Source: a virus
Taxonomy: Duplodnaviria > Caudoviricetes
Length of the DNA stretch: 53,498 nucleotides
Virus record (IMG/VR): IMGVR_UViG_3300046820_000692
Location: 1-53,498 of that record
Strand: one strand, 5' to 3'
In this document: positions 1-53,498 of the stretch, in pieces
How positions within the stretch are numbered: position 1 is the first letter of the stretch
Layout: each line of letters opens with the position of its first letter
Program-made: the position numbers and the translations under genes
Notes under the pieces: generated by a model
Databases searched by the model: none
Told to the model about the DNA's origin: nothing
What the model saw: only the letters and a program-made list of their open reading frames with translations

Positions 1-104
1 AGAGACTAGGGACACTACGGTGAGCCCAAAGCATCCTCCACTTACAATAAAAGTAAGTGATGATATAGTCCGACCCTTATGGAAACATAAGTAAAATGTG
101 ATAG
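1..104 (+). ncRNA. Group I self-splicing intron, 3' part (P7-P7.1-P8-P7'-P9-omegaG); 5' part lies outside the window
   Basis: AGAGACTA (1-8) pairs via GACTA with TAGTC (66-70) in the S-like element GATATAGTCC (P7). CAC-TACG-GTG is a UNCG hairpin (P7.1-like). CACTTAC/GTAAGTG is a perfect stem (39-59, P8). CTTATG-GAAA-CATAAG is a GNRA hairpin (76-91, P9). Terminal G104 directly precedes the in-frame UDG codons CCA TAT CAC (PYH). Confidence 0.9.
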
Positions 105-653
105 CCATATCACAATGGAGCTGCTACCGGCCTTGCATTTGGAGTTAAAGAGGGAATGAAAATTAATCCAAGTCTACGAGTGATACAGAGAGAAATCTGT
201 AGATCTCACGGTATAGATGAATCAGATGCCAAAACAACTGAGTTTGATTATTCATTGTCTCATCTGGCCAAGCAAGGTGTATTGCTATTAAACACTACTC
301 TTACTGTTACTAAAGGTAAGCCAAATTCCCATGAGCAAATCTGGGGCTGGTACACCAAAGGAATTGTTAGAGAGATATGTAATGAGTTAGATGGAGTCAT
401 CTTTTTGTTATGGGGTAAGTTTGCACAGCATGCTTTCGGAGCCATAATCAAAGAAGTGAATTCTTTCCACGACAAATCACATATCATATTTGCTGCATCA
501 CATCCTGCAGCAGAAGTCTATGGAGGTAATGCCAGATTCATTGGGTGTAATCATTTCATTAAAGTTAATGAGATAATTGCAGAGCCAATTGATTGGTTTA
601 AGTTACCAGAGAAAAAGGAGGATGAGTTAGAATCTCAATTTAATTTACTATGA
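105..653 (+). CDS. ung: Uracil-DNA glycosylase (family 1), 3' exon
   Basis: Frame is open from 105: PYHNGAATGLAFG...NPSL...GVLLLNTTLTV...SH..IW...FLLWG...SHPAA...FIGCNHF, all UNG family-1 motifs. The GQD half of the GQDPYH motif is missing and intron sequence sits in its place. The ORF-track start at 156 is an internal Met. Confidence 0.92.
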   Translation, partial: PYHNGAATGLAFGVKEGMKINPSLRVIQREICRSHGIDESDAKTTEFDYSLSHLAKQGVLLLNTTLTVTKGKPNSHEQIWGWYTKGIVREICNELDGVIFLLWGKFAQHAFGAIIKEVNSFHDKSHIIFAASHPAAEVYGGNARFIGCNHFIKVNEIIAEPIDWFKLPEKKEDELESQFNLL

Positions 654-1063
654 ACGATACTGAACAACAGATTAATGCTGTATGCAATCAAATCAAAACA
701 CTCTTACTTTTAAAGAACAAAGCTTACGGGGACTCAGCACTTGAGCCCGTAAGAATCTTTTCGAAGAATAGTTCTATCGATGGACTACTTGTACGAATTG
801 ATGATAAGCTATCTCGAATCAAGAATATGGGGGTTTCTTCAGCAAGTGAAGATACTCTTATGGATTTGATTGGGTACTTAGTTCTTTTGAAGATTCAATT
901 GAATAAAAGTATGAGCAGTGGTTTTGAAGCTATGGCTAAAGAAACTCAGAAGAAAATAGTAGATCAGTTAGGGTTACCAAAGATGCCACCTACCTATTGG
1001 CAAGGTACTCATCATGATATCGATAAGATTCGATACACTAACGGTACTATGACAGGGTATTAA
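650..1063 (+). CDS. DUF1599 / nucleotide-modification-associated domain protein
   Basis: KNKAYGDS...VRIDDKLSRI...EDTLMDLIGYLVL motif pattern; ATGA overlap with the ung stop codon. Confidence 0.75.
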   Translation: MNDTEQQINAVCNQIKTLLLLKNKAYGDSALEPVRIFSKNSSIDGLLVRIDDKLSRIKNMGVSSASEDTLMDLIGYLVLLKIQLNKSMSSGFEAMAKETQKKIVDQLGLPKMPPTYWQGTHHDIDKIRYTNGTMTGY

Positions 1064-1092
1064 AAAGAAAGGGGCTAACGCCCCTTTTTTAT
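1062..1092. terminator. Bidirectional rho-independent terminator between convergent modules
   Basis: AAAAAGAAAGGGGC-TAAC-GCCCCTTTTTT: GC stem flanked by an A tract and a T tract, between convergent stops at 1063 and 1101. Confidence 0.85.
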
Positions 1093-1100
1093 TGCCGTGT

Positions 1101-4100
1101 TTATTGTGTGAAAAACTTGAGTGCTTCTTCTGGACTAAAAGATTTAGAAAGACCATTAGATATTGGTAAAAGCTTGTTACCCATAGCAGCTGTTTTAGAT
1201 TCACCTTTTAAATGTCCATTACTATTTTTTTGGTAGAAAATCTGCTTAGTATCTTCATCGTCTAACTCTACATCAAGTGCTAGTTTTATTCTGTATGGAA
1301 GCTCTTCTGTTAGAAGTTGATCTATCAACAATGCTGCATCTACGATTGGTCGGCTAAGTGCTGTTGGAGATGCAATGAATCTGTAGAATTCTGCTGGATT
1401 CCAAAACTGAGCTAACTCTGCTTGCATTCTCAAAGCTTGATAGGCAAAAAATGCTGTTGCAAATTGATCATCTTCTTCATCGTCGTCATCTAACATTCCA
1501 AGTAGAATGGTACCTATTACAGTTACTGCAACTAACATTGATATTTCTGCAGTAGTTCTTTTAACATTAGGCTTTTCAAAATCTTCAGAAAGCATCTGGT
1601 ATACAGATCCAAATTTAAAACCTTTACTTATTGACTCTCTCATGTACCGTACAAAACTTGTGTACATACCTTCTGTAATCGTATCAGTCTCTGTGTCAAT
1701 GTGTAAGCCAGTACCAATGCCGTATCCGAATCTTCTACGAAGACCTGGTTGGAAATATCTTCTGTACATAGCAAGAGCTTTACCCCACCATCTTCTGTTG
1801 ATTAATGGGTCATCAAAGTCTGTTTTGATTTGGTTAGTCTTCTTGTATACTCCAGATATTAAGTTGATGATGTTTATTTTTTTGTAGTTAGCTACTCTAG
1901 AATCTAGATCCCACTTACCTGTTTTCTCATCTTGTTTGTACAAGTCCCACAGGTTAGCTTCAGAACCATCTTCATTCTTAATAACTTCTCCATTAACATC
2001 TTTCAATTTTCCTTTCAAAGAATCTGCAATTGCTAATCCACGAGTAACAGCAGTTTCATGTTCAGCCATGTGCTGTGCAAAGAATAATGCATCTCTACCC
2101 ATAGCTTTAAAAGCTCTGTTACCAGTCTTTTTAGTTTTGTAGTCATTTAAGGCATCCCCTAAAATATCAAACTCAGCTATGAATCTAGAAAGTTTTGTAT
2201 CCGGGGAGAACTTACCCATATCCTTAACTGTGTCTCCACTAAGAAGCAGCTTTCCGTATGTAAGTTTAGCCCAAGTTAAATTCTTAGCATTAAAGAACTG
2301 CCCAGCTACTGCTTCCTCCATCAACTTTTCGTTATCAATCAAGTACTGGTTACCTGCTTGCAAGAAGTTAAGAGACAATTGATTTAAAGCTGTAAAGGTA
2401 GTAAGCTTGTTAATGATTTTATTACCACTAATAGTTGCATTACCTATGTTGATACTAGATTTGATTTCAGATTCCCCAAAGAAAATCTTATCAATGAATT
2501 CTGATAAGTGTTGGAAGTTATTAGACACTTCTCCTTTACGTCTAGTATGTCTTGTAACTCCTGCTTTACGTGCAGCAGCACTTAAGAATGGAACATTGTT
2601 AGCATTAACTTCAAGCACTTCACGTCGTTCAACGATGTCTCTCATCATGATAACAGCCCCAGTAATCTCAGACTTTCTCTTAAACATGTTTGCCATTCCT
2701 GCATAAAGTACAATAGTACTTCCTATGTCATGGCTTACAAATTTTGCATCTGTAGGGTTGCTGTAAAATACAGGTACAATTTTATTTCGTTGCTCTTTGT
2801 TAGCATTGATAGACATTCCATAAGAGTCGTCCGTTTCTAAGAAACTAAATTCTCTTTTGGCAAAGTGAACAGCTGATTTGAAAACATTATAACTATCCTG
2901 CTGTATTTTTTCTAATCCTTGTGATTCAACAGATGGTACTACGTAAGACACGTCATCCCAATCATTTTTTAAAGGAGTTTGTTTACCTACTATTCTTTGC
3001 TGTCTATGATATACATCTAAGAATCCTTTGTAATATGCACCAGCGGCTCCTATAGGATTTCCTGATGCATCAATTAATTGGCTGTATCTAGGATTAGCAT
3101 AGTTAGAGTTAGGACGTACTGCCATACCCTTGTACTGATCATTCACAGAGTCATAGATTCTTCCAATCTGACTTTTTAAATCGATTATCTGAGCTTCGTA
3201 TGCAATATACAAATCAGGATTAGTACCTTCTACAAGTTTGGCTTTAGCACTTACATCTCTCAATCGTGCAGTCAGCTTATCTTTAAGCAAAGCTCCTTCT
3301 TCAGTTCTTACTGTGTTTCTGTTATACCACTTAGCTACTTCTCTAAAATATGAAACTCCTTTATCGGATTTTTTCCACTCTTTGAATACTTCGTAGTCTA
3401 CGTTCTTAGGCATCTCATATTTTTCAGCCAACGTTTTCCTCATGCTATATTCGTCCTCGTGGAATTTAGTAACATCATAAGGTTGAACAAATGATAAGAT
3501 TTCCATTCGTTTTTTAAATCCTGTTTTAGGATCATCTACGTAGTAAACTTGAGTCTCTAAAATTTCAGAGTTAAACTTCTTAGGATCTATATCAGTTCCT
3601 TTGTAGTTTGCGTACTCTCTATAGATTGGAGCAAGCTCGTCTATTATTTCTCTTGTATCAGCTGAAGCTTGGTACAGTTTATTTTTAACCATGCTTCCGA
3701 ATAACTGCAGAGTAACTTGAGTAGAGTACATCAATGGGTCCATGTAGACAGAGTAGCCACTCTTGTCTGTCTGAGCTTCACGTAATTCATTTAATAGAGT
3801 TTCTCTTCCAAGTTTTTTGTTTTCAAGTTGCTCTATGTTTAACTCTATAAGTTCGTTTTCGTACTCTTCTTTAGTCAGCTCATCTTCTTGGAATCTTTTC
3901 TTTAAAGCATCATACTTTTCATCTTTTATAATTGATATCAATCTTCGATTGGTCTTTATATTATCAATTGTATTTTGAAGTAAGCTGTCAATTTCTGGAG
4001 TAACATAGTCAAGTAAAATATCTACTTGTACTTCTAATCCAATCTTGTTGTAGATCTTCTGTTGTCTCTTTAAGCTTTTAATTAAGTCTGCAACTTTCTC

Positions 4101-5594
4101 CTCCATCTCAGTAAGCTTAGAGCTTTCTTTACCTTGTCTACCTAAAGTATCTTTCTTTTCTAGAATAGACTCTTCAATCTGAGATAGGACACTTCTTTCC
4201 CCACCCCCAAGTAAATCTTTAATAAGGTTACCTACATTGAGCATGTCTCTTTGGATAGCAAATTTATCGTCTTCTGATAAATCTTTAATGGTATCTTTTT
4301 GAGCCACTACAGCATTCAAGGATTCTCTGTTCAATTTAACAGCTCGATTCAAGTAGTCTAAGAAGTTTGAGAAGTCTTCAATCTTTTTAACTTCTCTCAT
4401 TGTCTTAATGTGAGCTCGTAAGTTAGCAATGACTTCGTCATTCTTAACAGGCATCGACTCAAACTTATCTAACTGTACTTGCAAAGTTTCTGACACAGCT
4501 CCTACCATGTCTCTGAAGTCTTTAAGCTTTGCATCTATAGCTCTACTCTCTTGTATCTCTTCACTTAGTTCTCCAGTAAGTTCTCTAGTATCCAGCTTTT
4601 TGCTTAACAGTTTGTCTACTAAAAGTTCTAAGGCATCATCGTTTAGCTTAAACTCATTTTTTATAGCTCTGAGTAACTTTCTAATGATAGTAAGTAACTT
4701 ATCTTTAGAATTTGCTGGAGCTGTTCTTAAAGCAGCTTTCATACCGATAGCAGTTACCAAAGCTTCTTTTAAAATAAACTCGTCAGACTTGTCTGAGTAC
4801 AATTCTCTAATTTGTCTGTAAAGTTCTGTCTCCAGTATCATCTTGGAAGCTTCCTTTACAAGCTTGTTGTTCTCTCCTAATAAATCTATAAGTATGTGTG
4901 CAAACTCATGGTAGTGAGTATCTTCTGCCATTATTGTGGGGTTAAGTTTTATCTCAACAAGATTATCCTCTACCTTTTCCACCGTTCCTTTTTGACTCAT
5001 CTTTGAATCAAACCTTACTTTTACATTTATTCCAGCTGATGCAAAAGTTTCTTTCAAATGCTTAAGCTGTTCTTCAACAGTAGGGGTTACTGTAAATTTA
5101 TCTCTCTTAGCTTCTGCAGCTGATTGTTCTACGGTTCTTAAAGATGTATCTCTTTCTGGCCTTGCAATAGTTTTGTTTGCTCGATTCTGTCTAACTACTT
5201 CTTTTAATCTGTCATCAGACATTGTAGGGATAGTAATTTCTCTGGCAGCTGAGTATACTTCAGTGTTAAGTATATCATCATTAAACTCTAGAGATATTCT
5301 ATTATTTGATAATTGAGAAGCTGAAAACAATGGCATACCAAAGTGTCTAGCAATAGTGCTATTCACAATGTTTACCATGTTATTAGGGTCAGACAATTTA
5401 CCCTTTGCTATAAACGTACCGTTAGCCGTTACTGTAAAAGTCTCTGGGAACCCATCAAGTAAAGCATACTTAACGATCTTTTCATTAGAACTTTGAGTAG
5501 TTTTTTCAGCCTCTACAGCATTGAATAGATTTTCAAATCTAATAGATCTAGTAGGATGCTCTTGTCCAAAGGTTTCGTAAACTTTACAGGCCAT
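1101..5594 (-). CDS. Giant virion cargo/ejection protein with zincin-like HEXXH motif and C-terminal hydrophobic helix
   Basis: About 1497 aa from ATG 5594 (ORF track starts at GTG 5600). HEFAH at 4896-4910 followed by EALVTAIG; hydrophobic ISMLVAVTVIGTILLGML near the C-terminus; last gene of the vRNAP-associated trio. Confidence 0.75.
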   Translation of the reverse strand: MACKVYETFGQEHPTRSIRFENLFNAVEAEKTTQSSNEKIVKYALLDGFPETFTVTANGTFIAKGKLSDPNNMVNIVNSTIARHFGMPLFSASQLSNNRISLEFNDDILNTEVYSAAREITIPTMSDDRLKEVVRQNRANKTIARPERDTSLRTVEQSAAEAKRDKFTVTPTVEEQLKHLKETFASAGINVKVRFDSKMSQKGTVEKVEDNLVEIKLNPTIMAEDTHYHEFAHILIDLLGENNKLVKEASKMILETELYRQIRELYSDKSDEFILKEALVTAIGMKAALRTAPANSKDKLLTIIRKLLRAIKNEFKLNDDALELLVDKLLSKKLDTRELTGELSEEIQESRAIDAKLKDFRDMVGAVSETLQVQLDKFESMPVKNDEVIANLRAHIKTMREVKKIEDFSNFLDYLNRAVKLNRESLNAVVAQKDTIKDLSEDDKFAIQRDMLNVGNLIKDLLGGGERSVLSQIEESILEKKDTLGRQGKESSKLTEMEEKVADLIKSLKRQQKIYNKIGLEVQVDILLDYVTPEIDSLLQNTIDNIKTNRRLISIIKDEKYDALKKRFQEDELTKEEYENELIELNIEQLENKKLGRETLLNELREAQTDKSGYSVYMDPLMYSTQVTLQLFGSMVKNKLYQASADTREIIDELAPIYREYANYKGTDIDPKKFNSEILETQVYYVDDPKTGFKKRMEILSFVQPYDVTKFHEDEYSMRKTLAEKYEMPKNVDYEVFKEWKKSDKGVSYFREVAKWYNRNTVRTEEGALLKDKLTARLRDVSAKAKLVEGTNPDLYIAYEAQIIDLKSQIGRIYDSVNDQYKGMAVRPNSNYANPRYSQLIDASGNPIGAAGAYYKGFLDVYHRQQRIVGKQTPLKNDWDDVSYVVPSVESQGLEKIQQDSYNVFKSAVHFAKREFSFLETDDSYGMSINANKEQRNKIVPVFYSNPTDAKFVSHDIGSTIVLYAGMANMFKRKSEITGAVIMMRDIVERREVLEVNANNVPFLSAAARKAGVTRHTRRKGEVSNNFQHLSEFIDKIFFGESEIKSSINIGNATISGNKIINKLTTFTALNQLSLNFLQAGNQYLIDNEKLMEEAVAGQFFNAKNLTWAKLTYGKLLLSGDTVKDMGKFSPDTKLSRFIAEFDILGDALNDYKTKKTGNRAFKAMGRDALFFAQHMAEHETAVTRGLAIADSLKGKLKDVNGEVIKNEDGSEANLWDLYKQDEKTGKWDLDSRVANYKKINIINLISGVYKKTNQIKTDFDDPLINRRWWGKALAMYRRYFQPGLRRRFGYGIGTGLHIDTETDTITEGMYTSFVRYMRESISKGFKFGSVYQMLSEDFEKPNVKRTTAEISMLVAVTVIGTILLGMLDDDDEEDDQFATAFFAYQALRMQAELAQFWNPAEFYRFIASPTALSRPIVDAALLIDQLLTEELPYRIKLALDVELDDEDTKQIFYQKNSNGHLKGESKTAAMGNKLLPISNGLSKSFSPEEALKFFTQ

Positions 5595-5606
5595 ATTCAC
5601 TTATTT

Positions 5607-8600
5607 TTATAACATACATAGCTGAGCTACATCATTAGTTGATTCTTTATTAACAGAAGCATCGTAAATTAACTGAGCTAAACTAAGAGCTTCGTTTATT
5701 GGAACGTCGTTACCAATAGTTTTTATATTCAAGAAGTCTCCACCTACGATATGCTTTTTGTTATTATTAACTTTTCGTAAAGATAGGTATTTTGCAGTAG
5801 AATTTTTATTACTGTAGGTGCTATCATCCATAATATATACATCAGTCTTACCTTTATCATCTCTAAGGATTAATATTTTAGGTACGTTTTTTCCGTATTT
5901 CTTAATGGGAACATTAACTTCAGGTTTCAAAAGTTTACCTGCTGCTAAATTACTTCTTTCTACTAAGTTACTTCCTCCAGGACGTATTTCACCAAAAATT
6001 CTGAAGAATCTTATCAAATCTTCCCCTGTAAAGTATGAACTGTTTTGCATCTTCATGCTTTGCTCATGCATATACTCAGCAATGCTTATAGGTTTTAACT
6101 CTTTTCCTTGTGTATCTAATTTCCCTATACGATCTAAAGGTTGGGTATAGAAATTTGCAGGAAGTAAATCTGCAAAGTTATATGCAGAAGTTCTAAATCC
6201 GTTGCTGATAAAGGTGTGCATAGCTATCTTGAATCCAAAAGTTCTGATTTGATCTGCTTTTGCTTTGTAAGATTTCTTTTCTTCTTCTGATGCAGTTCTG
6301 CTTAACTTCCCTAAGTAAGCTTCTGGTCTGTACAAAAGATTAGTTAAGTCATCTTTTATACGTTGCTTTTCTTTTGGGGCATATTGTTGAGTAGCATCAA
6401 AGTTTAGAGTTCTGAATCCTTTAAACTTAACATTATCATTGTCAGCTTTAATTTTAGATAGAAACTCGTTAGCTCTTAGGTTTGGGAATTTTTTAACAAT
6501 GTTATCTAGTTCCCCTAAAAGTGTAAGACTATTTTTACTTGGCTTGTAGGTAGCATCGCTGTAAGCTTTATCAAAGTAAACTCGTAATGGAGAGTCTGGT
6601 CTAGATAAGACGGTAAACATGATTGCAGGATTAACTTCTCTGTGCATATCTGCTGTGAGATTTTCCTTACCTATCATAGCTTTTACAGTTTTCTTAAAGC
6701 TCTTTACTTGAGAAGATAAAGTCATTGGGAACAATATGCTTGCTACATCCAATGTTTCTTGTATCATTTTGTAATAGCCTCTTGAAAGTCCGTATGCAGA
6801 ATCTTCATCTAAAATTTGTTCTACTACATTCTCATCCATAGATCTACCATAGAATGCAATAGGAGCTCTTTGGAATTTACCTTCTGCAGGATTCATGAAT
6901 CTATCTTTTCTTTCTAAGAAAGCTTGCATAGATTCAATTCTATTCAAACCATCCATAGTATCAGGAGTAATTACTTTAAAGAATTCTTTAAGCTGTTGAC
7001 CAGCTGCATAGAATTTCATAAAGTTTGACAATGCAGTTGCTGGACTTACTTTAAAATCCGTAATAGCTTGTCTATTCATTGATTTAGTTTTCTCAATGTC
7101 CTTGTAGTTAGGAGGAAGTGTAGTACCTGTGGTATCTATATTAAACTCTTCTGCAACTGCACGGTATGCATTGTTGATTTGAGTTAAATTTGAACCATAG
7201 TTAATTGACATGATATCTACAAATCTTCTTATGATTGGTTGATTTAAGAAATCATGTAAAAGCTTTGTATCCCCAAAAAAGTTAATCCAATAGTTCTCTA
7301 CAGGGAATGTAATTATGTTGTCATTGATAACATATTGCAATGGATCTTTTGTGGTATCTACAGCAGCTGATAAATAACGGCTGACAATTTTATCTGTAAC
7401 AACGTTATTATCATAAGTAGCATTTTCATTTTTAACTTTAGATAGCAACTTTGTATTTATAACTTCTCCTTCAATCTTTACTGCAAAACTGTCAAAGACA
7501 TTTACTTCTAAGTTTGTAGCTACGTTACGACCGGCCAGTGCATTTGCCCATAGTCCTCTTAGTTTAACCCCTAAAAGATTTCTGATTGAACTTTGAGTTT
7601 CATATTCTCCTCCTGTCCACAATCGGCTAATAGCTAGCTCTGGTCTTCTTTCTATTAATGAATTACGAATAGATGGAAGAGCTGTTGAATCCAAAGGACT
7701 TAAAGTTTCTAAGAAGTGATGAGAGCTAGATAAAACAGCTTCTATTGTATCTAGCATTACATTGTTTAGTTGAGCATCTGATATACCTTTTAGCTTACTT
7801 AAATCTCTGTATACTTCCTCGTAATCAGCAGTTGCTTTAGCCATTACAGTAGTAGTGATAGTGCTTCCGTCAGGGTTTGTAATTGTAACTTGTCTCTCCT
7901 CTAACTCTGGGAAAAGCAAAAACATTTTATCGACGTCAAAGTCAGATCCCATTAACTGTGCTAGCTGTGGTGGAACTATTATCGATTTCTCATGATTCTT
8001 TGGCAAGATAGCTTTGATCCTAAACATGATCATAGATGCCTTATCTTGGTTAGGGATACGGTAGGCAAATAACTTTCTTAAAGATTCTGGAATTTCATCA
8101 AGTGAATATTCTCCTTCAGGAAGGTTAAACTTTCTTAGTACATCTTCACGAACCATTATTTCAGCAGACGATAATCTTAGTCCACTTTTATTCTTAGGAT
8201 TGTTATGAGGTACAATTTCTAAGAACTGCAAAGTATCTAAAGTTCCAACATCATCTTTAGTAATTTTCATAGCTCCTAGAGTACTTGCTTGAACAGCCTC
8301 GTAGCCTGGGAGTCTTTGCTTAAATACATTGTTGTTGTATATGCTAAGCAATGATGATTGGAACTTTCTTCCAAATACTGGGAAGTCTAACGGTATAGAG
8401 AACTTAGGTATTCCTGTAGTCGGATCGATAGTAATGTTTAAAGCTTCAAGATAGTTTTCACTTACATCTGCTTCTACTACTTGTCTTTCTATAATACCTC
8501 TAAGCCTCTGCATAAGCTTCAACTTAGCATCTTTGAATTCCTGAGTTTTTAAAATCTCATCTATTACAACTTTGCCCTTTTTATTTGTAGCATTTTTAAG

Positions 8601-11600
8601 TTGCTCAACGATCTTTTTAAATTCTGTTAATCCGATCTCTTCGTTTACTGTTGCTATGTCTCTGTTGATTCTTTCTTCAATAGCTGCATGATACATGGCA
8701 AGCATTGACTTTCCAGAGATAGTAGTCTCCTTCAAAAAGTTTCTAGGATCTTCTTCCATACCAGCATTTAAGAAGTATATGTTAGAAGGATCTACGTTAG
8801 CAATAGCATTCTTCTTTGCTTGTCTATTGAATATTGCAGTTAGCTCTTTCTTAGATTCTGGGATGATTTGTGGGAATCTAAGTTTACTTGTATCATGAGT
8901 AGCAAGAACAATATCAGTTAGGCTTCCTGGTACATGCTGACCTTTTGCATCTAGCTTTGTTTTAAAGTCGTACACATTAGCAACTAATGTTTTCTTAGCA
9001 GAAAGAGCATGTGCTACTGATATTTTAGGAAGACCTGTATTTGCATATGGACTGCCAATCTCCAAAGGATTCATTTCCAATCTTTGTCTTAAGTCGTCAA
9101 GGATTGGGAATCTTTCTGTGTGTTCTTTTAATGCTACGAAGTAAGCAGTTTTATGAGTTTCAGCAACAGTAACTCCACTTACATTTTTTAAATCTTCAAA
9201 GTAAGGTTTCATAGGAAGTACAGGCACATGATCTCCAATAGATGCTCCTGGAGGAAGTTTCTTTGCATATTGTGCAAGACCTTCTTCACTCATAGGAACT
9301 CTAGGCCCATAGATAAATCTTCCTGTTTTATTATAGTTAAGGTAAGCATCTTCATGATACTCTTTCCATAACCCACGTCCTTGCATTATACTTCTATAAA
9401 AATCCATAGAGATTATTGCAAAAGCATTTGTCTCTTCAAATTCACCTGGATTATATCCGTATAAATCTTTAAGATCTTCTTCAGTATAAAGTCTTTGACC
9501 TTTAGAGTTTACCATGTTTCTTAAAGTGTTCACAGTTCTTGACACATAGTCTTGAGCTGCTTCTTTAATTGCTTGAGTAATATCTAATCTAGGGTCTAAG
9601 AATGTAAAGTCAGTAAAAGTAGGATCGGCTCCATAAGATTCTGACATCCATGTAACTTTGTTCCCTGCCTCTTTAGCTGATAGTGTATTTTTAATTCCCA
9701 ATTTTACCCCAGGAGTAGAAAGCAATCTTTGACGTTTTGTAAAGTCATCATTGTTTTTAAACAATGCTCTGTTACCTCTAGTCATTTTGATTATCTCATT
9801 TCTTCCTAAGTCTTCGTGAACTAAAAAGTCTTTCATCATTTTTACCATTGCTTCTCTTCTAGACTCTCTGGTAATTCCTTTTCCTTTATCTACTAATGTT
9901 CCCCACTTCTGCAAATCTTTCTTTCCAATTTCTAACCCTCTATCAGCCTCTAATATTTTATCAGCTAGAGATTCTGCCATGTTGTTGTAAAATTTACCCA
10001 AGTCAGCAGTCATTCTCTTCAACTCGATTTCATACAGCTTTAAAGTTTTATCTAAAGGAATATTGTTCTTCTTGTATTCAAGATATCTTTTAGTCTCTCC
10101 TGACATTTTTTTAATTACACCGTCAGTCTTTAAGACTACGTCTGTAACAATTCTTTCATTGTTCTCGTAGATACCGTCAAACTGCATGTACTCACTTGAG
10201 ATACCTCTATTAGCTCCAGATGTATATCCTTCTAATTTTACTGCATTAGGATCATCAATGATCTGTTGAGCTTTATCTATACGTAAAAAGTCTTCTAAGA
10301 TTCCTCTTTGAAATACTTCAGCATAGCTTTTAAGATTTAAATTAGGATCGTCATGCCCTTTGATTCTAGGCATAGGTAAGAAGTCTGTACTAGTTCTATC
10401 TCCTGCTGCAGGGATTACTACTTTACAATATTTCTTATCTCCATTGTTTAGATACTCTTGAATTCTAGCTAACACAGCTGTTATTTCATCAAAGTCTTCA
10501 TAATCTGTTGCATCGTCGTGACGATCTTTAACAGCATCTACAGTAGGTACTTTAAAATTTTGTGCAAACTCTGGGTTGTGAAGCAAGTGTCTAAACAAAT
10601 GGCTTAACCCTAGCTCGTTGCTGTATACAAAAACATCTTGTTTATAAAATTGCAAAGCATCTGTACCATTCTTTTCAATATCTCTTTTAATATTCTGAAC
10701 AATATCATCCAAAGGTCTGGTTAAGTTGGTAGGATTCATTAATGAACCTGTAGCACTTACAAAACTTTCTGACGTTTTACTTAAAAATAATGGAGTAAGT
10801 TCTGATAAAAATTTAACCCCTGATCCTTCAATATCAAAATAAGGAATAACTGGAGCAGGTGAATTTCCAAATGTAAGTTGATTCTTTAAAACAGAAAAGT
10901 TTACTACTCCTTTACGTACCATTGAGAATAAACTACCATTAGTTACAATGTAATCGTACAAGTCTTTACCATCTCTTAGTACTGTCTTGGATTTTGTTTT
11001 TACATAGATACCCTTGTCAATAATGTTTTGTAGATTTTTGATAGTATCTTGTATATCAGATTTGTTACCTAGGTTCATACCTAACTCCCAAATCAAACTT
11101 GCTAAACTAATTACTGCTCTAGACGGAGTCCCATCTTCATTTGATTTAAATCTTACTTGTTCTTTAGAAGATATTGCAGATTGTACTCTTTCAAGAGCAA
11201 CTTTAATTCTTTCTACTTTTGCTTTTTTAAGACTGAATGTAGCTATCTCAGACTCTTCATCAAAGTTCTTTACATACAAAGCTCTATTTAATTCTGAAGT
11301 ATCATACTCTTGGCCCCCTACTTCCACTGCTTGCTCTCTCCATTGAGATGCAAGTTTAGACTGTGTTGTTAGGGTATTGGCATTTATTACTTTAGAATCT
11401 TCCCCAAGTATAATTAAATCAAAGTCTCGTATTGTATTAGAGAATGCACTGAACAAAAGTGCTCTATCATCAGCAGGTAATGTGTCAATTTTTGTACTAA
11501 TAGATAGGTAGTCTGGACGATGTCTTGCATAGTTCTTCAACTTTATCTCCATATCTATGAAGTCTTGAGAATCTGCCCACAACTCTAAAAGCTGCTTATA

Positions 11601-13151
11601 AACAAATGGAAGTTCGTGGTAGATAGGTTGATTTGTAATGTATTTATTTTTAACATTCTTTGTAAATACTTTTCCATCTACTTCAATCTGTTCAGTTACA
11701 GGTATTCTTCTTAGTACAGTTTTTGCTCGTTGACTTAATCTTTTAGAGATAGCTACAGCATAGTGTACTTGAGAGTGCTTCTTTTCTTCTACTCCGTCTA
11801 ATGCTTCAAGTGTAGAATCATCTGCGGCATCAAAAGTATCATCCTCTTCGTAAGTTACTTTACTCGTTTTAGAGCTTACAACATATCCAAAATCTTTTAA
11901 CTCTCTTGTTACAAAATCTCTCCAAGCCGGTACGATTGTATTGCCTGTTTTAGCTTCAAACTTACCGTTCCAGTTTTCAATTATGTCAAATATATAGTCT
12001 CTTCTTTGTCTAGTTTCTGCAACTAATTTAAGGTCTCTAGGACTAGGATCTACTGGTACAGCAGGGAAGTTATTTAGGCTAACTTTGTTTGCTAAGTTAT
12101 GAGCTTTGAATGCTTTTACAGCATCATCATATTTCTGCTTGTACTCTGGCTTTGGGTTATTTTTTAAAGCCGTGGCATACCTCTTAGTCTCTCTTTCTAG
12201 AATAAATGACTTTAATAAGATAGGAATCTCTACAGTTTTATTGCTTGGATTTTCTTTTGGAAAAGAATATAATGAATACAAAAGACCATTTACTATAGAA
12301 CCATTTGTTTTAGTGTTACCTAAAATAGATCCCATGTTCACATTATCCCCACGATCATTAATCTCATCTATGACTTTGTGAACTAATCCATCAGTAAGTT
12401 CATCGACAACAGCACTTGGTATCCCGTCTCTATATCTATTAGGGTTAATGTTAGACTGCATCTTTTCAGAATTCCTTAGTACCCCTCTGCCAAACAATGT
12501 TTTATTAACATTATTAGACTTCAATAGTGAATAAGTTTGACGTAATGTCAAATCATTAGAGATGATAGCTTTAATCCACTCTAGCAAATCTTGGAACCAT
12601 TGAAGAATACCTTTAGTTGCAGACGTCTTTTCAGATAGCATAAACGTTCTGAAATCTGTAGCCATCTTTTCTTCAAGAACTAGGTTAGAAGCTTCTTGAT
12701 CAGATATTTTTATTTCTGGGAATTCTTTTTTAATGTCTTCAACTTCAGCAGCTGTAGGTTTTCCGTACATTTTTAGAGCTTCTTTGTACAAGCCTTCTCT
12801 TTGCTTTTCCGAAAGCATTGTTCTAAACATCAAGTGGTACCCTTCATGGAATTCTGTACCAACTTCTGCCTGTCTCCAAATATTTATAGCAGCATTAGCT
12901 ACATATCCATGTTGAGATCTATTGCCTATTTGATTAGCAATATTGTAAAACTTAACTTCTTTACCAGGGAAAGTTTTAGAAAGCCAGTTTTTAGCTTTCT
13001 CTTCATTTATCTTTTCGTAGTCAAAAGAATCTTTGATGTATTCTTCTACATTTCCTTTTGTATCGTTCCAAACTGTATAAGGATACTTAACATTCTTATT
13101 AGCTACTAAGGCTTTCCACTCTGGTAAATTTTTATTAGGGCAAAACGTCAT
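5607..13151 (-). CDS. Virion-packaged DNA-dependent RNA polymerase (crAss-like, phi14:2 gp66-type two-barrel) with N-terminal zincin-like domain
   Basis: 2514 aa. YRIPNQ...GSDFDVDK catalytic DxDxD motif (7929-7943); N-terminal HEGYH (12834-12848)...EEKMATDF; size and position match crAss-like vRNAP. Confidence 0.9.
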   Translation of the reverse strand: MTFCPNKNLPEWKALVANKNVKYPYTVWNDTKGNVEEYIKDSFDYEKINEEKAKNWLSKTFPGKEVKFYNIANQIGNRSQHGYVANAAINIWRQAEVGTEFHEGYHLMFRTMLSEKQREGLYKEALKMYGKPTAAEVEDIKKEFPEIKISDQEASNLVLEEKMATDFRTFMLSEKTSATKGILQWFQDLLEWIKAIISNDLTLRQTYSLLKSNNVNKTLFGRGVLRNSEKMQSNINPNRYRDGIPSAVVDELTDGLVHKVIDEINDRGDNVNMGSILGNTKTNGSIVNGLLYSLYSFPKENPSNKTVEIPILLKSFILERETKRYATALKNNPKPEYKQKYDDAVKAFKAHNLANKVSLNNFPAVPVDPSPRDLKLVAETRQRRDYIFDIIENWNGKFEAKTGNTIVPAWRDFVTRELKDFGYVVSSKTSKVTYEEDDTFDAADDSTLEALDGVEEKKHSQVHYAVAISKRLSQRAKTVLRRIPVTEQIEVDGKVFTKNVKNKYITNQPIYHELPFVYKQLLELWADSQDFIDMEIKLKNYARHRPDYLSISTKIDTLPADDRALLFSAFSNTIRDFDLIILGEDSKVINANTLTTQSKLASQWREQAVEVGGQEYDTSELNRALYVKNFDEESEIATFSLKKAKVERIKVALERVQSAISSKEQVRFKSNEDGTPSRAVISLASLIWELGMNLGNKSDIQDTIKNLQNIIDKGIYVKTKSKTVLRDGKDLYDYIVTNGSLFSMVRKGVVNFSVLKNQLTFGNSPAPVIPYFDIEGSGVKFLSELTPLFLSKTSESFVSATGSLMNPTNLTRPLDDIVQNIKRDIEKNGTDALQFYKQDVFVYSNELGLSHLFRHLLHNPEFAQNFKVPTVDAVKDRHDDATDYEDFDEITAVLARIQEYLNNGDKKYCKVVIPAAGDRTSTDFLPMPRIKGHDDPNLNLKSYAEVFQRGILEDFLRIDKAQQIIDDPNAVKLEGYTSGANRGISSEYMQFDGIYENNERIVTDVVLKTDGVIKKMSGETKRYLEYKKNNIPLDKTLKLYEIELKRMTADLGKFYNNMAESLADKILEADRGLEIGKKDLQKWGTLVDKGKGITRESRREAMVKMMKDFLVHEDLGRNEIIKMTRGNRALFKNNDDFTKRQRLLSTPGVKLGIKNTLSAKEAGNKVTWMSESYGADPTFTDFTFLDPRLDITQAIKEAAQDYVSRTVNTLRNMVNSKGQRLYTEEDLKDLYGYNPGEFEETNAFAIISMDFYRSIMQGRGLWKEYHEDAYLNYNKTGRFIYGPRVPMSEEGLAQYAKKLPPGASIGDHVPVLPMKPYFEDLKNVSGVTVAETHKTAYFVALKEHTERFPILDDLRQRLEMNPLEIGSPYANTGLPKISVAHALSAKKTLVANVYDFKTKLDAKGQHVPGSLTDIVLATHDTSKLRFPQIIPESKKELTAIFNRQAKKNAIANVDPSNIYFLNAGMEEDPRNFLKETTISGKSMLAMYHAAIEERINRDIATVNEEIGLTEFKKIVEQLKNATNKKGKVVIDEILKTQEFKDAKLKLMQRLRGIIERQVVEADVSENYLEALNITIDPTTGIPKFSIPLDFPVFGRKFQSSLLSIYNNNVFKQRLPGYEAVQASTLGAMKITKDDVGTLDTLQFLEIVPHNNPKNKSGLRLSSAEIMVREDVLRKFNLPEGEYSLDEIPESLRKLFAYRIPNQDKASMIMFRIKAILPKNHEKSIIVPPQLAQLMGSDFDVDKMFLLFPELEERQVTITNPDGSTITTTVMAKATADYEEVYRDLSKLKGISDAQLNNVMLDTIEAVLSSSHHFLETLSPLDSTALPSIRNSLIERRPELAISRLWTGGEYETQSSIRNLLGVKLRGLWANALAGRNVATNLEVNVFDSFAVKIEGEVINTKLLSKVKNENATYDNNVVTDKIVSRYLSAAVDTTKDPLQYVINDNIITFPVENYWINFFGDTKLLHDFLNQPIIRRFVDIMSINYGSNLTQINNAYRAVAEEFNIDTTGTTLPPNYKDIEKTKSMNRQAITDFKVSPATALSNFMKFYAAGQQLKEFFKVITPDTMDGLNRIESMQAFLERKDRFMNPAEGKFQRAPIAFYGRSMDENVVEQILDEDSAYGLSRGYYKMIQETLDVASILFPMTLSSQVKSFKKTVKAMIGKENLTADMHREVNPAIMFTVLSRPDSPLRVYFDKAYSDATYKPSKNSLTLLGELDNIVKKFPNLRANEFLSKIKADNDNVKFKGFRTLNFDATQQYAPKEKQRIKDDLTNLLYRPEAYLGKLSRTASEEEKKSYKAKADQIRTFGFKIAMHTFISNGFRTSAYNFADLLPANFYTQPLDRIGKLDTQGKELKPISIAEYMHEQSMKMQNSSYFTGEDLIRFFRIFGEIRPGGSNLVERSNLAAGKLLKPEVNVPIKKYGKNVPKILILRDDKGKTDVYIMDDSTYSNKNSTAKYLSLRKVNNNKKHIVGGDFLNIKTIGNDVPINEALSLAQLIYDASVNKESTNDVAQLCML

Positions 13152-13154
13152 ACT

Positions 13155-16100
13155 CTAGTCAGTGTTACAAGTTTCTTCATGTTCTTTTTCTTGATCTTGA
13201 ATCTCTTTTATCATTTTTTCAGCCTCTGCCAAAGTAATGGTTTTTCCTTCAGCTTTAAACAGATTCACAACTCCTTCAGCATCTATGGCATCCATCATAA
13301 TAGCAGCTTTTACTCCTGCTCCTAGAACGGTTCCTTTTACAAACCCTTCTTTTACTTTACCATTCTTTACAATAGTTGCTTCTTCCTCTTCTAGTTCATC
13401 TTCTGCAGGCTTAACCACTGTCTTACCTTTTTCCTCAGTTGTTGTACTTGCTTTTTTCTTACCACTATTTTTGATAGCTGGGTCAGAATTTGTGCTAGTA
13501 GTCTTTCTTTCAAAGGTAACTTTGCCTGCTAAGACTTCAGAAATTTTAAAGCTTAGCTCGAAATCCTTCTTAGCAAATGTACTAACTTTTTGAATGTTTC
13601 CAACTTCATCATAAGCAATTGGAATATATAATACGTGACCTGATGAAATTCTAACCTTAGTGTTATTCTCCATCCCATGCCCAACTAGCATGTATGCATA
13701 TGCACTAAGTTGAGAACCATGCTGTTGACGTTTACTCTTACTCTTAATCTTTGTTTCTGGGTCTACGTATCCTACATCATACTTTTCTAATCCAGCTTCT
13801 GATCCAGTTTTAATATCGTAGATACTGTACGAGTTGTCTTTATTTTTTACAAGGATGTCAAATTTACCTGCAAGCTTATATTGAGACGTGTATACAACTT
13901 TCTCTACTGCAATTACCTTTCCTCCATTTTTAGTTAAGATTTTATTCATACCTCTTAGCTGAGTCATCAAATCTAAAAATGCTACTGGTTTCATTCCAGG
14001 AGGCCTCTTTACAAGTTTAGGATTCTGCACGTACACTTCAGCTACCTTGTGAACACTTGTACCGGCCTTACTAGAAGCTACTTGTTTCTCTTTTGGACCA
14101 TTGAATGGGTCAGAAGTTCTACTTGTTGTTCTGTCAAATTTCTTAGCAGCTAAATCGTCAGCAGTTTGAATTAAGTAATGTGTTTCTTCTCCTGTAATAG
14201 GATCTTTGTACATTCCTTTAAACTCTTCCTTTTCGATATTGTCTAATATGTTAACAAGGACGTCTTTAGTTACTTCCCCATCTGCATCTACAGTAGAAGT
14301 TTTACCACTTAGTCCTTCATTTTTGTCAGACACTTCAGCTGATACTTCTTCCTCTTCTTCTAATCCTGCTTTCTTTTCAAGTTCTTCAATAGAGTTTCTG
14401 TTTCTATTTTGAGCAGGAGGAGCTTCAACCTCTTCTTCTTGCTCTACTGGTGTTAGAGTTTCTTCTTCAGGTTGAATAGTATTCCCTAATTCATTTTCAT
14501 TCAATAGGTCATTAGACAAATCAACATCGTCATACTCAGCATTTGTGTCATCGTCCTCTACATATTCTTCTTCCTGTTGAGAAAGTTGTTTATCAATAGG
14601 AGTGATTACAGCAGGCTTGGCCGGTGTCTCAGTAAATGGATTTTCTAATGCCTTTCCATCTACTAACATTGGTCCATAGGTAATTCCTACATCAAAAAAT
14701 GGTGATCCAGTTTTTGAATTAAATACTTTATCAGTACTTAATATCCCAGAGTGCCCTAAACTTTCTTCAGCTATATCAGGAATAGCAGCTTCATCCCCAA
14801 GATAATCTAAGTATGTTGCATAAGTAACAGTTGGATCTATTGGACTAGTAAAAGGTTCGTCACTTCCTAATCTGTTTACATCTACTTGATATCTACGTTT
14901 TAAGATAGCAGATGTGAAAGCTTTGTTGATATCATTTTCAAATAGCTTTTGATCTTTTCTTGTAGTGTCGTTTACAAAATCAATTGCTCCTTTTTCAGTT
15001 CTCTCTGCTGTTACAAATCCGTATTTGAATGAAGATGTTCCTGTAAAAGCTAAGAACAAATCTTGAGCACTTATTTGAATGTAACTTTCTGCAGATGGAA
15101 CATAGAAAATGTAGGTAGAAACTTGTTCATCTCCACGATTTATAATATCATGGAAAAGTAAATCTCTATTTTCAAGACCTATAGCAGCTTCTTTACGAAC
15201 ATTAAATCCGACAATATCATTTACTCTATCAAAGTCTTGGTCATTAATTGCTGTAACTACTTTTTGTACTCCAATAGTAGTCATCATTTTAGTAGTCATT
15301 CTTAGGTGCTTGTATCCTCCTAGTGGATCCTCCACTACCATTGCAACTTTACCTAAGTCTCTATCACTGATGTCCCATGCAGTTGTATCTATCTCTACTC
15401 CTTTTGCAACGTTATCTCCATATCTATAGATGGTCCATCTAAGCATTCCTTTAACTGTAGTAGCTACTGCTAGGGTAGGAACAACCTTAGATCCATCTTC
15501 TCTTTTTATAAATGGATTATAGAAATATACTTCTCCGGCTTTTGTTCTAGCATTGGTTATTCCTTTATTAGAATTATATCGTTTTCCTGCAACGGTAGAT
15601 GTAACTTTCTTACCACTTATAATATTCTTGTAGATCTCTTCTCTACTAGAATTTGTTTCTACATTGCCAGGCTTATACCCTTCTAACAATCCAATTCGTA
15701 CAACTCGGCCATCAGCTTGGTAAGCCTTTACAAGAATAGGAATAGACTTCCACATGTCTTCTGGTGTTATTCTTCCAGAAGCTACTTCTTTTTGAAACCA
15801 AACTGAATCACCTATTAGCTCAAATTCTAATGTAGTATTTAATGGGATTAACTCATTACTTGCTAAGTTAAATTGCTCAATTCCTAATCGTACTTCTTTT
15901 CCAACAGAGTTAATTACTGTCGGGGCTACTCTAAGATACTCAGGATTTGATTGAGGTTTTCCATTATCATCAACTTCTATGTGATCAAATCCTCCTTCTT
16001 CGTATTTATATTCACTAGATACAAGTCTAGCATTTATGGCACCACCTTCATTCTCTTTAACAGGAGCTGTAACAGAAGCAGACATTTCTTCATTGTCATC

Positions 16101-19100
16101 TTCAACTACTGGATACTCTACTTCTTCTTCATCATCTTGTATAAAGTTAGAAGAGTCTGTTATCTGTGGAATTTCAGTATCTTCTTCACTTCCTTCTATA
16201 AAGTCTGCATTTGAAATTATTTCAGCAGTTAATATTAAACCTTCTTCTTCACCTAGTCCAGTTTCATTTACATCCACCGTGCCATCTTCAGGTGCTTGAA
16301 CAGCTCCTTCAGTCTCTGGTTGATTTCCTTGTTCTTGAGTGTATTCCGTAGCTCCTTCGGGAGTTTGTAAATCTTGGCTAGCTTGACTTGACTTTCTACT
16401 TTCATATTCTTCGTTTATTCTAGTTAGTTCTTCTTGTATAAATTCTTTTTGAGCTTCTGCTGCATTTAAAAGTCTATTTAGCTCTTCAAGATTATTCACA
16501 TCTTCGTCTGAAGCTATACCATTTCTTACAGCTCCTTCGATAGCATTGATTTCATTAGAAAGATTCTTGATCTCTAAATTTACATCGTCAAGCTTTGCTT
16601 GTGCTTGTCCTGATAAGTCTTCAAGATTTACTTCTTCGTCTACAGTTATTCCGGCTGGAACACTAGTTGACGGAGTTGTTTCTGCAGGTGTTTCAGTTTT
16701 AGAGTGTAATGCATCTACGAACTTTTTGTAATTAGCCTTAGCATCTTTTAAAAGTTTCTGTAATGCAAGTACTTGTGGATCTTTGTTAAACTCTTCTCCA
16801 GACATTTGCTGTCTTAGATAAGATTCTTTTAAGAAACTGTAACTGCTTAATATGTTGTAGATAAAAGTTTTGTACTCTTTAGCAGCTCTTTCAATTGATG
16901 TATTTGAAGAGGTCTTAAGATTTATATCAGTAGTAACTTCTACAGCTTCTGCTTGTTGAGTTAAGGCATCTATCTGAGCATCTACTTTATTTTTTACTTC
17001 TACTTCACTGAGGGCAGCTGTATTAATTGTACCTTGAGAAGCTGCACTTGTAGCTATTATTTCTGCAAGTTCTAATACTAATGTATTATTTTCTTCAGCT
17101 CTAAATATAACTGTTTGCCCAAGTTCGTTTGTAAGCTTTACAGATTTTATAAAAGATATAGACTCATCTTCTGCAGCTAATTGCATAGCTTCTTGATCAA
17201 TGTCAATAGCAGCTAATGGATCTTCTTCTAGATTTTCATAGTTTACTCCATTGACTCTGAGCAATCTACCATTAGTAGATCGTAGTACAATATTATTAGA
17301 GTACGATGTTGTAATACTTTCTTCGTCAACTTCTTGGCTATCTCTTAAAGCATTTGCTGCTTCTTCTGCCTCATCTTCTGCTTCTCTGTCTGCCTTATTC
17401 TTTGCTCTATTTGCTATCTCAGATTCCTCCTGAGTCTCTCCTTTTAGGTCGGCTATAACTTCTCTTAGGGCTAAAGCTTTTTGTGGATCAGCCTCTTCGA
17501 TCTCATCCATGTTCTTAGCTAGATCTTCTAACTCTTCTAAGGATAAAACAATATAGTCTTTTTTAAGCTCTGACTCTATCTTCTTAAGCTCGTCATATTT
17601 TTTATTAACAGCTGCTTGCACTTCTGGATCAAGGGTTTCATATTTCCCTTTTACCATATCGTCTAACTCTTTACTAGTTCTAGCTTCTGAAATTGCAAAT
17701 CCTGCAGCTTTGTTTGCTTTAGCTAATTCAGCTTGACGTGCTATAGATTGCTTAGCAGCTATTGCTAAATCTCTTTTCTCTGGAGATTTTACTAATTCGT
17801 CAAAAGCAGCTAGAGCCTCTTCTCGTAAAGCTATAGTGTTAAATAAATTAGTGTAAGCATTTTTAAATTTCTGTCTATTGATAGGATCTAAACTTTCTGC
17901 TTCTTCTAAAGCTTTGTCTAATCCTTGTAAGAATTCAATATCTTCTTTAGCTTTCCCCTCCTTAGTAATAGTTTTGAATGTAGGCCCAGTTTTCTCTGAC
18001 TCTGCAACCATACCAGCATCAGAAAGCTTAGTGTCTGTTAAAGTAGGTGGCATTGTAATGTTACCATTCTCATCTACACTTACTTTATTTCTTTTTACTA
18101 ATGCTACTAACTTATTGAAATCGTAATTTCCAAATGCCTTTTTTAAGGCATCAGAACTGTTCAACGATATTTCTTGAAGTTCTTTAAGTGATGCATCAAT
18201 TTCCTTTTCTCTTGATTTAATACCTACCATTGATGACAACAGTACAGTCTTAAGTCTTTGATTATAAAGGTTTTGTATTGCAGCCTCTTGCTTAGATTCT
18301 TTTGACATCAGCATTGCACCAAGGCCTTGCTTCTCTGGTTGCATCATTGTAATGATACTATCAATATCATCACTAAGTTTTGCAAACTCTTTTAGTCTTT
18401 CTTTCTTCTCGTTTATTAATTCTAAATGATTTTTACCACCTGTCTGCTCTTTTAGAGGAGTAGTCAAATCGTAACCACCACGTTTCATAAACTCTTCTTC
18501 AGATAAACTTCCTAAGTCATCTAGCTCTTCAAGACCTAAACTCATGGCTCCTAGTGACTGCAGCTTTGAAGCTCTAGCAGCATCTAGGTTCATTCTCAAT
18601 TCTTCTGCAAGTTTAAAGTTACCTACAGCATTAGCATCTTGAATATTTTTAATAAGCTTTAACTGCTCTACGTTAGCTTCTGCAGAAGCCATCATGTTGG
18701 CAAAAGATCCAGAGTTTTTTATCTCTAATAACTTTTCAGTGTTAGCTTTTAATTGCTTACGTTGTTGAGATTCTGCTCCAGAGATTGTTGAAGAAGCTCC
18801 CATCATTCCTCCAGTGATAGCCCCTAAAAGCATAGACTCTAATCCTTCGGTTGTCCCAAAAGTATTAGATAATCCTTCTACAACAGATTGTGTAATATCA
18901 GCAACACCATCATCAAATTTGTTTCTGAAGTAGCTATTACCTACATCTCCAATCATAAACTGAGCACCTTCTTGGAAAGCTTCAGTTAATGCATTTTCAT
19001 ATATAGGTTTTGCAAATCTATTAGCATTTCTAAAAGTTCTTCCAAATGCAGTTTTAGCAGTTGCTTCTACAAACTTTTCCCCATCATTTACTATGGCATT

Positions 19101-20225
19101 GGTAAGAGTAGGTTTACCATACTTTCCTCCCATGATATGCTTTCCAAACATTAAAAGGTTTGTAGGCATAAGTACTGCTAAGTTCCATCCAAATGTAGTA
19201 TTTTCTAAAGCTTTAGCAGAGTCATTGATGCTTTTTCTAACATCTTCTGGCATATCGTCTTTAGCACTTTTTCCTGGGTTTTGTTGTTCCCAAGCTTCGT
19301 ACATTTCTTCCGTAAACATTTTAGATTTTTCACGGGCTTCTACAGATGCTTCTCCAAGAGACATCATAGCCCCCATCTCTAAGTGTCTAGTAGCATTTAA
19401 TAATTTAGCAGCATTGGCATATGCAGCTACATCTCCTGTTAATGCTGTACCGGTTTTAATAAGTTTAGAAGCTTGGTAGATATTTTTAAGCTTCTCTCCA
19501 GTGCTAATTATTTTACCAGCATTTAATACTTCTCCAGCACCCATGATAGCTCTGGCTCCTACACCTGCTCCTCTAGCAAGTAGTCCAGAACCTCCTGTAA
19601 GCCATACGGTTGCTATAGATCCTAAGCTATATCCTAGTCCGTTAGCAACTTTATCTGTCCAAAAGTTAGCATTTAAACTAACTTCTCTTCCTGGCTCAAG
19701 TTCTTTATTTGTGTAGTAGTGAGGCAAGTTTTTAGACATCCACTCGTTGGTGTCATCTACTGCTCTTCCTACAAAGTTATCTGCATATGAATCTCCCCCA
19801 ATACCAGCAGCAGAGAATAACCCAGCTACAACTCCTAAGGTATTTTCAGCAACTGCTCCAGTACCTGTAGTAAGTAATTTTAAAGTTCCGTAACCTAATT
19901 TTTCAAGAGTGCCTTGGTTTTTTGCACGAATGTCATTCCAATCAGCATATGGATTTAAAGGGACACCGTATCCCACATAGTTTCCAATTGGATCAGTATA
20001 TACATTTGTTAAATCTACAGCACTTCTAGATCTAGATAATGGATCTTTACCAGTTGCAACAGAAGTTTCTTTTATCCTTACCTGCCCTACTCCTGCGATA
20101 CTCCCCAAATCATCTGCAGCCCCATTTCCTGAAGGCTTAGATTTATCAACAATGTTAGATTTAGGAAGCCCTGTAATACTGCTTAAATCGTCAAGAGCTG
20201 TTGTAGATTCTACTGTTTGGTCCAT
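13155..20225 (-). CDS. Giant virion cargo/ejection protein with N-terminal Gly/Ala hydrophobic segments and C-terminal PD-(D/E)XK nuclease domain
   Basis: 2356 aa. Gly/Ala-rich hydrophobic N-terminal stretches, acidic linkers, and C-terminal GTSVH...E...AGKFDILV...IYDIKTG...QLSAYAYML (RecB/Cas4-like motifs). Confidence 0.75.
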   Translation of the reverse strand: MDQTVESTTALDDLSSITGLPKSNIVDKSKPSGNGAADDLGSIAGVGQVRIKETSVATGKDPLSRSRSAVDLTNVYTDPIGNYVGYGVPLNPYADWNDIRAKNQGTLEKLGYGTLKLLTTGTGAVAENTLGVVAGLFSAAGIGGDSYADNFVGRAVDDTNEWMSKNLPHYYTNKELEPGREVSLNANFWTDKVANGLGYSLGSIATVWLTGGSGLLARGAGVGARAIMGAGEVLNAGKIISTGEKLKNIYQASKLIKTGTALTGDVAAYANAAKLLNATRHLEMGAMMSLGEASVEAREKSKMFTEEMYEAWEQQNPGKSAKDDMPEDVRKSINDSAKALENTTFGWNLAVLMPTNLLMFGKHIMGGKYGKPTLTNAIVNDGEKFVEATAKTAFGRTFRNANRFAKPIYENALTEAFQEGAQFMIGDVGNSYFRNKFDDGVADITQSVVEGLSNTFGTTEGLESMLLGAITGGMMGASSTISGAESQQRKQLKANTEKLLEIKNSGSFANMMASAEANVEQLKLIKNIQDANAVGNFKLAEELRMNLDAARASKLQSLGAMSLGLEELDDLGSLSEEEFMKRGGYDLTTPLKEQTGGKNHLELINEKKERLKEFAKLSDDIDSIITMMQPEKQGLGAMLMSKESKQEAAIQNLYNQRLKTVLLSSMVGIKSREKEIDASLKELQEISLNSSDALKKAFGNYDFNKLVALVKRNKVSVDENGNITMPPTLTDTKLSDAGMVAESEKTGPTFKTITKEGKAKEDIEFLQGLDKALEEAESLDPINRQKFKNAYTNLFNTIALREEALAAFDELVKSPEKRDLAIAAKQSIARQAELAKANKAAGFAISEARTSKELDDMVKGKYETLDPEVQAAVNKKYDELKKIESELKKDYIVLSLEELEDLAKNMDEIEEADPQKALALREVIADLKGETQEESEIANRAKNKADREAEDEAEEAANALRDSQEVDEESITTSYSNNIVLRSTNGRLLRVNGVNYENLEEDPLAAIDIDQEAMQLAAEDESISFIKSVKLTNELGQTVIFRAEENNTLVLELAEIIATSAASQGTINTAALSEVEVKNKVDAQIDALTQQAEAVEVTTDINLKTSSNTSIERAAKEYKTFIYNILSSYSFLKESYLRQQMSGEEFNKDPQVLALQKLLKDAKANYKKFVDALHSKTETPAETTPSTSVPAGITVDEEVNLEDLSGQAQAKLDDVNLEIKNLSNEINAIEGAVRNGIASDEDVNNLEELNRLLNAAEAQKEFIQEELTRINEEYESRKSSQASQDLQTPEGATEYTQEQGNQPETEGAVQAPEDGTVDVNETGLGEEEGLILTAEIISNADFIEGSEEDTEIPQITDSSNFIQDDEEEVEYPVVEDDNEEMSASVTAPVKENEGGAINARLVSSEYKYEEGGFDHIEVDDNGKPQSNPEYLRVAPTVINSVGKEVRLGIEQFNLASNELIPLNTTLEFELIGDSVWFQKEVASGRITPEDMWKSIPILVKAYQADGRVVRIGLLEGYKPGNVETNSSREEIYKNIISGKKVTSTVAGKRYNSNKGITNARTKAGEVYFYNPFIKREDGSKVVPTLAVATTVKGMLRWTIYRYGDNVAKGVEIDTTAWDISDRDLGKVAMVVEDPLGGYKHLRMTTKMMTTIGVQKVVTAINDQDFDRVNDIVGFNVRKEAAIGLENRDLLFHDIINRGDEQVSTYIFYVPSAESYIQISAQDLFLAFTGTSSFKYGFVTAERTEKGAIDFVNDTTRKDQKLFENDINKAFTSAILKRRYQVDVNRLGSDEPFTSPIDPTVTYATYLDYLGDEAAIPDIAEESLGHSGILSTDKVFNSKTGSPFFDVGITYGPMLVDGKALENPFTETPAKPAVITPIDKQLSQQEEEYVEDDDTNAEYDDVDLSNDLLNENELGNTIQPEEETLTPVEQEEEVEAPPAQNRNRNSIEELEKKAGLEEEEEVSAEVSDKNEGLSGKTSTVDADGEVTKDVLVNILDNIEKEEFKGMYKDPITGEETHYLIQTADDLAAKKFDRTTSRTSDPFNGPKEKQVASSKAGTSVHKVAEVYVQNPKLVKRPPGMKPVAFLDLMTQLRGMNKILTKNGGKVIAVEKVVYTSQYKLAGKFDILVKNKDNSYSIYDIKTGSEAGLEKYDVGYVDPETKIKSKSKRQQHGSQLSAYAYMLVGHGMENNTKVRISSGHVLYIPIAYDEVGNIQKVSTFAKKDFELSFKISEVLAGKVTFERKTTSTNSDPAIKNSGKKKASTTTEEKGKTVVKPAEDELEEEEATIVKNGKVKEGFVKGTVLGAGVKAAIMMDAIDAEGVVNLFKAEGKTITLAEAEKMIKEIQDQEKEHEETCNTD

Positions 20226-20230
20226 AGTAA

Positions 20231-20238
20231 CAAAGATA
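20231..20238 (-). promoter_or_regulatory. Bacteroidota-type -7 promoter box TATCTTTG
   Basis: TAnnTTTG exactly 5 nt upstream of ATG 20225. Confidence 0.65.
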
Positions 20239-20251
20239 CGTAAAATTTATT

Positions 20252-22588
20252 TTAGAATTCTACCAAAGGAAGACCAAAGTTTGCTTTGCTTGGGTCTTTT
20301 CCTACAGCATTTACAAGTTGCTTCATGTACGGCTCATTCATCTTCATTTTTTTAGGGGCAACTATATCCTTTCCATTAGCATCTTTTCCTATAACAACTG
20401 AAGCACTATTTGGGCCGGCTGTGCCAAATGGATTTCCATTAACATCAGTTATAGTTAAATATGAATCTCCATATGTATCTCCAGCTTCTACTGTAAGAGT
20501 GTAAGGTTTTTGTACAAGAACTCCATTTTCGTCGGCATTTATAAAAATAGTACGTCTTGATAATTCTCCAGGTTTTGCTCCAAGGTTTATTGCATATATA
20601 GCTCCAGCTAATCTATTTTCAGGAGTGTTTAATGCTTCTATGCTACTGCTAGTAATTCTTCTACCATCCATTTTAACAGTTTTAGCATTTTTACCTTTAG
20701 AATCTACCATGTTAATTTCAAATATTTTAGATGTTGGATCGTAACCAACACTTGACACTTTGTAATCTTCATAATCAGATCCAACTTTTTGCTCTACTCC
20801 ATCTTCCGTAACTTCTGTTACTTGGTCAGAAGCTCTTAATGGTTTGCCTACAAAGTATTGGTCAATAGATTTTCTAATTATTACCCCCTCTTGCACGGTA
20901 GCAGCAGGGATTACTCCATATTCAAACGGAGTAGCAACCTTAGTCTCTCCAAAGTTTTGATTAATCTTATCTCTAAACCCATTAAATGCAGCAGGAATTA
21001 ATGAAAGATCTTCTTTTCCACCTGGTACTCCTCCTGAAGGTGCTCCAATTACAGACCCTCCTCCAATTGTCAACCCTTGCATAGTGTTTCGTTTGAATTC
21101 TCCACCATGCATTTCAGTGTAAACCTTTTGGAAATCCATGTAATCTTGGTCTTTATTATTATCAAAGGTTTCTGTAAGCTTCATGTACAATTCTCCTGCA
21201 CCTGCCCAAGGATAAAGCTTTTGTAAAGCATCTACAACTTTTGGATCTGCTTTTTTAAGATCATCTACACTAAATGCTCTATCTCCTGCTCTTACAATTT
21301 GAGCTCTAATCTCATCCATTTGAGCACGGTAGCTTATTACTTTTTGTCTAGCTTCATCTTTAGATTGTTGAGATAGATTAGGCTGATTCATTATCTCTTG
21401 CTGCCTTGTCATTTCTGCATAGGCATTTTTATAATTATCAATCTTAGCAGTAAAGTTACTTCCGTAAGTATCACTAGCTGTTACATCTCCTATAACTGTT
21501 AAGTCTCCTCCTGAAGCTATTTTAGCTTCTCTATCAGCTAGATATTTAGCACTCCAACTTTCAATGTGCTCCTGCTCTACAGATCTATAAGCTTTCTTAA
21601 GACCATATTGAGTTACTGGTGCTAATAAGGCTTCTTTATATTTACCTTTAAGATATTGATGTGCAGTATTTTCATCACCAATAGTTCCTAATTGATTTAG
21701 CTCTTCTTGGTACTTGTTAATCTGCAACTGCATGGTAGCTTTATCTGACTTTGTAAAGTTGCCAGTACTCATCTGCTCAGTAAGCTTATTGATAGCTTCT
21801 TGATAAGCATTAGCTTGAGTTCCAATAACTGTTTGAAAATCACCATTTTTTCCTACTGCATTAACAGCTTTCATGTCTGCCAATTGATCTATGTAGGCTC
21901 TTACATCTGGTTCTTGATAAACAGCTTCTAATACCTCTCTAATACTTTCAGGACTGATTGTTTCAACTGTTGAACCTGTTTGAACTTCTATAGCTCCTGC
22001 TTCTCCTTCTGCCCAGTTTACTCTTTTAATTTTGTTTCCGTATTTTTCTGGGTGAAGAATCTCCAATCTTTCTTTTACAAGATCCATTAACTTAGGATCT
22101 TTTACAATGGTAGGGGCACTAAACATTGTACCTTCTTTTACCTTGGTGCCAGTTTCATCGGTTTCAAATCCTTTATATCCTTTAGTAATGTACCCAGCAC
22201 TTAATGCATATTGCTCAGAATTAATATCTCCTTTCTCATATCGTTCTTTTAATCCTGCTAACTCTGATTGATATCTAGTGTAGTTTTCTTTAATCGGGGC
22301 ATAAGCTTTAGCAAAATCTTTAGAAGCTCTATGCACAGCAAATCCAAGATTTTCATAATCTCCTTGCTCAGCTAACTTTCCTAAATTCTCTTCTAATTGT
22401 CTTTGAATTTCTTTTTTTCTTACAACATCATTTTCAAAAGGTAAAGCAGCCTGCATTTGATCTACAGCCATAGCTAGTTGATCATTTGCTTGAAAGTTTT
22501 GCATAAATCTATCTCTAAGGGTTTCAGAGATTTTAACAGATTGTGGGTCAACGTATGTACTTACATACTCTCCAAACTTATACGGCAT
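20252..22588 (-). CDS. Putative virion cargo/internal protein
   Basis: 778 aa, Cys-free, helical-looking N-terminal half; lies between the muzzle gene and the giant cargo genes as in crAss-like phages. Confidence 0.55.
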   Translation of the reverse strand: MPYKFGEYVSTYVDPQSVKISETLRDRFMQNFQANDQLAMAVDQMQAALPFENDVVRKKEIQRQLEENLGKLAEQGDYENLGFAVHRASKDFAKAYAPIKENYTRYQSELAGLKERYEKGDINSEQYALSAGYITKGYKGFETDETGTKVKEGTMFSAPTIVKDPKLMDLVKERLEILHPEKYGNKIKRVNWAEGEAGAIEVQTGSTVETISPESIREVLEAVYQEPDVRAYIDQLADMKAVNAVGKNGDFQTVIGTQANAYQEAINKLTEQMSTGNFTKSDKATMQLQINKYQEELNQLGTIGDENTAHQYLKGKYKEALLAPVTQYGLKKAYRSVEQEHIESWSAKYLADREAKIASGGDLTVIGDVTASDTYGSNFTAKIDNYKNAYAEMTRQQEIMNQPNLSQQSKDEARQKVISYRAQMDEIRAQIVRAGDRAFSVDDLKKADPKVVDALQKLYPWAGAGELYMKLTETFDNNKDQDYMDFQKVYTEMHGGEFKRNTMQGLTIGGGSVIGAPSGGVPGGKEDLSLIPAAFNGFRDKINQNFGETKVATPFEYGVIPAATVQEGVIIRKSIDQYFVGKPLRASDQVTEVTEDGVEQKVGSDYEDYKVSSVGYDPTSKIFEINMVDSKGKNAKTVKMDGRRITSSSIEALNTPENRLAGAIYAINLGAKPGELSRRTIFINADENGVLVQKPYTLTVEAGDTYGDSYLTITDVNGNPFGTAGPNSASVVIGKDANGKDIVAPKKMKMNEPYMKQLVNAVGKDPSKANFGLPLVEF

Positions 22589-22606
22589 AATTTTTAAAAT
22601 TAAATG

Positions 22607-25600
22607 TTATTTTTTTGCTTGCAATCCTCGAACATTTTTCAAGTCTCCAAGTCTTGATACATATTGTCTTGCTCCTCCCATTTTTGCTTTTGGGGTTTCT
22701 TTCTCTTTTTTAGCTTTTTCTAATTCTGCTTGAATTTTTTCATAGTCAATTCTAGATACATATCCTTCTGGGAATAGTTCTTTGCTATATTGAGCAGCCA
22801 TTTTTCTAAGCTCTGTATCGTTCATTCCATAATACGGAGATTTTTTATTTTTAGATTGCTTTCTAAGGTCTTCTAAAACTTTTAATCTTTCGTATGAATG
22901 AGTTTCATCCATAGCATTTGCTAATCTTTCAGTTGCTTTATATTTTAAATTGTCAGTTACAACTCCTGCAACACCTCTCATAGCTGCGTCTAATGCTCCT
23001 AATTTATCTTCACGGCTGTATCGACGTTCATCTTTATTAAGTTCAGTATTGAACATTTGTCTTTTCTGTTCTGTCTCAGCATTGAACATGCTAGCCTTCA
23101 TTTGGTTCTCACCTTCTTGAGCTAGTAAACCTTTGTTAGCATCTTTTTCCTGATTAGCAATTTTAAGCATTTGCTCATTTAATGCATTATTAGCTCCTTG
23201 TAAAACAGCTAATGATCCAGGACCAGCATTTTGATTGATGACTGCATTTCTCATTGCAACAGCGTTTTTAGTTGCAGCATCACGTTCTGGATTAAGATTT
23301 ACACGTGGCATCAATGATCCTTTAATTCCCGGAGTACCTGCAATAGGAGCAGCAATTTTGTAAGGATTAAGTAGAGCAGCTCCCATCGGGATCAGCTGTC
23401 CAAATCCTGCCAGCATTGCTCCATTTAAAGCTTTTCCAGGTTTATATGGAATTTTAGTATCAGTAGTATTTTGAGTAGTTTGGGTAGTAGTGCCAGCATC
23501 TACTGCAGTAGTGCCAGTATCTGTTGGAGTTGTTCCAGAAGTAGTTGCTCCACCAGTTGTAGGTTTAGCTGGATCATTCATGTATAAAGCAGCTGTTCTA
23601 GTCTGTTCTCCAAGTTTTCCATCTACCTTTAATGTAAATCCTTGTCCAACTCTTTTATTAAATTCTGTTTGGAATCTACTTACATCTGTTTTGCTTTTGG
23701 GATTAAAACCGGTAAAATCAAACCAAGGATTATTTTTAACCATTGCTTGGAAGTCAGTTTCTGAAGCTGAGCCATAGTAGCCATCTTTTTGTCTTTGACC
23801 TTGTGGTACTTTTTCAATAGCTACACTTCTTCCTTTTTGACCTTCATCAGTTTTAGTATAAAATCTATCAGTTCCAGCAGCAGTTTGTGTTCCACTAGTA
23901 GGAGTTCCTGTAGTTGTAGTTCCGGCAGCAGGAGTTCCTGTACCAGTAACTGTTTGAGATGAAACAGCTGATTGAGCTCCTGCAGGTGCATTAGATGGAG
24001 CAGTACTACTAACAATAGTTTGGCCTGCAGTAGTTACGGGACCAGCTTGAGCATTTGGAGCAGAGCCAGCAACACCAGCAGGTGCCATATATCCAGTTGA
24101 TCCAGTGGCAGTTCCCTGAGCACTAGCAACTGGTGGAGGAGTAGCTCCAGGGGGTCTACGATATTGAGCCCCATCTGGAATACTATCCATTGGTCCTGCA
24201 GCAGCTAACTCTTCATCAGTCATTAAACCTACACCTTGTTTTCTCCAAGCTTCTCTGTCGTATGCTGGTTTGCTTTTTTTAGTGCTACCTTTAGAAGGGG
24301 TTGAAGGTGCTTTGTAGTTAGGCCCAAATCCAAATTCAGATCTAATGTATCCTTCTACATCATCACCCCATCCCATAGCTCTTGCATTAGCTGCAGTGTT
24401 GTATGGATCAGATTGGCTTTGACCCTGTCCTTGACCCTGTCCTATATTGTTAAAGTATTGCTGACCTTCTCCTTGGCCTGTTGGACCAGTATATGTAGCA
24501 GAAGAACCACTTTGAGGTTGAGCACCTGAAGCCGATAATGCTGCTGCTTGTTTAATCATTGCAGGATAATTACCAAAGACATTAAAAGATTCAGTCTGAG
24601 GTTTAGCTGCAAATACGTTACCACCGTAGTTACCAACAGCTGAAGTGTTACCAGAAGGTAATGCTCTTGTCGATCCACTACTACCCGAAGGAAGAGCTTT
24701 ATCGTTTATCATGTTATACCCTAAACGAGCAGCCCCTGCAAGGCCTGAAGTAACTCCTTGAGCTATAGCTCCTGGAGCAGCAAATAAAGCTCCTTCAACT
24801 TCAGCTCCTTCTCTTTGAACACTTTGAATCTTTTGATTCATATTGTTGGGATCATAGGTCGATCCATCAGGAAATTGATAAACTTGATATCTAGACCCAC
24901 TTGGACCATTTACTGTAATAAGTTTAGCATTAGTTAAATCTGGGGCTCCAAATTTACCTACTTGTTGATAACTTCCAGATCCCGGAGTATTTTGTGGTGG
25001 ATCAGTTACTCCTCCATCAACATACTTATGGATTCCTCCATATCTAGCAATTTGCTGTGGATTACGGCCAGCCATCTTTTCTTGCATTGCTGCAAGTTGT
25101 TGAATCTCAGCTTGTGAGCCATTGCCTTTTAGAATTTCTTTATGCCTTTGGGCAAATGATTTTCCACCAAGCTTTAAGTACTTAGAGAAAATGTAATCTT
25201 TTTTATTGTTGTCTTCCATAATTACTTGATCTTCTGTTTCACCACCCTCTACCTCAATGCTTCCTTTATCTTTTATTTTTCCACCTTGTTTTTTAGCTTC
25301 TGGGAACATGCCACCTTCTTCGTGAGAACGGCCTACATATTCTACAGCATCAGTTCCCTCAATGGGAACTATTTTACCACCAGGGATATATTTAGTCCTT
25401 CTATCTTCTTGGATACTAGTTACTCCCCCAGTTCTTGCAACTTGGTAAGCATTAGTGAATAAGTTTTGAGTATCACTTCCAGCATATGCATATCCAGGAT
25501 CTGCTGATCCGAGACGAGAATTAATAAAAGCTGATTGATATGCTCCACGTTGTGCAGCTGAATCTCTTTGTAAATTTTGAGCTAATTCTGTATTAGCTTT

Positions 25601-26449
25601 ATTTTCCTTACGACCTTTAAGAGCTCCAACACCTGCTGCCACTGGAATTGCTAAAGCAGATAATCCTGATGTAGCTGCTAATACAGCTGGGTTTAAAGCT
25701 AATGGAGTTACTGTTCCTGCTGCTTTTAAAGCTTCTCCTGCTACATTACCTCTACGTTCTCTTTGATTATTGTAAAAGTCAGTTTTATCATCAGTCTTTC
25801 TTTCAGTAATCATTCCTGCAGCAGTTAATCCAATTCCTATTCCTGCAGTGGCAGCTGATGACAACCCTGCTTTAGTAGCTGTAGATGCTGCTGCTCCTAC
25901 ATCAGCAACATTTGCTGAGCCAGTAACTGCTTGACCAACAGTAGACATAGTAGGGGCTGCTTGCCCAACTACCATTTGAGTGGCAGGGGATGCAGCTGTA
26001 GAAATTGTTTGAAGACCGGCTGTAGATGCAGTAGGAGCAACAACTGCTCCTGTATTATATGCATAAGGAAGAGCATTAGTAGCTGCAACCTCTGTCATTT
26101 TAGTAACTCCTGGAGTAATTCCTGGAGCCCCTCTTCTAAAAAATCTTCCTAAGTCTCCAGTTTTTCTGTCTTCTATTCCAGCATCTAATAAACTTTGTGC
26201 TGAGTTTTTTGCAAATTGATCGTTCTGCTCTTTAACCTGCTCTTCTGCAACTCTCTTGTTCTCAAGCTCTTGCATTCTAGTTCTAGCTAGCGCATTGGTA
26301 CTTGCTTCTAATTGGTCTTGAGCTTGATTGGCTTCAACCTGTCCTAAGTAATAAGGGGTTTGTTTCATCTGTGCTACAGACCCCATATTAGAACCACCTT
26401 GAAGATACTTCTTAGGTTGATTTACTTTCTTAAGTTGTTTCTTTGCCAT
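22607..26449 (-). CDS. Putative virion cargo protein (low-complexity, membrane-like segments, putative peptidoglycan-binding motif)
   Basis: 1280 aa. Ala/Gly hydrophobic helices (AGIGIGLTAAG, LSALAIPVAAGVGAL), GRSHEEGG and EVEGGE motifs, T/G/P-rich linkers, FQTEFN...KVDGKLGEQT motif. Confidence 0.6.
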   Translation of the reverse strand: MAKKQLKKVNQPKKYLQGGSNMGSVAQMKQTPYYLGQVEANQAQDQLEASTNALARTRMQELENKRVAEEQVKEQNDQFAKNSAQSLLDAGIEDRKTGDLGRFFRRGAPGITPGVTKMTEVAATNALPYAYNTGAVVAPTASTAGLQTISTAASPATQMVVGQAAPTMSTVGQAVTGSANVADVGAAASTATKAGLSSAATAGIGIGLTAAGMITERKTDDKTDFYNNQRERRGNVAGEALKAAGTVTPLALNPAVLAATSGLSALAIPVAAGVGALKGRKENKANTELAQNLQRDSAAQRGAYQSAFINSRLGSADPGYAYAGSDTQNLFTNAYQVARTGGVTSIQEDRRTKYIPGGKIVPIEGTDAVEYVGRSHEEGGMFPEAKKQGGKIKDKGSIEVEGGETEDQVIMEDNNKKDYIFSKYLKLGGKSFAQRHKEILKGNGSQAEIQQLAAMQEKMAGRNPQQIARYGGIHKYVDGGVTDPPQNTPGSGSYQQVGKFGAPDLTNAKLITVNGPSGSRYQVYQFPDGSTYDPNNMNQKIQSVQREGAEVEGALFAAPGAIAQGVTSGLAGAARLGYNMINDKALPSGSSGSTRALPSGNTSAVGNYGGNVFAAKPQTESFNVFGNYPAMIKQAAALSASGAQPQSGSSATYTGPTGQGEGQQYFNNIGQGQGQGQSQSDPYNTAANARAMGWGDDVEGYIRSEFGFGPNYKAPSTPSKGSTKKSKPAYDREAWRKQGVGLMTDEELAAAGPMDSIPDGAQYRRPPGATPPPVASAQGTATGSTGYMAPAGVAGSAPNAQAGPVTTAGQTIVSSTAPSNAPAGAQSAVSSQTVTGTGTPAAGTTTTGTPTSGTQTAAGTDRFYTKTDEGQKGRSVAIEKVPQGQRQKDGYYGSASETDFQAMVKNNPWFDFTGFNPKSKTDVSRFQTEFNKRVGQGFTLKVDGKLGEQTRTAALYMNDPAKPTTGGATTSGTTPTDTGTTAVDAGTTTQTTQNTTDTKIPYKPGKALNGAMLAGFGQLIPMGAALLNPYKIAAPIAGTPGIKGSLMPRVNLNPERDAATKNAVAMRNAVINQNAGPGSLAVLQGANNALNEQMLKIANQEKDANKGLLAQEGENQMKASMFNAETEQKRQMFNTELNKDERRYSREDKLGALDAAMRGVAGVVTDNLKYKATERLANAMDETHSYERLKVLEDLRKQSKNKKSPYYGMNDTELRKMAAQYSKELFPEGYVSRIDYEKIQAELEKAKKEKETPKAKMGGARQYVSRLGDLKNVRGLQAKK

Positions 26450-26454
26450 AGTGG

Positions 26455-29400
26455 TTATCGGTTAGAGATTCTGTAAGCAGCTTTAGCCGTATACAAATTT
26501 ATCAAATTTTTAGCTTGGTTGTTAGAAATTAAACGGATTCCTAAGAATTTGTCTACAAACTTTCTTTGCTCATACCAAGGCTTGTTAGCATCTAAGTAAT
26601 TAGGGTTAAGAACACCTTCAGATAAGAACATAGTTTCTGTACTTGAAGTTGTGTACGTTCCAGTGTACAAATTTCCTTGGACATTGATTTGGCCTTGTAC
26701 AAGATTAGTATTAAAACTAATTGCAGATAAGTCACGGAAAGCATTAGTAACCCAAGAGTTATCGACCTTACGAATGTTTGATAAGTAAGAGAAAACTACT
26801 TCCCCTGAGTTTTGAGTTGTGTTGTAAACGTAGAAGCTTGTAAATCCAGTATCAAATCTATTGTCGAACTGACGTAAACTTGTTGCTTCTTTTTTGAATA
26901 TGTCTGCAACGTATGAAATAGAAGTGAAGATTTTGTTTACAGCCTTAGTCGAAGAAACAGCACCTGTAGTAGTTGTAGTAGTCTCTCCAGTATATATAAA
27001 CTCAAATTCAAAGTTAGAAAGCTGACCGTAAAAATTACCAGGGTTACTGTAATTATCGTGTACATAAATATCTTGACCATTTTCCGGGTCAAAGCTGAAT
27101 AGATCATGTGAATTGAATGCATACAATGGTGGTATGTATGAGTGACGACTAGCCCATACTGTGAAGTCGTTAGAAAATGATAATGTCCAGCCACCTTTTT
27201 GGAAGTAGTTTCCTTCAACAATTCCAATAGTCTTTGTAGTTTTCTTATCAATGAAACTATTAGTAGCTGCATTATAATAAATATTTCCACTGTTAAACTG
27301 ATTTATAAATAATGTTGTCGGTACTAATTCTCGTTTAGTTACCAATGTACGTTTGAACAATGGGTCATATGTCACTAAAAATCCAAATCTTCCTGTAGGA
27401 GCATCTAAATTAATGTCTGTGTCATCTAGGTCTACTCCATATCCTTCTAAAGCAAATGGAATAAAATCACGGCTCCAAGTTCCTAATCCTATATCACTAA
27501 GCTCTAAAGGCTTTTGATTCATTAAGAATATTTTACGAGACTTTCTTGATACAAATACATAGCCATCTTTAGTTACTAACGATCCTAATTTATTGTAACT
27601 TCCAAAGTGACCTTCCAAAGACTGAATGATTTCATCAGGCTCTTGAGCAAATAAGTCTCCAGATCCAATGTAAGCTTGAGTAGTATCTCCAAGTTCCATT
27701 GTTTGCTTCCCTTTAGTTCTGAATAAACTCCTTTCTGTGTGTATCCACAACAAGCTGTTCATTGCAAAGACATTGGTAATCTGCCCCTTGTTTTGAGCAA
27801 AGTCTTTATATTCTAATGCTAAGAAGTAATGGTAAGTATCATTAAAGTTACCGTCTTGTATGTTAGATCTAATTACACGATTAGGGTAAAGGTTTGTAGA
27901 TCTTTCTTTTTTAGGGAATGGAACTGTAACTCTTTTATCTTGTAAAGCAGAATACTGATCTTCATAAAGAAGATTGTCCATTTTAGTTAAATCGTAAAGT
28001 GGAGATTTGTAAAGTACATCTGCTGCAGTAAACTTATCAAAGTAAACTGAAGCTGCTGGACTTACTCCCTTCTCTACATCTCCACAGTGACGGAAGTTGA
28101 TGTTGTCATCCGATTCTACCATAAATTGATAGAGAGTTGTATCTGGATTCACATTTCCTCTTTGCCAGTTATTTACCTGTGCAATTGTAGCTTCTCTTTG
28201 CTCTTCATTACCATCTTCTAAAACAGGCTCATCACCAGTTCTACCAGTAAATATATTGAAAGGAATGTCTCCGTAAATTGAATTAATAAAATCTCCAGGC
28301 TCTTGGTTAACCCCTTTTTTAAAGTAAGTCAGTGCAAAACTTTGAGCAGTAGTTCTATATCCGTATCTTACGATATAAGTATCTCCTCCAAATATGTCAT
28401 CACTACTTGCACCTACGTAAAAGTTTTTACCTGTTACAGAATCAACTCCTGTTTCTGTATTTACATTTAGCAACGATTCATAGTAACCGGTTGATACAAG
28501 TTGTTGTTGATCGAATGGTTCAAAGACATCTGTCTTAGCAGAGCATAAGTTTGCTAAGTAAACATTAGGACGGCCATAAGCAATAGGAACTTTAGATATA
28601 AATGAATTATCTAGTGTATTCCAAAGATCTTCATAGTACCCATACAACACAGGCAAGCCGGAAGTAAGCCCTATTGTAATATTACTTTCCCCACTATTAT
28701 TAACAATGTAGCTAGCACCTTTAAATCCAGTTGCAGATATGTTTTTGAGGAACGTAAGTCCTTGTACATATGTTGCACTTTCAGGGGCGACAGTAAATAT
28801 TGTTTGTAAGTTTGATAGTAGCTCTTGGTTTGGAAAAGATTTAGCATCTACTCCAGTAGTTCCTGGTACACTGTATTGAGCTCCAATTAAAATATTACCC
28901 TTCATTGCAGTAGGACCCCAAACATCATAATCAGAAGCTGCTGGGTCTGGTTGGTCAAAGTTAATTGTATTCCCTAAATCAGGGTGAATCCAAGCATGTT
29001 CATCGTCTCCGTGACCTGCTCTGAATGTAGCAAATACATCCCCATATCCAGGAATGTCTTGCAATTGAGCTCCTTTATATCTTCCCTCCCAGTTTTGCAT
29101 AGTTACTACATACTGCAGATCTACGTGAGTAACTGTAGCTAGTGTATGCTTTTTACGAAGAAGATTGAAATCATGGAATTTAAATACAGAATGTGATACA
29201 TAGTCTATATCTATCCACAAAGCATCTTTTTGAGTTAAACCTCCTTTTTGTGGAGAACCTGTTAAATACCAAAGGTTAAAGAATGGGCCTTTACTAGCAT
29301 CTACTGTATTTTGTGAAAGATTACCAGCAAGTATAGCAGTAGCTGGATGCAGCCCACTTTGGCCTATGATAGTTTTATTTCCTTGAGTTCTTTTTGCATA

Positions 29401-31341
29401 GTACACTTTATATCCTTGTACTTGCTCTAAGATGAACTTGGGGATGTTGATATTTCTTAACTTAATCCCTAGAATTCTTACTTGTTCTTCAAAGGCTATT
29501 TCTCCATTATTATTGGTGTCAAATGCAATTCCAGGACTAGAGAAATCTTGGTTTCTAACAACATAAGAGAAGTAGTCATTGTGGTTAGATGGCATCTTAT
29601 GATGTCTAACATTTAACCCTCTTAATGATCCTGTTTGAACTGGATTACCTAACGAGTCTGATTCCCATGTATCAAAGTCATCTGTGTTAGGGTAGACCTC
29701 ATTTTGGTTCTCCCAATATCCAGTTGTACTCATTATTGCAGGAAATACAGAAGTATCTAAGTATTGGTAGATTCTAGCATTTGAATCTGCAGCCATTACT
29801 TCACCTGCATTAAATCCTATTGTAGATGGGTTAGAAGGGAATCCAAGATTTTCATAAACCTCTCTTCCAGGAATTATTGATTTAAAGTTTCTCCCTGGGA
29901 TGTGATAAGCAAATGTTTCTCCACCATCTCTTAAAACAAATGAGATGTAAAAAGAATATACTTCTCCTCTACGATAAGTTTTCTTTTTAAATAACAATTC
30001 TTCTACATCTCTATAACCTTTACTTGTATTTTCTTGTACAGGTCTTATTACAGAATCTATATAAGGGTATATTCTACCTAATTGGTAGCCATCAGGATTA
30101 ATGATTTTTGTATAACCTTCATTAAGGTTAAATATGTCGTATTTTCTAGGATCAAATGGAGTGTCAATTAATTCTGCTACAGCATCTAATTGAATACTAT
30201 TTGCAAATCTTTGAAACCCTAAATCTTTACGTGCAGTTAAATTAGCTGCATACATTCTATTATCTAATTGAGTAATAGCTTTTGCAGTTAAGTATTTAAC
30301 TTTATCAATTACTGCTTCTTGAACAGATGATTGAGCAGCGTTTTCTAATCCACTGTATACAACTTCTACTTCATTTGGAAGCAAGTTACCAACAGCTTGT
30401 GTATTTACTTCTACTGGTTCCAGTTTATATGCAAATTCTGCTTCCCCGATTCTTTGGATAATGTATGGTACTACGTATCTGTAGTCAGAATTTACATTAT
30501 ATAAAGTCCATCGAATTGACTTATTAGTTTGAAACTCATTAGGAGATCCACTGATGATTTCTCTGGGGATTGTGTCTTCAGGGGATGGGACAATGTATAC
30601 AGGGTTTGATAAAGTGAGAACATTAGTCTCTGTAAAGTCTTTGTCTGCATAAGCTATTCCTAAAAAATAAGTTCCACTTTCTACTCCACCACCTTGTAGG
30701 ATCTTAACTGATTTGAATTCAGGGATTCTTCCAGAGTCTAAGAATAAATTAAGTGTTGAAATATTAAAAGATGTGTCTGAGTAAAGCTTAGATGGCACTC
30801 CAGGAGGGGTTCCTTCTAAATATTCTAGCTGTCTAGTTACATTAAATACTCGTGGAGGATTGTACTCACTAATATATTTAATATTTGTAGCAGGCTCAGT
30901 AGTTTCTGTGTACTTGTTATCTGTAAAATAAACTATAACTTCACCTGTTGGTGAAATTCTGTACTCTCCAGTAATAGGGTACTCTAAATCAAAATTTAAA
31001 TCTCCAATTGTGCTACCAGGGTTTGTAACAAGTAATGGAGTTACAATGTTTGTAATTGGATTGACATTGAAAATAGCAGAATATGGAAATCCTGCTACTG
31101 CATTGTCTACCCCAAATATAATAAACGTGTCATCTGGAAGAGCTATTTGACCATTAGGCTCAAACGATTGAGTAAGTATTTTAAGGCTTTCAACAAAAGT
31201 ATTACCGTGCTCACTAGTAACTGCTCCTTTATCGGAGTCAATTGCTGCATTCAAAGCATCTCTATAGGTACCGTCAATCTGATCGATTCGACCGGTATCT
31301 TTATTCATTCCTTTAATAAACTTCTCTGCCTGTCCTGCCAT
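26455..31341 (-). CDS. Tail stabilisation / muzzle protein (crAss-like; P22 gp10-like)
   Basis: 1628 aa. N-terminal FIKGMNKD...YRDALN, YFTDN...NPPR, FGGDTYI, C-terminal WTLSF..W.S.HSY.P; beta-rich; lies directly upstream of the cargo genes. Confidence 0.8.
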   Translation of the reverse strand: MAGQAEKFIKGMNKDTGRIDQIDGTYRDALNAAIDSDKGAVTSEHGNTFVESLKILTQSFEPNGQIALPDDTFIIFGVDNAVAGFPYSAIFNVNPITNIVTPLLVTNPGSTIGDLNFDLEYPITGEYRISPTGEVIVYFTDNKYTETTEPATNIKYISEYNPPRVFNVTRQLEYLEGTPPGVPSKLYSDTSFNISTLNLFLDSGRIPEFKSVKILQGGGVESGTYFLGIAYADKDFTETNVLTLSNPVYIVPSPEDTIPREIISGSPNEFQTNKSIRWTLYNVNSDYRYVVPYIIQRIGEAEFAYKLEPVEVNTQAVGNLLPNEVEVVYSGLENAAQSSVQEAVIDKVKYLTAKAITQLDNRMYAANLTARKDLGFQRFANSIQLDAVAELIDTPFDPRKYDIFNLNEGYTKIINPDGYQLGRIYPYIDSVIRPVQENTSKGYRDVEELLFKKKTYRRGEVYSFYISFVLRDGGETFAYHIPGRNFKSIIPGREVYENLGFPSNPSTIGFNAGEVMAADSNARIYQYLDTSVFPAIMSTTGYWENQNEVYPNTDDFDTWESDSLGNPVQTGSLRGLNVRHHKMPSNHNDYFSYVVRNQDFSSPGIAFDTNNNGEIAFEEQVRILGIKLRNINIPKFILEQVQGYKVYYAKRTQGNKTIIGQSGLHPATAILAGNLSQNTVDASKGPFFNLWYLTGSPQKGGLTQKDALWIDIDYVSHSVFKFHDFNLLRKKHTLATVTHVDLQYVVTMQNWEGRYKGAQLQDIPGYGDVFATFRAGHGDDEHAWIHPDLGNTINFDQPDPAASDYDVWGPTAMKGNILIGAQYSVPGTTGVDAKSFPNQELLSNLQTIFTVAPESATYVQGLTFLKNISATGFKGASYIVNNSGESNITIGLTSGLPVLYGYYEDLWNTLDNSFISKVPIAYGRPNVYLANLCSAKTDVFEPFDQQQLVSTGYYESLLNVNTETGVDSVTGKNFYVGASSDDIFGGDTYIVRYGYRTTAQSFALTYFKKGVNQEPGDFINSIYGDIPFNIFTGRTGDEPVLEDGNEEQREATIAQVNNWQRGNVNPDTTLYQFMVESDDNINFRHCGDVEKGVSPAASVYFDKFTAADVLYKSPLYDLTKMDNLLYEDQYSALQDKRVTVPFPKKERSTNLYPNRVIRSNIQDGNFNDTYHYFLALEYKDFAQNKGQITNVFAMNSLLWIHTERSLFRTKGKQTMELGDTTQAYIGSGDLFAQEPDEIIQSLEGHFGSYNKLGSLVTKDGYVFVSRKSRKIFLMNQKPLELSDIGLGTWSRDFIPFALEGYGVDLDDTDINLDAPTGRFGFLVTYDPLFKRTLVTKRELVPTTLFINQFNSGNIYYNAATNSFIDKKTTKTIGIVEGNYFQKGGWTLSFSNDFTVWASRHSYIPPLYAFNSHDLFSFDPENGQDIYVHDNYSNPGNFYGQLSNFEFEFIYTGETTTTTTGAVSSTKAVNKIFTSISYVADIFKKEATSLRQFDNRFDTGFTSFYVYNTTQNSGEVVFSYLSNIRKVDNSWVTNAFRDLSAISFNTNLVQGQINVQGNLYTGTYTTSSTETMFLSEGVLNPNYLDANKPWYEQRKFVDKFLGIRLISNNQAKNLINLYTAKAAYRISNR

Positions 31342-31353
31342 TGCTCTTAATTA

Positions 31354-32247
31354 TTAATAGTATCCTCTTCCGTATGATCCACGGTTCAATTCTTCTCTTG
31401 ACCCTAAGTTTTCGAAGAAGTTTGCATGCCTGTTCAAGTTTGGGATAAGTCTTACCCACTGGTTCATGAACGACTCGTACTTGTCGATGCTTGGGAAGTT
31501 AGCAGCATTTCTTGCTTGAGTGCAATAGAATCTCCATTTGTTATCAGCAAAGTCATACCCAATTCCATTCATAGAAGGAATATACCCCCCTAGCAACATT
31601 TGCTTGTAGATGTACCAAAACATAGCCTCTTTGTAACTAATGTTGTCTGGAACCATTGGGTAACAGTCCTCATCTACTGGAAAAGCTGTATAGCTTAAAC
31701 AGATAAATCCTTCTTGGAAAGAGGTCTTAATGTAATCTCCATCTACAACATAAGTTTCTTTTGACTTAGCAAATTGGTTTGAACATTTATCACAGTGGAT
31801 ATGCCCAGGGAATGTGCTAGTGCCGTATTGAAGTGGAGTTAGTGGTTGAGTAGCATTCATGTAGACATTTTCTACAACTGCTAATCTTGCATTGATTTCA
31901 CGAAGTTGATAGTTGTATCCAATGGCATCATTAGGATTAGCTTCTACAAACTCGTTGAGAGTTTTAACTTCAGCCAATAGCTCAGTGAGTTCGGTAGAAA
32001 CTGATGGATTAGCTGCATTGTTTACAGCAACTTGATTAATAAAGTAAAGATCAGATGGCATTATGGCCTTCCAATCTTTAATTTGAAGAACACAGCCCTT
32101 GGTGCTAAGTTGAGGTGTGGCCCCAATATGCTCAAGTGCTTCTCCAGTCCATTCAATTGCATCATCGATCCAGTTATCTCCAGGAGGTTTTAAATCCCTC
32201 ATAACCTTACGGATGATTGCTTTACTAGATACAAGTTTGTAGATCAT
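31354..32247 (-). CDS. Tail ring / tubular protein
   Basis: 297 aa. DAIEWTGEALEHIG...YIKTSFQEG.I.LSY.AFPVDEDCYPMVPDN.SYKEA..WYI pattern; adjacent to the muzzle gene. Confidence 0.7.
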   Translation of the reverse strand: MIYKLVSSKAIIRKVMRDLKPPGDNWIDDAIEWTGEALEHIGATPQLSTKGCVLQIKDWKAIMPSDLYFINQVAVNNAANPSVSTELTELLAEVKTLNEFVEANPNDAIGYNYQLREINARLAVVENVYMNATQPLTPLQYGTSTFPGHIHCDKCSNQFAKSKETYVVDGDYIKTSFQEGFICLSYTAFPVDEDCYPMVPDNISYKEAMFWYIYKQMLLGGYIPSMNGIGYDFADNKWRFYCTQARNAANFPSIDKYESFMNQWVRLIPNLNRHANFFENLGSREELNRGSYGRGYY

Positions 32248-32729
32248 CGTTTCTTAAATTTCAAATATGCTATATCGTTTGTTTTTAGCAGTGCTATCAA
32301 CTTCTCTTTGTTTCCCTTCTTGCCTCTAGTGGCGTCAAATCTGTAAGCAGACTTGTTCTTCACTTTAGCTTTGTATTTACTCCAATGATATTTACAGTAG
32401 TATTTATCAGTGTAATAAACTTGCCACTTTTCTCCTTCTCCTGTTGCACTATCGTACAACTTTACTCCTTTTTCAAGAAGTTCTTTCTTGTACTTGTTCG
32501 TTTCCAACCAATCAACTGTCAAGTTTCTTGGGTCCCGTTCTACTCTTTTAATCGATAATGTTCCGAGATTACTTTGCATGTTAAACTCATACCCGTCAAG
32601 GAGAGCTTCAACTATTGCTAGGTTAAACTCGGAACATATATCAGAAAACGTGTTGAAACTTATTTCGTCTTCAGTTTCAGTTATGTAGTCTTTATGAACG
32701 GCTTTTAAAGTGTGTGATTTGGCTTGCAT
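32244..32729 (-). CDS. IHF/HU-like DNA-binding protein (crAss-like)
   Basis: 161 aa. FN..IVEALLDGYEF.M...LGTLSI HU/IHF-like pattern; basic C-terminus. Confidence 0.6.
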   Translation of the reverse strand: MQAKSHTLKAVHKDYITETEDEISFNTFSDICSEFNLAIVEALLDGYEFNMQSNLGTLSIKRVERDPRNLTVDWLETNKYKKELLEKGVKLYDSATGEGEKWQVYYTDKYYCKYHWSKYKAKVKNKSAYRFDATRGKKGNKEKLIALLKTNDIAYLKFKKR

Positions 32730-32733
32730 TCAA

Positions 32734-33396
32734 TCAACACTTTTTGCCACCCATCATTTTCTTTTTACCTGCAGCGGCCATAGCTTGGAAACGTGATTTA
32801 CCATATTTCTTACGGCCAGCAGATGCAGCAATAGCTTCAGCAGATTCTTCAGATTTACCTTTGCTTTTTAGTTTACCAACCATAGCAGCAAATCTTCCAC
32901 CACCACCTGGCTCCATTGTTTTCTTCCCACCTTTTTTGTACATCTTTCCACCCATCATCTTTTCTTCTACACCTCTTCCTTTTAGTACATCAGCAAAACT
33001 TGTTTTACCGTCTTTATTAAGATCTGGGAATCCACCTTTTTTATATTTTCCTCCCATCATTTTTTTACCAGCCATAGTAGCTTTACCTTCTGCACGATTT
33101 TGACGAGCATTAGCTTCCATTCCAGTTTCAAGACCTCCCATCATATATTTCATAGGAGCTTTAACACCTGGGGCTTGAAAGTCAATTTCTTTAGACTCTT
33201 CCATGAAAGACTCCCCTTTCATTTTTTTGCCACCTTTCTTATACATTGATTTCATGTTTTCTTCTTTTTTAATTTTAGATTCTTGCTTAAGCATTTCTTT
33301 AGTAGGCTTCTTTCCTGAGCCTTTGTTGGCACGGATGTTATCCCAAAGTCCTCTCTTAGAGTATGAACCGTCTTTTCTTTTAATCAGCTTGCTCAT
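32734..33396 (-). CDS. Small Lys/Met/Gly-rich basic protein with repeated xxGG motifs
   Basis: 220 aa with seven (Y/K)-x-x-GG motifs (YKKGG x3, YMMGG, KMMGG x3); tight overlap and spacing with neighbouring genes. Confidence 0.7.
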   Translation of the reverse strand: MSKLIKRKDGSYSKRGLWDNIRANKGSGKKPTKEMLKQESKIKKEENMKSMYKKGGKKMKGESFMEESKEIDFQAPGVKAPMKYMMGGLETGMEANARQNRAEGKATMAGKKMMGGKYKKGGFPDLNKDGKTSFADVLKGRGVEEKMMGGKMYKKGGKKTMEPGGGGRFAAMVGKLKSKGKSEESAEAIAASAGRKKYGKSRFQAMAAAGKKKMMGGKKC

Positions 33397-33607
33397 CTTC
33401 TTTTGGTTTATTTAGCATGTGTCTTTCTTGACGTGCTTTAAGTGCTCTTTCAACATTGAACCAAATCAGGGTTATACCCCCTACTATTCCTATGATCCAA
33501 GTTATACTGTTTGTGAACATTGCATATGATATTGTAGCCCATGCTACATTTAATCCTGCCCATTCTCCGTATTCGGTTATCTTGTTTGTGTCAATGTTAA
33601 AAGCCAT
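33380..33607 (-). CDS. Small membrane protein, holin-like
   Basis: 75 aa; hydrophobic segments (WAGLNVAWATISYAMF; ITWIIGIVGGITLIWF) and a charged C-terminal tail. Confidence 0.5.
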   Translation of the reverse strand: MAFNIDTNKITEYGEWAGLNVAWATISYAMFTNSITWIIGIVGGITLIWFNVERALKARQERHMLNKPKEDEQAD

Positions 33608-33618
33608 TTTATTAAGTA

Positions 33619-33879
33619 TTACCAGTTACTGCAACTTCCACAGTTCCAGATTCTAAGTGATTTGTTAATTCTTGATTGAGGATCGTTAGCAGTCTTTGAA
33701 CTTGTAAGTTTGGCTTTCATTCCACACATTCTAGAACAGAATGAGTTTCTTCTTTTACCACCTTTAGGCTGAGGAGCCTTTAAGTCTGACCCAGGGTTCT
33801 GACTTTCGTAAGACTTTCTGCCTTTTTCGTTAAGACCCCCTTTTGGATTTTTTCCTGCTTTATTTTGCCAAGCTGCCAT
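33619..33879 (-). CDS. Conserved small basic phage protein (DUF6321-like)
   Basis: MAAWQNKAGKNPKGGLNEKGRKSY...GSDLKAP...RRNSFCSRM.GM...DPQSRINKSLRIWNC; start placed at ATG 33879, 5 nt after a TAnnTTTG box. Confidence 0.7.
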   Translation of the reverse strand: MAAWQNKAGKNPKGGLNEKGRKSYESQNPGSDLKAPQPKGGKRRNSFCSRMCGMKAKLTSSKTANDPQSRINKSLRIWNCGSCSNW

Positions 33880-33884
33880 AGTCA

Positions 33885-33892
33885 CAAAGTTA
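33885..33892 (-). promoter_or_regulatory. Bacteroidota-type -7 promoter box TAACTTTG
   Basis: TAnnTTTG exactly 5 nt upstream of ATG 33879. Confidence 0.6.
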
Positions 33893-33903
33893 GTTAAAAA
33901 TTG

Positions 33904-34602
33904 TTATTCTTTTGAAGATTGTTGTGGAGTTCCTGGAGACAAATCTTGACCACGGTCTAGGACAGTATCTGTAAATGTTCCAGCTAATAATCTAAGTTCT
34001 CCTTGCATCATTCCTTGAGTAATACCTTGAACCATATCCATAGGCATTGGGAAGATATCTGAACCTGAATAGCAAGGCTGTCCTGCACAATCGATGAATT
34101 CTGCAACCTCTTCTGGGTCTTCGAATATTCCACGTACATTCACATAATCAGCACCTTTTGGGTTGAGGACATATAAATAGTCTTCAATCATAAATGCTTT
34201 AGTATTGTTTTTAGTAAACTTCTCAGCTGAGATGTAATTAGCCTCAAAAGGCTTAATCATTTGAATACGGCCTAGTCCAGATACATCTCCTACATATGTA
34301 ATAGCTTCTTCAAAATTAAATCTTACTGTTCTTGGGATTTTCTTTTTGCTACGGTAAGCAGGACAGTTTAAGTTGATATTGCAGCATTTAGAAAGATCTA
34401 CTTTCTCTAATTGTACACACTTTAAGTCTTGTTCTAAATGACGAGTTACTAAGCCATTTCTTGCATAGTCTCTACGTATAAATACAGCACGATAGTGCTT
34501 AACGTTAAATTTGATTTGGCTCAAGGATATTACCTCATCCTGAGAGCTACGTCCACCTCTAAATAGATTTAAAAGGTTAAATGAAATTTCATCTAAAGTC
34601 AT
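33904..34602 (-). CDS. Tail ring protein (crAss-like)
   Basis: 232 aa. MTL.EI...L...GG...D..IS..QI.F....YRA..I...and YLY......Y.NVRG.FEDP pattern. Confidence 0.65.
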   Translation of the reverse strand: MTLDEISFNLLNLFRGGRSSQDEVISLSQIKFNVKHYRAVFIRRDYARNGLVTRHLEQDLKCVQLEKVDLSKCCNINLNCPAYRSKKKIPRTVRFNFEEAITYVGDVSGLGRIQMIKPFEANYISAEKFTKNNTKAFMIEDYLYVLNPKGADYVNVRGIFEDPEEVAEFIDCAGQPCYSGSDIFPMPMDMVQGITQGMMQGELRLLAGTFTDTVLDRGQDLSPGTPQQSSKE

Positions 34603-34613
34603 CTTTCTGTATT

Positions 34614-35774
34614 TTATCTAACATTGCTTTGTAAATATCCTTCAAGTCCTTCGTCGTGATTCCAAATGAATGCCTGAGCTGCCCTGAGTGATCCGTATCC
34701 CATCTTCTTATGCCATTCATCTAATGCACATATTGAGGGCAGGAATCTCACTTTAACACCTCGGTATTCGTTTACCTGTTCTTTGTGGTAATGTCCACAG
34801 TGAGCTTCTCTAAACTCAGTTGTTGCAAACATTTCCGGTTGCTCAGTAGCCATTATTAGTGGCATATCAGCAGGTTTTTCGTTATCTCCGTGGGTAAACA
34901 TTATCATGTTTTTCCCATACTTGTAATACTTTCTAGGCATTGTAGAGTTATCTACAGTTACACTTGGGTCATTTCTGAACCATCCGGCCAGGACATCCCC
35001 AGCATAATACATTCTCTCGTAGTCATGGTTTCCCGATACAACAATAATATCAACGGGAGCCACACTTTTCAAGAAATCTACTGCTCTAACTATTAGAGTC
35101 CAGTATCCTTTAAATGATTCTTTCCATCCTACAGTGTCATGTTGAGGAGTACCCTTTGTTGTAGCCATCTTCATTCCATCTGTATTCATGCCATCGTTTC
35201 CGATTGGGAGAAGAATCTTCTCGATATTTAATCCTCTTCCTTTGTTAACCAAATCCTCGATTGTATCAAGGAATTGTTTCTCCATCTCTTCTAGGGTAAT
35301 ATCTGTTAACTTTCCATAGTGAATATCAGGGAGAGAAATCTCAAGAGTAGACTTTGTTTTGTAGTCAACTCCTCTGCCTTTGGTTATAACTCTAGCTTTA
35401 GGGCTATAACTAGCTGCAAATTCTTCAATGTCTTTTTGAATTTCCTCTGCCGTTCTTTCATTTTTGGTAACTACAGAGAACCGTTGTTCTCCTTTCATAT
35501 TTTGCCAGTATTTAACGGAATTGACCATTGAATGATCAATCCCGTTTTTATCTAAATACTGTTCAAACTCTGTGATAACATTATCAGAATCGTTAGTAAG
35601 TGTTTCAACTTTTACGACCTTTCTGTTAATCTCTCTTTGTTTTGCTCTTACAATCTTTAATGCTGCAGCAGCATCTTGCAAACTAACTTTAAATTTTCTA
35701 GCTACTAAACCAGGTCCTTTCTTTAAGAACCATGGTCTGGCTGTTAATGTCTGAGTTAGTTCTAGAAGTGTCAT
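34614..35774 (-). CDS. Calcineurin-like metallophosphoesterase
   Basis: 386 aa with all five motifs: PDIHYG, GND, GNHD, HGD, GHYH. Confidence 0.85.
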   Translation of the reverse strand: MTLLELTQTLTARPWFLKKGPGLVARKFKVSLQDAAAALKIVRAKQREINRKVVKVETLTNDSDNVITEFEQYLDKNGIDHSMVNSVKYWQNMKGEQRFSVVTKNERTAEEIQKDIEEFAASYSPKARVITKGRGVDYKTKSTLEISLPDIHYGKLTDITLEEMEKQFLDTIEDLVNKGRGLNIEKILLPIGNDGMNTDGMKMATTKGTPQHDTVGWKESFKGYWTLIVRAVDFLKSVAPVDIIVVSGNHDYERMYYAGDVLAGWFRNDPSVTVDNSTMPRKYYKYGKNMIMFTHGDNEKPADMPLIMATEQPEMFATTEFREAHCGHYHKEQVNEYRGVKVRFLPSICALDEWHKKMGYGSLRAAQAFIWNHDEGLEGYLQSNVR

Positions 35775-35971
35775 GCAGTAAGTGTTGCAATTATATCATC
35801 AGCATTTGTTTGTACAACCCCGTTAATTTCTGTATCTCCCCCTACAAATGCATAGCACCCATCACTCATTAGGATGTGCACCATCATTGAATCTATTTTT
35901 TCAAATCCTTGGTAAATAAAGACTTTATCTTTCCAAGTGATTTCACCGTCTACGAATGTTAATACTTGCAT
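35771..35971 (-). CDS. Hypothetical protein
   Basis: 66 aa; overlaps both neighbours (TAATG and ATGA coupling). Confidence 0.6.
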   Translation of the reverse strand: MQVLTFVDGEITWKDKVFIYQGFEKIDSMMVHILMSDGCYAFVGGDTEINGVVQTNADDIIATLTA

Positions 35972-36489
35972 TATTTGTAAATTTTAAAAATTATACCTGA
36001 TCCAATAGTTGAGTCTGCAGTACTTCCATTTTGAACTGCTAAAATGATGTATTGATTTGCTGCCCAATCTATTGCTACAGAAGTTTCAGCTCCTGTAAAG
36101 TTGGTAATATCATCATAGGCATTTCCACCTACTTGCATTAATTTTGTGTTTATAGGTGGTTTTCCTATAAATGCAGTTCTACTTATTTGTACGTACAAAC
36201 TAACTGCAGTAGCAATAGGAGAAGTTCCTATTAAAGTAGCCCCACTTAAACTATCAGTTGTGTTAGCATAAATACGAATCTGTAAAGTTCCAGCAGTTCC
36301 TGTTTTAACAGCTCTAGCAACTATATCTATAGCATTTCCAGTTGCAATATTACCATCAACGGTATTAGCAGGAATTAATACACTTCCAGTTTGCTGATTA
36401 GTGGTTACACCTGTAACAGCAGTAAATCCAGTTACTACAAAAACAGGAGTAACTTTAGTTAAAGGAGCAGAAGAAATTATTGTTCCCAT
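35971..36489 (-). CDS. Putative tail/fibre-associated beta-rich protein
   Basis: About 172 aa from ATG 36489 (ORF-track start 36507 overlaps the upstream gene); Thr/Gly/Ala/Ile-rich. Confidence 0.5.
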   Translation of the reverse strand: MGTIISSAPLTKVTPVFVVTGFTAVTGVTTNQQTGSVLIPANTVDGNIATGNAIDIVARAVKTGTAGTLQIRIYANTTDSLSGATLIGTSPIATAVSLYVQISRTAFIGKPPINTKLMQVGGNAYDDITNFTGAETSVAIDWAANQYIILAVQNGSTADSTIGSGIIFKIYK

Positions 36490-36490
36490 A

Positions 36491-36793
36491 TTACCAAGTG
36501 TAAGCAATTAATAAGATTCCACCAGAGGTATCATAAGCAAAAGTGTTTGATGGAAAACGATTGTCACCTCCTCCTGCATCAAATGCTACTGAAGAACCTG
36601 CAGGTAATCCATAAGTTCCACCATTAACAGTTAATGTTATTTCAGTAATTCCTACATTAGAAAACGATACACTGTTCACTGCAACATCTAATGTTTCATA
36701 ACCGTTATCGTTAATGTTAAGGTACCCTGCTTTTTTAAGTTGATTGTTTAAACCATCGTTTAACAATACTTCGACACCACTATTGTAGCTCAT
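36491..36793 (-). CDS. Putative small structural protein
   Basis: 100 aa, beta-strand-like composition, within the fibre cluster. Confidence 0.5.
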   Translation of the reverse strand: MSYNSGVEVLLNDGLNNQLKKAGYLNINDNGYETLDVAVNSVSFSNVGITEITLTVNGGTYGLPAGSSVAFDAGGGDNRFPSNTFAYDTSGGILLIAYTW

Positions 36794-36794
36794 G

Positions 36795-37229
36795 TTAGTT
36801 AATTATTTTGATTAAAGTTTCTATCTGATCTGCAGATAAGCTTTCAGGGAGAAGTTTTTCATTAATCATCTTGAGTTCTAGAGTTACCTCTTTGTCAAGC
36901 TCAATGTTTACTTCTGCAATCTGTTGCTTACGAGCATTAATTTCATCCATGTGTTCTGCCTCCATTGCTTTCAAACCTTCTTCGTTTTCAGCCTGCATTA
37001 ACTCTTGAGCTTTTCTTGACAACTCAATAAATGCTTCAGTAGGAGCAGCTTTAGCTTCTAAGAAATCAAGTTCTTTTTTAATGACGTCACAATTCTTTAG
37101 GACGATCATTGCATACTTAACTCCTTTTTCTCCACGAGTTTCATGTAATACTTTGTACATTTCTAGAAACTCTCTACGAGTAGCAGTGATGTTCATACCG
37201 TACCCTTCTTCTTTTTTAATCACGTTCAT
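36795..37229 (-). CDS. Hypothetical helical protein, possible fibre assembly chaperone
   Basis: 144 aa, Glu/Lys-rich and helical; directly downstream of the fibre gene. Confidence 0.45.
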   Translation of the reverse strand: MNVIKKEEGYGMNITATRREFLEMYKVLHETRGEKGVKYAMIVLKNCDVIKKELDFLEAKAAPTEAFIELSRKAQELMQAENEEGLKAMEAEHMDEINARKQQIAEVNIELDKEVTLELKMINEKLLPESLSADQIETLIKIIN

Positions 37230-37260
37230 AACTATTTGTTGTTTGGTTTATACTTATTTA

Positions 37261-39018
37261 TTATTCAGCTGTAGCATACACTCTGATCCATGCATCTATA
37301 CCGTTAACTTGAATTTTAATTGCTCCAGTCTTAGCTCCAGTTGATGTAGTTGAACTTGATAGTGAGTTAGCTGAAGCTCCTGTTTGAGTACCTATAAAGT
37401 TAGTAAATGGTTTTGCGGCTGATGAAGCAGTTTGAACTACCAGTCCTCCAATTCCAGAAGTTGCCACTCCTGGTGTAATATTAATATCTCCACCATACCC
37501 TGTAGTAGAAGACCCTCCATTAAGAGTTAAGTCTCCACCATTTTGACTAGGAGACGGTCCTGGAGTCAATATTATATTTCCACCATCTCCAGTACCAGCT
37601 GTATTACCTCCAGCTGTAATATTTATGGGACCTCCATTAAAAGTTCCTCCTGAAGTTCCTGAAAATAAGTTTAGAGTTCCACCACCTGTTGGTGATATTA
37701 CTCCTGATACAGTAATAGCATTTGATGCTCTAACTGTTACACTTCCAGCAGTACTTGAAACAGAGGTTCCTGAGCTTATAGATACATTTCCTCCGGTTCC
37801 TGCTCCATTACTGCCACCTCCCCCTATTGTCACACCCCCACCATTACCCGAAAAAGACGTTGCTCCACTAATAACAACTCCTCCTCCAGTACTTGATGAA
37901 TTTGATGCTCCACCCTGCATTACTAAATTTCCTCCAGATCCAGTTGATGAACTTCCTGCACTAATTGTTACTGTTCCTCCTGATGATGAATTTGAAGCAC
38001 CTGCTAATACTTGAACATTTCCACCTTGGCCTGTATTTGATGTTCCCCCATAAACAAGGGCAGCTCCTCCAGCTCCACTTCCAGTAGCACCTGCTCCAAA
38101 GATTCCTGCATATCCTGCTGCACCAGTTCCTGATGCACTCCCCCCTGTTAATGAAATAAATCCCCCATTAACGTTAGCTACTGAAGCACTAGCTGCAGAA
38201 ATTCCCATAGTACCAGGAGTTGCACTAGAAGCCATTTGAAGCACTTGTGTAATTGACCCATTAAATGTAATACCATTATTGATATTAAGATCAGAGGTAT
38301 AAAAAGCAGTTGGAATAGAACTACCTATAAATACTCTACCTGCAGAATTAATTGCAATACCTTCATTTTCACCATCACCACTTAACCACCCTAAGCCATA
38401 GATATTATATCCAGCTCCGTTTAGGTTTTGAGTAAGAGTTGTTAAGCTTGCAGCAATTGTGATAGATCCTGCACCATTTGTAACTGATACATTAGTCCCT
38501 GCAGTCAATGTTGCAAGTACTGGAGATAAACCTGTACGGCCGATTGGAATCTGACCGTTAGTTGCAGCACCTAATGCTGTTAAAGATGCAGTTCCGTTAC
38601 CAATAAATAAACTATTAGCTAATAAACTTGTCAAACCTGTACCACCACTGGCAACGGGTAATGTACCTGCTACCCCGGATGAAAGGCTAATAGGACCTGT
38701 TAAAAATTGAGATGTCGTGTTGTCACAGTTTGATAAATCTATATTGTTTTCATTAACTTGTAAAACAATATTGTTACTTACAGTTGCTACAGTTAATAAA
38801 GCATCAAAAGACTTAATTCCTTTAAAATTTAAAGTATTCTTATTTGTTATATTTACATATAACAGTTCACTACTTGTCCCTATTGTATTAAAATTTGGAA
38901 ACAAATCTTGAATTAACAGCTTATAGTTAGCTGCTGTTCCGTCTGCTAATGGAAGATAATGAGTAGCTCCTATGCTAGTTTTAGCAATTGCTGTTAATGC
39001 ACTTATAGGTAATGACAT
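37261..39018 (-). CDS. Tail fibre/spike with glycine-rich repeats
   Basis: 585 aa. GTLPVASGGTG fibre motif and roughly 15 GG-x-(V/I/L)-x-(I/L)-x-(A/G/S/P)-G repeats; C-terminal IKIQVNGIDAWIRVY. Confidence 0.75.
   Translation of the reverse strand: MSLPISALTAIAKTSIGATHYLPLADGTAANYKLLIQDLFPNFNTIGTSSELLYVNITNKNTLNFKGIKSFDALLTVATVSNNIVLQVNENNIDLSNCDNTTSQFLTGPISLSSGVAGTLPVASGGTGLTSLLANSLFIGNGTASLTALGAATNGQIPIGRTGLSPVLATLTAGTNVSVTNGAGSITIAASLTTLTQNLNGAGYNIYGLGWLSGDGENEGIAINSAGRVFIGSSIPTAFYTSDLNINNGITFNGSITQVLQMASSATPGTMGISAASASVANVNGGFISLTGGSASGTGAAGYAGIFGAGATGSGAGGAALVYGGTSNTGQGGNVQVLAGASNSSSGGTVTISAGSSSTGSGGNLVMQGGASNSSSTGGGVVISGATSFSGNGGGVTIGGGGSNGAGTGGNVSISSGTSVSSTAGSVTVRASNAITVSGVISPTGGGTLNLFSGTSGGTFNGGPINITAGGNTAGTGDGGNIILTPGPSPSQNGGDLTLNGGSSTTGYGGDINITPGVATSGIGGLVVQTASSAAKPFTNFIGTQTGASANSLSSSTTSTGAKTGAIKIQVNGIDAWIRVYATAE
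37430..38220 (-). repeat. Degenerate ~15-16-residue glycine-rich protein repeat array
   Basis: GGFISLTGG, GGAALVYGG, GGNVQVLAG, GGTVTISAG, GGNLVMQGG, GGNVSISSG, GGPINITAG, GGNIILTPG, GGDLTLNGG, GGDINITPG; boundaries are approximate. Confidence 0.75.
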
Positions 39019-39019
39019 G

Positions 39020-39505
39020 TTATTCTAATTTTATTTTTGAAGAGTCTTCTAGGTAAATAAAGCTTAAATCTTCTAACAACAAGTATGGAGCAGTATCTAC
39101 TACAGGTGTTGTTGCAGTTGAATTTGAGGTAATACAATCTTTACAAAAATTAAGTGTAAAGTAATTTACAAATGTTTGAATGTATGGAACATTGCTTGAT
39201 GGAGTTACAGTACCTGTATACGATACTCCTGGCATTGTAGCCCCATTAAATATACAGTCTAAAGAGGATGTTGCATCTTTTCTGTTTAGAAGATAAAGAA
39301 CTAATTCTAATTTTTTAAGTTCTAGGGTAGAACATTTCATTCCCCCTACAATCTTGTTGTAGAAGCCAGTACCTTTAGTAGCAAGACATAGCCCTAAAGT
39401 GCTCAACATTTGGTCGAACGTTACATTATTTATTCTATTTGGAACGTATGCCATACTTTCTATGCCAAACTCTAAATTATTTCTTTTATCTGGAACATCT
39501 CCCAT
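39020..39505 (-). CDS. Putative tail hub / fibre-attachment protein
   Basis: 161 aa with several Cys; C-terminal YLLLED.S.I.LED; sits between the Cys-rich gene and the fibre gene. Confidence 0.45.
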   Translation of the reverse strand: MGDVPDKRNNLEFGIESMAYVPNRINNVTFDQMLSTLGLCLATKGTGFYNKIVGGMKCSTLELKKLELVLYLLNRKDATSSLDCIFNGATMPGVSYTGTVTPSSNVPYIQTFVNYFTLNFCKDCITSNSTATTPVVDTAPYLLLEDLSFIYLEDSSKIKLE

Positions 39506-39514
39506 ATTCCCTGT

Positions 39515-40009
39515 TTAACATCCACAAGCACAAACTTCTGTACAGAATTCTTTGGCTTTGGTGTATTTATTAATTGCATCAGTTACATTGTCGTTAATTG
39601 CACTATACTTAGCAGATTCTGCTAGTAAGTGAACTTTTTCTGCTCTATGCAGATCCTCATCACAACGATCACAATTACATGTGCAATTAATTGCATCATT
39701 TACTAAATTTGCTATGCAGCAGTCTAGTTCACAGGTTCCTACTGAATATTTTTCAATGCTTACAGATGATCCATTTAGAGAGTCAATTGTAATAACTCCA
39801 GTAAAGGTTTCATTGGCTTGTACAGATGTAATCACCCATTGCCATGTTGTACCACTTGGGTTAGTCAAAGTACCTACAGTATTTGAATTAAAAGTAGTAG
39901 TGGTAATCTCGTTAGTAAAATTAGCAGGGGTTGGTTGCCCTTGAAATACTGCAGTTAATGTTTTGCAGTCAGCAGAGATTGTAACACTGGTAATTGAGGT
40001 AATTGCCAT
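39515..40009 (-). CDS. Cys-rich putative tail hub protein
   Basis: 164 aa; CELDCC...CTCNCDRC...CTEVCACGC at the C-terminus. Confidence 0.5.
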   Translation of the reverse strand: MAITSITSVTISADCKTLTAVFQGQPTPANFTNEITTTTFNSNTVGTLTNPSGTTWQWVITSVQANETFTGVITIDSLNGSSVSIEKYSVGTCELDCCIANLVNDAINCTCNCDRCDEDLHRAEKVHLLAESAKYSAINDNVTDAINKYTKAKEFCTEVCACGC

Positions 40010-40038
40010 TAGAACTTAAATTATATGGTAAAGATAAT

Positions 40039-40070
40039 AAAAAGTAGGGGATTTGACTCCCCCACTTTTT
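40039..40070 (-). terminator. Rho-independent terminator after the auxiliary capsid gene
   Basis: Minus strand AAAAAGTGGGGGA-GTCAAA-TCCCCTACTTTTT, with a G-U-compatible stem and a U tract. Confidence 0.8.
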
Positions 40071-40085
40071 AAATTTAGTTTAAGA

Positions 40086-41375
40086 TTACACGTTAGGTTG
40101 TAACACAACGTCAGTTGCTTGCTCTTCGTCAGTTGTAATTGCAATTCCAAATGCAGTAGCAAAGTCTGCAGCAGTTGATAATGCAGTTGAAGAACTACCG
40201 AAGAATACTTTCAAAGTGTTAATTTCACCTGCACGAGCAATACCAGTAGAAGCTGGCCAGTCATGCTTGTATTGAATTTCCAACATATCATATGCATATC
40301 CAGGTTGAGCATAATCAACTTGTGGAGTTGCAAAATACATACGGTTGAAGTTACCATAACGAGCACGTTGAGATTTCTCTGCAGAAATAACTTGAGTGTA
40401 GTTAGTACCAGGAGTAAAACGAGTTGCAGCAACTGTTCCCGGAGGTGTTGCAGTTCCATCAGAGTACTGAGCAATCAAATCAAATTCAACACCTTGGTGA
40501 CGTGCAGTCAAAGCTAAAGTAGCTGAACTAGTAGCGTTGTAAGAGAAGATAGAACTCAAAGTTGGGTTAGCCAAAATTGCAGCTTTAGCAAAATCACAAG
40601 CAGCAGTAGCACTAGCAGTGTTAACACCAGCTGGGATTTCGATGTTGAAGATCATACGACCTGCAGCAAAGTTACCAACCAATGGGAATACTTTAGGAAC
40701 GTTTGGAAGACCAGATGTACCAATAACATCCAAGTTAAGGTTGTTAGGGTTAGCAAAAGACTCGTAGCTAGTAGGAGCAGTACGAAGTGCAATACGAAGC
40801 ATTACGTTCTTGGTAGTAACCATAGCAGTACCACCTGCAGGGTTCCAAGTTTGAATTGGATGTTGTTGAACGTCAGATGCAAAACCGTTGTAGTTAATAC
40901 GAACGATGTTAGCTACATCAATGATTGGAGTAGAGATAATGTTACCCAAAGTAGATTGAGTAAATTGAACTCTTCTCAAGTCTGTCAAACCAGCTACAGT
41001 ATACGATCCCCCAGATACTGCTGCAGTAGCAGTCAGAGCTGCCCCAGACAAATCAGTTGTAGGTGCAGCTGATAATACAAACTGTGTAGCGTTAGTTATG
41101 CTACTAACAGTTGTACCTCCAGGAATTACTCCTGCTCCAGCAGTTTTAACAACAGTCATTCCTGCAACCAATCCAGCAGTGCTTGTTACAGTAACTGTAG
41201 TTCCAAGGCTAGTAGTAGAAGCATTAGCTAAGTTAATTGAAGTTATACCTGCATCAATGTTCCAGATACCAAATCTGCTAGCATTAGCAGTTGCTGCAGA
41301 AGTGTTAAAATTACTTCCAGTTAACATACTTACGTTGTTAACTACAAATACTTGATTTAAATTAGACGGTCCCAT
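40086..41375 (-). CDS. Putative auxiliary capsid / decoration protein
   Basis: 429 aa, Thr/Ala-rich; followed by its own terminator, suggesting an abundant product; located three genes after MCP as in crAss-like phages. Confidence 0.55.
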   Translation of the reverse strand: MGPSNLNQVFVVNNVSMLTGSNFNTSAATANASRFGIWNIDAGITSINLANASTTSLGTTVTVTSTAGLVAGMTVVKTAGAGVIPGGTTVSSITNATQFVLSAAPTTDLSGAALTATAAVSGGSYTVAGLTDLRRVQFTQSTLGNIISTPIIDVANIVRINYNGFASDVQQHPIQTWNPAGGTAMVTTKNVMLRIALRTAPTSYESFANPNNLNLDVIGTSGLPNVPKVFPLVGNFAAGRMIFNIEIPAGVNTASATAACDFAKAAILANPTLSSIFSYNATSSATLALTARHQGVEFDLIAQYSDGTATPPGTVAATRFTPGTNYTQVISAEKSQRARYGNFNRMYFATPQVDYAQPGYAYDMLEIQYKHDWPASTGIARAGEINTLKVFFGSSSTALSTAADFATAFGIAITTDEEQATDVVLQPNV

Positions 41376-41412
41376 TTTTTTAATTTTTAGGGGTTAAACA
41401 CACATTATTTAA

Positions 41413-42549
41413 TTATTCACTCTCAAATGTTTCCATTGTTTGAGTTTGATACCTTGGGTCTTGAATACCTTCCAGTATACTTTTTACAGCCATCTCAACT
41501 ATTTCATGGTGAGTGTGAACAGCTAATTCACAACCTACTCCATTAGTATATGAGATTTCTACAGGTTTCCGAATGTATTTTATTTTAACACTCGGTACTA
41601 CAAATTCTTGATCGGTGTAAACATCGATGTAATTTTCTTCAATTGTATATGTTGGCTCTTTGTACCAAGCTCTATTGAATGGATCGTCCATCATATACAG
41701 AATATCGTCATGTTGTCCAAATGATGCTAGAGATATTCTATAGCTTCCTGTTGGATACGTTCTAGTTGTCTTAGTAATTGTTTCAGTTACAGCATGTTGC
41801 AAATAAATTGCACTTGCCATGTTTCCTGGTAAAATCCAAGTTGATTGTACTGAAACAGGATTTCCACTTCCCCAAATTGTACCGTCCCAAGAGTTATTAA
41901 CTAAATAAACTTGGTTGCTATCTAAGTATGGGTTTTGTTGAGAAGTTGCCCCAGCTGTTCCTTCAGGGAAAGACATTGCAGGTCTTATACCGAAGTTATA
42001 GTTGTTGCTATCATACAGCTGATCTGTTGTAATAGTTTCCCCGATAGGAAGATTCATTATTCCTTCCCATTCTGCCATTGAACTGCTCCATCTGTCAAAG
42101 GTAGTTAATACATACCCAGGTGCAGGAGGAGTTAAATCAATTCTAACACCACTTACTACGTTAGTTTGTGGTACTATTAAGCTTTGAATGTTTACATTAC
42201 ATGTGTAATAAACATTAGCTCTTACTGATATTAAAAACAAATAGTCTAGTGGCAGGGTATACCTGTCCACATAGACATTTGAATAATTTGAAGTATAGAC
42301 AAGACCTTCACTTGCAGTAGCACCTGAGTTTTCTACTAATAAGTTACGAAGATCGTCTATTCTTTTCTGTGACTGCTCGAAACCTTTCCCCAAACGATTA
42401 GACGTGTAGTTGAATCTTTGCTTGATGAATCTCATCATAGCAAGGTTTAACTCATGGTCTATCTCCTGAGGTAACAAGTTATCAACCTGGAAGGATGCAA
42501 TTTTTTGCACCCCTTGGTTGACAGCTATATGCATTTCGTTAACAGTCAT
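41413..42549 (-). CDS. Head-tail adaptor / ring protein
   Basis: 378 aa. MTVNEMH......QKIAS......PQEID..LN.A...FIKQR...GFEQSQKRIDDLR.L...LP.DYLF...YIRKP......CEL..HTH.EIV.MAV. Confidence 0.7.
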   Translation of the reverse strand: MTVNEMHIAVNQGVQKIASFQVDNLLPQEIDHELNLAMMRFIKQRFNYTSNRLGKGFEQSQKRIDDLRNLLVENSGATASEGLVYTSNYSNVYVDRYTLPLDYLFLISVRANVYYTCNVNIQSLIVPQTNVVSGVRIDLTPPAPGYVLTTFDRWSSSMAEWEGIMNLPIGETITTDQLYDSNNYNFGIRPAMSFPEGTAGATSQQNPYLDSNQVYLVNNSWDGTIWGSGNPVSVQSTWILPGNMASAIYLQHAVTETITKTTRTYPTGSYRISLASFGQHDDILYMMDDPFNRAWYKEPTYTIEENYIDVYTDQEFVVPSVKIKYIRKPVEISYTNGVGCELAVHTHHEIVEMAVKSILEGIQDPRYQTQTMETFESE

Positions 42550-42562
42550 TGACTAGTTAGTT

Positions 42563-43369
42563 TTAGTGTTGTACTTCTTTCAAACGAGCTCTCATAGTAT
42601 TCACTGCTCCAGAGTTCTTCTTGTTTTTGAAGTAGATGATTGTATCCTTAATATCCTCTCCCAAAGTCTCGTCTTCAAAGATAACTTGATTTCCGATTCT
42701 TCTAAGCACAGATTGCTCAATCATTTCTTCAATTTCTGCACGTAGTTCTAGATCTGCATCTAAAGCATAACGTAAGAATCTTTCTGGACTAGCTTCTTTA
42801 AGCTCGTACAAATTGTTTTCGAGTTCAATTTCAGACAATCTTGAAGGATCTCCTGAAGTTAATACTCTTGTAATTGCTCTCATCTTGTCGAAGTTTCCAG
42901 TAAGCTTGATAAATTCCTTATCAGCATCCTTTTTAACTTGGACTCTAGCATGTTTCTTCAACAAGTCTTTAGCTGGATCGTAGATGTAGAATCTCTTTTC
43001 AGAGTTGCTTCTCATCTCTTCCTCGTTTGCTGCAACTTGTCTATGCTTTCTACACCATTGGTAATGAATAAAATCCATTACATTCTCCGGCATTCCATTT
43101 TCATCTGTGTCAATATTTAGCTCAACTCCTTCGAAAGGAACTTTTAATGCTAAACTTGCCCAGAAGTCTTTGGTCTTCTCTGGCCATTTCTCATGTCCAG
43201 GTGGTACGTCAATTACTTTTGCAAGAATTTTGTTTTCTTCTTCTCCATCCAATCCTTTGAGTGGCTGACGGTTCACATAAATTGAACCGATTTTGATCTT
43301 TGCTCCTGCTCGGATCTCTTTTGGTAAGTGGTTTAAAACCTCTAACCTTCTGATAATAACTGTCTTCAT
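42563..43369 (-). CDS. Conserved crAss-like protein encoded directly after MCP
   Basis: 268 aa, charged; position downstream of MCP; function unknown. Confidence 0.6.
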   Translation of the reverse strand: MKTVIIRRLEVLNHLPKEIRAGAKIKIGSIYVNRQPLKGLDGEEENKILAKVIDVPPGHEKWPEKTKDFWASLALKVPFEGVELNIDTDENGMPENVMDFIHYQWCRKHRQVAANEEEMRSNSEKRFYIYDPAKDLLKKHARVQVKKDADKEFIKLTGNFDKMRAITRVLTSGDPSRLSEIELENNLYELKEASPERFLRYALDADLELRAEIEEMIEQSVLRRIGNQVIFEDETLGEDIKDTIIYFKNKKNSGAVNTMRARLKEVQH

Positions 43370-43442
43370 TTTTTTTATTGTTCTTTTTGTTTTAGTAAGT
43401 ATTAGGGGAAAGAATAACCTAATATTTTAAAGCTATAAAGAT

Positions 43443-43474
43443 AAAAAGGAGCAGGCAGAACCTGCCCCTTTTTT
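43443..43474 (-). terminator. Rho-independent terminator after the major capsid gene
   Basis: Minus strand AAAAAAGGGGCAGG-TTCTG-CCTGCTCCTTTTT, about 20 nt after the MCP stop. Confidence 0.85.
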
Positions 43475-43493
43475 AGTGCAAACCAAACACAAA

Positions 43494-44915
43494 TTACGAT
43501 GCAATACACTTAAGATCTAAGCTTGTATCGAAACGACGAAGTAAGATACCAGCAGTCTTAAGCATATGAACAGATGCACCGTCTATATCACTAGCACGGC
43601 TATCGTTAGCAGTAAATCCTTTTGGAACTACTGAACCAGCAACACACCAACGAAGTAACTCACGACCTTTTTTATTGATCATTTGCAAGTTGTTTTCTCC
43701 GTCATAAGTTGATTGGTCAACGAATACCATACGGTAAGATTCAAGTGGAAGACCTGATACTGGGTGCTTCATAGAAGCTTGAGCAACAGGACCGTGATCA
43801 AACAAGTGAGACTTAACTACATTCACTGAGTAACCATCAACGTGTTGGTAGCTAGTGAAGTAACCGGTGATTCCCAAGTTACGACCAGATCCAGTGATGA
43901 AGTATGGTTGAGTTGTTTGTAGGAAAGTGTTAGCACCATAGTAAGACTTAAGAGCTTTGTCAAACTCACGAGCTCCACCAATACCAGTGTAAAGGGTAAC
44001 TTGCTTGTCTGTAGCATCAGTCATACCATAGAACAAATCTCCAATTGTTTCTTCAAGTTTAGTTTGAGTCAACGTAGAGTAAGTGTCTTTGTTGATGATT
44101 TGCTCAAGAAGACCAGGACCTGAAATAACTGGCTGACCGTTCTCATCCAACATGGTAGAAGTACCAGATGAATCATGAGTTTTTTGACCGTACCAGTAGT
44201 ACATTTCACACTCTTCTTTGAACTTCAACATGTGACGGTACTCTTCGTAATCCATCCACAACTTAGTTTTGCTACCTTCTTTCAAAGGAAGTTCGAATTG
44301 TGCAACATAGTCTTTAGCATTTCCAGAGAAGTGGTAAGACTTACGGATAGTTCCAATCTTAGAACGAACTAAACCTGGAGCAGTCCAGTTAGAAGCATTT
44401 CCACGAGAGAAATCTACACCTACGTTAGCATACAATTGACCCCAAAGAGCACCAGCAGTTACATCAGCCAAAGGAACGTTAGCAACGTCAGGAGATACAA
44501 TTTTCAAAGTATACTTCCAACCAGCTCCGTCAATTACAGGCTCATCCATGATACGTGCCAATACACCTGATTGAGAAACAAGAGTGTAAGGGAATACAAA
44601 CCATTTGTCTGGGAAAGTGATGAAGAATGGAGCTCCACCTGCACCAGCAGCTGCACCCAATCCAACAACAACAGGACGAACATTAATTTCGTGTGTTTTA
44701 ACACGGTACTCATACTCGAAACGATCGATAGATTTAGTGTTTCCAACACCTTCAGTTAAGAAAGACAATGGGAACTTTTTCTCTTCACGACCTGCTAAGT
44801 GAGTAATAATAGGAGACAACTCCTCTGGACGTTCCATAAGTGCATTAACCAACGAGTTAGTGTCGGTCATTTGACTATCATTATAGTACGTCTTTAAAAC
44901 TTGCATTACTGACAT
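43494..44915 (-). CDS. Major capsid protein (crAss-like, HK97 fold)
   Basis: 473 aa. TDTNSL, IRKSY.FSGN, E......Y.YG, G.GLLEQI, YTG.GG..EF.KAL, HPVSGLPLESYRM.F.D; follows the scaffold-like gene and precedes a terminator. Confidence 0.88.
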   Translation of the reverse strand: MSVMQVLKTYYNDSQMTDTNSLVNALMERPEELSPIITHLAGREEKKFPLSFLTEGVGNTKSIDRFEYEYRVKTHEINVRPVVVGLGAAAGAGGAPFFITFPDKWFVFPYTLVSQSGVLARIMDEPVIDGAGWKYTLKIVSPDVANVPLADVTAGALWGQLYANVGVDFSRGNASNWTAPGLVRSKIGTIRKSYHFSGNAKDYVAQFELPLKEGSKTKLWMDYEEYRHMLKFKEECEMYYWYGQKTHDSSGTSTMLDENGQPVISGPGLLEQIINKDTYSTLTQTKLEETIGDLFYGMTDATDKQVTLYTGIGGAREFDKALKSYYGANTFLQTTQPYFITGSGRNLGITGYFTSYQHVDGYSVNVVKSHLFDHGPVAQASMKHPVSGLPLESYRMVFVDQSTYDGENNLQMINKKGRELLRWCVAGSVVPKGFTANDSRASDIDGASVHMLKTAGILLRRFDTSLDLKCIAS

Positions 44916-44943
44916 GATTCTTAGTTTTTAAAGTTAATTTGCG

Positions 44944-46077
44944 TTATTTTTCAAACAGCCTCTTTACATCCAGTTGGTCTGGATCAAATGTTTTTATTTT
45001 TCCTTTCTCAGCCTTTCCGAAATTCTTAATTCTTTCTTGATTGCTTTGAATTTTTTGTCTTAAGTTTTGAGCACTTGCTGTCTTAACTTTTGTTGAGATA
45101 ATATCACTCAACTGTAGTTTCTTATACATCAAGTAGTCCAATGCTAATTTAGCTTCCATTTCTGCAGAAGCATAGTCAACGTCTCTTTTAGTACGTCCCT
45201 GCTTATCTACAGGCTTAGAGATGTAGTCAAAGAATTTTGCTTTTTCACGATCTGGAATTTTAATCCCAGCAAATTCTTTTCCTTGCTCAATTGTAGCTGC
45301 AACATTCTCCCAAAACTCTTCAGTTTGCTCTTGTTGTTGCTTTTGCAATTCTCTTTGACGAGCTACAATCTCTTCTCTTTCTTTAGCTTGTCCAGCTGCA
45401 AGATGTTTTTGAGCATTCAAAGCTCTGTCGTATAATTTACCAGAGTCTTCGTAATCCTCAATCATATCTTTGATGAAATCATCATCATGTCCTTTCTCTC
45501 TTAAGTATTCCGTTAAGAAACCTTTTTGAGTTCTAGCATCATCTCTGTCAATTTCAACTTGGCTATAATCCAATGCTGGATTGTAAGTTTGGAAGAATTT
45601 GTCAGGATCTCCACCAGCAAGAACATAATCAAGATGTTTCTGTACAGTAGGGAACTGCTCAAACAATGCTTGAAGTTGATCTTCTGCAATCTCTTTAGCA
45701 ACGTCTTTAGTAAATTCTGCTAACCCTTCTTCAGTATCAGCATACTCTTTATCTAATTCGTAGCCTAAAGCTTTTGCAATTGAATCTGTGATAGAACCTT
45801 CACCGTCATCCTCAATGTCATCATCATCTACTTCATCATCAGAGTCATCAAAGACTCCTTTCTTAGTAGACGATTTACGAGGTGCAGGATCATTGTCCTC
45901 ATCATCTTCATCATCATTGTTATTATCATCGATGTCGTCATCTTGATCTTCAAGATCGTCATCATTTTCAATGTTTTCAGCTTTATCCTCTTTTGGATCA
46001 GCTGCCTCAAGACCATCACCAATAAAGTCGTCGAAAGTGATGTCTGAGAAATCTAATTTGTCGTTTGGTTTACTCAT
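44944..46077 (-). CDS. Acidic scaffold-like protein
   Basis: About 377 aa from ATG 46077. Very Asp/Glu-rich N-terminus and coiled-coil C-terminus; immediately upstream of MCP. Confidence 0.65.
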   Translation of the reverse strand: MSKPNDKLDFSDITFDDFIGDGLEAADPKEDKAENIENDDDLEDQDDDIDDNNNDDEDDEDNDPAPRKSSTKKGVFDDSDDEVDDDDIEDDGEGSITDSIAKALGYELDKEYADTEEGLAEFTKDVAKEIAEDQLQALFEQFPTVQKHLDYVLAGGDPDKFFQTYNPALDYSQVEIDRDDARTQKGFLTEYLREKGHDDDFIKDMIEDYEDSGKLYDRALNAQKHLAAGQAKEREEIVARQRELQKQQQEQTEEFWENVAATIEQGKEFAGIKIPDREKAKFFDYISKPVDKQGRTKRDVDYASAEMEAKLALDYLMYKKLQLSDIISTKVKTASAQNLRQKIQSNQERIKNFGKAEKGKIKTFDPDQLDVKRLFEK

Positions 46078-46082
46078 AGATA

Positions 46083-46154
46083 CAAAGTTATTACTTGTTT
46101 TCAATCAAAAAGCATAAATTTTATTTTTATACTTTGCTTTATTATATCACACTC
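46083..46154 (-). promoter_or_regulatory. Putative late promoter cassette (17-bp motif + TAACTTTG box)
   Basis: GAGTGTGATATAATAAA (46138-46154), 47-nt spacer, TAACTTTG (46083-46090), 5 nt, ATG. Confidence 0.65.
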
Positions 46155-47388
46155 GTCGTTTTCTGCCTACACAAGTGTAACATATTGGGCCTCCTAATTT
46201 TTTAAAAGTAGGTTTATAGTTAGGCCCGTATTTATCCCACCCTTTTAAAAATCTTTGGTATTCTTCTTCCTCTGTATTATGCTTTGCAGATCCTGCTTTA
46301 TTATATACATTGTAATGATAGTTAAATACTTCCTTAGGGTTATTTGGATTTGGTTCTCCTAATTTACTTGTTTCTTTATAATATAACTTAGAAGCTAAAA
46401 GAGCTGCTTTAGGATCATCTTCTCTTAGAGCTTTTTCTAATTGCTGCCTGTTATTGTATCCGTTTCTTTCTAGTATATCTAAGACCTCTTTCTGCTTTGT
46501 CATATATCTACCTTTATCTCCTTTCGGAATATAGAAGTCATCTAAAGCAGTTTTATCTAACGACATAAAAGAATTTGTGTACCTTCGATTGTAGGCTTTT
46601 GGATTATTTCCATATGTACTTTCCATCCAGGCTGTCATTCTCATAGGAACTTCTGCCCCTGGTTTAAATGTTGGATCATGATACTTTAAGTATTCTATTC
46701 CATAGTCTATCTGATCTTGCTTATTAAGATTTTTCCAATCGTAATTTGCTAATTCATTTTGTTTATTTCGAATAGCTTCATCAGCAACTTTATTTGTTAA
46801 TTCTGAGACTACTGGAATTTTTTGAAAACTTTCAGGAATTACTTGTTTTTTTATGTTCTCAGTGAGACCTTTTATATCATTAAAAGTTGATTTGTTTTTA
46901 CCATACCCCCAATTAGATGCTTTATATTCTTCTATAGAATTATGGCCCATAGCTTTTGCTTTTGCAAATAGTTCTGGATTTTCACTAAATTTTATAGCAT
47001 CTTCAATTGGACCTCCTTCTTTATACTTAAATCCACCAGTAGCAAATATAGCTCTGCCTTGATTGGGACCTGATTGCCCTGATACCATACCCATTGGAGA
47101 ATTCTGTGATTGAACTCCTATTGGAGCAGGAGGCTGTGGAGGAGTAAAGTTAGGGGCAGGAGTTGGGGAACTAGGAATAGCAGGTATTTGTGGACCCTGC
47201 TGCATCTGTTGTTGAGGCATTTGCATAGGCATTTGCTCTTGCTGCATTTGCTGCAATTGCATTTGCTGCTCATATTCTCCAATTAAATCTTTACCTTGGT
47301 TGTAGTTAGCAAAGACATCTAATATGCTGCCAGGATATCCAACAGCTCTTGCTCTATACAGTAGCTCTTTCCTAGTAGCGTTATCCAT
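46147..47388 (-). CDS. Putative internal virion protein with Gln/Met/Pro-rich N-terminus and lysozyme-like domain
   Basis: 413 aa. QQMQ repeats and Pro-rich linker; MTAWMESTYG...DDPKAALLASKLYY...YHYNVYN resembles a lysozyme-superfamily core; C-terminal CYTC. Confidence 0.5.
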   Translation of the reverse strand: MDNATRKELLYRARAVGYPGSILDVFANYNQGKDLIGEYEQQMQLQQMQQEQMPMQMPQQQMQQGPQIPAIPSSPTPAPNFTPPQPPAPIGVQSQNSPMGMVSGQSGPNQGRAIFATGGFKYKEGGPIEDAIKFSENPELFAKAKAMGHNSIEEYKASNWGYGKNKSTFNDIKGLTENIKKQVIPESFQKIPVVSELTNKVADEAIRNKQNELANYDWKNLNKQDQIDYGIEYLKYHDPTFKPGAEVPMRMTAWMESTYGNNPKAYNRRYTNSFMSLDKTALDDFYIPKGDKGRYMTKQKEVLDILERNGYNNRQQLEKALREDDPKAALLASKLYYKETSKLGEPNPNNPKEVFNYHYNVYNKAGSAKHNTEEEEYQRFLKGWDKYGPNYKPTFKKLGGPICYTCVGRKRRV

Positions 47389-47393
47389 AAGAT

Positions 47394-47819
47394 TTATGAT
47401 AAGAATTTAAGCTTATACTTAGCTGAGTTTAAAGTAGACTTAATAGCATCTAAATCATTTACAATTTCTGTGTAAGGCACAGCATCTTGTAATTTAGAAA
47501 TTTTAGAATGAAGTTCTTCAATGTAACTAATTGCTTCTTTAACACTTGACATTGCAGGGGCACAAACATTTGCTGGCATATCTGCAGGATACTTTGGGAT
47601 CTCTCCAGTTGCACCTTGATAGCCTTCTGCAATATTATCTGCAAGTCCTGGCAATGCATCATACAATTCGTTAAGGGCTTTATGGGCAGCATAGCTTCCA
47701 GGTCCTGTAATTGTTAAGTGTAGGATGTGGAACTTAGTCGATGCATCCATTAATTCTACTACTAAGCCTGGCACGGTTACTTTACCTTTAGCTGAGGCTA
47801 CTTTGTCCATGTACTTCAT
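47394..47819 (-). CDS. Ferritin/Dps-like four-helix protein (DUF5856-like)
   Basis: 141 aa; HILHL....SYAAHKALNELYD.....D.IAEGYQG ferroxidase-like ligands and C-terminal YKLKFLS. Confidence 0.78.
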   Translation of the reverse strand: MKYMDKVASAKGKVTVPGLVVELMDASTKFHILHLTITGPGSYAAHKALNELYDALPGLADNIAEGYQGATGEIPKYPADMPANVCAPAMSSVKEAISYIEELHSKISKLQDAVPYTEIVNDLDAIKSTLNSAKYKLKFLS

Positions 47820-50029
47820 TATTCTGAAATTTGTGAGTTAGCTTTAATATCTAAATCTCTTTCTTTTAAAGCTAACTCTTGTTGTTTAATTTGGAAGTCT
47901 TGCATCATTTTTTCTAATGTTGCACTAGATGATTTATCAGCAGCTTCAGCTCCAATTAATGCCACTTCAATTTGAAGTTGACGATCTTTTTCTTTATCTA
48001 AAGCTGCTTGTTGGATAGCTTGTTGTTGAACTTGAAGTTTAGCCTGCTCTTGCTCTTGCATAGCTTGGTCTTGAGCTTTCTTAAGTTCTTCTTGAGCTTT
48101 CTCAGCTTGAATGATTTTATCTTTAATTTGACTCAAGCTATCTGATTCGTACATAGCAATTGCTGCAGAAAGTGGAAGACCGTTCTGAACTGCTGCCTGA
48201 GCTAGTCCCTCAATCTTCTGTTTCTTATCAATGTCTTTACCTGCATCAGATACAAAGATTCCATATTCACTTTCCATATGAGTAATTGGGTCAATATCCA
48301 ATTCATCAAATGATCCGTCAGGCATTACGTACGTTGCTTTTTTACCGTTAAGCCAAGCTTCTTTCGAATAGTCAAGTAAACCCTGTAGTTCTCTCTGCTC
48401 AAAGTTAGAGAACTTACGGAAGATATCTTCAGTAATGTGAGAAGATTGAACAATGGATTGCTGGGATGTGGCTTTTCCTTCATAAGTCCCCATTTGCCCT
48501 TGTCTCTGTCTTGTTACCCCGGAAAGTTTTTCCCATTCTAACATGATAGACTCAAGGAGAGTTAAGTATTGTGATATGGTCTTAATTGACATATCTAATA
48601 CTGACTGGTGTTGAGGAGACAATTGAATTCCTTCTTTGTTGTAATCAACCCAAGCAATACCTGTACCTTCTACATAGTGCATGAACTTATCCATGTCCCA
48701 GTTTTTAGGGATCATGTTAATATCAAACTGAGCTACAATGTCTTTACTTCTAGCAATTGCTAATTCGAGACGGTACTTATAGATGTTATAATTAAGCTGA
48801 TACGGAATACCAAGGCTGATCAACGACACGTTCTGTGAGTTGATGTCTGAGTATTTTCTTCCGTTAATCGGAAGTTTGCAAATCGATGGGTTGTCTAAAC
48901 TGTTTCTTTGGTTAACGTAAGGTCTCATTTTAATATAGTACAGACCGTCAATACGTGTACCCTCCCAAACTTCGTTAACCCATTCCCACTCCATTTTGGC
49001 CCCAAGATCTTTTAACTCTTTTGGGAGTTTGTATTCTTCATCAACATCAAATGTTTCTTGATTGCCAGTGTTTGGATCGTTGTAAGTTACAAATCCAACT
49101 CTCTTTCTTGACTTCCAATAAACCGTTACAACTTCTACAAGTCGGTTACGGTAAATGTTATCATCAGCTCCAGCTGCTTCTGCACGATAAAGTAAGTAAG
49201 CTTGTGCTGCTGTATGTGTTGGAGTTTCTAATTGAAGAATTTGATCGTCAGTTAAAAAGTCTCCTAGATTGTCTATGATTGTAGAAGCATGTGCATACTT
49301 TCTAAGAATAGCCCAGTCACCATCTTCTACGAAGTCAATGTCTGGATCTTTATCAAAGTCGACATCTAATGGGTTAATAACTTCGTAGAAAGGTTCATTA
49401 CGACGTACCCCTTTATGTGAGTAGCATTCCCCAGTTACTAAGAAGTGGAAGAATTGCTTTTGTAATTTGTCGTAAAACTCTGTGAAGTACATAATGTAGT
49501 TTAAAGCAGCCTGCCCTCTGATTGCTCTAGAGTCTACATAACTTCTATTGAATTCTTCTTGTATTTGCTTTGGAAGTGGAGGCTCTTCAGCTTCCATTCC
49601 TTCAGGTAATTGCCCTTGTTTAGCTAACTCACTTAAGAACTTTGCTTTAATGTTTGTAAGCATTAATTGCTTAAGTGTCTCTTCTTTGATGCTAATCGAA
49701 TCAGAGTTTTGCACTGTAACAGTAAACTCTAATGGACGTTTAGATTTTTCTCCTAATAGAAGATCGATAACTGGCTTGATGATAGGATAGTTACGTAGCT
49801 TAGATGGAAAATTCTTTCTAGTCTTTCCGTAAGGTTTAAGTACGTAGTTGTAATCCTCTTCATCAATTACACCATTGTAATAATCGTAAAGAGATTTAAG
49901 ATATGTACGACGTTCACTAATACCAAACTTAGAAAGATTGATAAATGCATCTACACATGATTTCTGCCATGCCTCATTTTTTTGAGACAATGGGATTCGT
50001 TGTTTTGGGATATGGGCTTGTCCGTACAT
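47819..50029 (-). CDS. Portal protein
   Basis: 736 aa. P.QR.P...K...W, YDYYNG, NYPIIKP.IDLL.GE..KRP, W.NEVWEG, PYQ..YNI...R, SGVTRQRQG; follows the terminase gene. Confidence 0.9.
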   Translation of the reverse strand: MYGQAHIPKQRIPLSQKNEAWQKSCVDAFINLSKFGISERRTYLKSLYDYYNGVIDEEDYNYVLKPYGKTRKNFPSKLRNYPIIKPVIDLLLGEKSKRPLEFTVTVQNSDSISIKEETLKQLMLTNIKAKFLSELAKQGQLPEGMEAEEPPLPKQIQEEFNRSYVDSRAIRGQAALNYIMYFTEFYDKLQKQFFHFLVTGECYSHKGVRRNEPFYEVINPLDVDFDKDPDIDFVEDGDWAILRKYAHASTIIDNLGDFLTDDQILQLETPTHTAAQAYLLYRAEAAGADDNIYRNRLVEVVTVYWKSRKRVGFVTYNDPNTGNQETFDVDEEYKLPKELKDLGAKMEWEWVNEVWEGTRIDGLYYIKMRPYVNQRNSLDNPSICKLPINGRKYSDINSQNVSLISLGIPYQLNYNIYKYRLELAIARSKDIVAQFDINMIPKNWDMDKFMHYVEGTGIAWVDYNKEGIQLSPQHQSVLDMSIKTISQYLTLLESIMLEWEKLSGVTRQRQGQMGTYEGKATSQQSIVQSSHITEDIFRKFSNFEQRELQGLLDYSKEAWLNGKKATYVMPDGSFDELDIDPITHMESEYGIFVSDAGKDIDKKQKIEGLAQAAVQNGLPLSAAIAMYESDSLSQIKDKIIQAEKAQEELKKAQDQAMQEQEQAKLQVQQQAIQQAALDKEKDRQLQIEVALIGAEAADKSSSATLEKMMQDFQIKQQELALKERDLDIKANSQISE

Positions 50030-50034
50030 TAATA

Positions 50035-50106
50035 CAAAATTAGTGTCGTTTTACTTACGGGTATAAAGATAATGATTTTTAGTTGATTATTTATTATATC
50101 TCACTC
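50035..50106 (-). promoter_or_regulatory. Putative late promoter cassette (17-bp motif + TAATTTTG box)
   Basis: GAGTGAGATATAATAAA (50090-50106), 47-nt spacer, TAATTTTG (50035-50042), 5 nt, ATG; same geometry as at 46083-46154. Confidence 0.65.
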
Positions 50107-50110
50107 AGTA

Positions 50111-52084
50111 TTAACCGTAGTTTTTGTCAAACCAGTCATTTTTAGAGTTATCGTGGTCATCAAACTTAAGTTCCTTATTGTATAACTCTCGTGTGTGATA
50201 CATCCCAATCATGAATGCCATGGCACGGTCAAAGTTGCCCTGCCTGTTAAATTTGATTAACTCTAGTAATAAAGCTGGGTCATAAATCTTGTGCATATTG
50301 AGAGTTACGTCCCCATCTTCGTTTACCCCTCTACCACTAACTAACCAGTCTCTGATATACAATTCACCTTGAGCTTTACGTTGTTCGGTCATGTGCATAC
50401 CGTACTGTCGTTTTACTGTCTTACTTCTAAGATCTCTCTTATCCAGCATTTCGAACTCTTCCTGTAGCATATGCATTTTTCTAAATCGTTTTGCATAGGC
50501 AATAACTTCTCCTCGGTCATTCTCAAATCCAATCTTTGCATTGTAGTATTCAGCCAGCATAAATAGATTTCTATTGTAGTCATCTTGGGTCTGAGGCCTT
50601 CCGACATACGAAGCCACAATGATATCATCAGGCTTAGAAATGTTGTTCGGGACTTTAATAACATATGCTGCACCGAGAGATGTAGCTGATGCTGACTTTC
50701 CTTGTGCATATGGGTCATGGCAAATTATGTATAAGTTCTTTGGGGTGATATCTTCTATCTCTGTTTTAAATGGAGGTTCGTAAATAACTATGGCCCCGGT
50801 TAAATTGTCGTCCTTTCTGTGTGGAAACTTAACAATAGGTTTAAGGTTGAAGTCAGGTCTGAAACTAACTTTACCTTTACTATCGTAGTACATCTCACCT
50901 GCTACCCCAATCTTTTGGAGATCGTTAGCAATTACTCTGTTGTACTGTTCTTTTAAAGATGATACGTCAAAGGTATTTGCAGTAACTTGAAGTGTAGCTT
51001 CTTGTGGAGTGAACGGCATCTCGGCAATGTACTGGTCAAATGCTTTTGGATCGTTACCTTTCTTTTTCTTCTCCCTTTGAGCTTCTTCGTAAGCAATTGC
51101 TTCCTCGATTAAGCTGTTACCATTCTCGTCAATAAAACCATCTAAGTTTTTGTAGATGGGGACAAAATATCCACAGGTAGTCCCCATAGCCCCAGCATCC
51201 CAATCGTTTTCAAATCCAAGGCAGTCATAAGCTTCAGGGTGGTAAAACAATTCCTCCATACCTTCAAAACCTGGACCTTCTTCTCCACCTGTTCCAAATG
51301 CAACCATTGTCCCAAGAGTTTTAGAACCTTGTCTCATTGTAGGCATTGCTACCTCCCAAGCTTTTAACAGTCCTGCAAAAGATCCTGCTTCTTCAAAGAA
51401 GATCAATTCACCTGCTTTACCACGGATTTTATCTGGATCATCTTTTAAGGATACCCCGATAATCTGTGATTTAAAGCCTAAGGTAACGTCGGCTCCGTTT
51501 ACATTCTTTTTGTAACCAGACTGCTTGTGCATCTCTCTATCGATAAGTCTAGGCTGAGTCCAAGCTGTGTTGTCATCTATGAATGAGACAATGTCCCAAG
51601 CTTTAGATAACATTCCATCTCCAGTTAAGTATTGCTTGTCAGAAGCAAATACAAAATTCTTAGAATTCCTAATATGGAAGTAGTTACGGCAAAGCATAGC
51701 TGCAGCCTTGTAGGAGAATCCTTTTCGACGAGCCTTGAGAACCACGAGATGTTTGTTTTCTCTACGTGCTCTATCAACCGAGTTAAAGTATTCGAAGTCA
51801 CCGTCATAAAATGCTGGGAAGCTTCTATCACGTCGTGAGATAATTTCACCATCAGGTTGTTCTTCATCTATAATCCTATCTATTGGACAATAATTTAAGT
51901 AAAAGTAGTGAAATCCAGAAATCTTTATTCCATTAACTTCGTACCCATGCATGCATCTATTCTGCTCTTCATCCCAATACTCATAGTATTGCTTTGTACC
52001 AGGAAGAGCATCAGTATAAAAGCCATACTCAATGTAATGAGCTGCAGCTGGGGCAAATAAATGTGTGTCTTTAAGCTTACTCAC
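50111..52084 (-). CDS. terL: Terminase large subunit
   Basis: 657 aa. Walker A KARRKGFS, Walker B LIFFEEAG, coupling motif FGTGG, nuclease ICHDPY...GNFDR; no intein evident. Confidence 0.93.
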   Translation of the reverse strand: MSKLKDTHLFAPAAAHYIEYGFYTDALPGTKQYYEYWDEEQNRCMHGYEVNGIKISGFHYFYLNYCPIDRIIDEEQPDGEIISRRDRSFPAFYDGDFEYFNSVDRARRENKHLVVLKARRKGFSYKAAAMLCRNYFHIRNSKNFVFASDKQYLTGDGMLSKAWDIVSFIDDNTAWTQPRLIDREMHKQSGYKKNVNGADVTLGFKSQIIGVSLKDDPDKIRGKAGELIFFEEAGSFAGLLKAWEVAMPTMRQGSKTLGTMVAFGTGGEEGPGFEGMEELFYHPEAYDCLGFENDWDAGAMGTTCGYFVPIYKNLDGFIDENGNSLIEEAIAYEEAQREKKKKGNDPKAFDQYIAEMPFTPQEATLQVTANTFDVSSLKEQYNRVIANDLQKIGVAGEMYYDSKGKVSFRPDFNLKPIVKFPHRKDDNLTGAIVIYEPPFKTEIEDITPKNLYIICHDPYAQGKSASATSLGAAYVIKVPNNISKPDDIIVASYVGRPQTQDDYNRNLFMLAEYYNAKIGFENDRGEVIAYAKRFRKMHMLQEEFEMLDKRDLRSKTVKRQYGMHMTEQRKAQGELYIRDWLVSGRGVNEDGDVTLNMHKIYDPALLLELIKFNRQGNFDRAMAFMIGMYHTRELYNKELKFDDHDNSKNDWFDKNYG

Positions 52085-52574
52085 TGTACTTATTAGTTTT
52101 TACTCCTGCTCTGTTTGGACTATCCTTGGCTTGTTGCTTTTGAATCAACTCTTCTAGTCTATCTAGGCCTTCGATTACCTCTCCAACCTTTGAAAGGTTT
52201 GATAGAAGGTCTTTTGCTTGATATACTAACTTTCCATTTTCATCCAGAGCTGTAAGGTCAATTGTTTTAAAGTAGTTCTCTAGTTTGTTCACAGACAAAC
52301 GTGCAGATTTAAGAAGTTTAGTAGCATGAGTGTCAGATAGTTCCTTGTACTTATCTACTCCGGCCGTTAATTTAGGGGTTATCTTCACCCCTAAGTCTTT
52401 CATTAAAACTTCTTGACGTTCTTCATCGTCATATGCTGCATAACTAGATCTGTGGTCCACAAAGAAGTAGATAAAGCTTAGTTCTTTAACTGTAAGCTTT
52501 TCAAATTCAGGGATAGTCAGGGCATACACTGATGGTATGACCATGTTATTATTTACCGTTAGCAAGTCTTTCAT
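52077..52574 (-). CDS. Conserved protein upstream of terL (candidate terminase small subunit)
   Basis: 165 aa, helical; overlaps the terL start. The function call rests on position only. Confidence 0.5.
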   Translation of the reverse strand: MKDLLTVNNNMVIPSVYALTIPEFEKLTVKELSFIYFFVDHRSSYAAYDDEERQEVLMKDLGVKITPKLTAGVDKYKELSDTHATKLLKSARLSVNKLENYFKTIDLTALDENGKLVYQAKDLLSNLSKVGEVIEGLDRLEELIQKQQAKDSPNRAGVKTNKYSE

Positions 52575-52782
52575 TTTTCCTTCTTTTTAGTTCGTTTATG
52601 TGGGCAATCCTAGACTTCTTTGCATGAAATTTTCCAAAATATGGGAGCCTAATTGTTTCAAAATCTCCAAGCTTGATAATCTTAGCAGCATACTTGAATT
52701 GGTGGTACACCATATCTTCTACTTTGTTAAGAGGAAGATTATACTTAGTTGCCAGCTTCTGGATTATCGTCTTTTCTTTCAT
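52549..52782 (-). CDS. HU/IHF-like DNA-binding protein
   Basis: 77 aa; IIQKLA.KYNL....V..MV...F......I......IRLPYFGKF. Confidence 0.75.
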   Translation of the reverse strand: MKEKTIIQKLATKYNLPLNKVEDMVYHQFKYAAKIIKLGDFETIRLPYFGKFHAKKSRIAHINELKRRKNERLANGK

Positions 52783-53074
52783 CTTTTAATTTTAAAGGTT
52801 TTCCACTTTCCCCAACTTTAATTTTTGGCCATCTAGATGGTTTGTCTGGACATGCTTGACTTTGCCAAGCTCCTTTAGCTTCTACCCAACATCCACACAG
52901 ACTGCAACGTCCGTCTTTCTTTTCGTCTAAAACTAAGTTTGGACATGTGTTGCATGCATCCATTCTTTCTAAGAATTGTGCTTCGGTTACAGGCTTCATT
53001 CCTGAAGCTGCATGCTTGATTACTGCTACTGTAAAGTTAGCTAGCATTTTAAGTCTTGATGGTAATTTACTCAT
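52745..53074 (-). CDS. Small zinc-finger protein (DUF6171-like)
   Basis: 109 aa; R...C..CP......C..CGC....K......CP....W. Confidence 0.65.
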   Translation of the reverse strand: MSKLPSRLKMLANFTVAVIKHAASGMKPVTEAQFLERMDACNTCPNLVLDEKKDGRCSLCGCWVEAKGAWQSQACPDKPSRWPKIKVGESGKPLKLKDERKDDNPEAGN

Positions 53075-53192
53075 GTGGAACTTCTGTTAATTGCAATAAT
53101 AATACTTTACCTTTTCCATCCTGCACAACTGATAAGCACATGTTTTCAATGTAAAAGTATGTGATTACTTTATTTGAGTTGAATGTTATCAT
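53067..53192 (-). CDS. Small hypothetical protein (41 aa), not in the ORF track
   Basis: MITFNSNKVITYFYIENMCLSVVQDGKGKVLLLQLTEVPHE*; its start overlaps the upstream TGA (ATGA) and its stop overlaps the next gene. Confidence 0.45.
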   Translation of the reverse strand: MITFNSNKVITYFYIENMCLSVVQDGKGKVLLLQLTEVPHE

Positions 53193-53497
53193 TGTGGGGT
53201 GATGTTGATTTGCACTTGCTCTTTCTTAAGTAGTGGGACCAAAGCATATCCGTTTGCTGTCTGCACGATAGCTTTTTTATCCTTCAATCGTTTAACGTAA
53301 TTGTTTAACGTGTTGTGATCTTTGATTTCCATTGCATCTGCTACTTTCTTTTTATTAGCAGGAGAGCATAAGTTTACAGTTTCACTTAAGTCAATTAGGT
53401 TAGCTAGAACTCTTAACTCTGTGTCTGTTAGTTCTAGAATTCCGTTAAATACTTGAAGAAACTTAAGGGTGTTGTTTGTTTTGATGTTAATCTTCCT
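53189..53497 (-). CDS. RepL-like winged-helix DNA-binding protein, 5'-truncated by the window edge
   Basis: Open frame to the edge: RKINIKTNNTLKFLQVFNGILELTDTELRVLANL...KKKVADAMEIKDHNTLNNYVKRLKDKKAIVQTANGYALVP...*, a wHTH pattern. Confidence 0.65.
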   Translation of the reverse strand, partial: RKINIKTNNTLKFLQVFNGILELTDTELRVLANLIDLSETVNLCSPANKKKVADAMEIKDHNTLNNYVKRLKDKKAIVQTANGYALVPLLKKEQVQINITPQ

Positions 53498-53498
53498 C

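Follow-up and report, generated by a model that had tools for sequence, protein, structure and literature searches.

The window analyzed in this study is a single contig of 53,498 bases, taken over its whole length, and its first bases pose an immediate question. From position 105 onward, the plus strand encodes the part of a uracil-DNA glycosylase (UDG) that begins with Pro-Tyr-His of the active-site motif GQDPYH, and the codon directly preceding this Pro is a TAG stop (102-104) in frame with the downstream sequence. How, then, could the phage produce a complete enzyme from this gene, and what are the 104 nt that precede it? The first-pass annotation had taken them for the 3' end of a group I intron that splits the catalytic motif as GQD|PYH. 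In following up this reading, we confirmed that the underlying observation is real and correctly read, and the interpretation was supported as well. Positions 1-104 are best explained, with a probability of about 0.88, as the last 104 nt of a mobile group I intron of ~866 nt that interrupts the UDG gene of a crAss-like phage at GAT|CCA.

The intron end and the exon that follows it

The window starts within the intron and contains its last 104 nt only. P1-P6 as well as the 5' exon lie off the contig, upstream of position 1, and the window is also without the endonuclease gene. Along 1-104, the order of elements is J6/7, P7, P7.1, P3', P8, J8/7, P7', P9, and a terminal G at position 104. The individual features and the exon are given below, where L041 and L042 are contigs that carry complete relatives of the intron.

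1-3, plus strand: end of J6/7, AGA, placed by the Rfam alignment and equivalent to L041 1015-1017
4-8, plus strand: 5' strand of P7, GACUA, which pairs with 66-70 and is paired in 3/3 aligned sequences
9-27, plus strand: P7.1 hairpin, GGG.CAC[UACG]GUG..CCC, with its UACG loop at 16-19; an insertion relative to the Rfam consensus
directly before 32, plus strand: AAAG linker between P7.1 and the P3' strand, from reading of the sequence
32-38, plus strand: 3' strand of P3, CAUCCUC, whose partner GAGGAAG (L041 935-941) lies upstream of the window
40-58, plus strand: P8 hairpin, ACUUAC[AAUAAAA]GUAAGU, strands 40-45/53-58, with one compensatory change (C-G to U-A) relative to L042
59-65, plus strand: J8/7, GAUGAUA, conserved core, placed by the Rfam alignment
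66-70, plus strand: 3' strand of P7, UAGUC, which pairs with the 5' strand at 4-8
71-75, plus strand: CGACC between P7' and P9, from reading of the sequence
76-91, plus strand: P9 hairpin, CUUAUG[GAAA]CAUAAG, strands 76-81/86-91 and GAAA at 82-85, with a compensatory change (U-A to C-G) relative to L042
92-104, plus strand: intron 3' tail, 12 nt plus the omega G at 104; homology to intronless alleles begins at 105
105-653, plus strand: 3' exon of a family-1 UDG, 182 codons plus stop, which opens with PYHNGAATGLAF, contains AASHPAAE, and matches Pfam UDG

Inspection of the sequence confirmed that P7, P7.1, P8, P9, and G104 lie where the first-pass annotation had placed them. An unconstrained minimum free energy (MFE) fold of 1-104 recovers P7, P7.1, P8, and P9 with a z score of -2.75, and 2 of 200 shuffled sequences folded as well as the native one. 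The Rfam Intron_gpI model aligns positions 1-92 with model positions 141-253 in a 5'-truncated match of 29.9 bits, with an E value of 4.9e-5 in a 3-kb search and 8.7e-4 over the whole window. Because the fragment spans under half of the model, its score falls below the 50-bit gathering score of RF00028, and a search of the window at the gathering threshold returns nothing. The subgroup had been proposed as IA with P7.1. Hairpins P7.1 and P7.2 between P7 and the P3' strand are typical of this subgroup, and the one P7.1 hairpin (9-27) is compatible with an IA-like intron; P7.2 was not seen. A possible P9.0 pairing (AU 1087-1088 with AU 1115-1116 in L041) was dropped, as the first of these positions is a C in the window. 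Following the idea that the contig might be circularly permuted, the 5' half was also sought at its far end, where it is absent, the last 3 kb being occupied by minus-strand genes. Neither a blastn search of window positions 1-1100 against catalogued phages nor an exact 31-mer search of IMG/VR (P9 plus the tail, 0 matches) identified a further copy.

Read from 105 (CCA TAT CAC...), the exon encodes PYHNGAATGLAFGVKEG... and ends with a stop at 651-653. A peptide-pattern scan of IMG/VR yielded 47 candidate stretches, five of which encode relatives of the exon protein at 87-99% amino acid identity, and all five genes run uninterrupted through GGGCAGGAT|CCATATCAC or synonymous variants, i.e. through GQD|PYH. 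In the intronless L001, for example, the gene is one 251-aa ORF (...LRVVIIGQDPYHNGAATGLAFGV...), and Rfam at its gathering threshold finds nothing in L001-L005. Similarity of the window to the intronless relatives sets in precisely at base 105. The preceding base is G in the window vs T in the intronless genes, which makes the boundary unambiguous; a 5' exon ending in U (GAU) follows from this, as does an intron whose last base is G. The predicted 104/105 boundary is thus fixed by homology to intronless genes, independently of the structure. Likewise, in-frame reading across 102-105 bore out the earlier statements that the UDG 3' exon follows immediately upon G104 and that TAG precedes PYH.

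To characterize the interrupted gene, UDG profile scores were taken on the intronless L001 protein, which is 99% identical to the window exon. This protein scores 164.5 bits against the NCBIfam UNG equivalog NF003592 (cut-off 162) and 167.3 bits (E 4e-49) against TIGR00628, the latter being below that model's cut-off of 185.75. UNGs in the PDB match at about 1e-34, with vviigqdpyh aligned on VVILGQDPYH and aashpa on AVHPSP, while the window exon alone matches Pfam UDG with 31.4 bits (cut-off 24.3). Family-1 UNGs are marked by a water-activating loop, GQDPYH, whose Asp is the catalytic residue that activates the water, and by a His motif of the HPSP type. Judged by these matches, the host gene is a family-1 UNG split between Asp and Pro of GQDPYH. 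The proposal that the split falls inside the catalytic GQD|PYH motif therefore stands, both from the family assignment and from the existence of intronless alleles.

The phage itself can be classified, by its large terminase (TerL), as a crAss-like phage, and the metagenomes in which it occurs mark it as a freshwater one. The TerL encoded in the window is 40-42% identical to those of crAss-like phages, including uncultured phage cr52_1 and phages of Bacteroides, Flavobacterium, and Cellulophaga. Among the matches listed, the best catalogued relatives of the UDG are about 36% identical and belong to FpV phages of Flavobacterium and to phages of the crAss001 type. The genome of L003, which encodes a close TerL relative (see below), is 83,556 bp with terminal repeats, and the window would therefore represent roughly two thirds of such a genome.

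The complete element and its intronless counterpart

An exact 36-mer of the window led to L041, a 1,342-nt metagenome contig that contains the entire element.

L041 46-252: 5' exon (MSKLLEQ...VVIIGQD), with GAT at 250-252 and TGA directly after
L041 253-1118: intron, 866 nt
L041 272-958: endonuclease ORF, 228 aa, LAGLIDADG_2 (PF03161) with 120.6 bits, E 8.9e-35, cut-off 25
L041 from 1119: 3' exon (PYHNGAATG...), L041 1119 being equivalent to window 105

Several parts of the element had been anticipated from the 3' end, and L041 supplies them. A 5' exon ending in GQD with a GAT codon is found in L041 (...VVIIGQD), and the intronless alleles likewise have GAT before CCA. P1-P6 are present in this near-identical relative, in which the match to Rfam Intron_gpI extends over the full model (856-1106, 90.4 bits, E 1.6e-23) as compared with the truncated one in the window; no other Rfam family was found in L041 at E values up to 1. 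The suspected homing endonuclease ORF is there as well and is of the two-motif LAGLIDADG type, with LLGDGSI and WYMDDGN visible. This gene occupies the P1 loop and extends, with its final codons, into the guide sequence, P3, and the P4 5' strand. The guide itself, 5'-AUGG.GUCCUG-3' (919-928), is located directly before P3, and no P2 was identified between the two. P1 consists of exon CAGGAU (247-252) and GUCCUG (923-928) with a U252·G923 wobble, while P10 consists of CCAU (1119-1122) and AUGG (919-922); in the window, the exon strand of P10 is CCAU at 105-108. Both P1 and P10 are the same in L042. In L041, the guide and the 5' splice site are about 670 nt apart, and such a long-range P1 is unusual, yet known.

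The core structure was also examined for covariation using an alignment of three rows, namely the cores of L041 and L042 plus window 1-111, with the structure drawn from these same sequences. Across the 45 pairs of P3, P4, P5, P6, P6a, P7, P7.1, P8, and P9, standard pairs occupy 113/113 cells, and two-sided changes are found at six pairs (four in P6a and one each in P8 and P9). When the partners were slid by 1-3 columns as controls, 28-41% of the cells were paired, and the observed covariation score was reached by 2 of 500 shuffles. With three rows and a self-derived structure, we consider the covariation to be supportive rather than strong, and the Rfam scores weigh more. It should be noted that an indel separating L041 from L042 keeps P5a out of the formal count; on visual inspection, GGC/GCC takes the place of GUCA/UGAU there.

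Window 1-104 and L041 1015-1118 match at 103/104 positions, as compared with 184/224 in the adjoining exon. Thus, in the stretch held by the window, the likeness of the introns is far above that of the exons, as expected after recent lateral transfer. These data also bear upon the possibility that the intron has decayed and no longer splices, leaving the UDG gene either as a pseudogene or as the source of only a truncated protein from ATG 156. An ORF does exist at 156-653, and the window fragment alone is under the Rfam gathering score. However, a protein starting at 156 would be without the GQDPYH loop, the helices are all fully paired and include compensatory changes, and P1 and P10 are intact in the relatives. 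In addition, the 3' exon is free of stops and encodes a protein 99% identical to the intronless alleles, and the near-identity of the introns despite diverged exons suggests recent transfer. We therefore regard decay, although it is the main rival reading, as improbable.

We were next able to follow the window's own allele upstream in public data. Parts of window 1-1100 occur in a total of 24 public runs, most of them metagenomes of freshwater, lakes, drinking water, and sediment; three of the 24 contain nearly all of this segment and may be the window's source. Logan contigs of four runs were aligned to L041 at 80% likeness. Contigs from runs X2 (50,483 nt) and X1 (27,197 nt) carry the window variants 1088 T>C, 1139 C>T, and 1142 T>C as well as others. 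The X2 contig reaches from the 5' exon across all of the intron, whereas the X1 contig starts at L041 229, 24 nt before the 5' splice site, and covers the whole intron; two 202-nt pieces from X1 likewise cross the 5' splice site. Compared with L041 over 253-1118, no indel and 18 substitutions are listed for these contigs, and at least 17 of the substitutions of this allele fall within the endonuclease ORF. Since X1 and X2 possibly derive from the very sample of the window, they were not treated as independent support; they were compared via difference tables. Within this limit, the contigs indicate that the window's own phage probably carries the whole intron. The intronless form was found in run X5, in which a 5,727-nt contig joins L041 252 to 1119, skipping exactly 866 nt with the ends TG..AG.

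Short pieces from X4 and X5 also align to L041 917-1109 at under 90% likeness. These were rejected as copies of the same element and are read as other introns sharing the core. A 19-mer of the J8/7-P7 core is common to 35 other IMG/VR contigs with other group I introns that have different P8/P9 hairpins. The break of the contig within the intron seems best explained as an assembly effect, and ribozyme cores common to many phage introns are a plausible cause of contig breaks like the one at the start of the window. The same repeat could be turned into an argument for an artefact, in which 1-104 would derive from the intron of another genome and be misjoined to the UDG 3' half, since the contig starts within the element and such a 19-mer might confuse an assembler. 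We judge this highly improbable because the junction ...GTGATAG|CCATATCAC is also present in the independent contig L041, Logan contigs X1 and X2 with the same junction extend upstream into the UDG 5' exon, and L042-L044 as well as L046 have homologous introns at this very codon junction. Even less credible is an element of another class, be it an intein, a group II intron, or an endonuclease gene standing free between two UDG halves that are translated separately. LAGLIDADG genes do occur in inteins and as free-standing genes, and the phage matches to the endonuclease include intein-containing genes, but there are in-frame stops at both ends of the element (TGA after GAT in L041, TAG before CCA in the window), which rules out an intein, and the full group I model is the sole Rfam match in L041. 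From the independent contigs and the in-frame stops at both ends, we can conclude that a chimera and a non-group-I element are both excluded.

For the group I intron favored here, the anatomy of L041 suggests a straightforward route to a functional enzyme. The guide 5'-AUGG.GUCCUG-3' would pair with both the 5' exon end CAGGAU (P1, with U·G at the splice site) and CCAU of the 3' exon (P10). Guanosine-initiated splicing would then remove the intron after G104 and join GAU to CCA. As this would restore GQDPYH, we infer that active UDG depends upon splicing; translation of RNA left unspliced would stop right where the intron begins, its first codon being TGA in L041. The predicted role of the endonuclease, in turn, is to cleave UDG genes that lack the intron at the conserved sequence GGNCAGGAT|CCNTAY, after which repair would copy the intron into the gene. 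Such homing would explain why one intron lineage occurs in widely differing UDG genes and why intron-plus and intron-minus alleles coexist. Most likely, then, the phage makes a full UDG after splicing. For annotation, the locus carries a risk, as gene callers will give a 165-aa 'UDG' from ATG 156 without the catalytic Asp loop, or else a 'broken' gene.

The same codon junction in other phage lineages

A scan with the L041 endonuclease identified 28 relatives from 30 pattern matches, and seven of the 28 (L042-L048) were examined. Four of these contigs carry a UDG gene that is interrupted by an intron at GQD|PY.

L042 (11.7 kb), L043 (91.5 kb), and L044 (19.6 kb): ...LKVVIVGQD, followed by TAA, an intron of 870 nt, and PYPGINQADGISFSC
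L046 (175 kb, with terminal repeats): ...LKVIILGQD, followed by TAA, an intron of 1,013 nt, and PYHDGSYNGLAFGNG

The endonuclease of L042-L044 is 71% identical to that of L041, and the L042 intron is 77% identical to the L041 intron from end to end, with an Rfam score of 83.7 bits in evalue mode. In gathering mode, the L042-L044 introns were missed despite this score of L042, and therefore gathering-mode blanks are no evidence of absence here. The intron of L046 scores 68.9 bits in Rfam, and its endonuclease is 35% identical to that of L041. Its layout is that of L041, with the LAGLIDADG gene in the P1 loop and the guide just before P3. The L046 guide, CGG.GUCCUGU, is located directly before the core and matches its own exons ACAGGAU|CCG (P1 ACAGGAU/GUCCUGU), while its P10, CCG/CGG, has a compensatory change of the third pair from A-U to G-C.

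The phages that carry these introns differ widely. Identity to the window type of UDG protein is 31.5% for the L042 type and 33% for L046, and the TerL proteins of the L042-type and L046 hosts are both 27% identical to that of the window, vs 91-92% for the L003 and L005 genomes. From these comparisons, the GQD|PY junction is used in at least three phage lineages. The remaining contigs did not add to this number. L045 has a group I intron (51.2 bits) with an endonuclease 48% identical to that of L041, but it was rejected as a UDG intron, having no UDG motif nearby; a 'PYHN' regex match in L047 proved to be low-complexity sequence with no GQD upstream; and L048 has no relevant intron or UDG feature. 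A 32-mer comprising the guide and P3/P4 matched only the three already known contigs in IMG/VR. In addition, when 50,697 catalogued phage records were searched by tblastn with the full-length UDG, 102 records matched, and among the 60 of these 102 that were listed there was no split UDG, as all cross residues 69/70 in one piece.

Overall, we lean toward the view, with some reserve, that the Asp|Pro junction of GQDPY(H/P) in family-1 UDG is a recurrent homing site that is missing from published target lists. If true, the sole guide for homing across lineages would be a stretch of roughly 15-20 bp coding for the active-site loop, and the endonucleases would comprise a natural family of meganucleases specific for this stretch.

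Relation to known phage introns

The introns of T4 td, nrdB, and nrdD (sunY) and those of Twort are self-splicing introns of subgroup IA located in phage genes of nucleotide and DNA metabolism. They interrupt highly conserved codons, carry homing endonuclease genes, and are found as intron-plus and intron-minus alleles among related phages. Their endonucleases are of the GIY-YIG, HNH, or other types and are encoded in P6a, P9.1, or similar loops. The intron described here is unlike these in having a LAGLIDADG gene in the P1 loop, a guide ~670 nt from the 5' splice site, and a UDG gene as its host.

Closer parallels exist among the crAss-like phages, in which group I introns are abundant and have been reported for the MCP, PolB, primase, ATP_43b, and RNAP subunit genes, in the human-gut Delta and Zeta groups (PMC7886860). 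The available text of the same paper, Yutin et al. 2021, also shows LAGLIDADG endonucleases to be intron-encoded in crAss-like phages (PMC7886860). Our element resembles these introns in belonging to the same phage assemblage and in the combination of LAGLIDADG or other endonuclease genes with conserved core genes. It differs in that UDG appears in the available text of that paper only as a phage gene and not as an intron host (PMC7886860), and in that the phage of the window is a freshwater one. The jumbo gut phages known as Jug likewise have many group I introns in essential genes (terL, nrdD, DNA polymerase), and metatranscriptome reads confirm splicing for 37 of 76 predicted introns (PMC12880540). 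As described in the available text, the mean length of the Jug introns is about 206 nt and most of them lack an internal ORF (PMC12880540), whereas the present intron is ~866 nt; in the main text of this paper, the terms 'glycosylase' and 'UDG' have 0 occurrences.

The first-pass annotation had been unaware of ung as a described intron target, and literature searches agree: full-text searches found no description of an intron in a UDG gene. UDG is also not named as an intron target in the available text of the Zeta crAss paper, a group II intron survey, or a group I intron database paper, while the available text of a roseophage paper describes an intron in terL. What is new here is the target gene, UDG; the mechanism is already well known. 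LAGLIDADG-bearing group I introns of crAss-like phages were already established, and this concept is unchanged. UDG joins the phage DNA-metabolism genes whose most conserved codons serve as homing sites, and its alleles provide a natural series for homing across divergent hosts, ranging from intron-minus alleles to near-identical introns within diverged exons and to a pair with 77% identity in the intron and 31% in the gene.

Exon start and downstream region of the uracil-DNA glycosylase gene

For the uracil-DNA glycosylase (UDG) remnant, a gene caller would predict a start at ATG 156 (window 156-653, 165 aa, MKINPS...), which would leave the annotation with a truncated UDG that lacks the catalytic GQDPYH loop. 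The true start of the UDG exon in the window is 105, not 156. Farther downstream, at window 1064-1091, a hairpin rich in GC precedes a run of T residues (AAAGGGGCTAACGCCCCTTTTTT). It lies between two convergent ORFs:

650-1063, + strand, ORF
1101-5600, - strand, ORF of 1,499 aa

This element looks like a putative bidirectional intrinsic terminator.

Intron core and endonuclease relatives in other phage contigs

An exact 19-mer spanning J8/7-P7-J7/9 (GTGATGATATAGTCCGACC) was common to 35 IMG/VR viral contigs (L006-L040), even though their P8 and P9 hairpins differ. This combination of a shared 19-mer and different hairpins suggests that phages widely carry a set of group I introns whose core is near-invariant. 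Downstream of P7, the closest among these contigs to the window intron were L006, L007, and L034. In L012 and L025, long A runs (16 to >30) directly follow the 19-mer within the P9 region of another intron; these runs may be genuine homopolymers or may have arisen as artefacts of sequencing or assembly.

A 146.7-kb viral contig (L045) carries a group I intron at 3082-3357 (Rfam, 51.2 bits), and its LAGLIDADG gene is 48% identical to the counterpart in L041, the metagenome contig with a complete relative of the window intron. No GQD/PYH motif was found flanking the L045 intron, indicating that this L041-related endonuclease resides in an intron of a gene other than UDG.

Intron detection and phage identity

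The intron of L042-L044, which are other viral contigs with a UDG intron at the same site, scored 83.7 bits in Rfam evalue mode, yet was missed by the fast filters of gathering mode. Thus, gathering-mode blanks for group I introns on AT-rich phage DNA are unreliable. A scan of the whole window at E up to 0.01 found no group I intron besides the one at 1-104. The window represents part of the genome of a crAss-like phage from freshwater, and its terminase is located as follows:

50111-52084, - strand, large terminase

This protein is 92% identical to that of the L003 record (a relative with an intronless UDG), whose 83.6-kb genome is complete and carries terminal repeats, and 40-42% identical to those of crAss-like phages.

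Follow-up and report, generated by a model that had tools for sequence, protein, structure and literature searches.

Paired terminal cysteines at the gene junctions of the crassvirus virion RNA polymerase module

The window analysed here, the whole 53,498-nt stretch of a Caudoviricetes record (IMGVR_UViG_3300046820_000692), carries on its minus strand three consecutive giant genes. The first chain member (13155..20225) encodes a 2356-aa protein with a PD-(D/E)XK nuclease domain near its C-end; its sole Cys is residue 2353, four residues from that end (TGT codon, 13167..13169). The second (5607..13151) encodes a 2514-aa crAss-type virion RNA polymerase (vRNAP) with Cys at residues 4, 909 and 2512. 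Cys4 (TGC, 13140..13142) forms the N-side of junction 1, facing Cys2353, and Cys2512 (TGT, 5616..5618), three residues from the C-end, forms the C-side of junction 2. Cys909, the single interior Cys (10425..10427, computed from the ORF start), is found in only some close orthologues. The third member, of 1497 aa from the ATG at 5594 (1101..5594; the ORF spans 1101-5600 on the same strand and gives 1499 aa if started at GTG), has an HExxH (zincin-like) motif at residues 229-233, and its sole Cys, residue 3 (TGT, 5586..5588), forms the N-side of junction 2. Just upstream of the chain, at 20252..26449 on the minus strand, lie two virion proteins of 778 and 1280 aa.

The initial annotation had described these Cys as arranged head to tail, and its four terminal codons are correctly placed: the trio holds five Cys in 6,367 residues, four of them 3-4 residues from an end that faces the neighbouring protein. 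It had also noted that the free ends of the chain, namely the N-end of the 2356-aa protein and the C-end of the 1497-aa protein, have no Cys and that the 778-aa and 1280-aa cargo proteins contain none, and both observations hold; the junctions of these two proteins have no Cys pair. Cys accounts for 0.08% of the trio versus 0.57% of the other 22 ORFs of the window (58 Cys in 10,140 residues), and the chance of at least four of five Cys falling within 5 residues of an end is ~2e-9 (30 of 6,367 positions). We do not attribute the terminal placement to chance, because it is conserved in relatives.

Judged from sequence comparison, the 2514-aa protein is a crAss-type vRNAP of the phi14:2 gp66 family, for which packaging and early transcription are inferred. 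It contains GSDFDVDK at residues 1735-1742, with D1737, D1739 and D1741 invariant in 19 sequences; the DFDVD motif (residues 1737-1741) lies at 7929..7943 on the minus strand, as computed from the ORF start, and in the available parts of the published work DFDxD is the catalytic motif of the crAss-type vRNAP. The single 2514-aa sequence found no match when searched, and a profile (A1) was needed to match the solved gp66 structure (6VR4, 6vr4_A; E = 1.5e-26), while tblastn matched the crAss001 'putative RNA polymerase' at 36% over about 170 aa (E = 2e-16). The gene sits at the end of a structural module with terminase, portal and major head protein. In a related locus, L023, a Cys-free ORF of 5,515 aa is collinear with the 2356-, 2514- and 1497-aa proteins (E = 3e-70, 1e-147 and 2e-132, respectively). 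The trio is the crassvirus vRNAP module; in other crassviruses a single polyprotein of about 4,600-6,700 residues takes its place. According to the portions of the literature at hand, all three module proteins are known in virions and have been described fused as a single polyprotein; a preprint on the fused crAss-like polyprotein, as far as its available text goes, proposes cleavage and not the joining of split proteins.

The terminal Cys had been expected to recur in orthologous proteins, and they do. Protein searches gave a set of 63 vRNAPs, in which Cys occurs within 10 residues of both ends in 49 and of neither end in none; 13 have it at the C-end only and one at the N-end only, and 10 of these 14 are long forms of 3,428-4,135 aa. 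Orthologues of the upstream protein carry it at the C-end only (7/8) and those of the downstream protein at the N-end only (41/45). The columns of vRNAP Cys4 and Cys2512 and of Cys3 of the 1497-aa protein are invariant at 32-58% identity (19 aligned orthologues for Cys4 and for Cys3), and terminal Cys remain conserved down to about 22-25% identity. The C-side Cys lies 1-6 residues from the end (mode 3) and the N-side Cys at position 3-6, and the stubs, the residues beyond both Cys, sum to 2-9; in L057 the C-side Cys stand farther in, 27 and 29 residues before the end. Two N-side contexts recur, xxCPN and MAC preceding an aromatic-rich stretch, and the junction Cys are encoded by TGT (138) and TGC (20). 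One AF2 model (mean pLDDT 61) places Cys4 in coil (residues 1-9) before helix 1, and another places Cys2512 in a C-terminal tail whose pLDDT is below 50; both models deserve modest confidence, and their low confidence is compatible with flexible ends without proving them.

We then surveyed 147 same-strand ORF junctions in 68 non-redundant loci, counting Cys within 10 residues of each junction end. Cys was present on both sides of 79 junctions, on neither side of 64 and on one side only of 4 (Fisher p = 8.7e-37, uncorrected for kinship); three of the four one-sided cases follow a gap of 620-1,147 nt, two of them before a Cys-rich ORF. The interiors of 143 ORFs held 62 Cys in 358,094 residues (0.017%), and the probability that a 10-residue interior window contains Cys is p = 0.0017. 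L052-type loci are split at a non-homologous place, around residue 1485 of the vRNAP encoded in the window, and there too the split is flanked by a Cys pair; the pair also persists in 11 loci in which a ferritin-like gene, absent from the window and most loci, is inserted within the junction. On a core tree (FastTree of the deeply diverged core), the split state shows a minimum of 6 changes on the N side and 7 on the C side, matched by equal numbers of changes in the Cys state. Independent pairs agree in 4/4 and about 4/5 cases and are never opposite, too few to reach p < 0.05 alone. Across the loci compared, the paired junction Cys is a conserved rule of the Crassvirales: the survey shows that wherever the module is split, the new C-end has a Cys 1-6 residues from the end and the new N-end has one at position 3-6.

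The rule extends to the number of pieces. As the initial annotation had anticipated, the pair is lost where the genes are fused, seven of the eight complete single-ORF forms (4,642-5,555 aa) being Cys-free. Two-piece forms retain one pair only (most of the 12 such chains have 2 Cys) and three-piece chains (n = 22) have at least 4 Cys. Cys is absent from all 55 last C-ends and from all but one of 54 first N-ends, the one belonging to a locus truncated where the contig ends.

Two cultured phages follow the same arrangement. In phi14:2 the sole Cys of gp67 is the last residue, gp66 has only Cys 3 and 2179 of 2180 residues, and the sole Cys of gp65 is residue 3. In crAss001 the sole Cys of gp47 is at -3, gp50 has Cys 5, 1334 and -9, and the sole Cys of gp49 is residue 5; gp47 is encoded on the strand opposite to gp50 and gp49. 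Together with the ferritin-like gene inserted in the junction, these pairs on opposite strands indicate that gene adjacency is not needed. In the accessible part of the phi14:2 work, DTT was present while recombinant gp66 was purified and found active; its Cys are thus unnecessary for catalysis, and the result is uninformative on linkage. From what is available of the crAss001 structural work, the cargo proteins are unresolved in the maps, each protein is estimated at several copies per virion, and the virions contain intersubunit disulfides in the gp57 dimer, the tail hubs and rings R1-R2. Such cryo-EM disulfides could have arisen in aerobic purification.

We think that head-to-tail disulfides in place of the polyprotein's peptide bonds are the best reading of these patterns and a fairly probable one, with no direct evidence for the bond itself. 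Inside the particle, a disulfide would connect one protein, by its C-terminal Cys, to the N-terminal Cys of the next, and the pieces so joined would amount to a single thread, linear and without branches, that is equivalent to the polyprotein. With short stubs and no other Cys, this thread could move through portal and tail channel partly unfolded, free of loops and wrong cross-links; the link would set a 1:1:1 stoichiometry and the order of exit, and thiol reduction in the host cytoplasm would cut it, freeing the polymerase and its partners. For this whole scheme, a redox-cleavable pseudo-polyprotein in which terminal disulfides stitch a thread of 4,600-6,700 residues that is ejected via the tail and released in the reducing cytoplasm, we put the chances at about even. 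If the thread reading is true, a disulfide replaces the peptide bond at any gene split and the number of Cys is 2 x (pieces - 1). The proposal of the initial annotation, that terminal Cys link the trio, is supported by comparative evidence only, and ordered ejection as one thread is inferred; this support is silent on the bond, on its chemistry (disulfide or metal) and on cytoplasmic reduction. Against the disulfide thread, the stub of L057 is longer than the idea favours, and, since the cytoplasm in which the virion assembles is reducing and gut crassviruses are anaerobic, it is uncertain when or whether the thiols oxidise.

With a single Cys per end, a disulfide, a metal bridge or another thiol adduct cannot be told apart from sequence. 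The facing ends could be held together by Zn or Fe shared between the two thiols, or by some other bridge, with a different release trigger, and for this the comparative evidence is identical; the reducing cytoplasm of assembly is in its favour, and the ferritin-like gene that interrupts the junction in 11 loci may be a sign of iron or redox chemistry. That gene is however missing from the window and most loci, and with one conserved Cys per end and no recurring His, Asp or second Cys a full site is not apparent, which leaves this bridge quite improbable. Slightly less improbable, in our estimate, is that the terminal Cys are independent tags, for homotypic dimers or polymers or for another virion part, lost on fusion because an internal Cys is harmful. 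The several copies per virion estimated in what is available for crAss001 would suit such tags, partners in three-piece chains cannot be assigned from sequence alone, and a 220-aa protein of the window has its only Cys as last residue. Yet Cys is confined to internal junctions and, except in 4/147, is two-sided; the outermost ends lack it (1/54 and 0/55) though those proteins are also packaged; and the new split site gained both Cys at once. The one-piece forms, moreover, need no Cys, so no outside partner is required.

A different role for the thiols, as redox sensor, processing or quality-control mark or transient packaging step with no lasting link in the virion, is also unlikely, if the least so of these alternatives. 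The present data do not show the thiol state in the virion, and the xxCPN and MAC plus aromatic-rich contexts could be recognition motifs, but no candidate enzyme or partner was found in the window, and the simplest explanation for so strict a pairing with gene boundaries is that the two ends meet. Refuted, in contrast, is the idea that the pairs are an artefact or by-product, whether leftovers of Cys depletion, a nucleotide constraint at the junctions (translational coupling) or stop read-through. The window's three genes do lie in a common reading frame, 3 and 12 nt apart, and a single TAG stands at junction 1. Junction 2, however, has two TAA, gaps of 1, 2, 10, 11 and 13 nt in relatives are out of frame, and the window has no tRNA; the pairs persist on opposite strands and across inserted genes (about 480-500 nt), both Cys codons are used, and conservation extends to about 22-25% identity. 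A read-through or recoded polyprotein was rejected on the two TAA, the out-of-frame gaps and the lack of a suppressor tRNA in the window.

Two further candidates were set aside. An intein or split intein does not fit stubs that total only 2-9 residues beyond the Cys, and no Pfam or PHROG domain was found at the ends. Lipid modification relies on a signal peptide with a lipobox or on a CaaX Cys exactly four residues from the C-end; here the C-side Cys varies between 1 and 6 residues from the end, and no signal peptide precedes the N-side Cys.

In the literature searched, we found no report of the terminal-Cys rule, of its tie to gene boundaries or of a disulfide linkage. Whatever the chemistry, the rule aids annotation: it points to where chain members truly start and end and to the virion proteins that make up the chain, and it flags broken or mis-started gene calls such as P0087 and L019. 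It bears on how several hundred kilodaltons of polymerase-related cargo, in what amounts and in which order, are packed and injected by viruses that, in the accessible portion of the reports, are the most abundant of the human gut. The two cultured phages, phi14:2 and crAss001, each carry exactly four terminal Cys that can be probed. If the link is real, it would make a split polyprotein that is physically continuous, which we have not found described for any phage, and it would explain the purge of all other Cys from the module proteins.

Among known systems, phi14:2 gp67-gp66-gp65, crAss001 gp47-gp50-gp49 and the fused polyprotein are the same proteins as the window trio. The N4-like Schitoviridae (DEV gp71/vRNAP, gp72 and gp73; N4 gp50) also eject a giant vRNAP with partners, nearly Cys-free as far as the available accounts go, and there the scarcity of Cys is explained by passage through the envelope. 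The crassvirus module shares this suppression in its interior (0.017%). In the same partial sources the Schitoviridae proteins are reported to lack Cys wholly, the rare ones being judged annotation errors, whereas the terminal Cys of crassviruses are strongly conserved. Intersubunit disulfides occur in other phage particle proteins too, namely the gp57 dimer and the tail hubs and rings of crAss001 and the tail-tube rings of siphoviruses; in what could be consulted of those studies, they strengthen folded, symmetric structures that remain outside the cell. The link suggested for crassviruses, unlike those structural disulfides, would join flexible ends of different ejected proteins and be broken after entry. 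In two-chain toxins a single interchain disulfide holds the parts together during unfolded translocation and is cut by the reducing cytosol. The proposed crassvirus link would be alike in principle, with no homology or membership claimed; the toxin chains, unlike those of crassviruses, come from nicking one polypeptide, and their Cys are not terminal.

The window comes from a divergent crAss-like phage and comprises its structural arm. PHROGs matches on the minus strand place the terminase large subunit (50111-52084), the portal (47819-50029) and the major head protein (43494-44915), together with several virion structural proteins, and after these comes a run of giant genes encoding, in order, proteins of 1628, 1280, 778, 2356, 2514 and 1497/1499 aa. 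The last three form the module considered here. By sequence comparison, the 2514-aa protein (5607-13151, minus strand) is the crAss-type virion RNA polymerase (vRNAP): it matches the crAss001 "putative RNA polymerase" (36% over ~170 aa, E = 2e-16), a profile built from it and 18 orthologues matches the solved phi14:2 gp66 (6VR4; E = 1.5e-26), and its DFDxD motif is an invariant DFDVD at residues 1737-1741. A phmmer search of the solved structures with the single vRNAP sequence gave no match; only the profile search did. Pfam and PHROGs gave no family for the 2514-aa or the 1497-aa protein, a megablast of phage records with the window region found nothing, and a single-protein scan of viral contigs was also negative, the alignment-based scan being the one that succeeded. 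The 2356-aa first chain member carries near its C-end a PD-(D/E)XK nuclease domain (13617-13949, minus strand; PF12705, E = 1.2e-5; phrog_298 exonuclease). The alignment of the 1497-aa protein contains an HExxH motif with invariant H229, E230 and H233 (4896-4910, minus strand), which agrees with the report of a zincin-like domain in phi14:2 gp65. The N-terminal domain of the vRNAP has a second such motif, with invariant H102, E103 and H106 (12834-12848, minus strand), ~100 residues from Cys4.

The initial annotation had proposed that terminal cysteines could join these three ejection proteins head to tail by disulfides or metal bridges, giving one thread. The observation behind that idea was exact. 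The cysteines are residue 2353 of 2356 in the first protein, residues 4, 909 and 2512 of 2514 in the vRNAP and residue 3 of 1497 in the third, with the four terminal codons at 13167-13169, 13140-13142, 5616-5618 and 5586-5588. The outer ends of the chain, N-end of the first member and C-end of the last, are free of cysteine, as are the 778-aa and 1280-aa proteins throughout. The trio thus holds five cysteines in 6,367 residues, compared with 58 in 10,140 for the other 22 ORFs of the window.

Conservation of the terminal cysteines in orthologues, which the initial annotation had expected, was found in all three protein sets. Among 63 vRNAP homologues, with identity down to ~22%, a cysteine within 10 residues of the end was present at both ends in 49, at the C-end only in 13, at the N-end only in one and at neither end in none. 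The 14 one-sided proteins comprise 10 long forms (3,428-4,135 aa), two short fragments and two unexplained homologues, P0032 and P0049, which may be mis-started. The terminal cysteines are kept even in relatives with abundant interior cysteines (20-24, for example), and therefore they are not merely what depletion has left behind. In the upstream-protein set, which includes the window's own protein, seven of eight have a single cysteine no more than four residues from the C-end; the eighth is shorter and lacks it. An N-end cysteine (mostly M-x-C) without a C-end one characterizes 41 of 45 downstream proteins, the exceptions being three short proteins (1,042-1,198 aa) and P0087, which starts directly past the expected cysteine.

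The alignment-based scan of viral contigs yielded 78 crassvirus loci (L-numbers). ORFs were taken on the plus strand of each locus, at least 300 aa long and starting at the first ATG past the upstream stop, which in most lay within a few codons of it. For the junction counts we removed 10 loci whose core was >95% identical, leaving 68, the window included; L043 was left out, having no ORF of at least 900 aa. Same-strand ORF pairs less than 1,500 nt apart gave 147 junctions, and a cysteine within 10 residues was present on both sides in 79, on neither in 64 and on one in four (Fisher p = 8.7e-37, not corrected for kinship). In the 79 pairs the C-side cysteine lies 1-6 residues from the end and the N-side one at positions 3-6 (mode 3 for both), and both cysteine codons are used. 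Elsewhere cysteine is scarce: 143 ORFs of at least 1,100 aa contain 62 interior cysteines in 358,094 residues, so the chance of finding one in a given 10-residue window is 0.0017. The one-sided junctions are those of L061 and L072, with Cys-rich, apparently unrelated ORFs across gaps of more than 1.1 kb, that of L057, and that of an upstream L049 ORF ending in cysteine.

The only real offset exception is L057 (14140-14290), where a CGC pair supplies the vRNAP C-side cysteines, at 27 and 29 residues from the C-end, with a Lys-rich tail behind them. Between the vRNAP and the next chain member are two additional ORFs, a 172-aa one resembling the ferritin-like ORFs of other loci and a 345-aa one. 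The exception in L019 (3900-4907) is apparent: the upstream chain gene is broken by a frame change, whether through misassembly or by a genuine frameshift, and the continuing frame ends ..KKKEC directly before the vRNAP start. Two N-side contexts recur: x-x-C-P-N in one and, in the other, M-A-C ahead of a basic residue and then aromatic ones. The CPN-type end is on the vRNAP in the window and on the last protein in L042, L047, L051 and the L052-type loci, which suggests that domain order differs among lineages.

Some other cysteines were noted beside this pattern. A 220-aa protein of the window (32734-33396, minus strand), without family match, has its sole cysteine as the very last residue, and the first ORF of L049 (1-981), cut at its 5' end, ends ..KKMNC; these are possibly further conserved C-terminal cysteines with no obvious partner. 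A 164-aa protein (39515-40009, minus strand), for which PHROGs and Pfam gave no family, contains 12 cysteines (7.3%), four of them within its last nine residues.

The module is encoded as a single piece, as two or as three, with summed lengths that are similar (4,055-6,672 aa for the 42 complete chains). Loss of the pair where genes are fused, a further expectation of the initial annotation, was borne out: seven of the eight one-piece forms are Cys-free, the eighth (L045) having two interior cysteines, most two-piece forms have exactly two cysteines, and three-piece forms have at least four. One Cys-free ORF of 5,515 aa (L023) aligns along its length with each of the three window proteins, in their order. 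When split and fused relatives were aligned, short Cys-bearing tails fell opposite gaps in the fused proteins, which is indicative only because identity there is just ~25%. The outer ends are clean: an N-end cysteine occurs in one of 54 complete first members (L013, whose upstream neighbour lies past the contig end) and a C-end cysteine in none of 55 last members.

To score the two sides of the vRNAP, neighbours cut off by the locus end were treated as unknown, so that of the 78 rows 48 were scored for the N side and 70 for the C side. On the N side, 34 were split with cysteine and 14 unsplit without; the other two classes were empty. On the C side the corresponding numbers were 54 and 14, with no unsplit vRNAP bearing the cysteine and two split ones lacking it (L057 and L061). 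The initial classification had left six discordant loci. Four (L013, L024, L025 and L072) were due to contig-end cuts or length thresholds, L061 to an unrelated Cys-rich ORF past a 1.1-kb gap, and L057 is real. In a FastTree phylogeny of the polymerase core, transitions between split and unsplit number at least six for the N side and at least seven for the C side, and the cysteine state changes equally often. Independent pairs were concordant in 4/4 cases (N side) and ~4/5 (C side), and never in the opposite direction; each of these tests is singly too small to reach p < 0.05. The Cys pair accompanies the cuts of the module, with L057 offset, and the rest of the module barely tolerates cysteine; we consider it very improbable that this is an artefact.

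The pairs follow the boundary wherever it lies. In eight loci (L052, L056, L059, L063, L065, L068, L070 and L076) the cut is ~80 residues ahead of the catalytic core, corresponding to ~residue 1485 of the window vRNAP, and a Cys pair flanks that different cut. Both in this group and in three further loci (L039, L042 and L057), the Cys-pair junction has an ORF of ~160 aa exactly within it; two kinds of junction are involved, and the pair is retained. The L052 copy (9276-9752) matches Ferritin (PF00210, E = 3e-12) and Rubrerythrin; the others were judged ferritin-like from their translations only. The 1.2-kb gap within a Cys-pair junction of L078 (16691-17887) holds an ORF resembling, by eye from its N-terminal residues, a GIY-YIG endonuclease, and also a 202-aa ORF beginning MNC. 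In crAss001, gp47, a 2,341-aa protein whose only cysteine is Cys 2339, is encoded on the strand opposite to gp50 (Cys 5, 1334 and 2404 of 2,412) and gp49 (sole Cys 5); gp46 is Cys-free. The bare pattern is found in phi14:2, in which the sole cysteine of gp67 is its last residue, Cys 1797, gp66 has only Cys 3 and Cys 2179 of 2,180, and the sole cysteine of gp65 is residue 3; these three proteins together amount to 5,398 residues, about 600 kDa if joined. IAS virus, one boundary of which has ambiguous bases in the record, and cr118_1 (Suoliviridae) also conform.

Several simpler explanations fail. In the window the three giant genes share one frame, separated by 3 and 12 nt (13152-13157 and 5595-5609, minus strand), with a single TAG at the first junction and TAA-AAA-TAA at the second. 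Stop-codon read-through was rejected given the two TAA codons and the out-of-frame gaps of relatives, which make the one-frame arrangement look like coincidence; no tRNA was found in the window. Translational coupling or a nucleotide motif is at odds with pairs that outlast the loss of gene adjacency and use both cysteine codons. The geometry fits neither inteins nor lipid-modification motifs (lipobox, CaaX), and a protease site that contains cysteine is ruled out, since cysteine is missing from fused forms. A "cysteine switch" acting on the nearby HExxH motifs would leave the C-terminal cysteine and the upstream protein unexplained.

We therefore weighed what the paired thiols might do. A head-to-tail disulfide between the facing ends seems to us rather probable on comparative grounds, and is biochemically untested. 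The facing thiols would meet and the bonds would restore the continuity that a polyprotein gets from peptide bonds. Such a role would account for cysteines close to the ends (an unbranched thread with short stubs), for the purge of the others (loops and wrong links avoided), for the Cys-free outer ends and one-piece forms, and for the gain of both cysteines at a new cut. As supporting context, crAss001 particles show intersubunit disulfides, cargo proteins must traverse constrictions partly unfolded, and AF2 models put both vRNAP terminal cysteines in terminal coil or low-confidence tails. Other thiol roles, joined or unjoined, taken together remain a serious if lesser possibility: a metal bridge is not excluded, and the reducing cytoplasm and the anoxic gut leave the timing of any bond unsettled. 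A complex prediction with the C-terminal 250 residues of the vRNAP and the first 260 of the 1497-aa protein returned no verdict (score 0.00, controls not run) and weighs on binding in neither direction. The disulfide interpretation of the initial annotation has gained comparative support, and the bond itself is without biochemical data.

Neither the terminal-Cys rule nor a joining role was found in the full-text literature searched, which did not cover the phi14:2 journal version or supplements; the crAss001 atlas lacks the word "cysteine" and the phi14:2 preprint both "cysteine" and "disulfide". The head-to-tail disulfide is directly testable in two cultured phages, phi14:2, grown on Cellulophaga baltica, and crAss001, grown on Bacteroides intestinalis. 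Earlier publications already describe the module proteins, place them in the virion and report that some phages have them fused; for N4-like phages, suppression of cysteine in ejected proteins has likewise been published.
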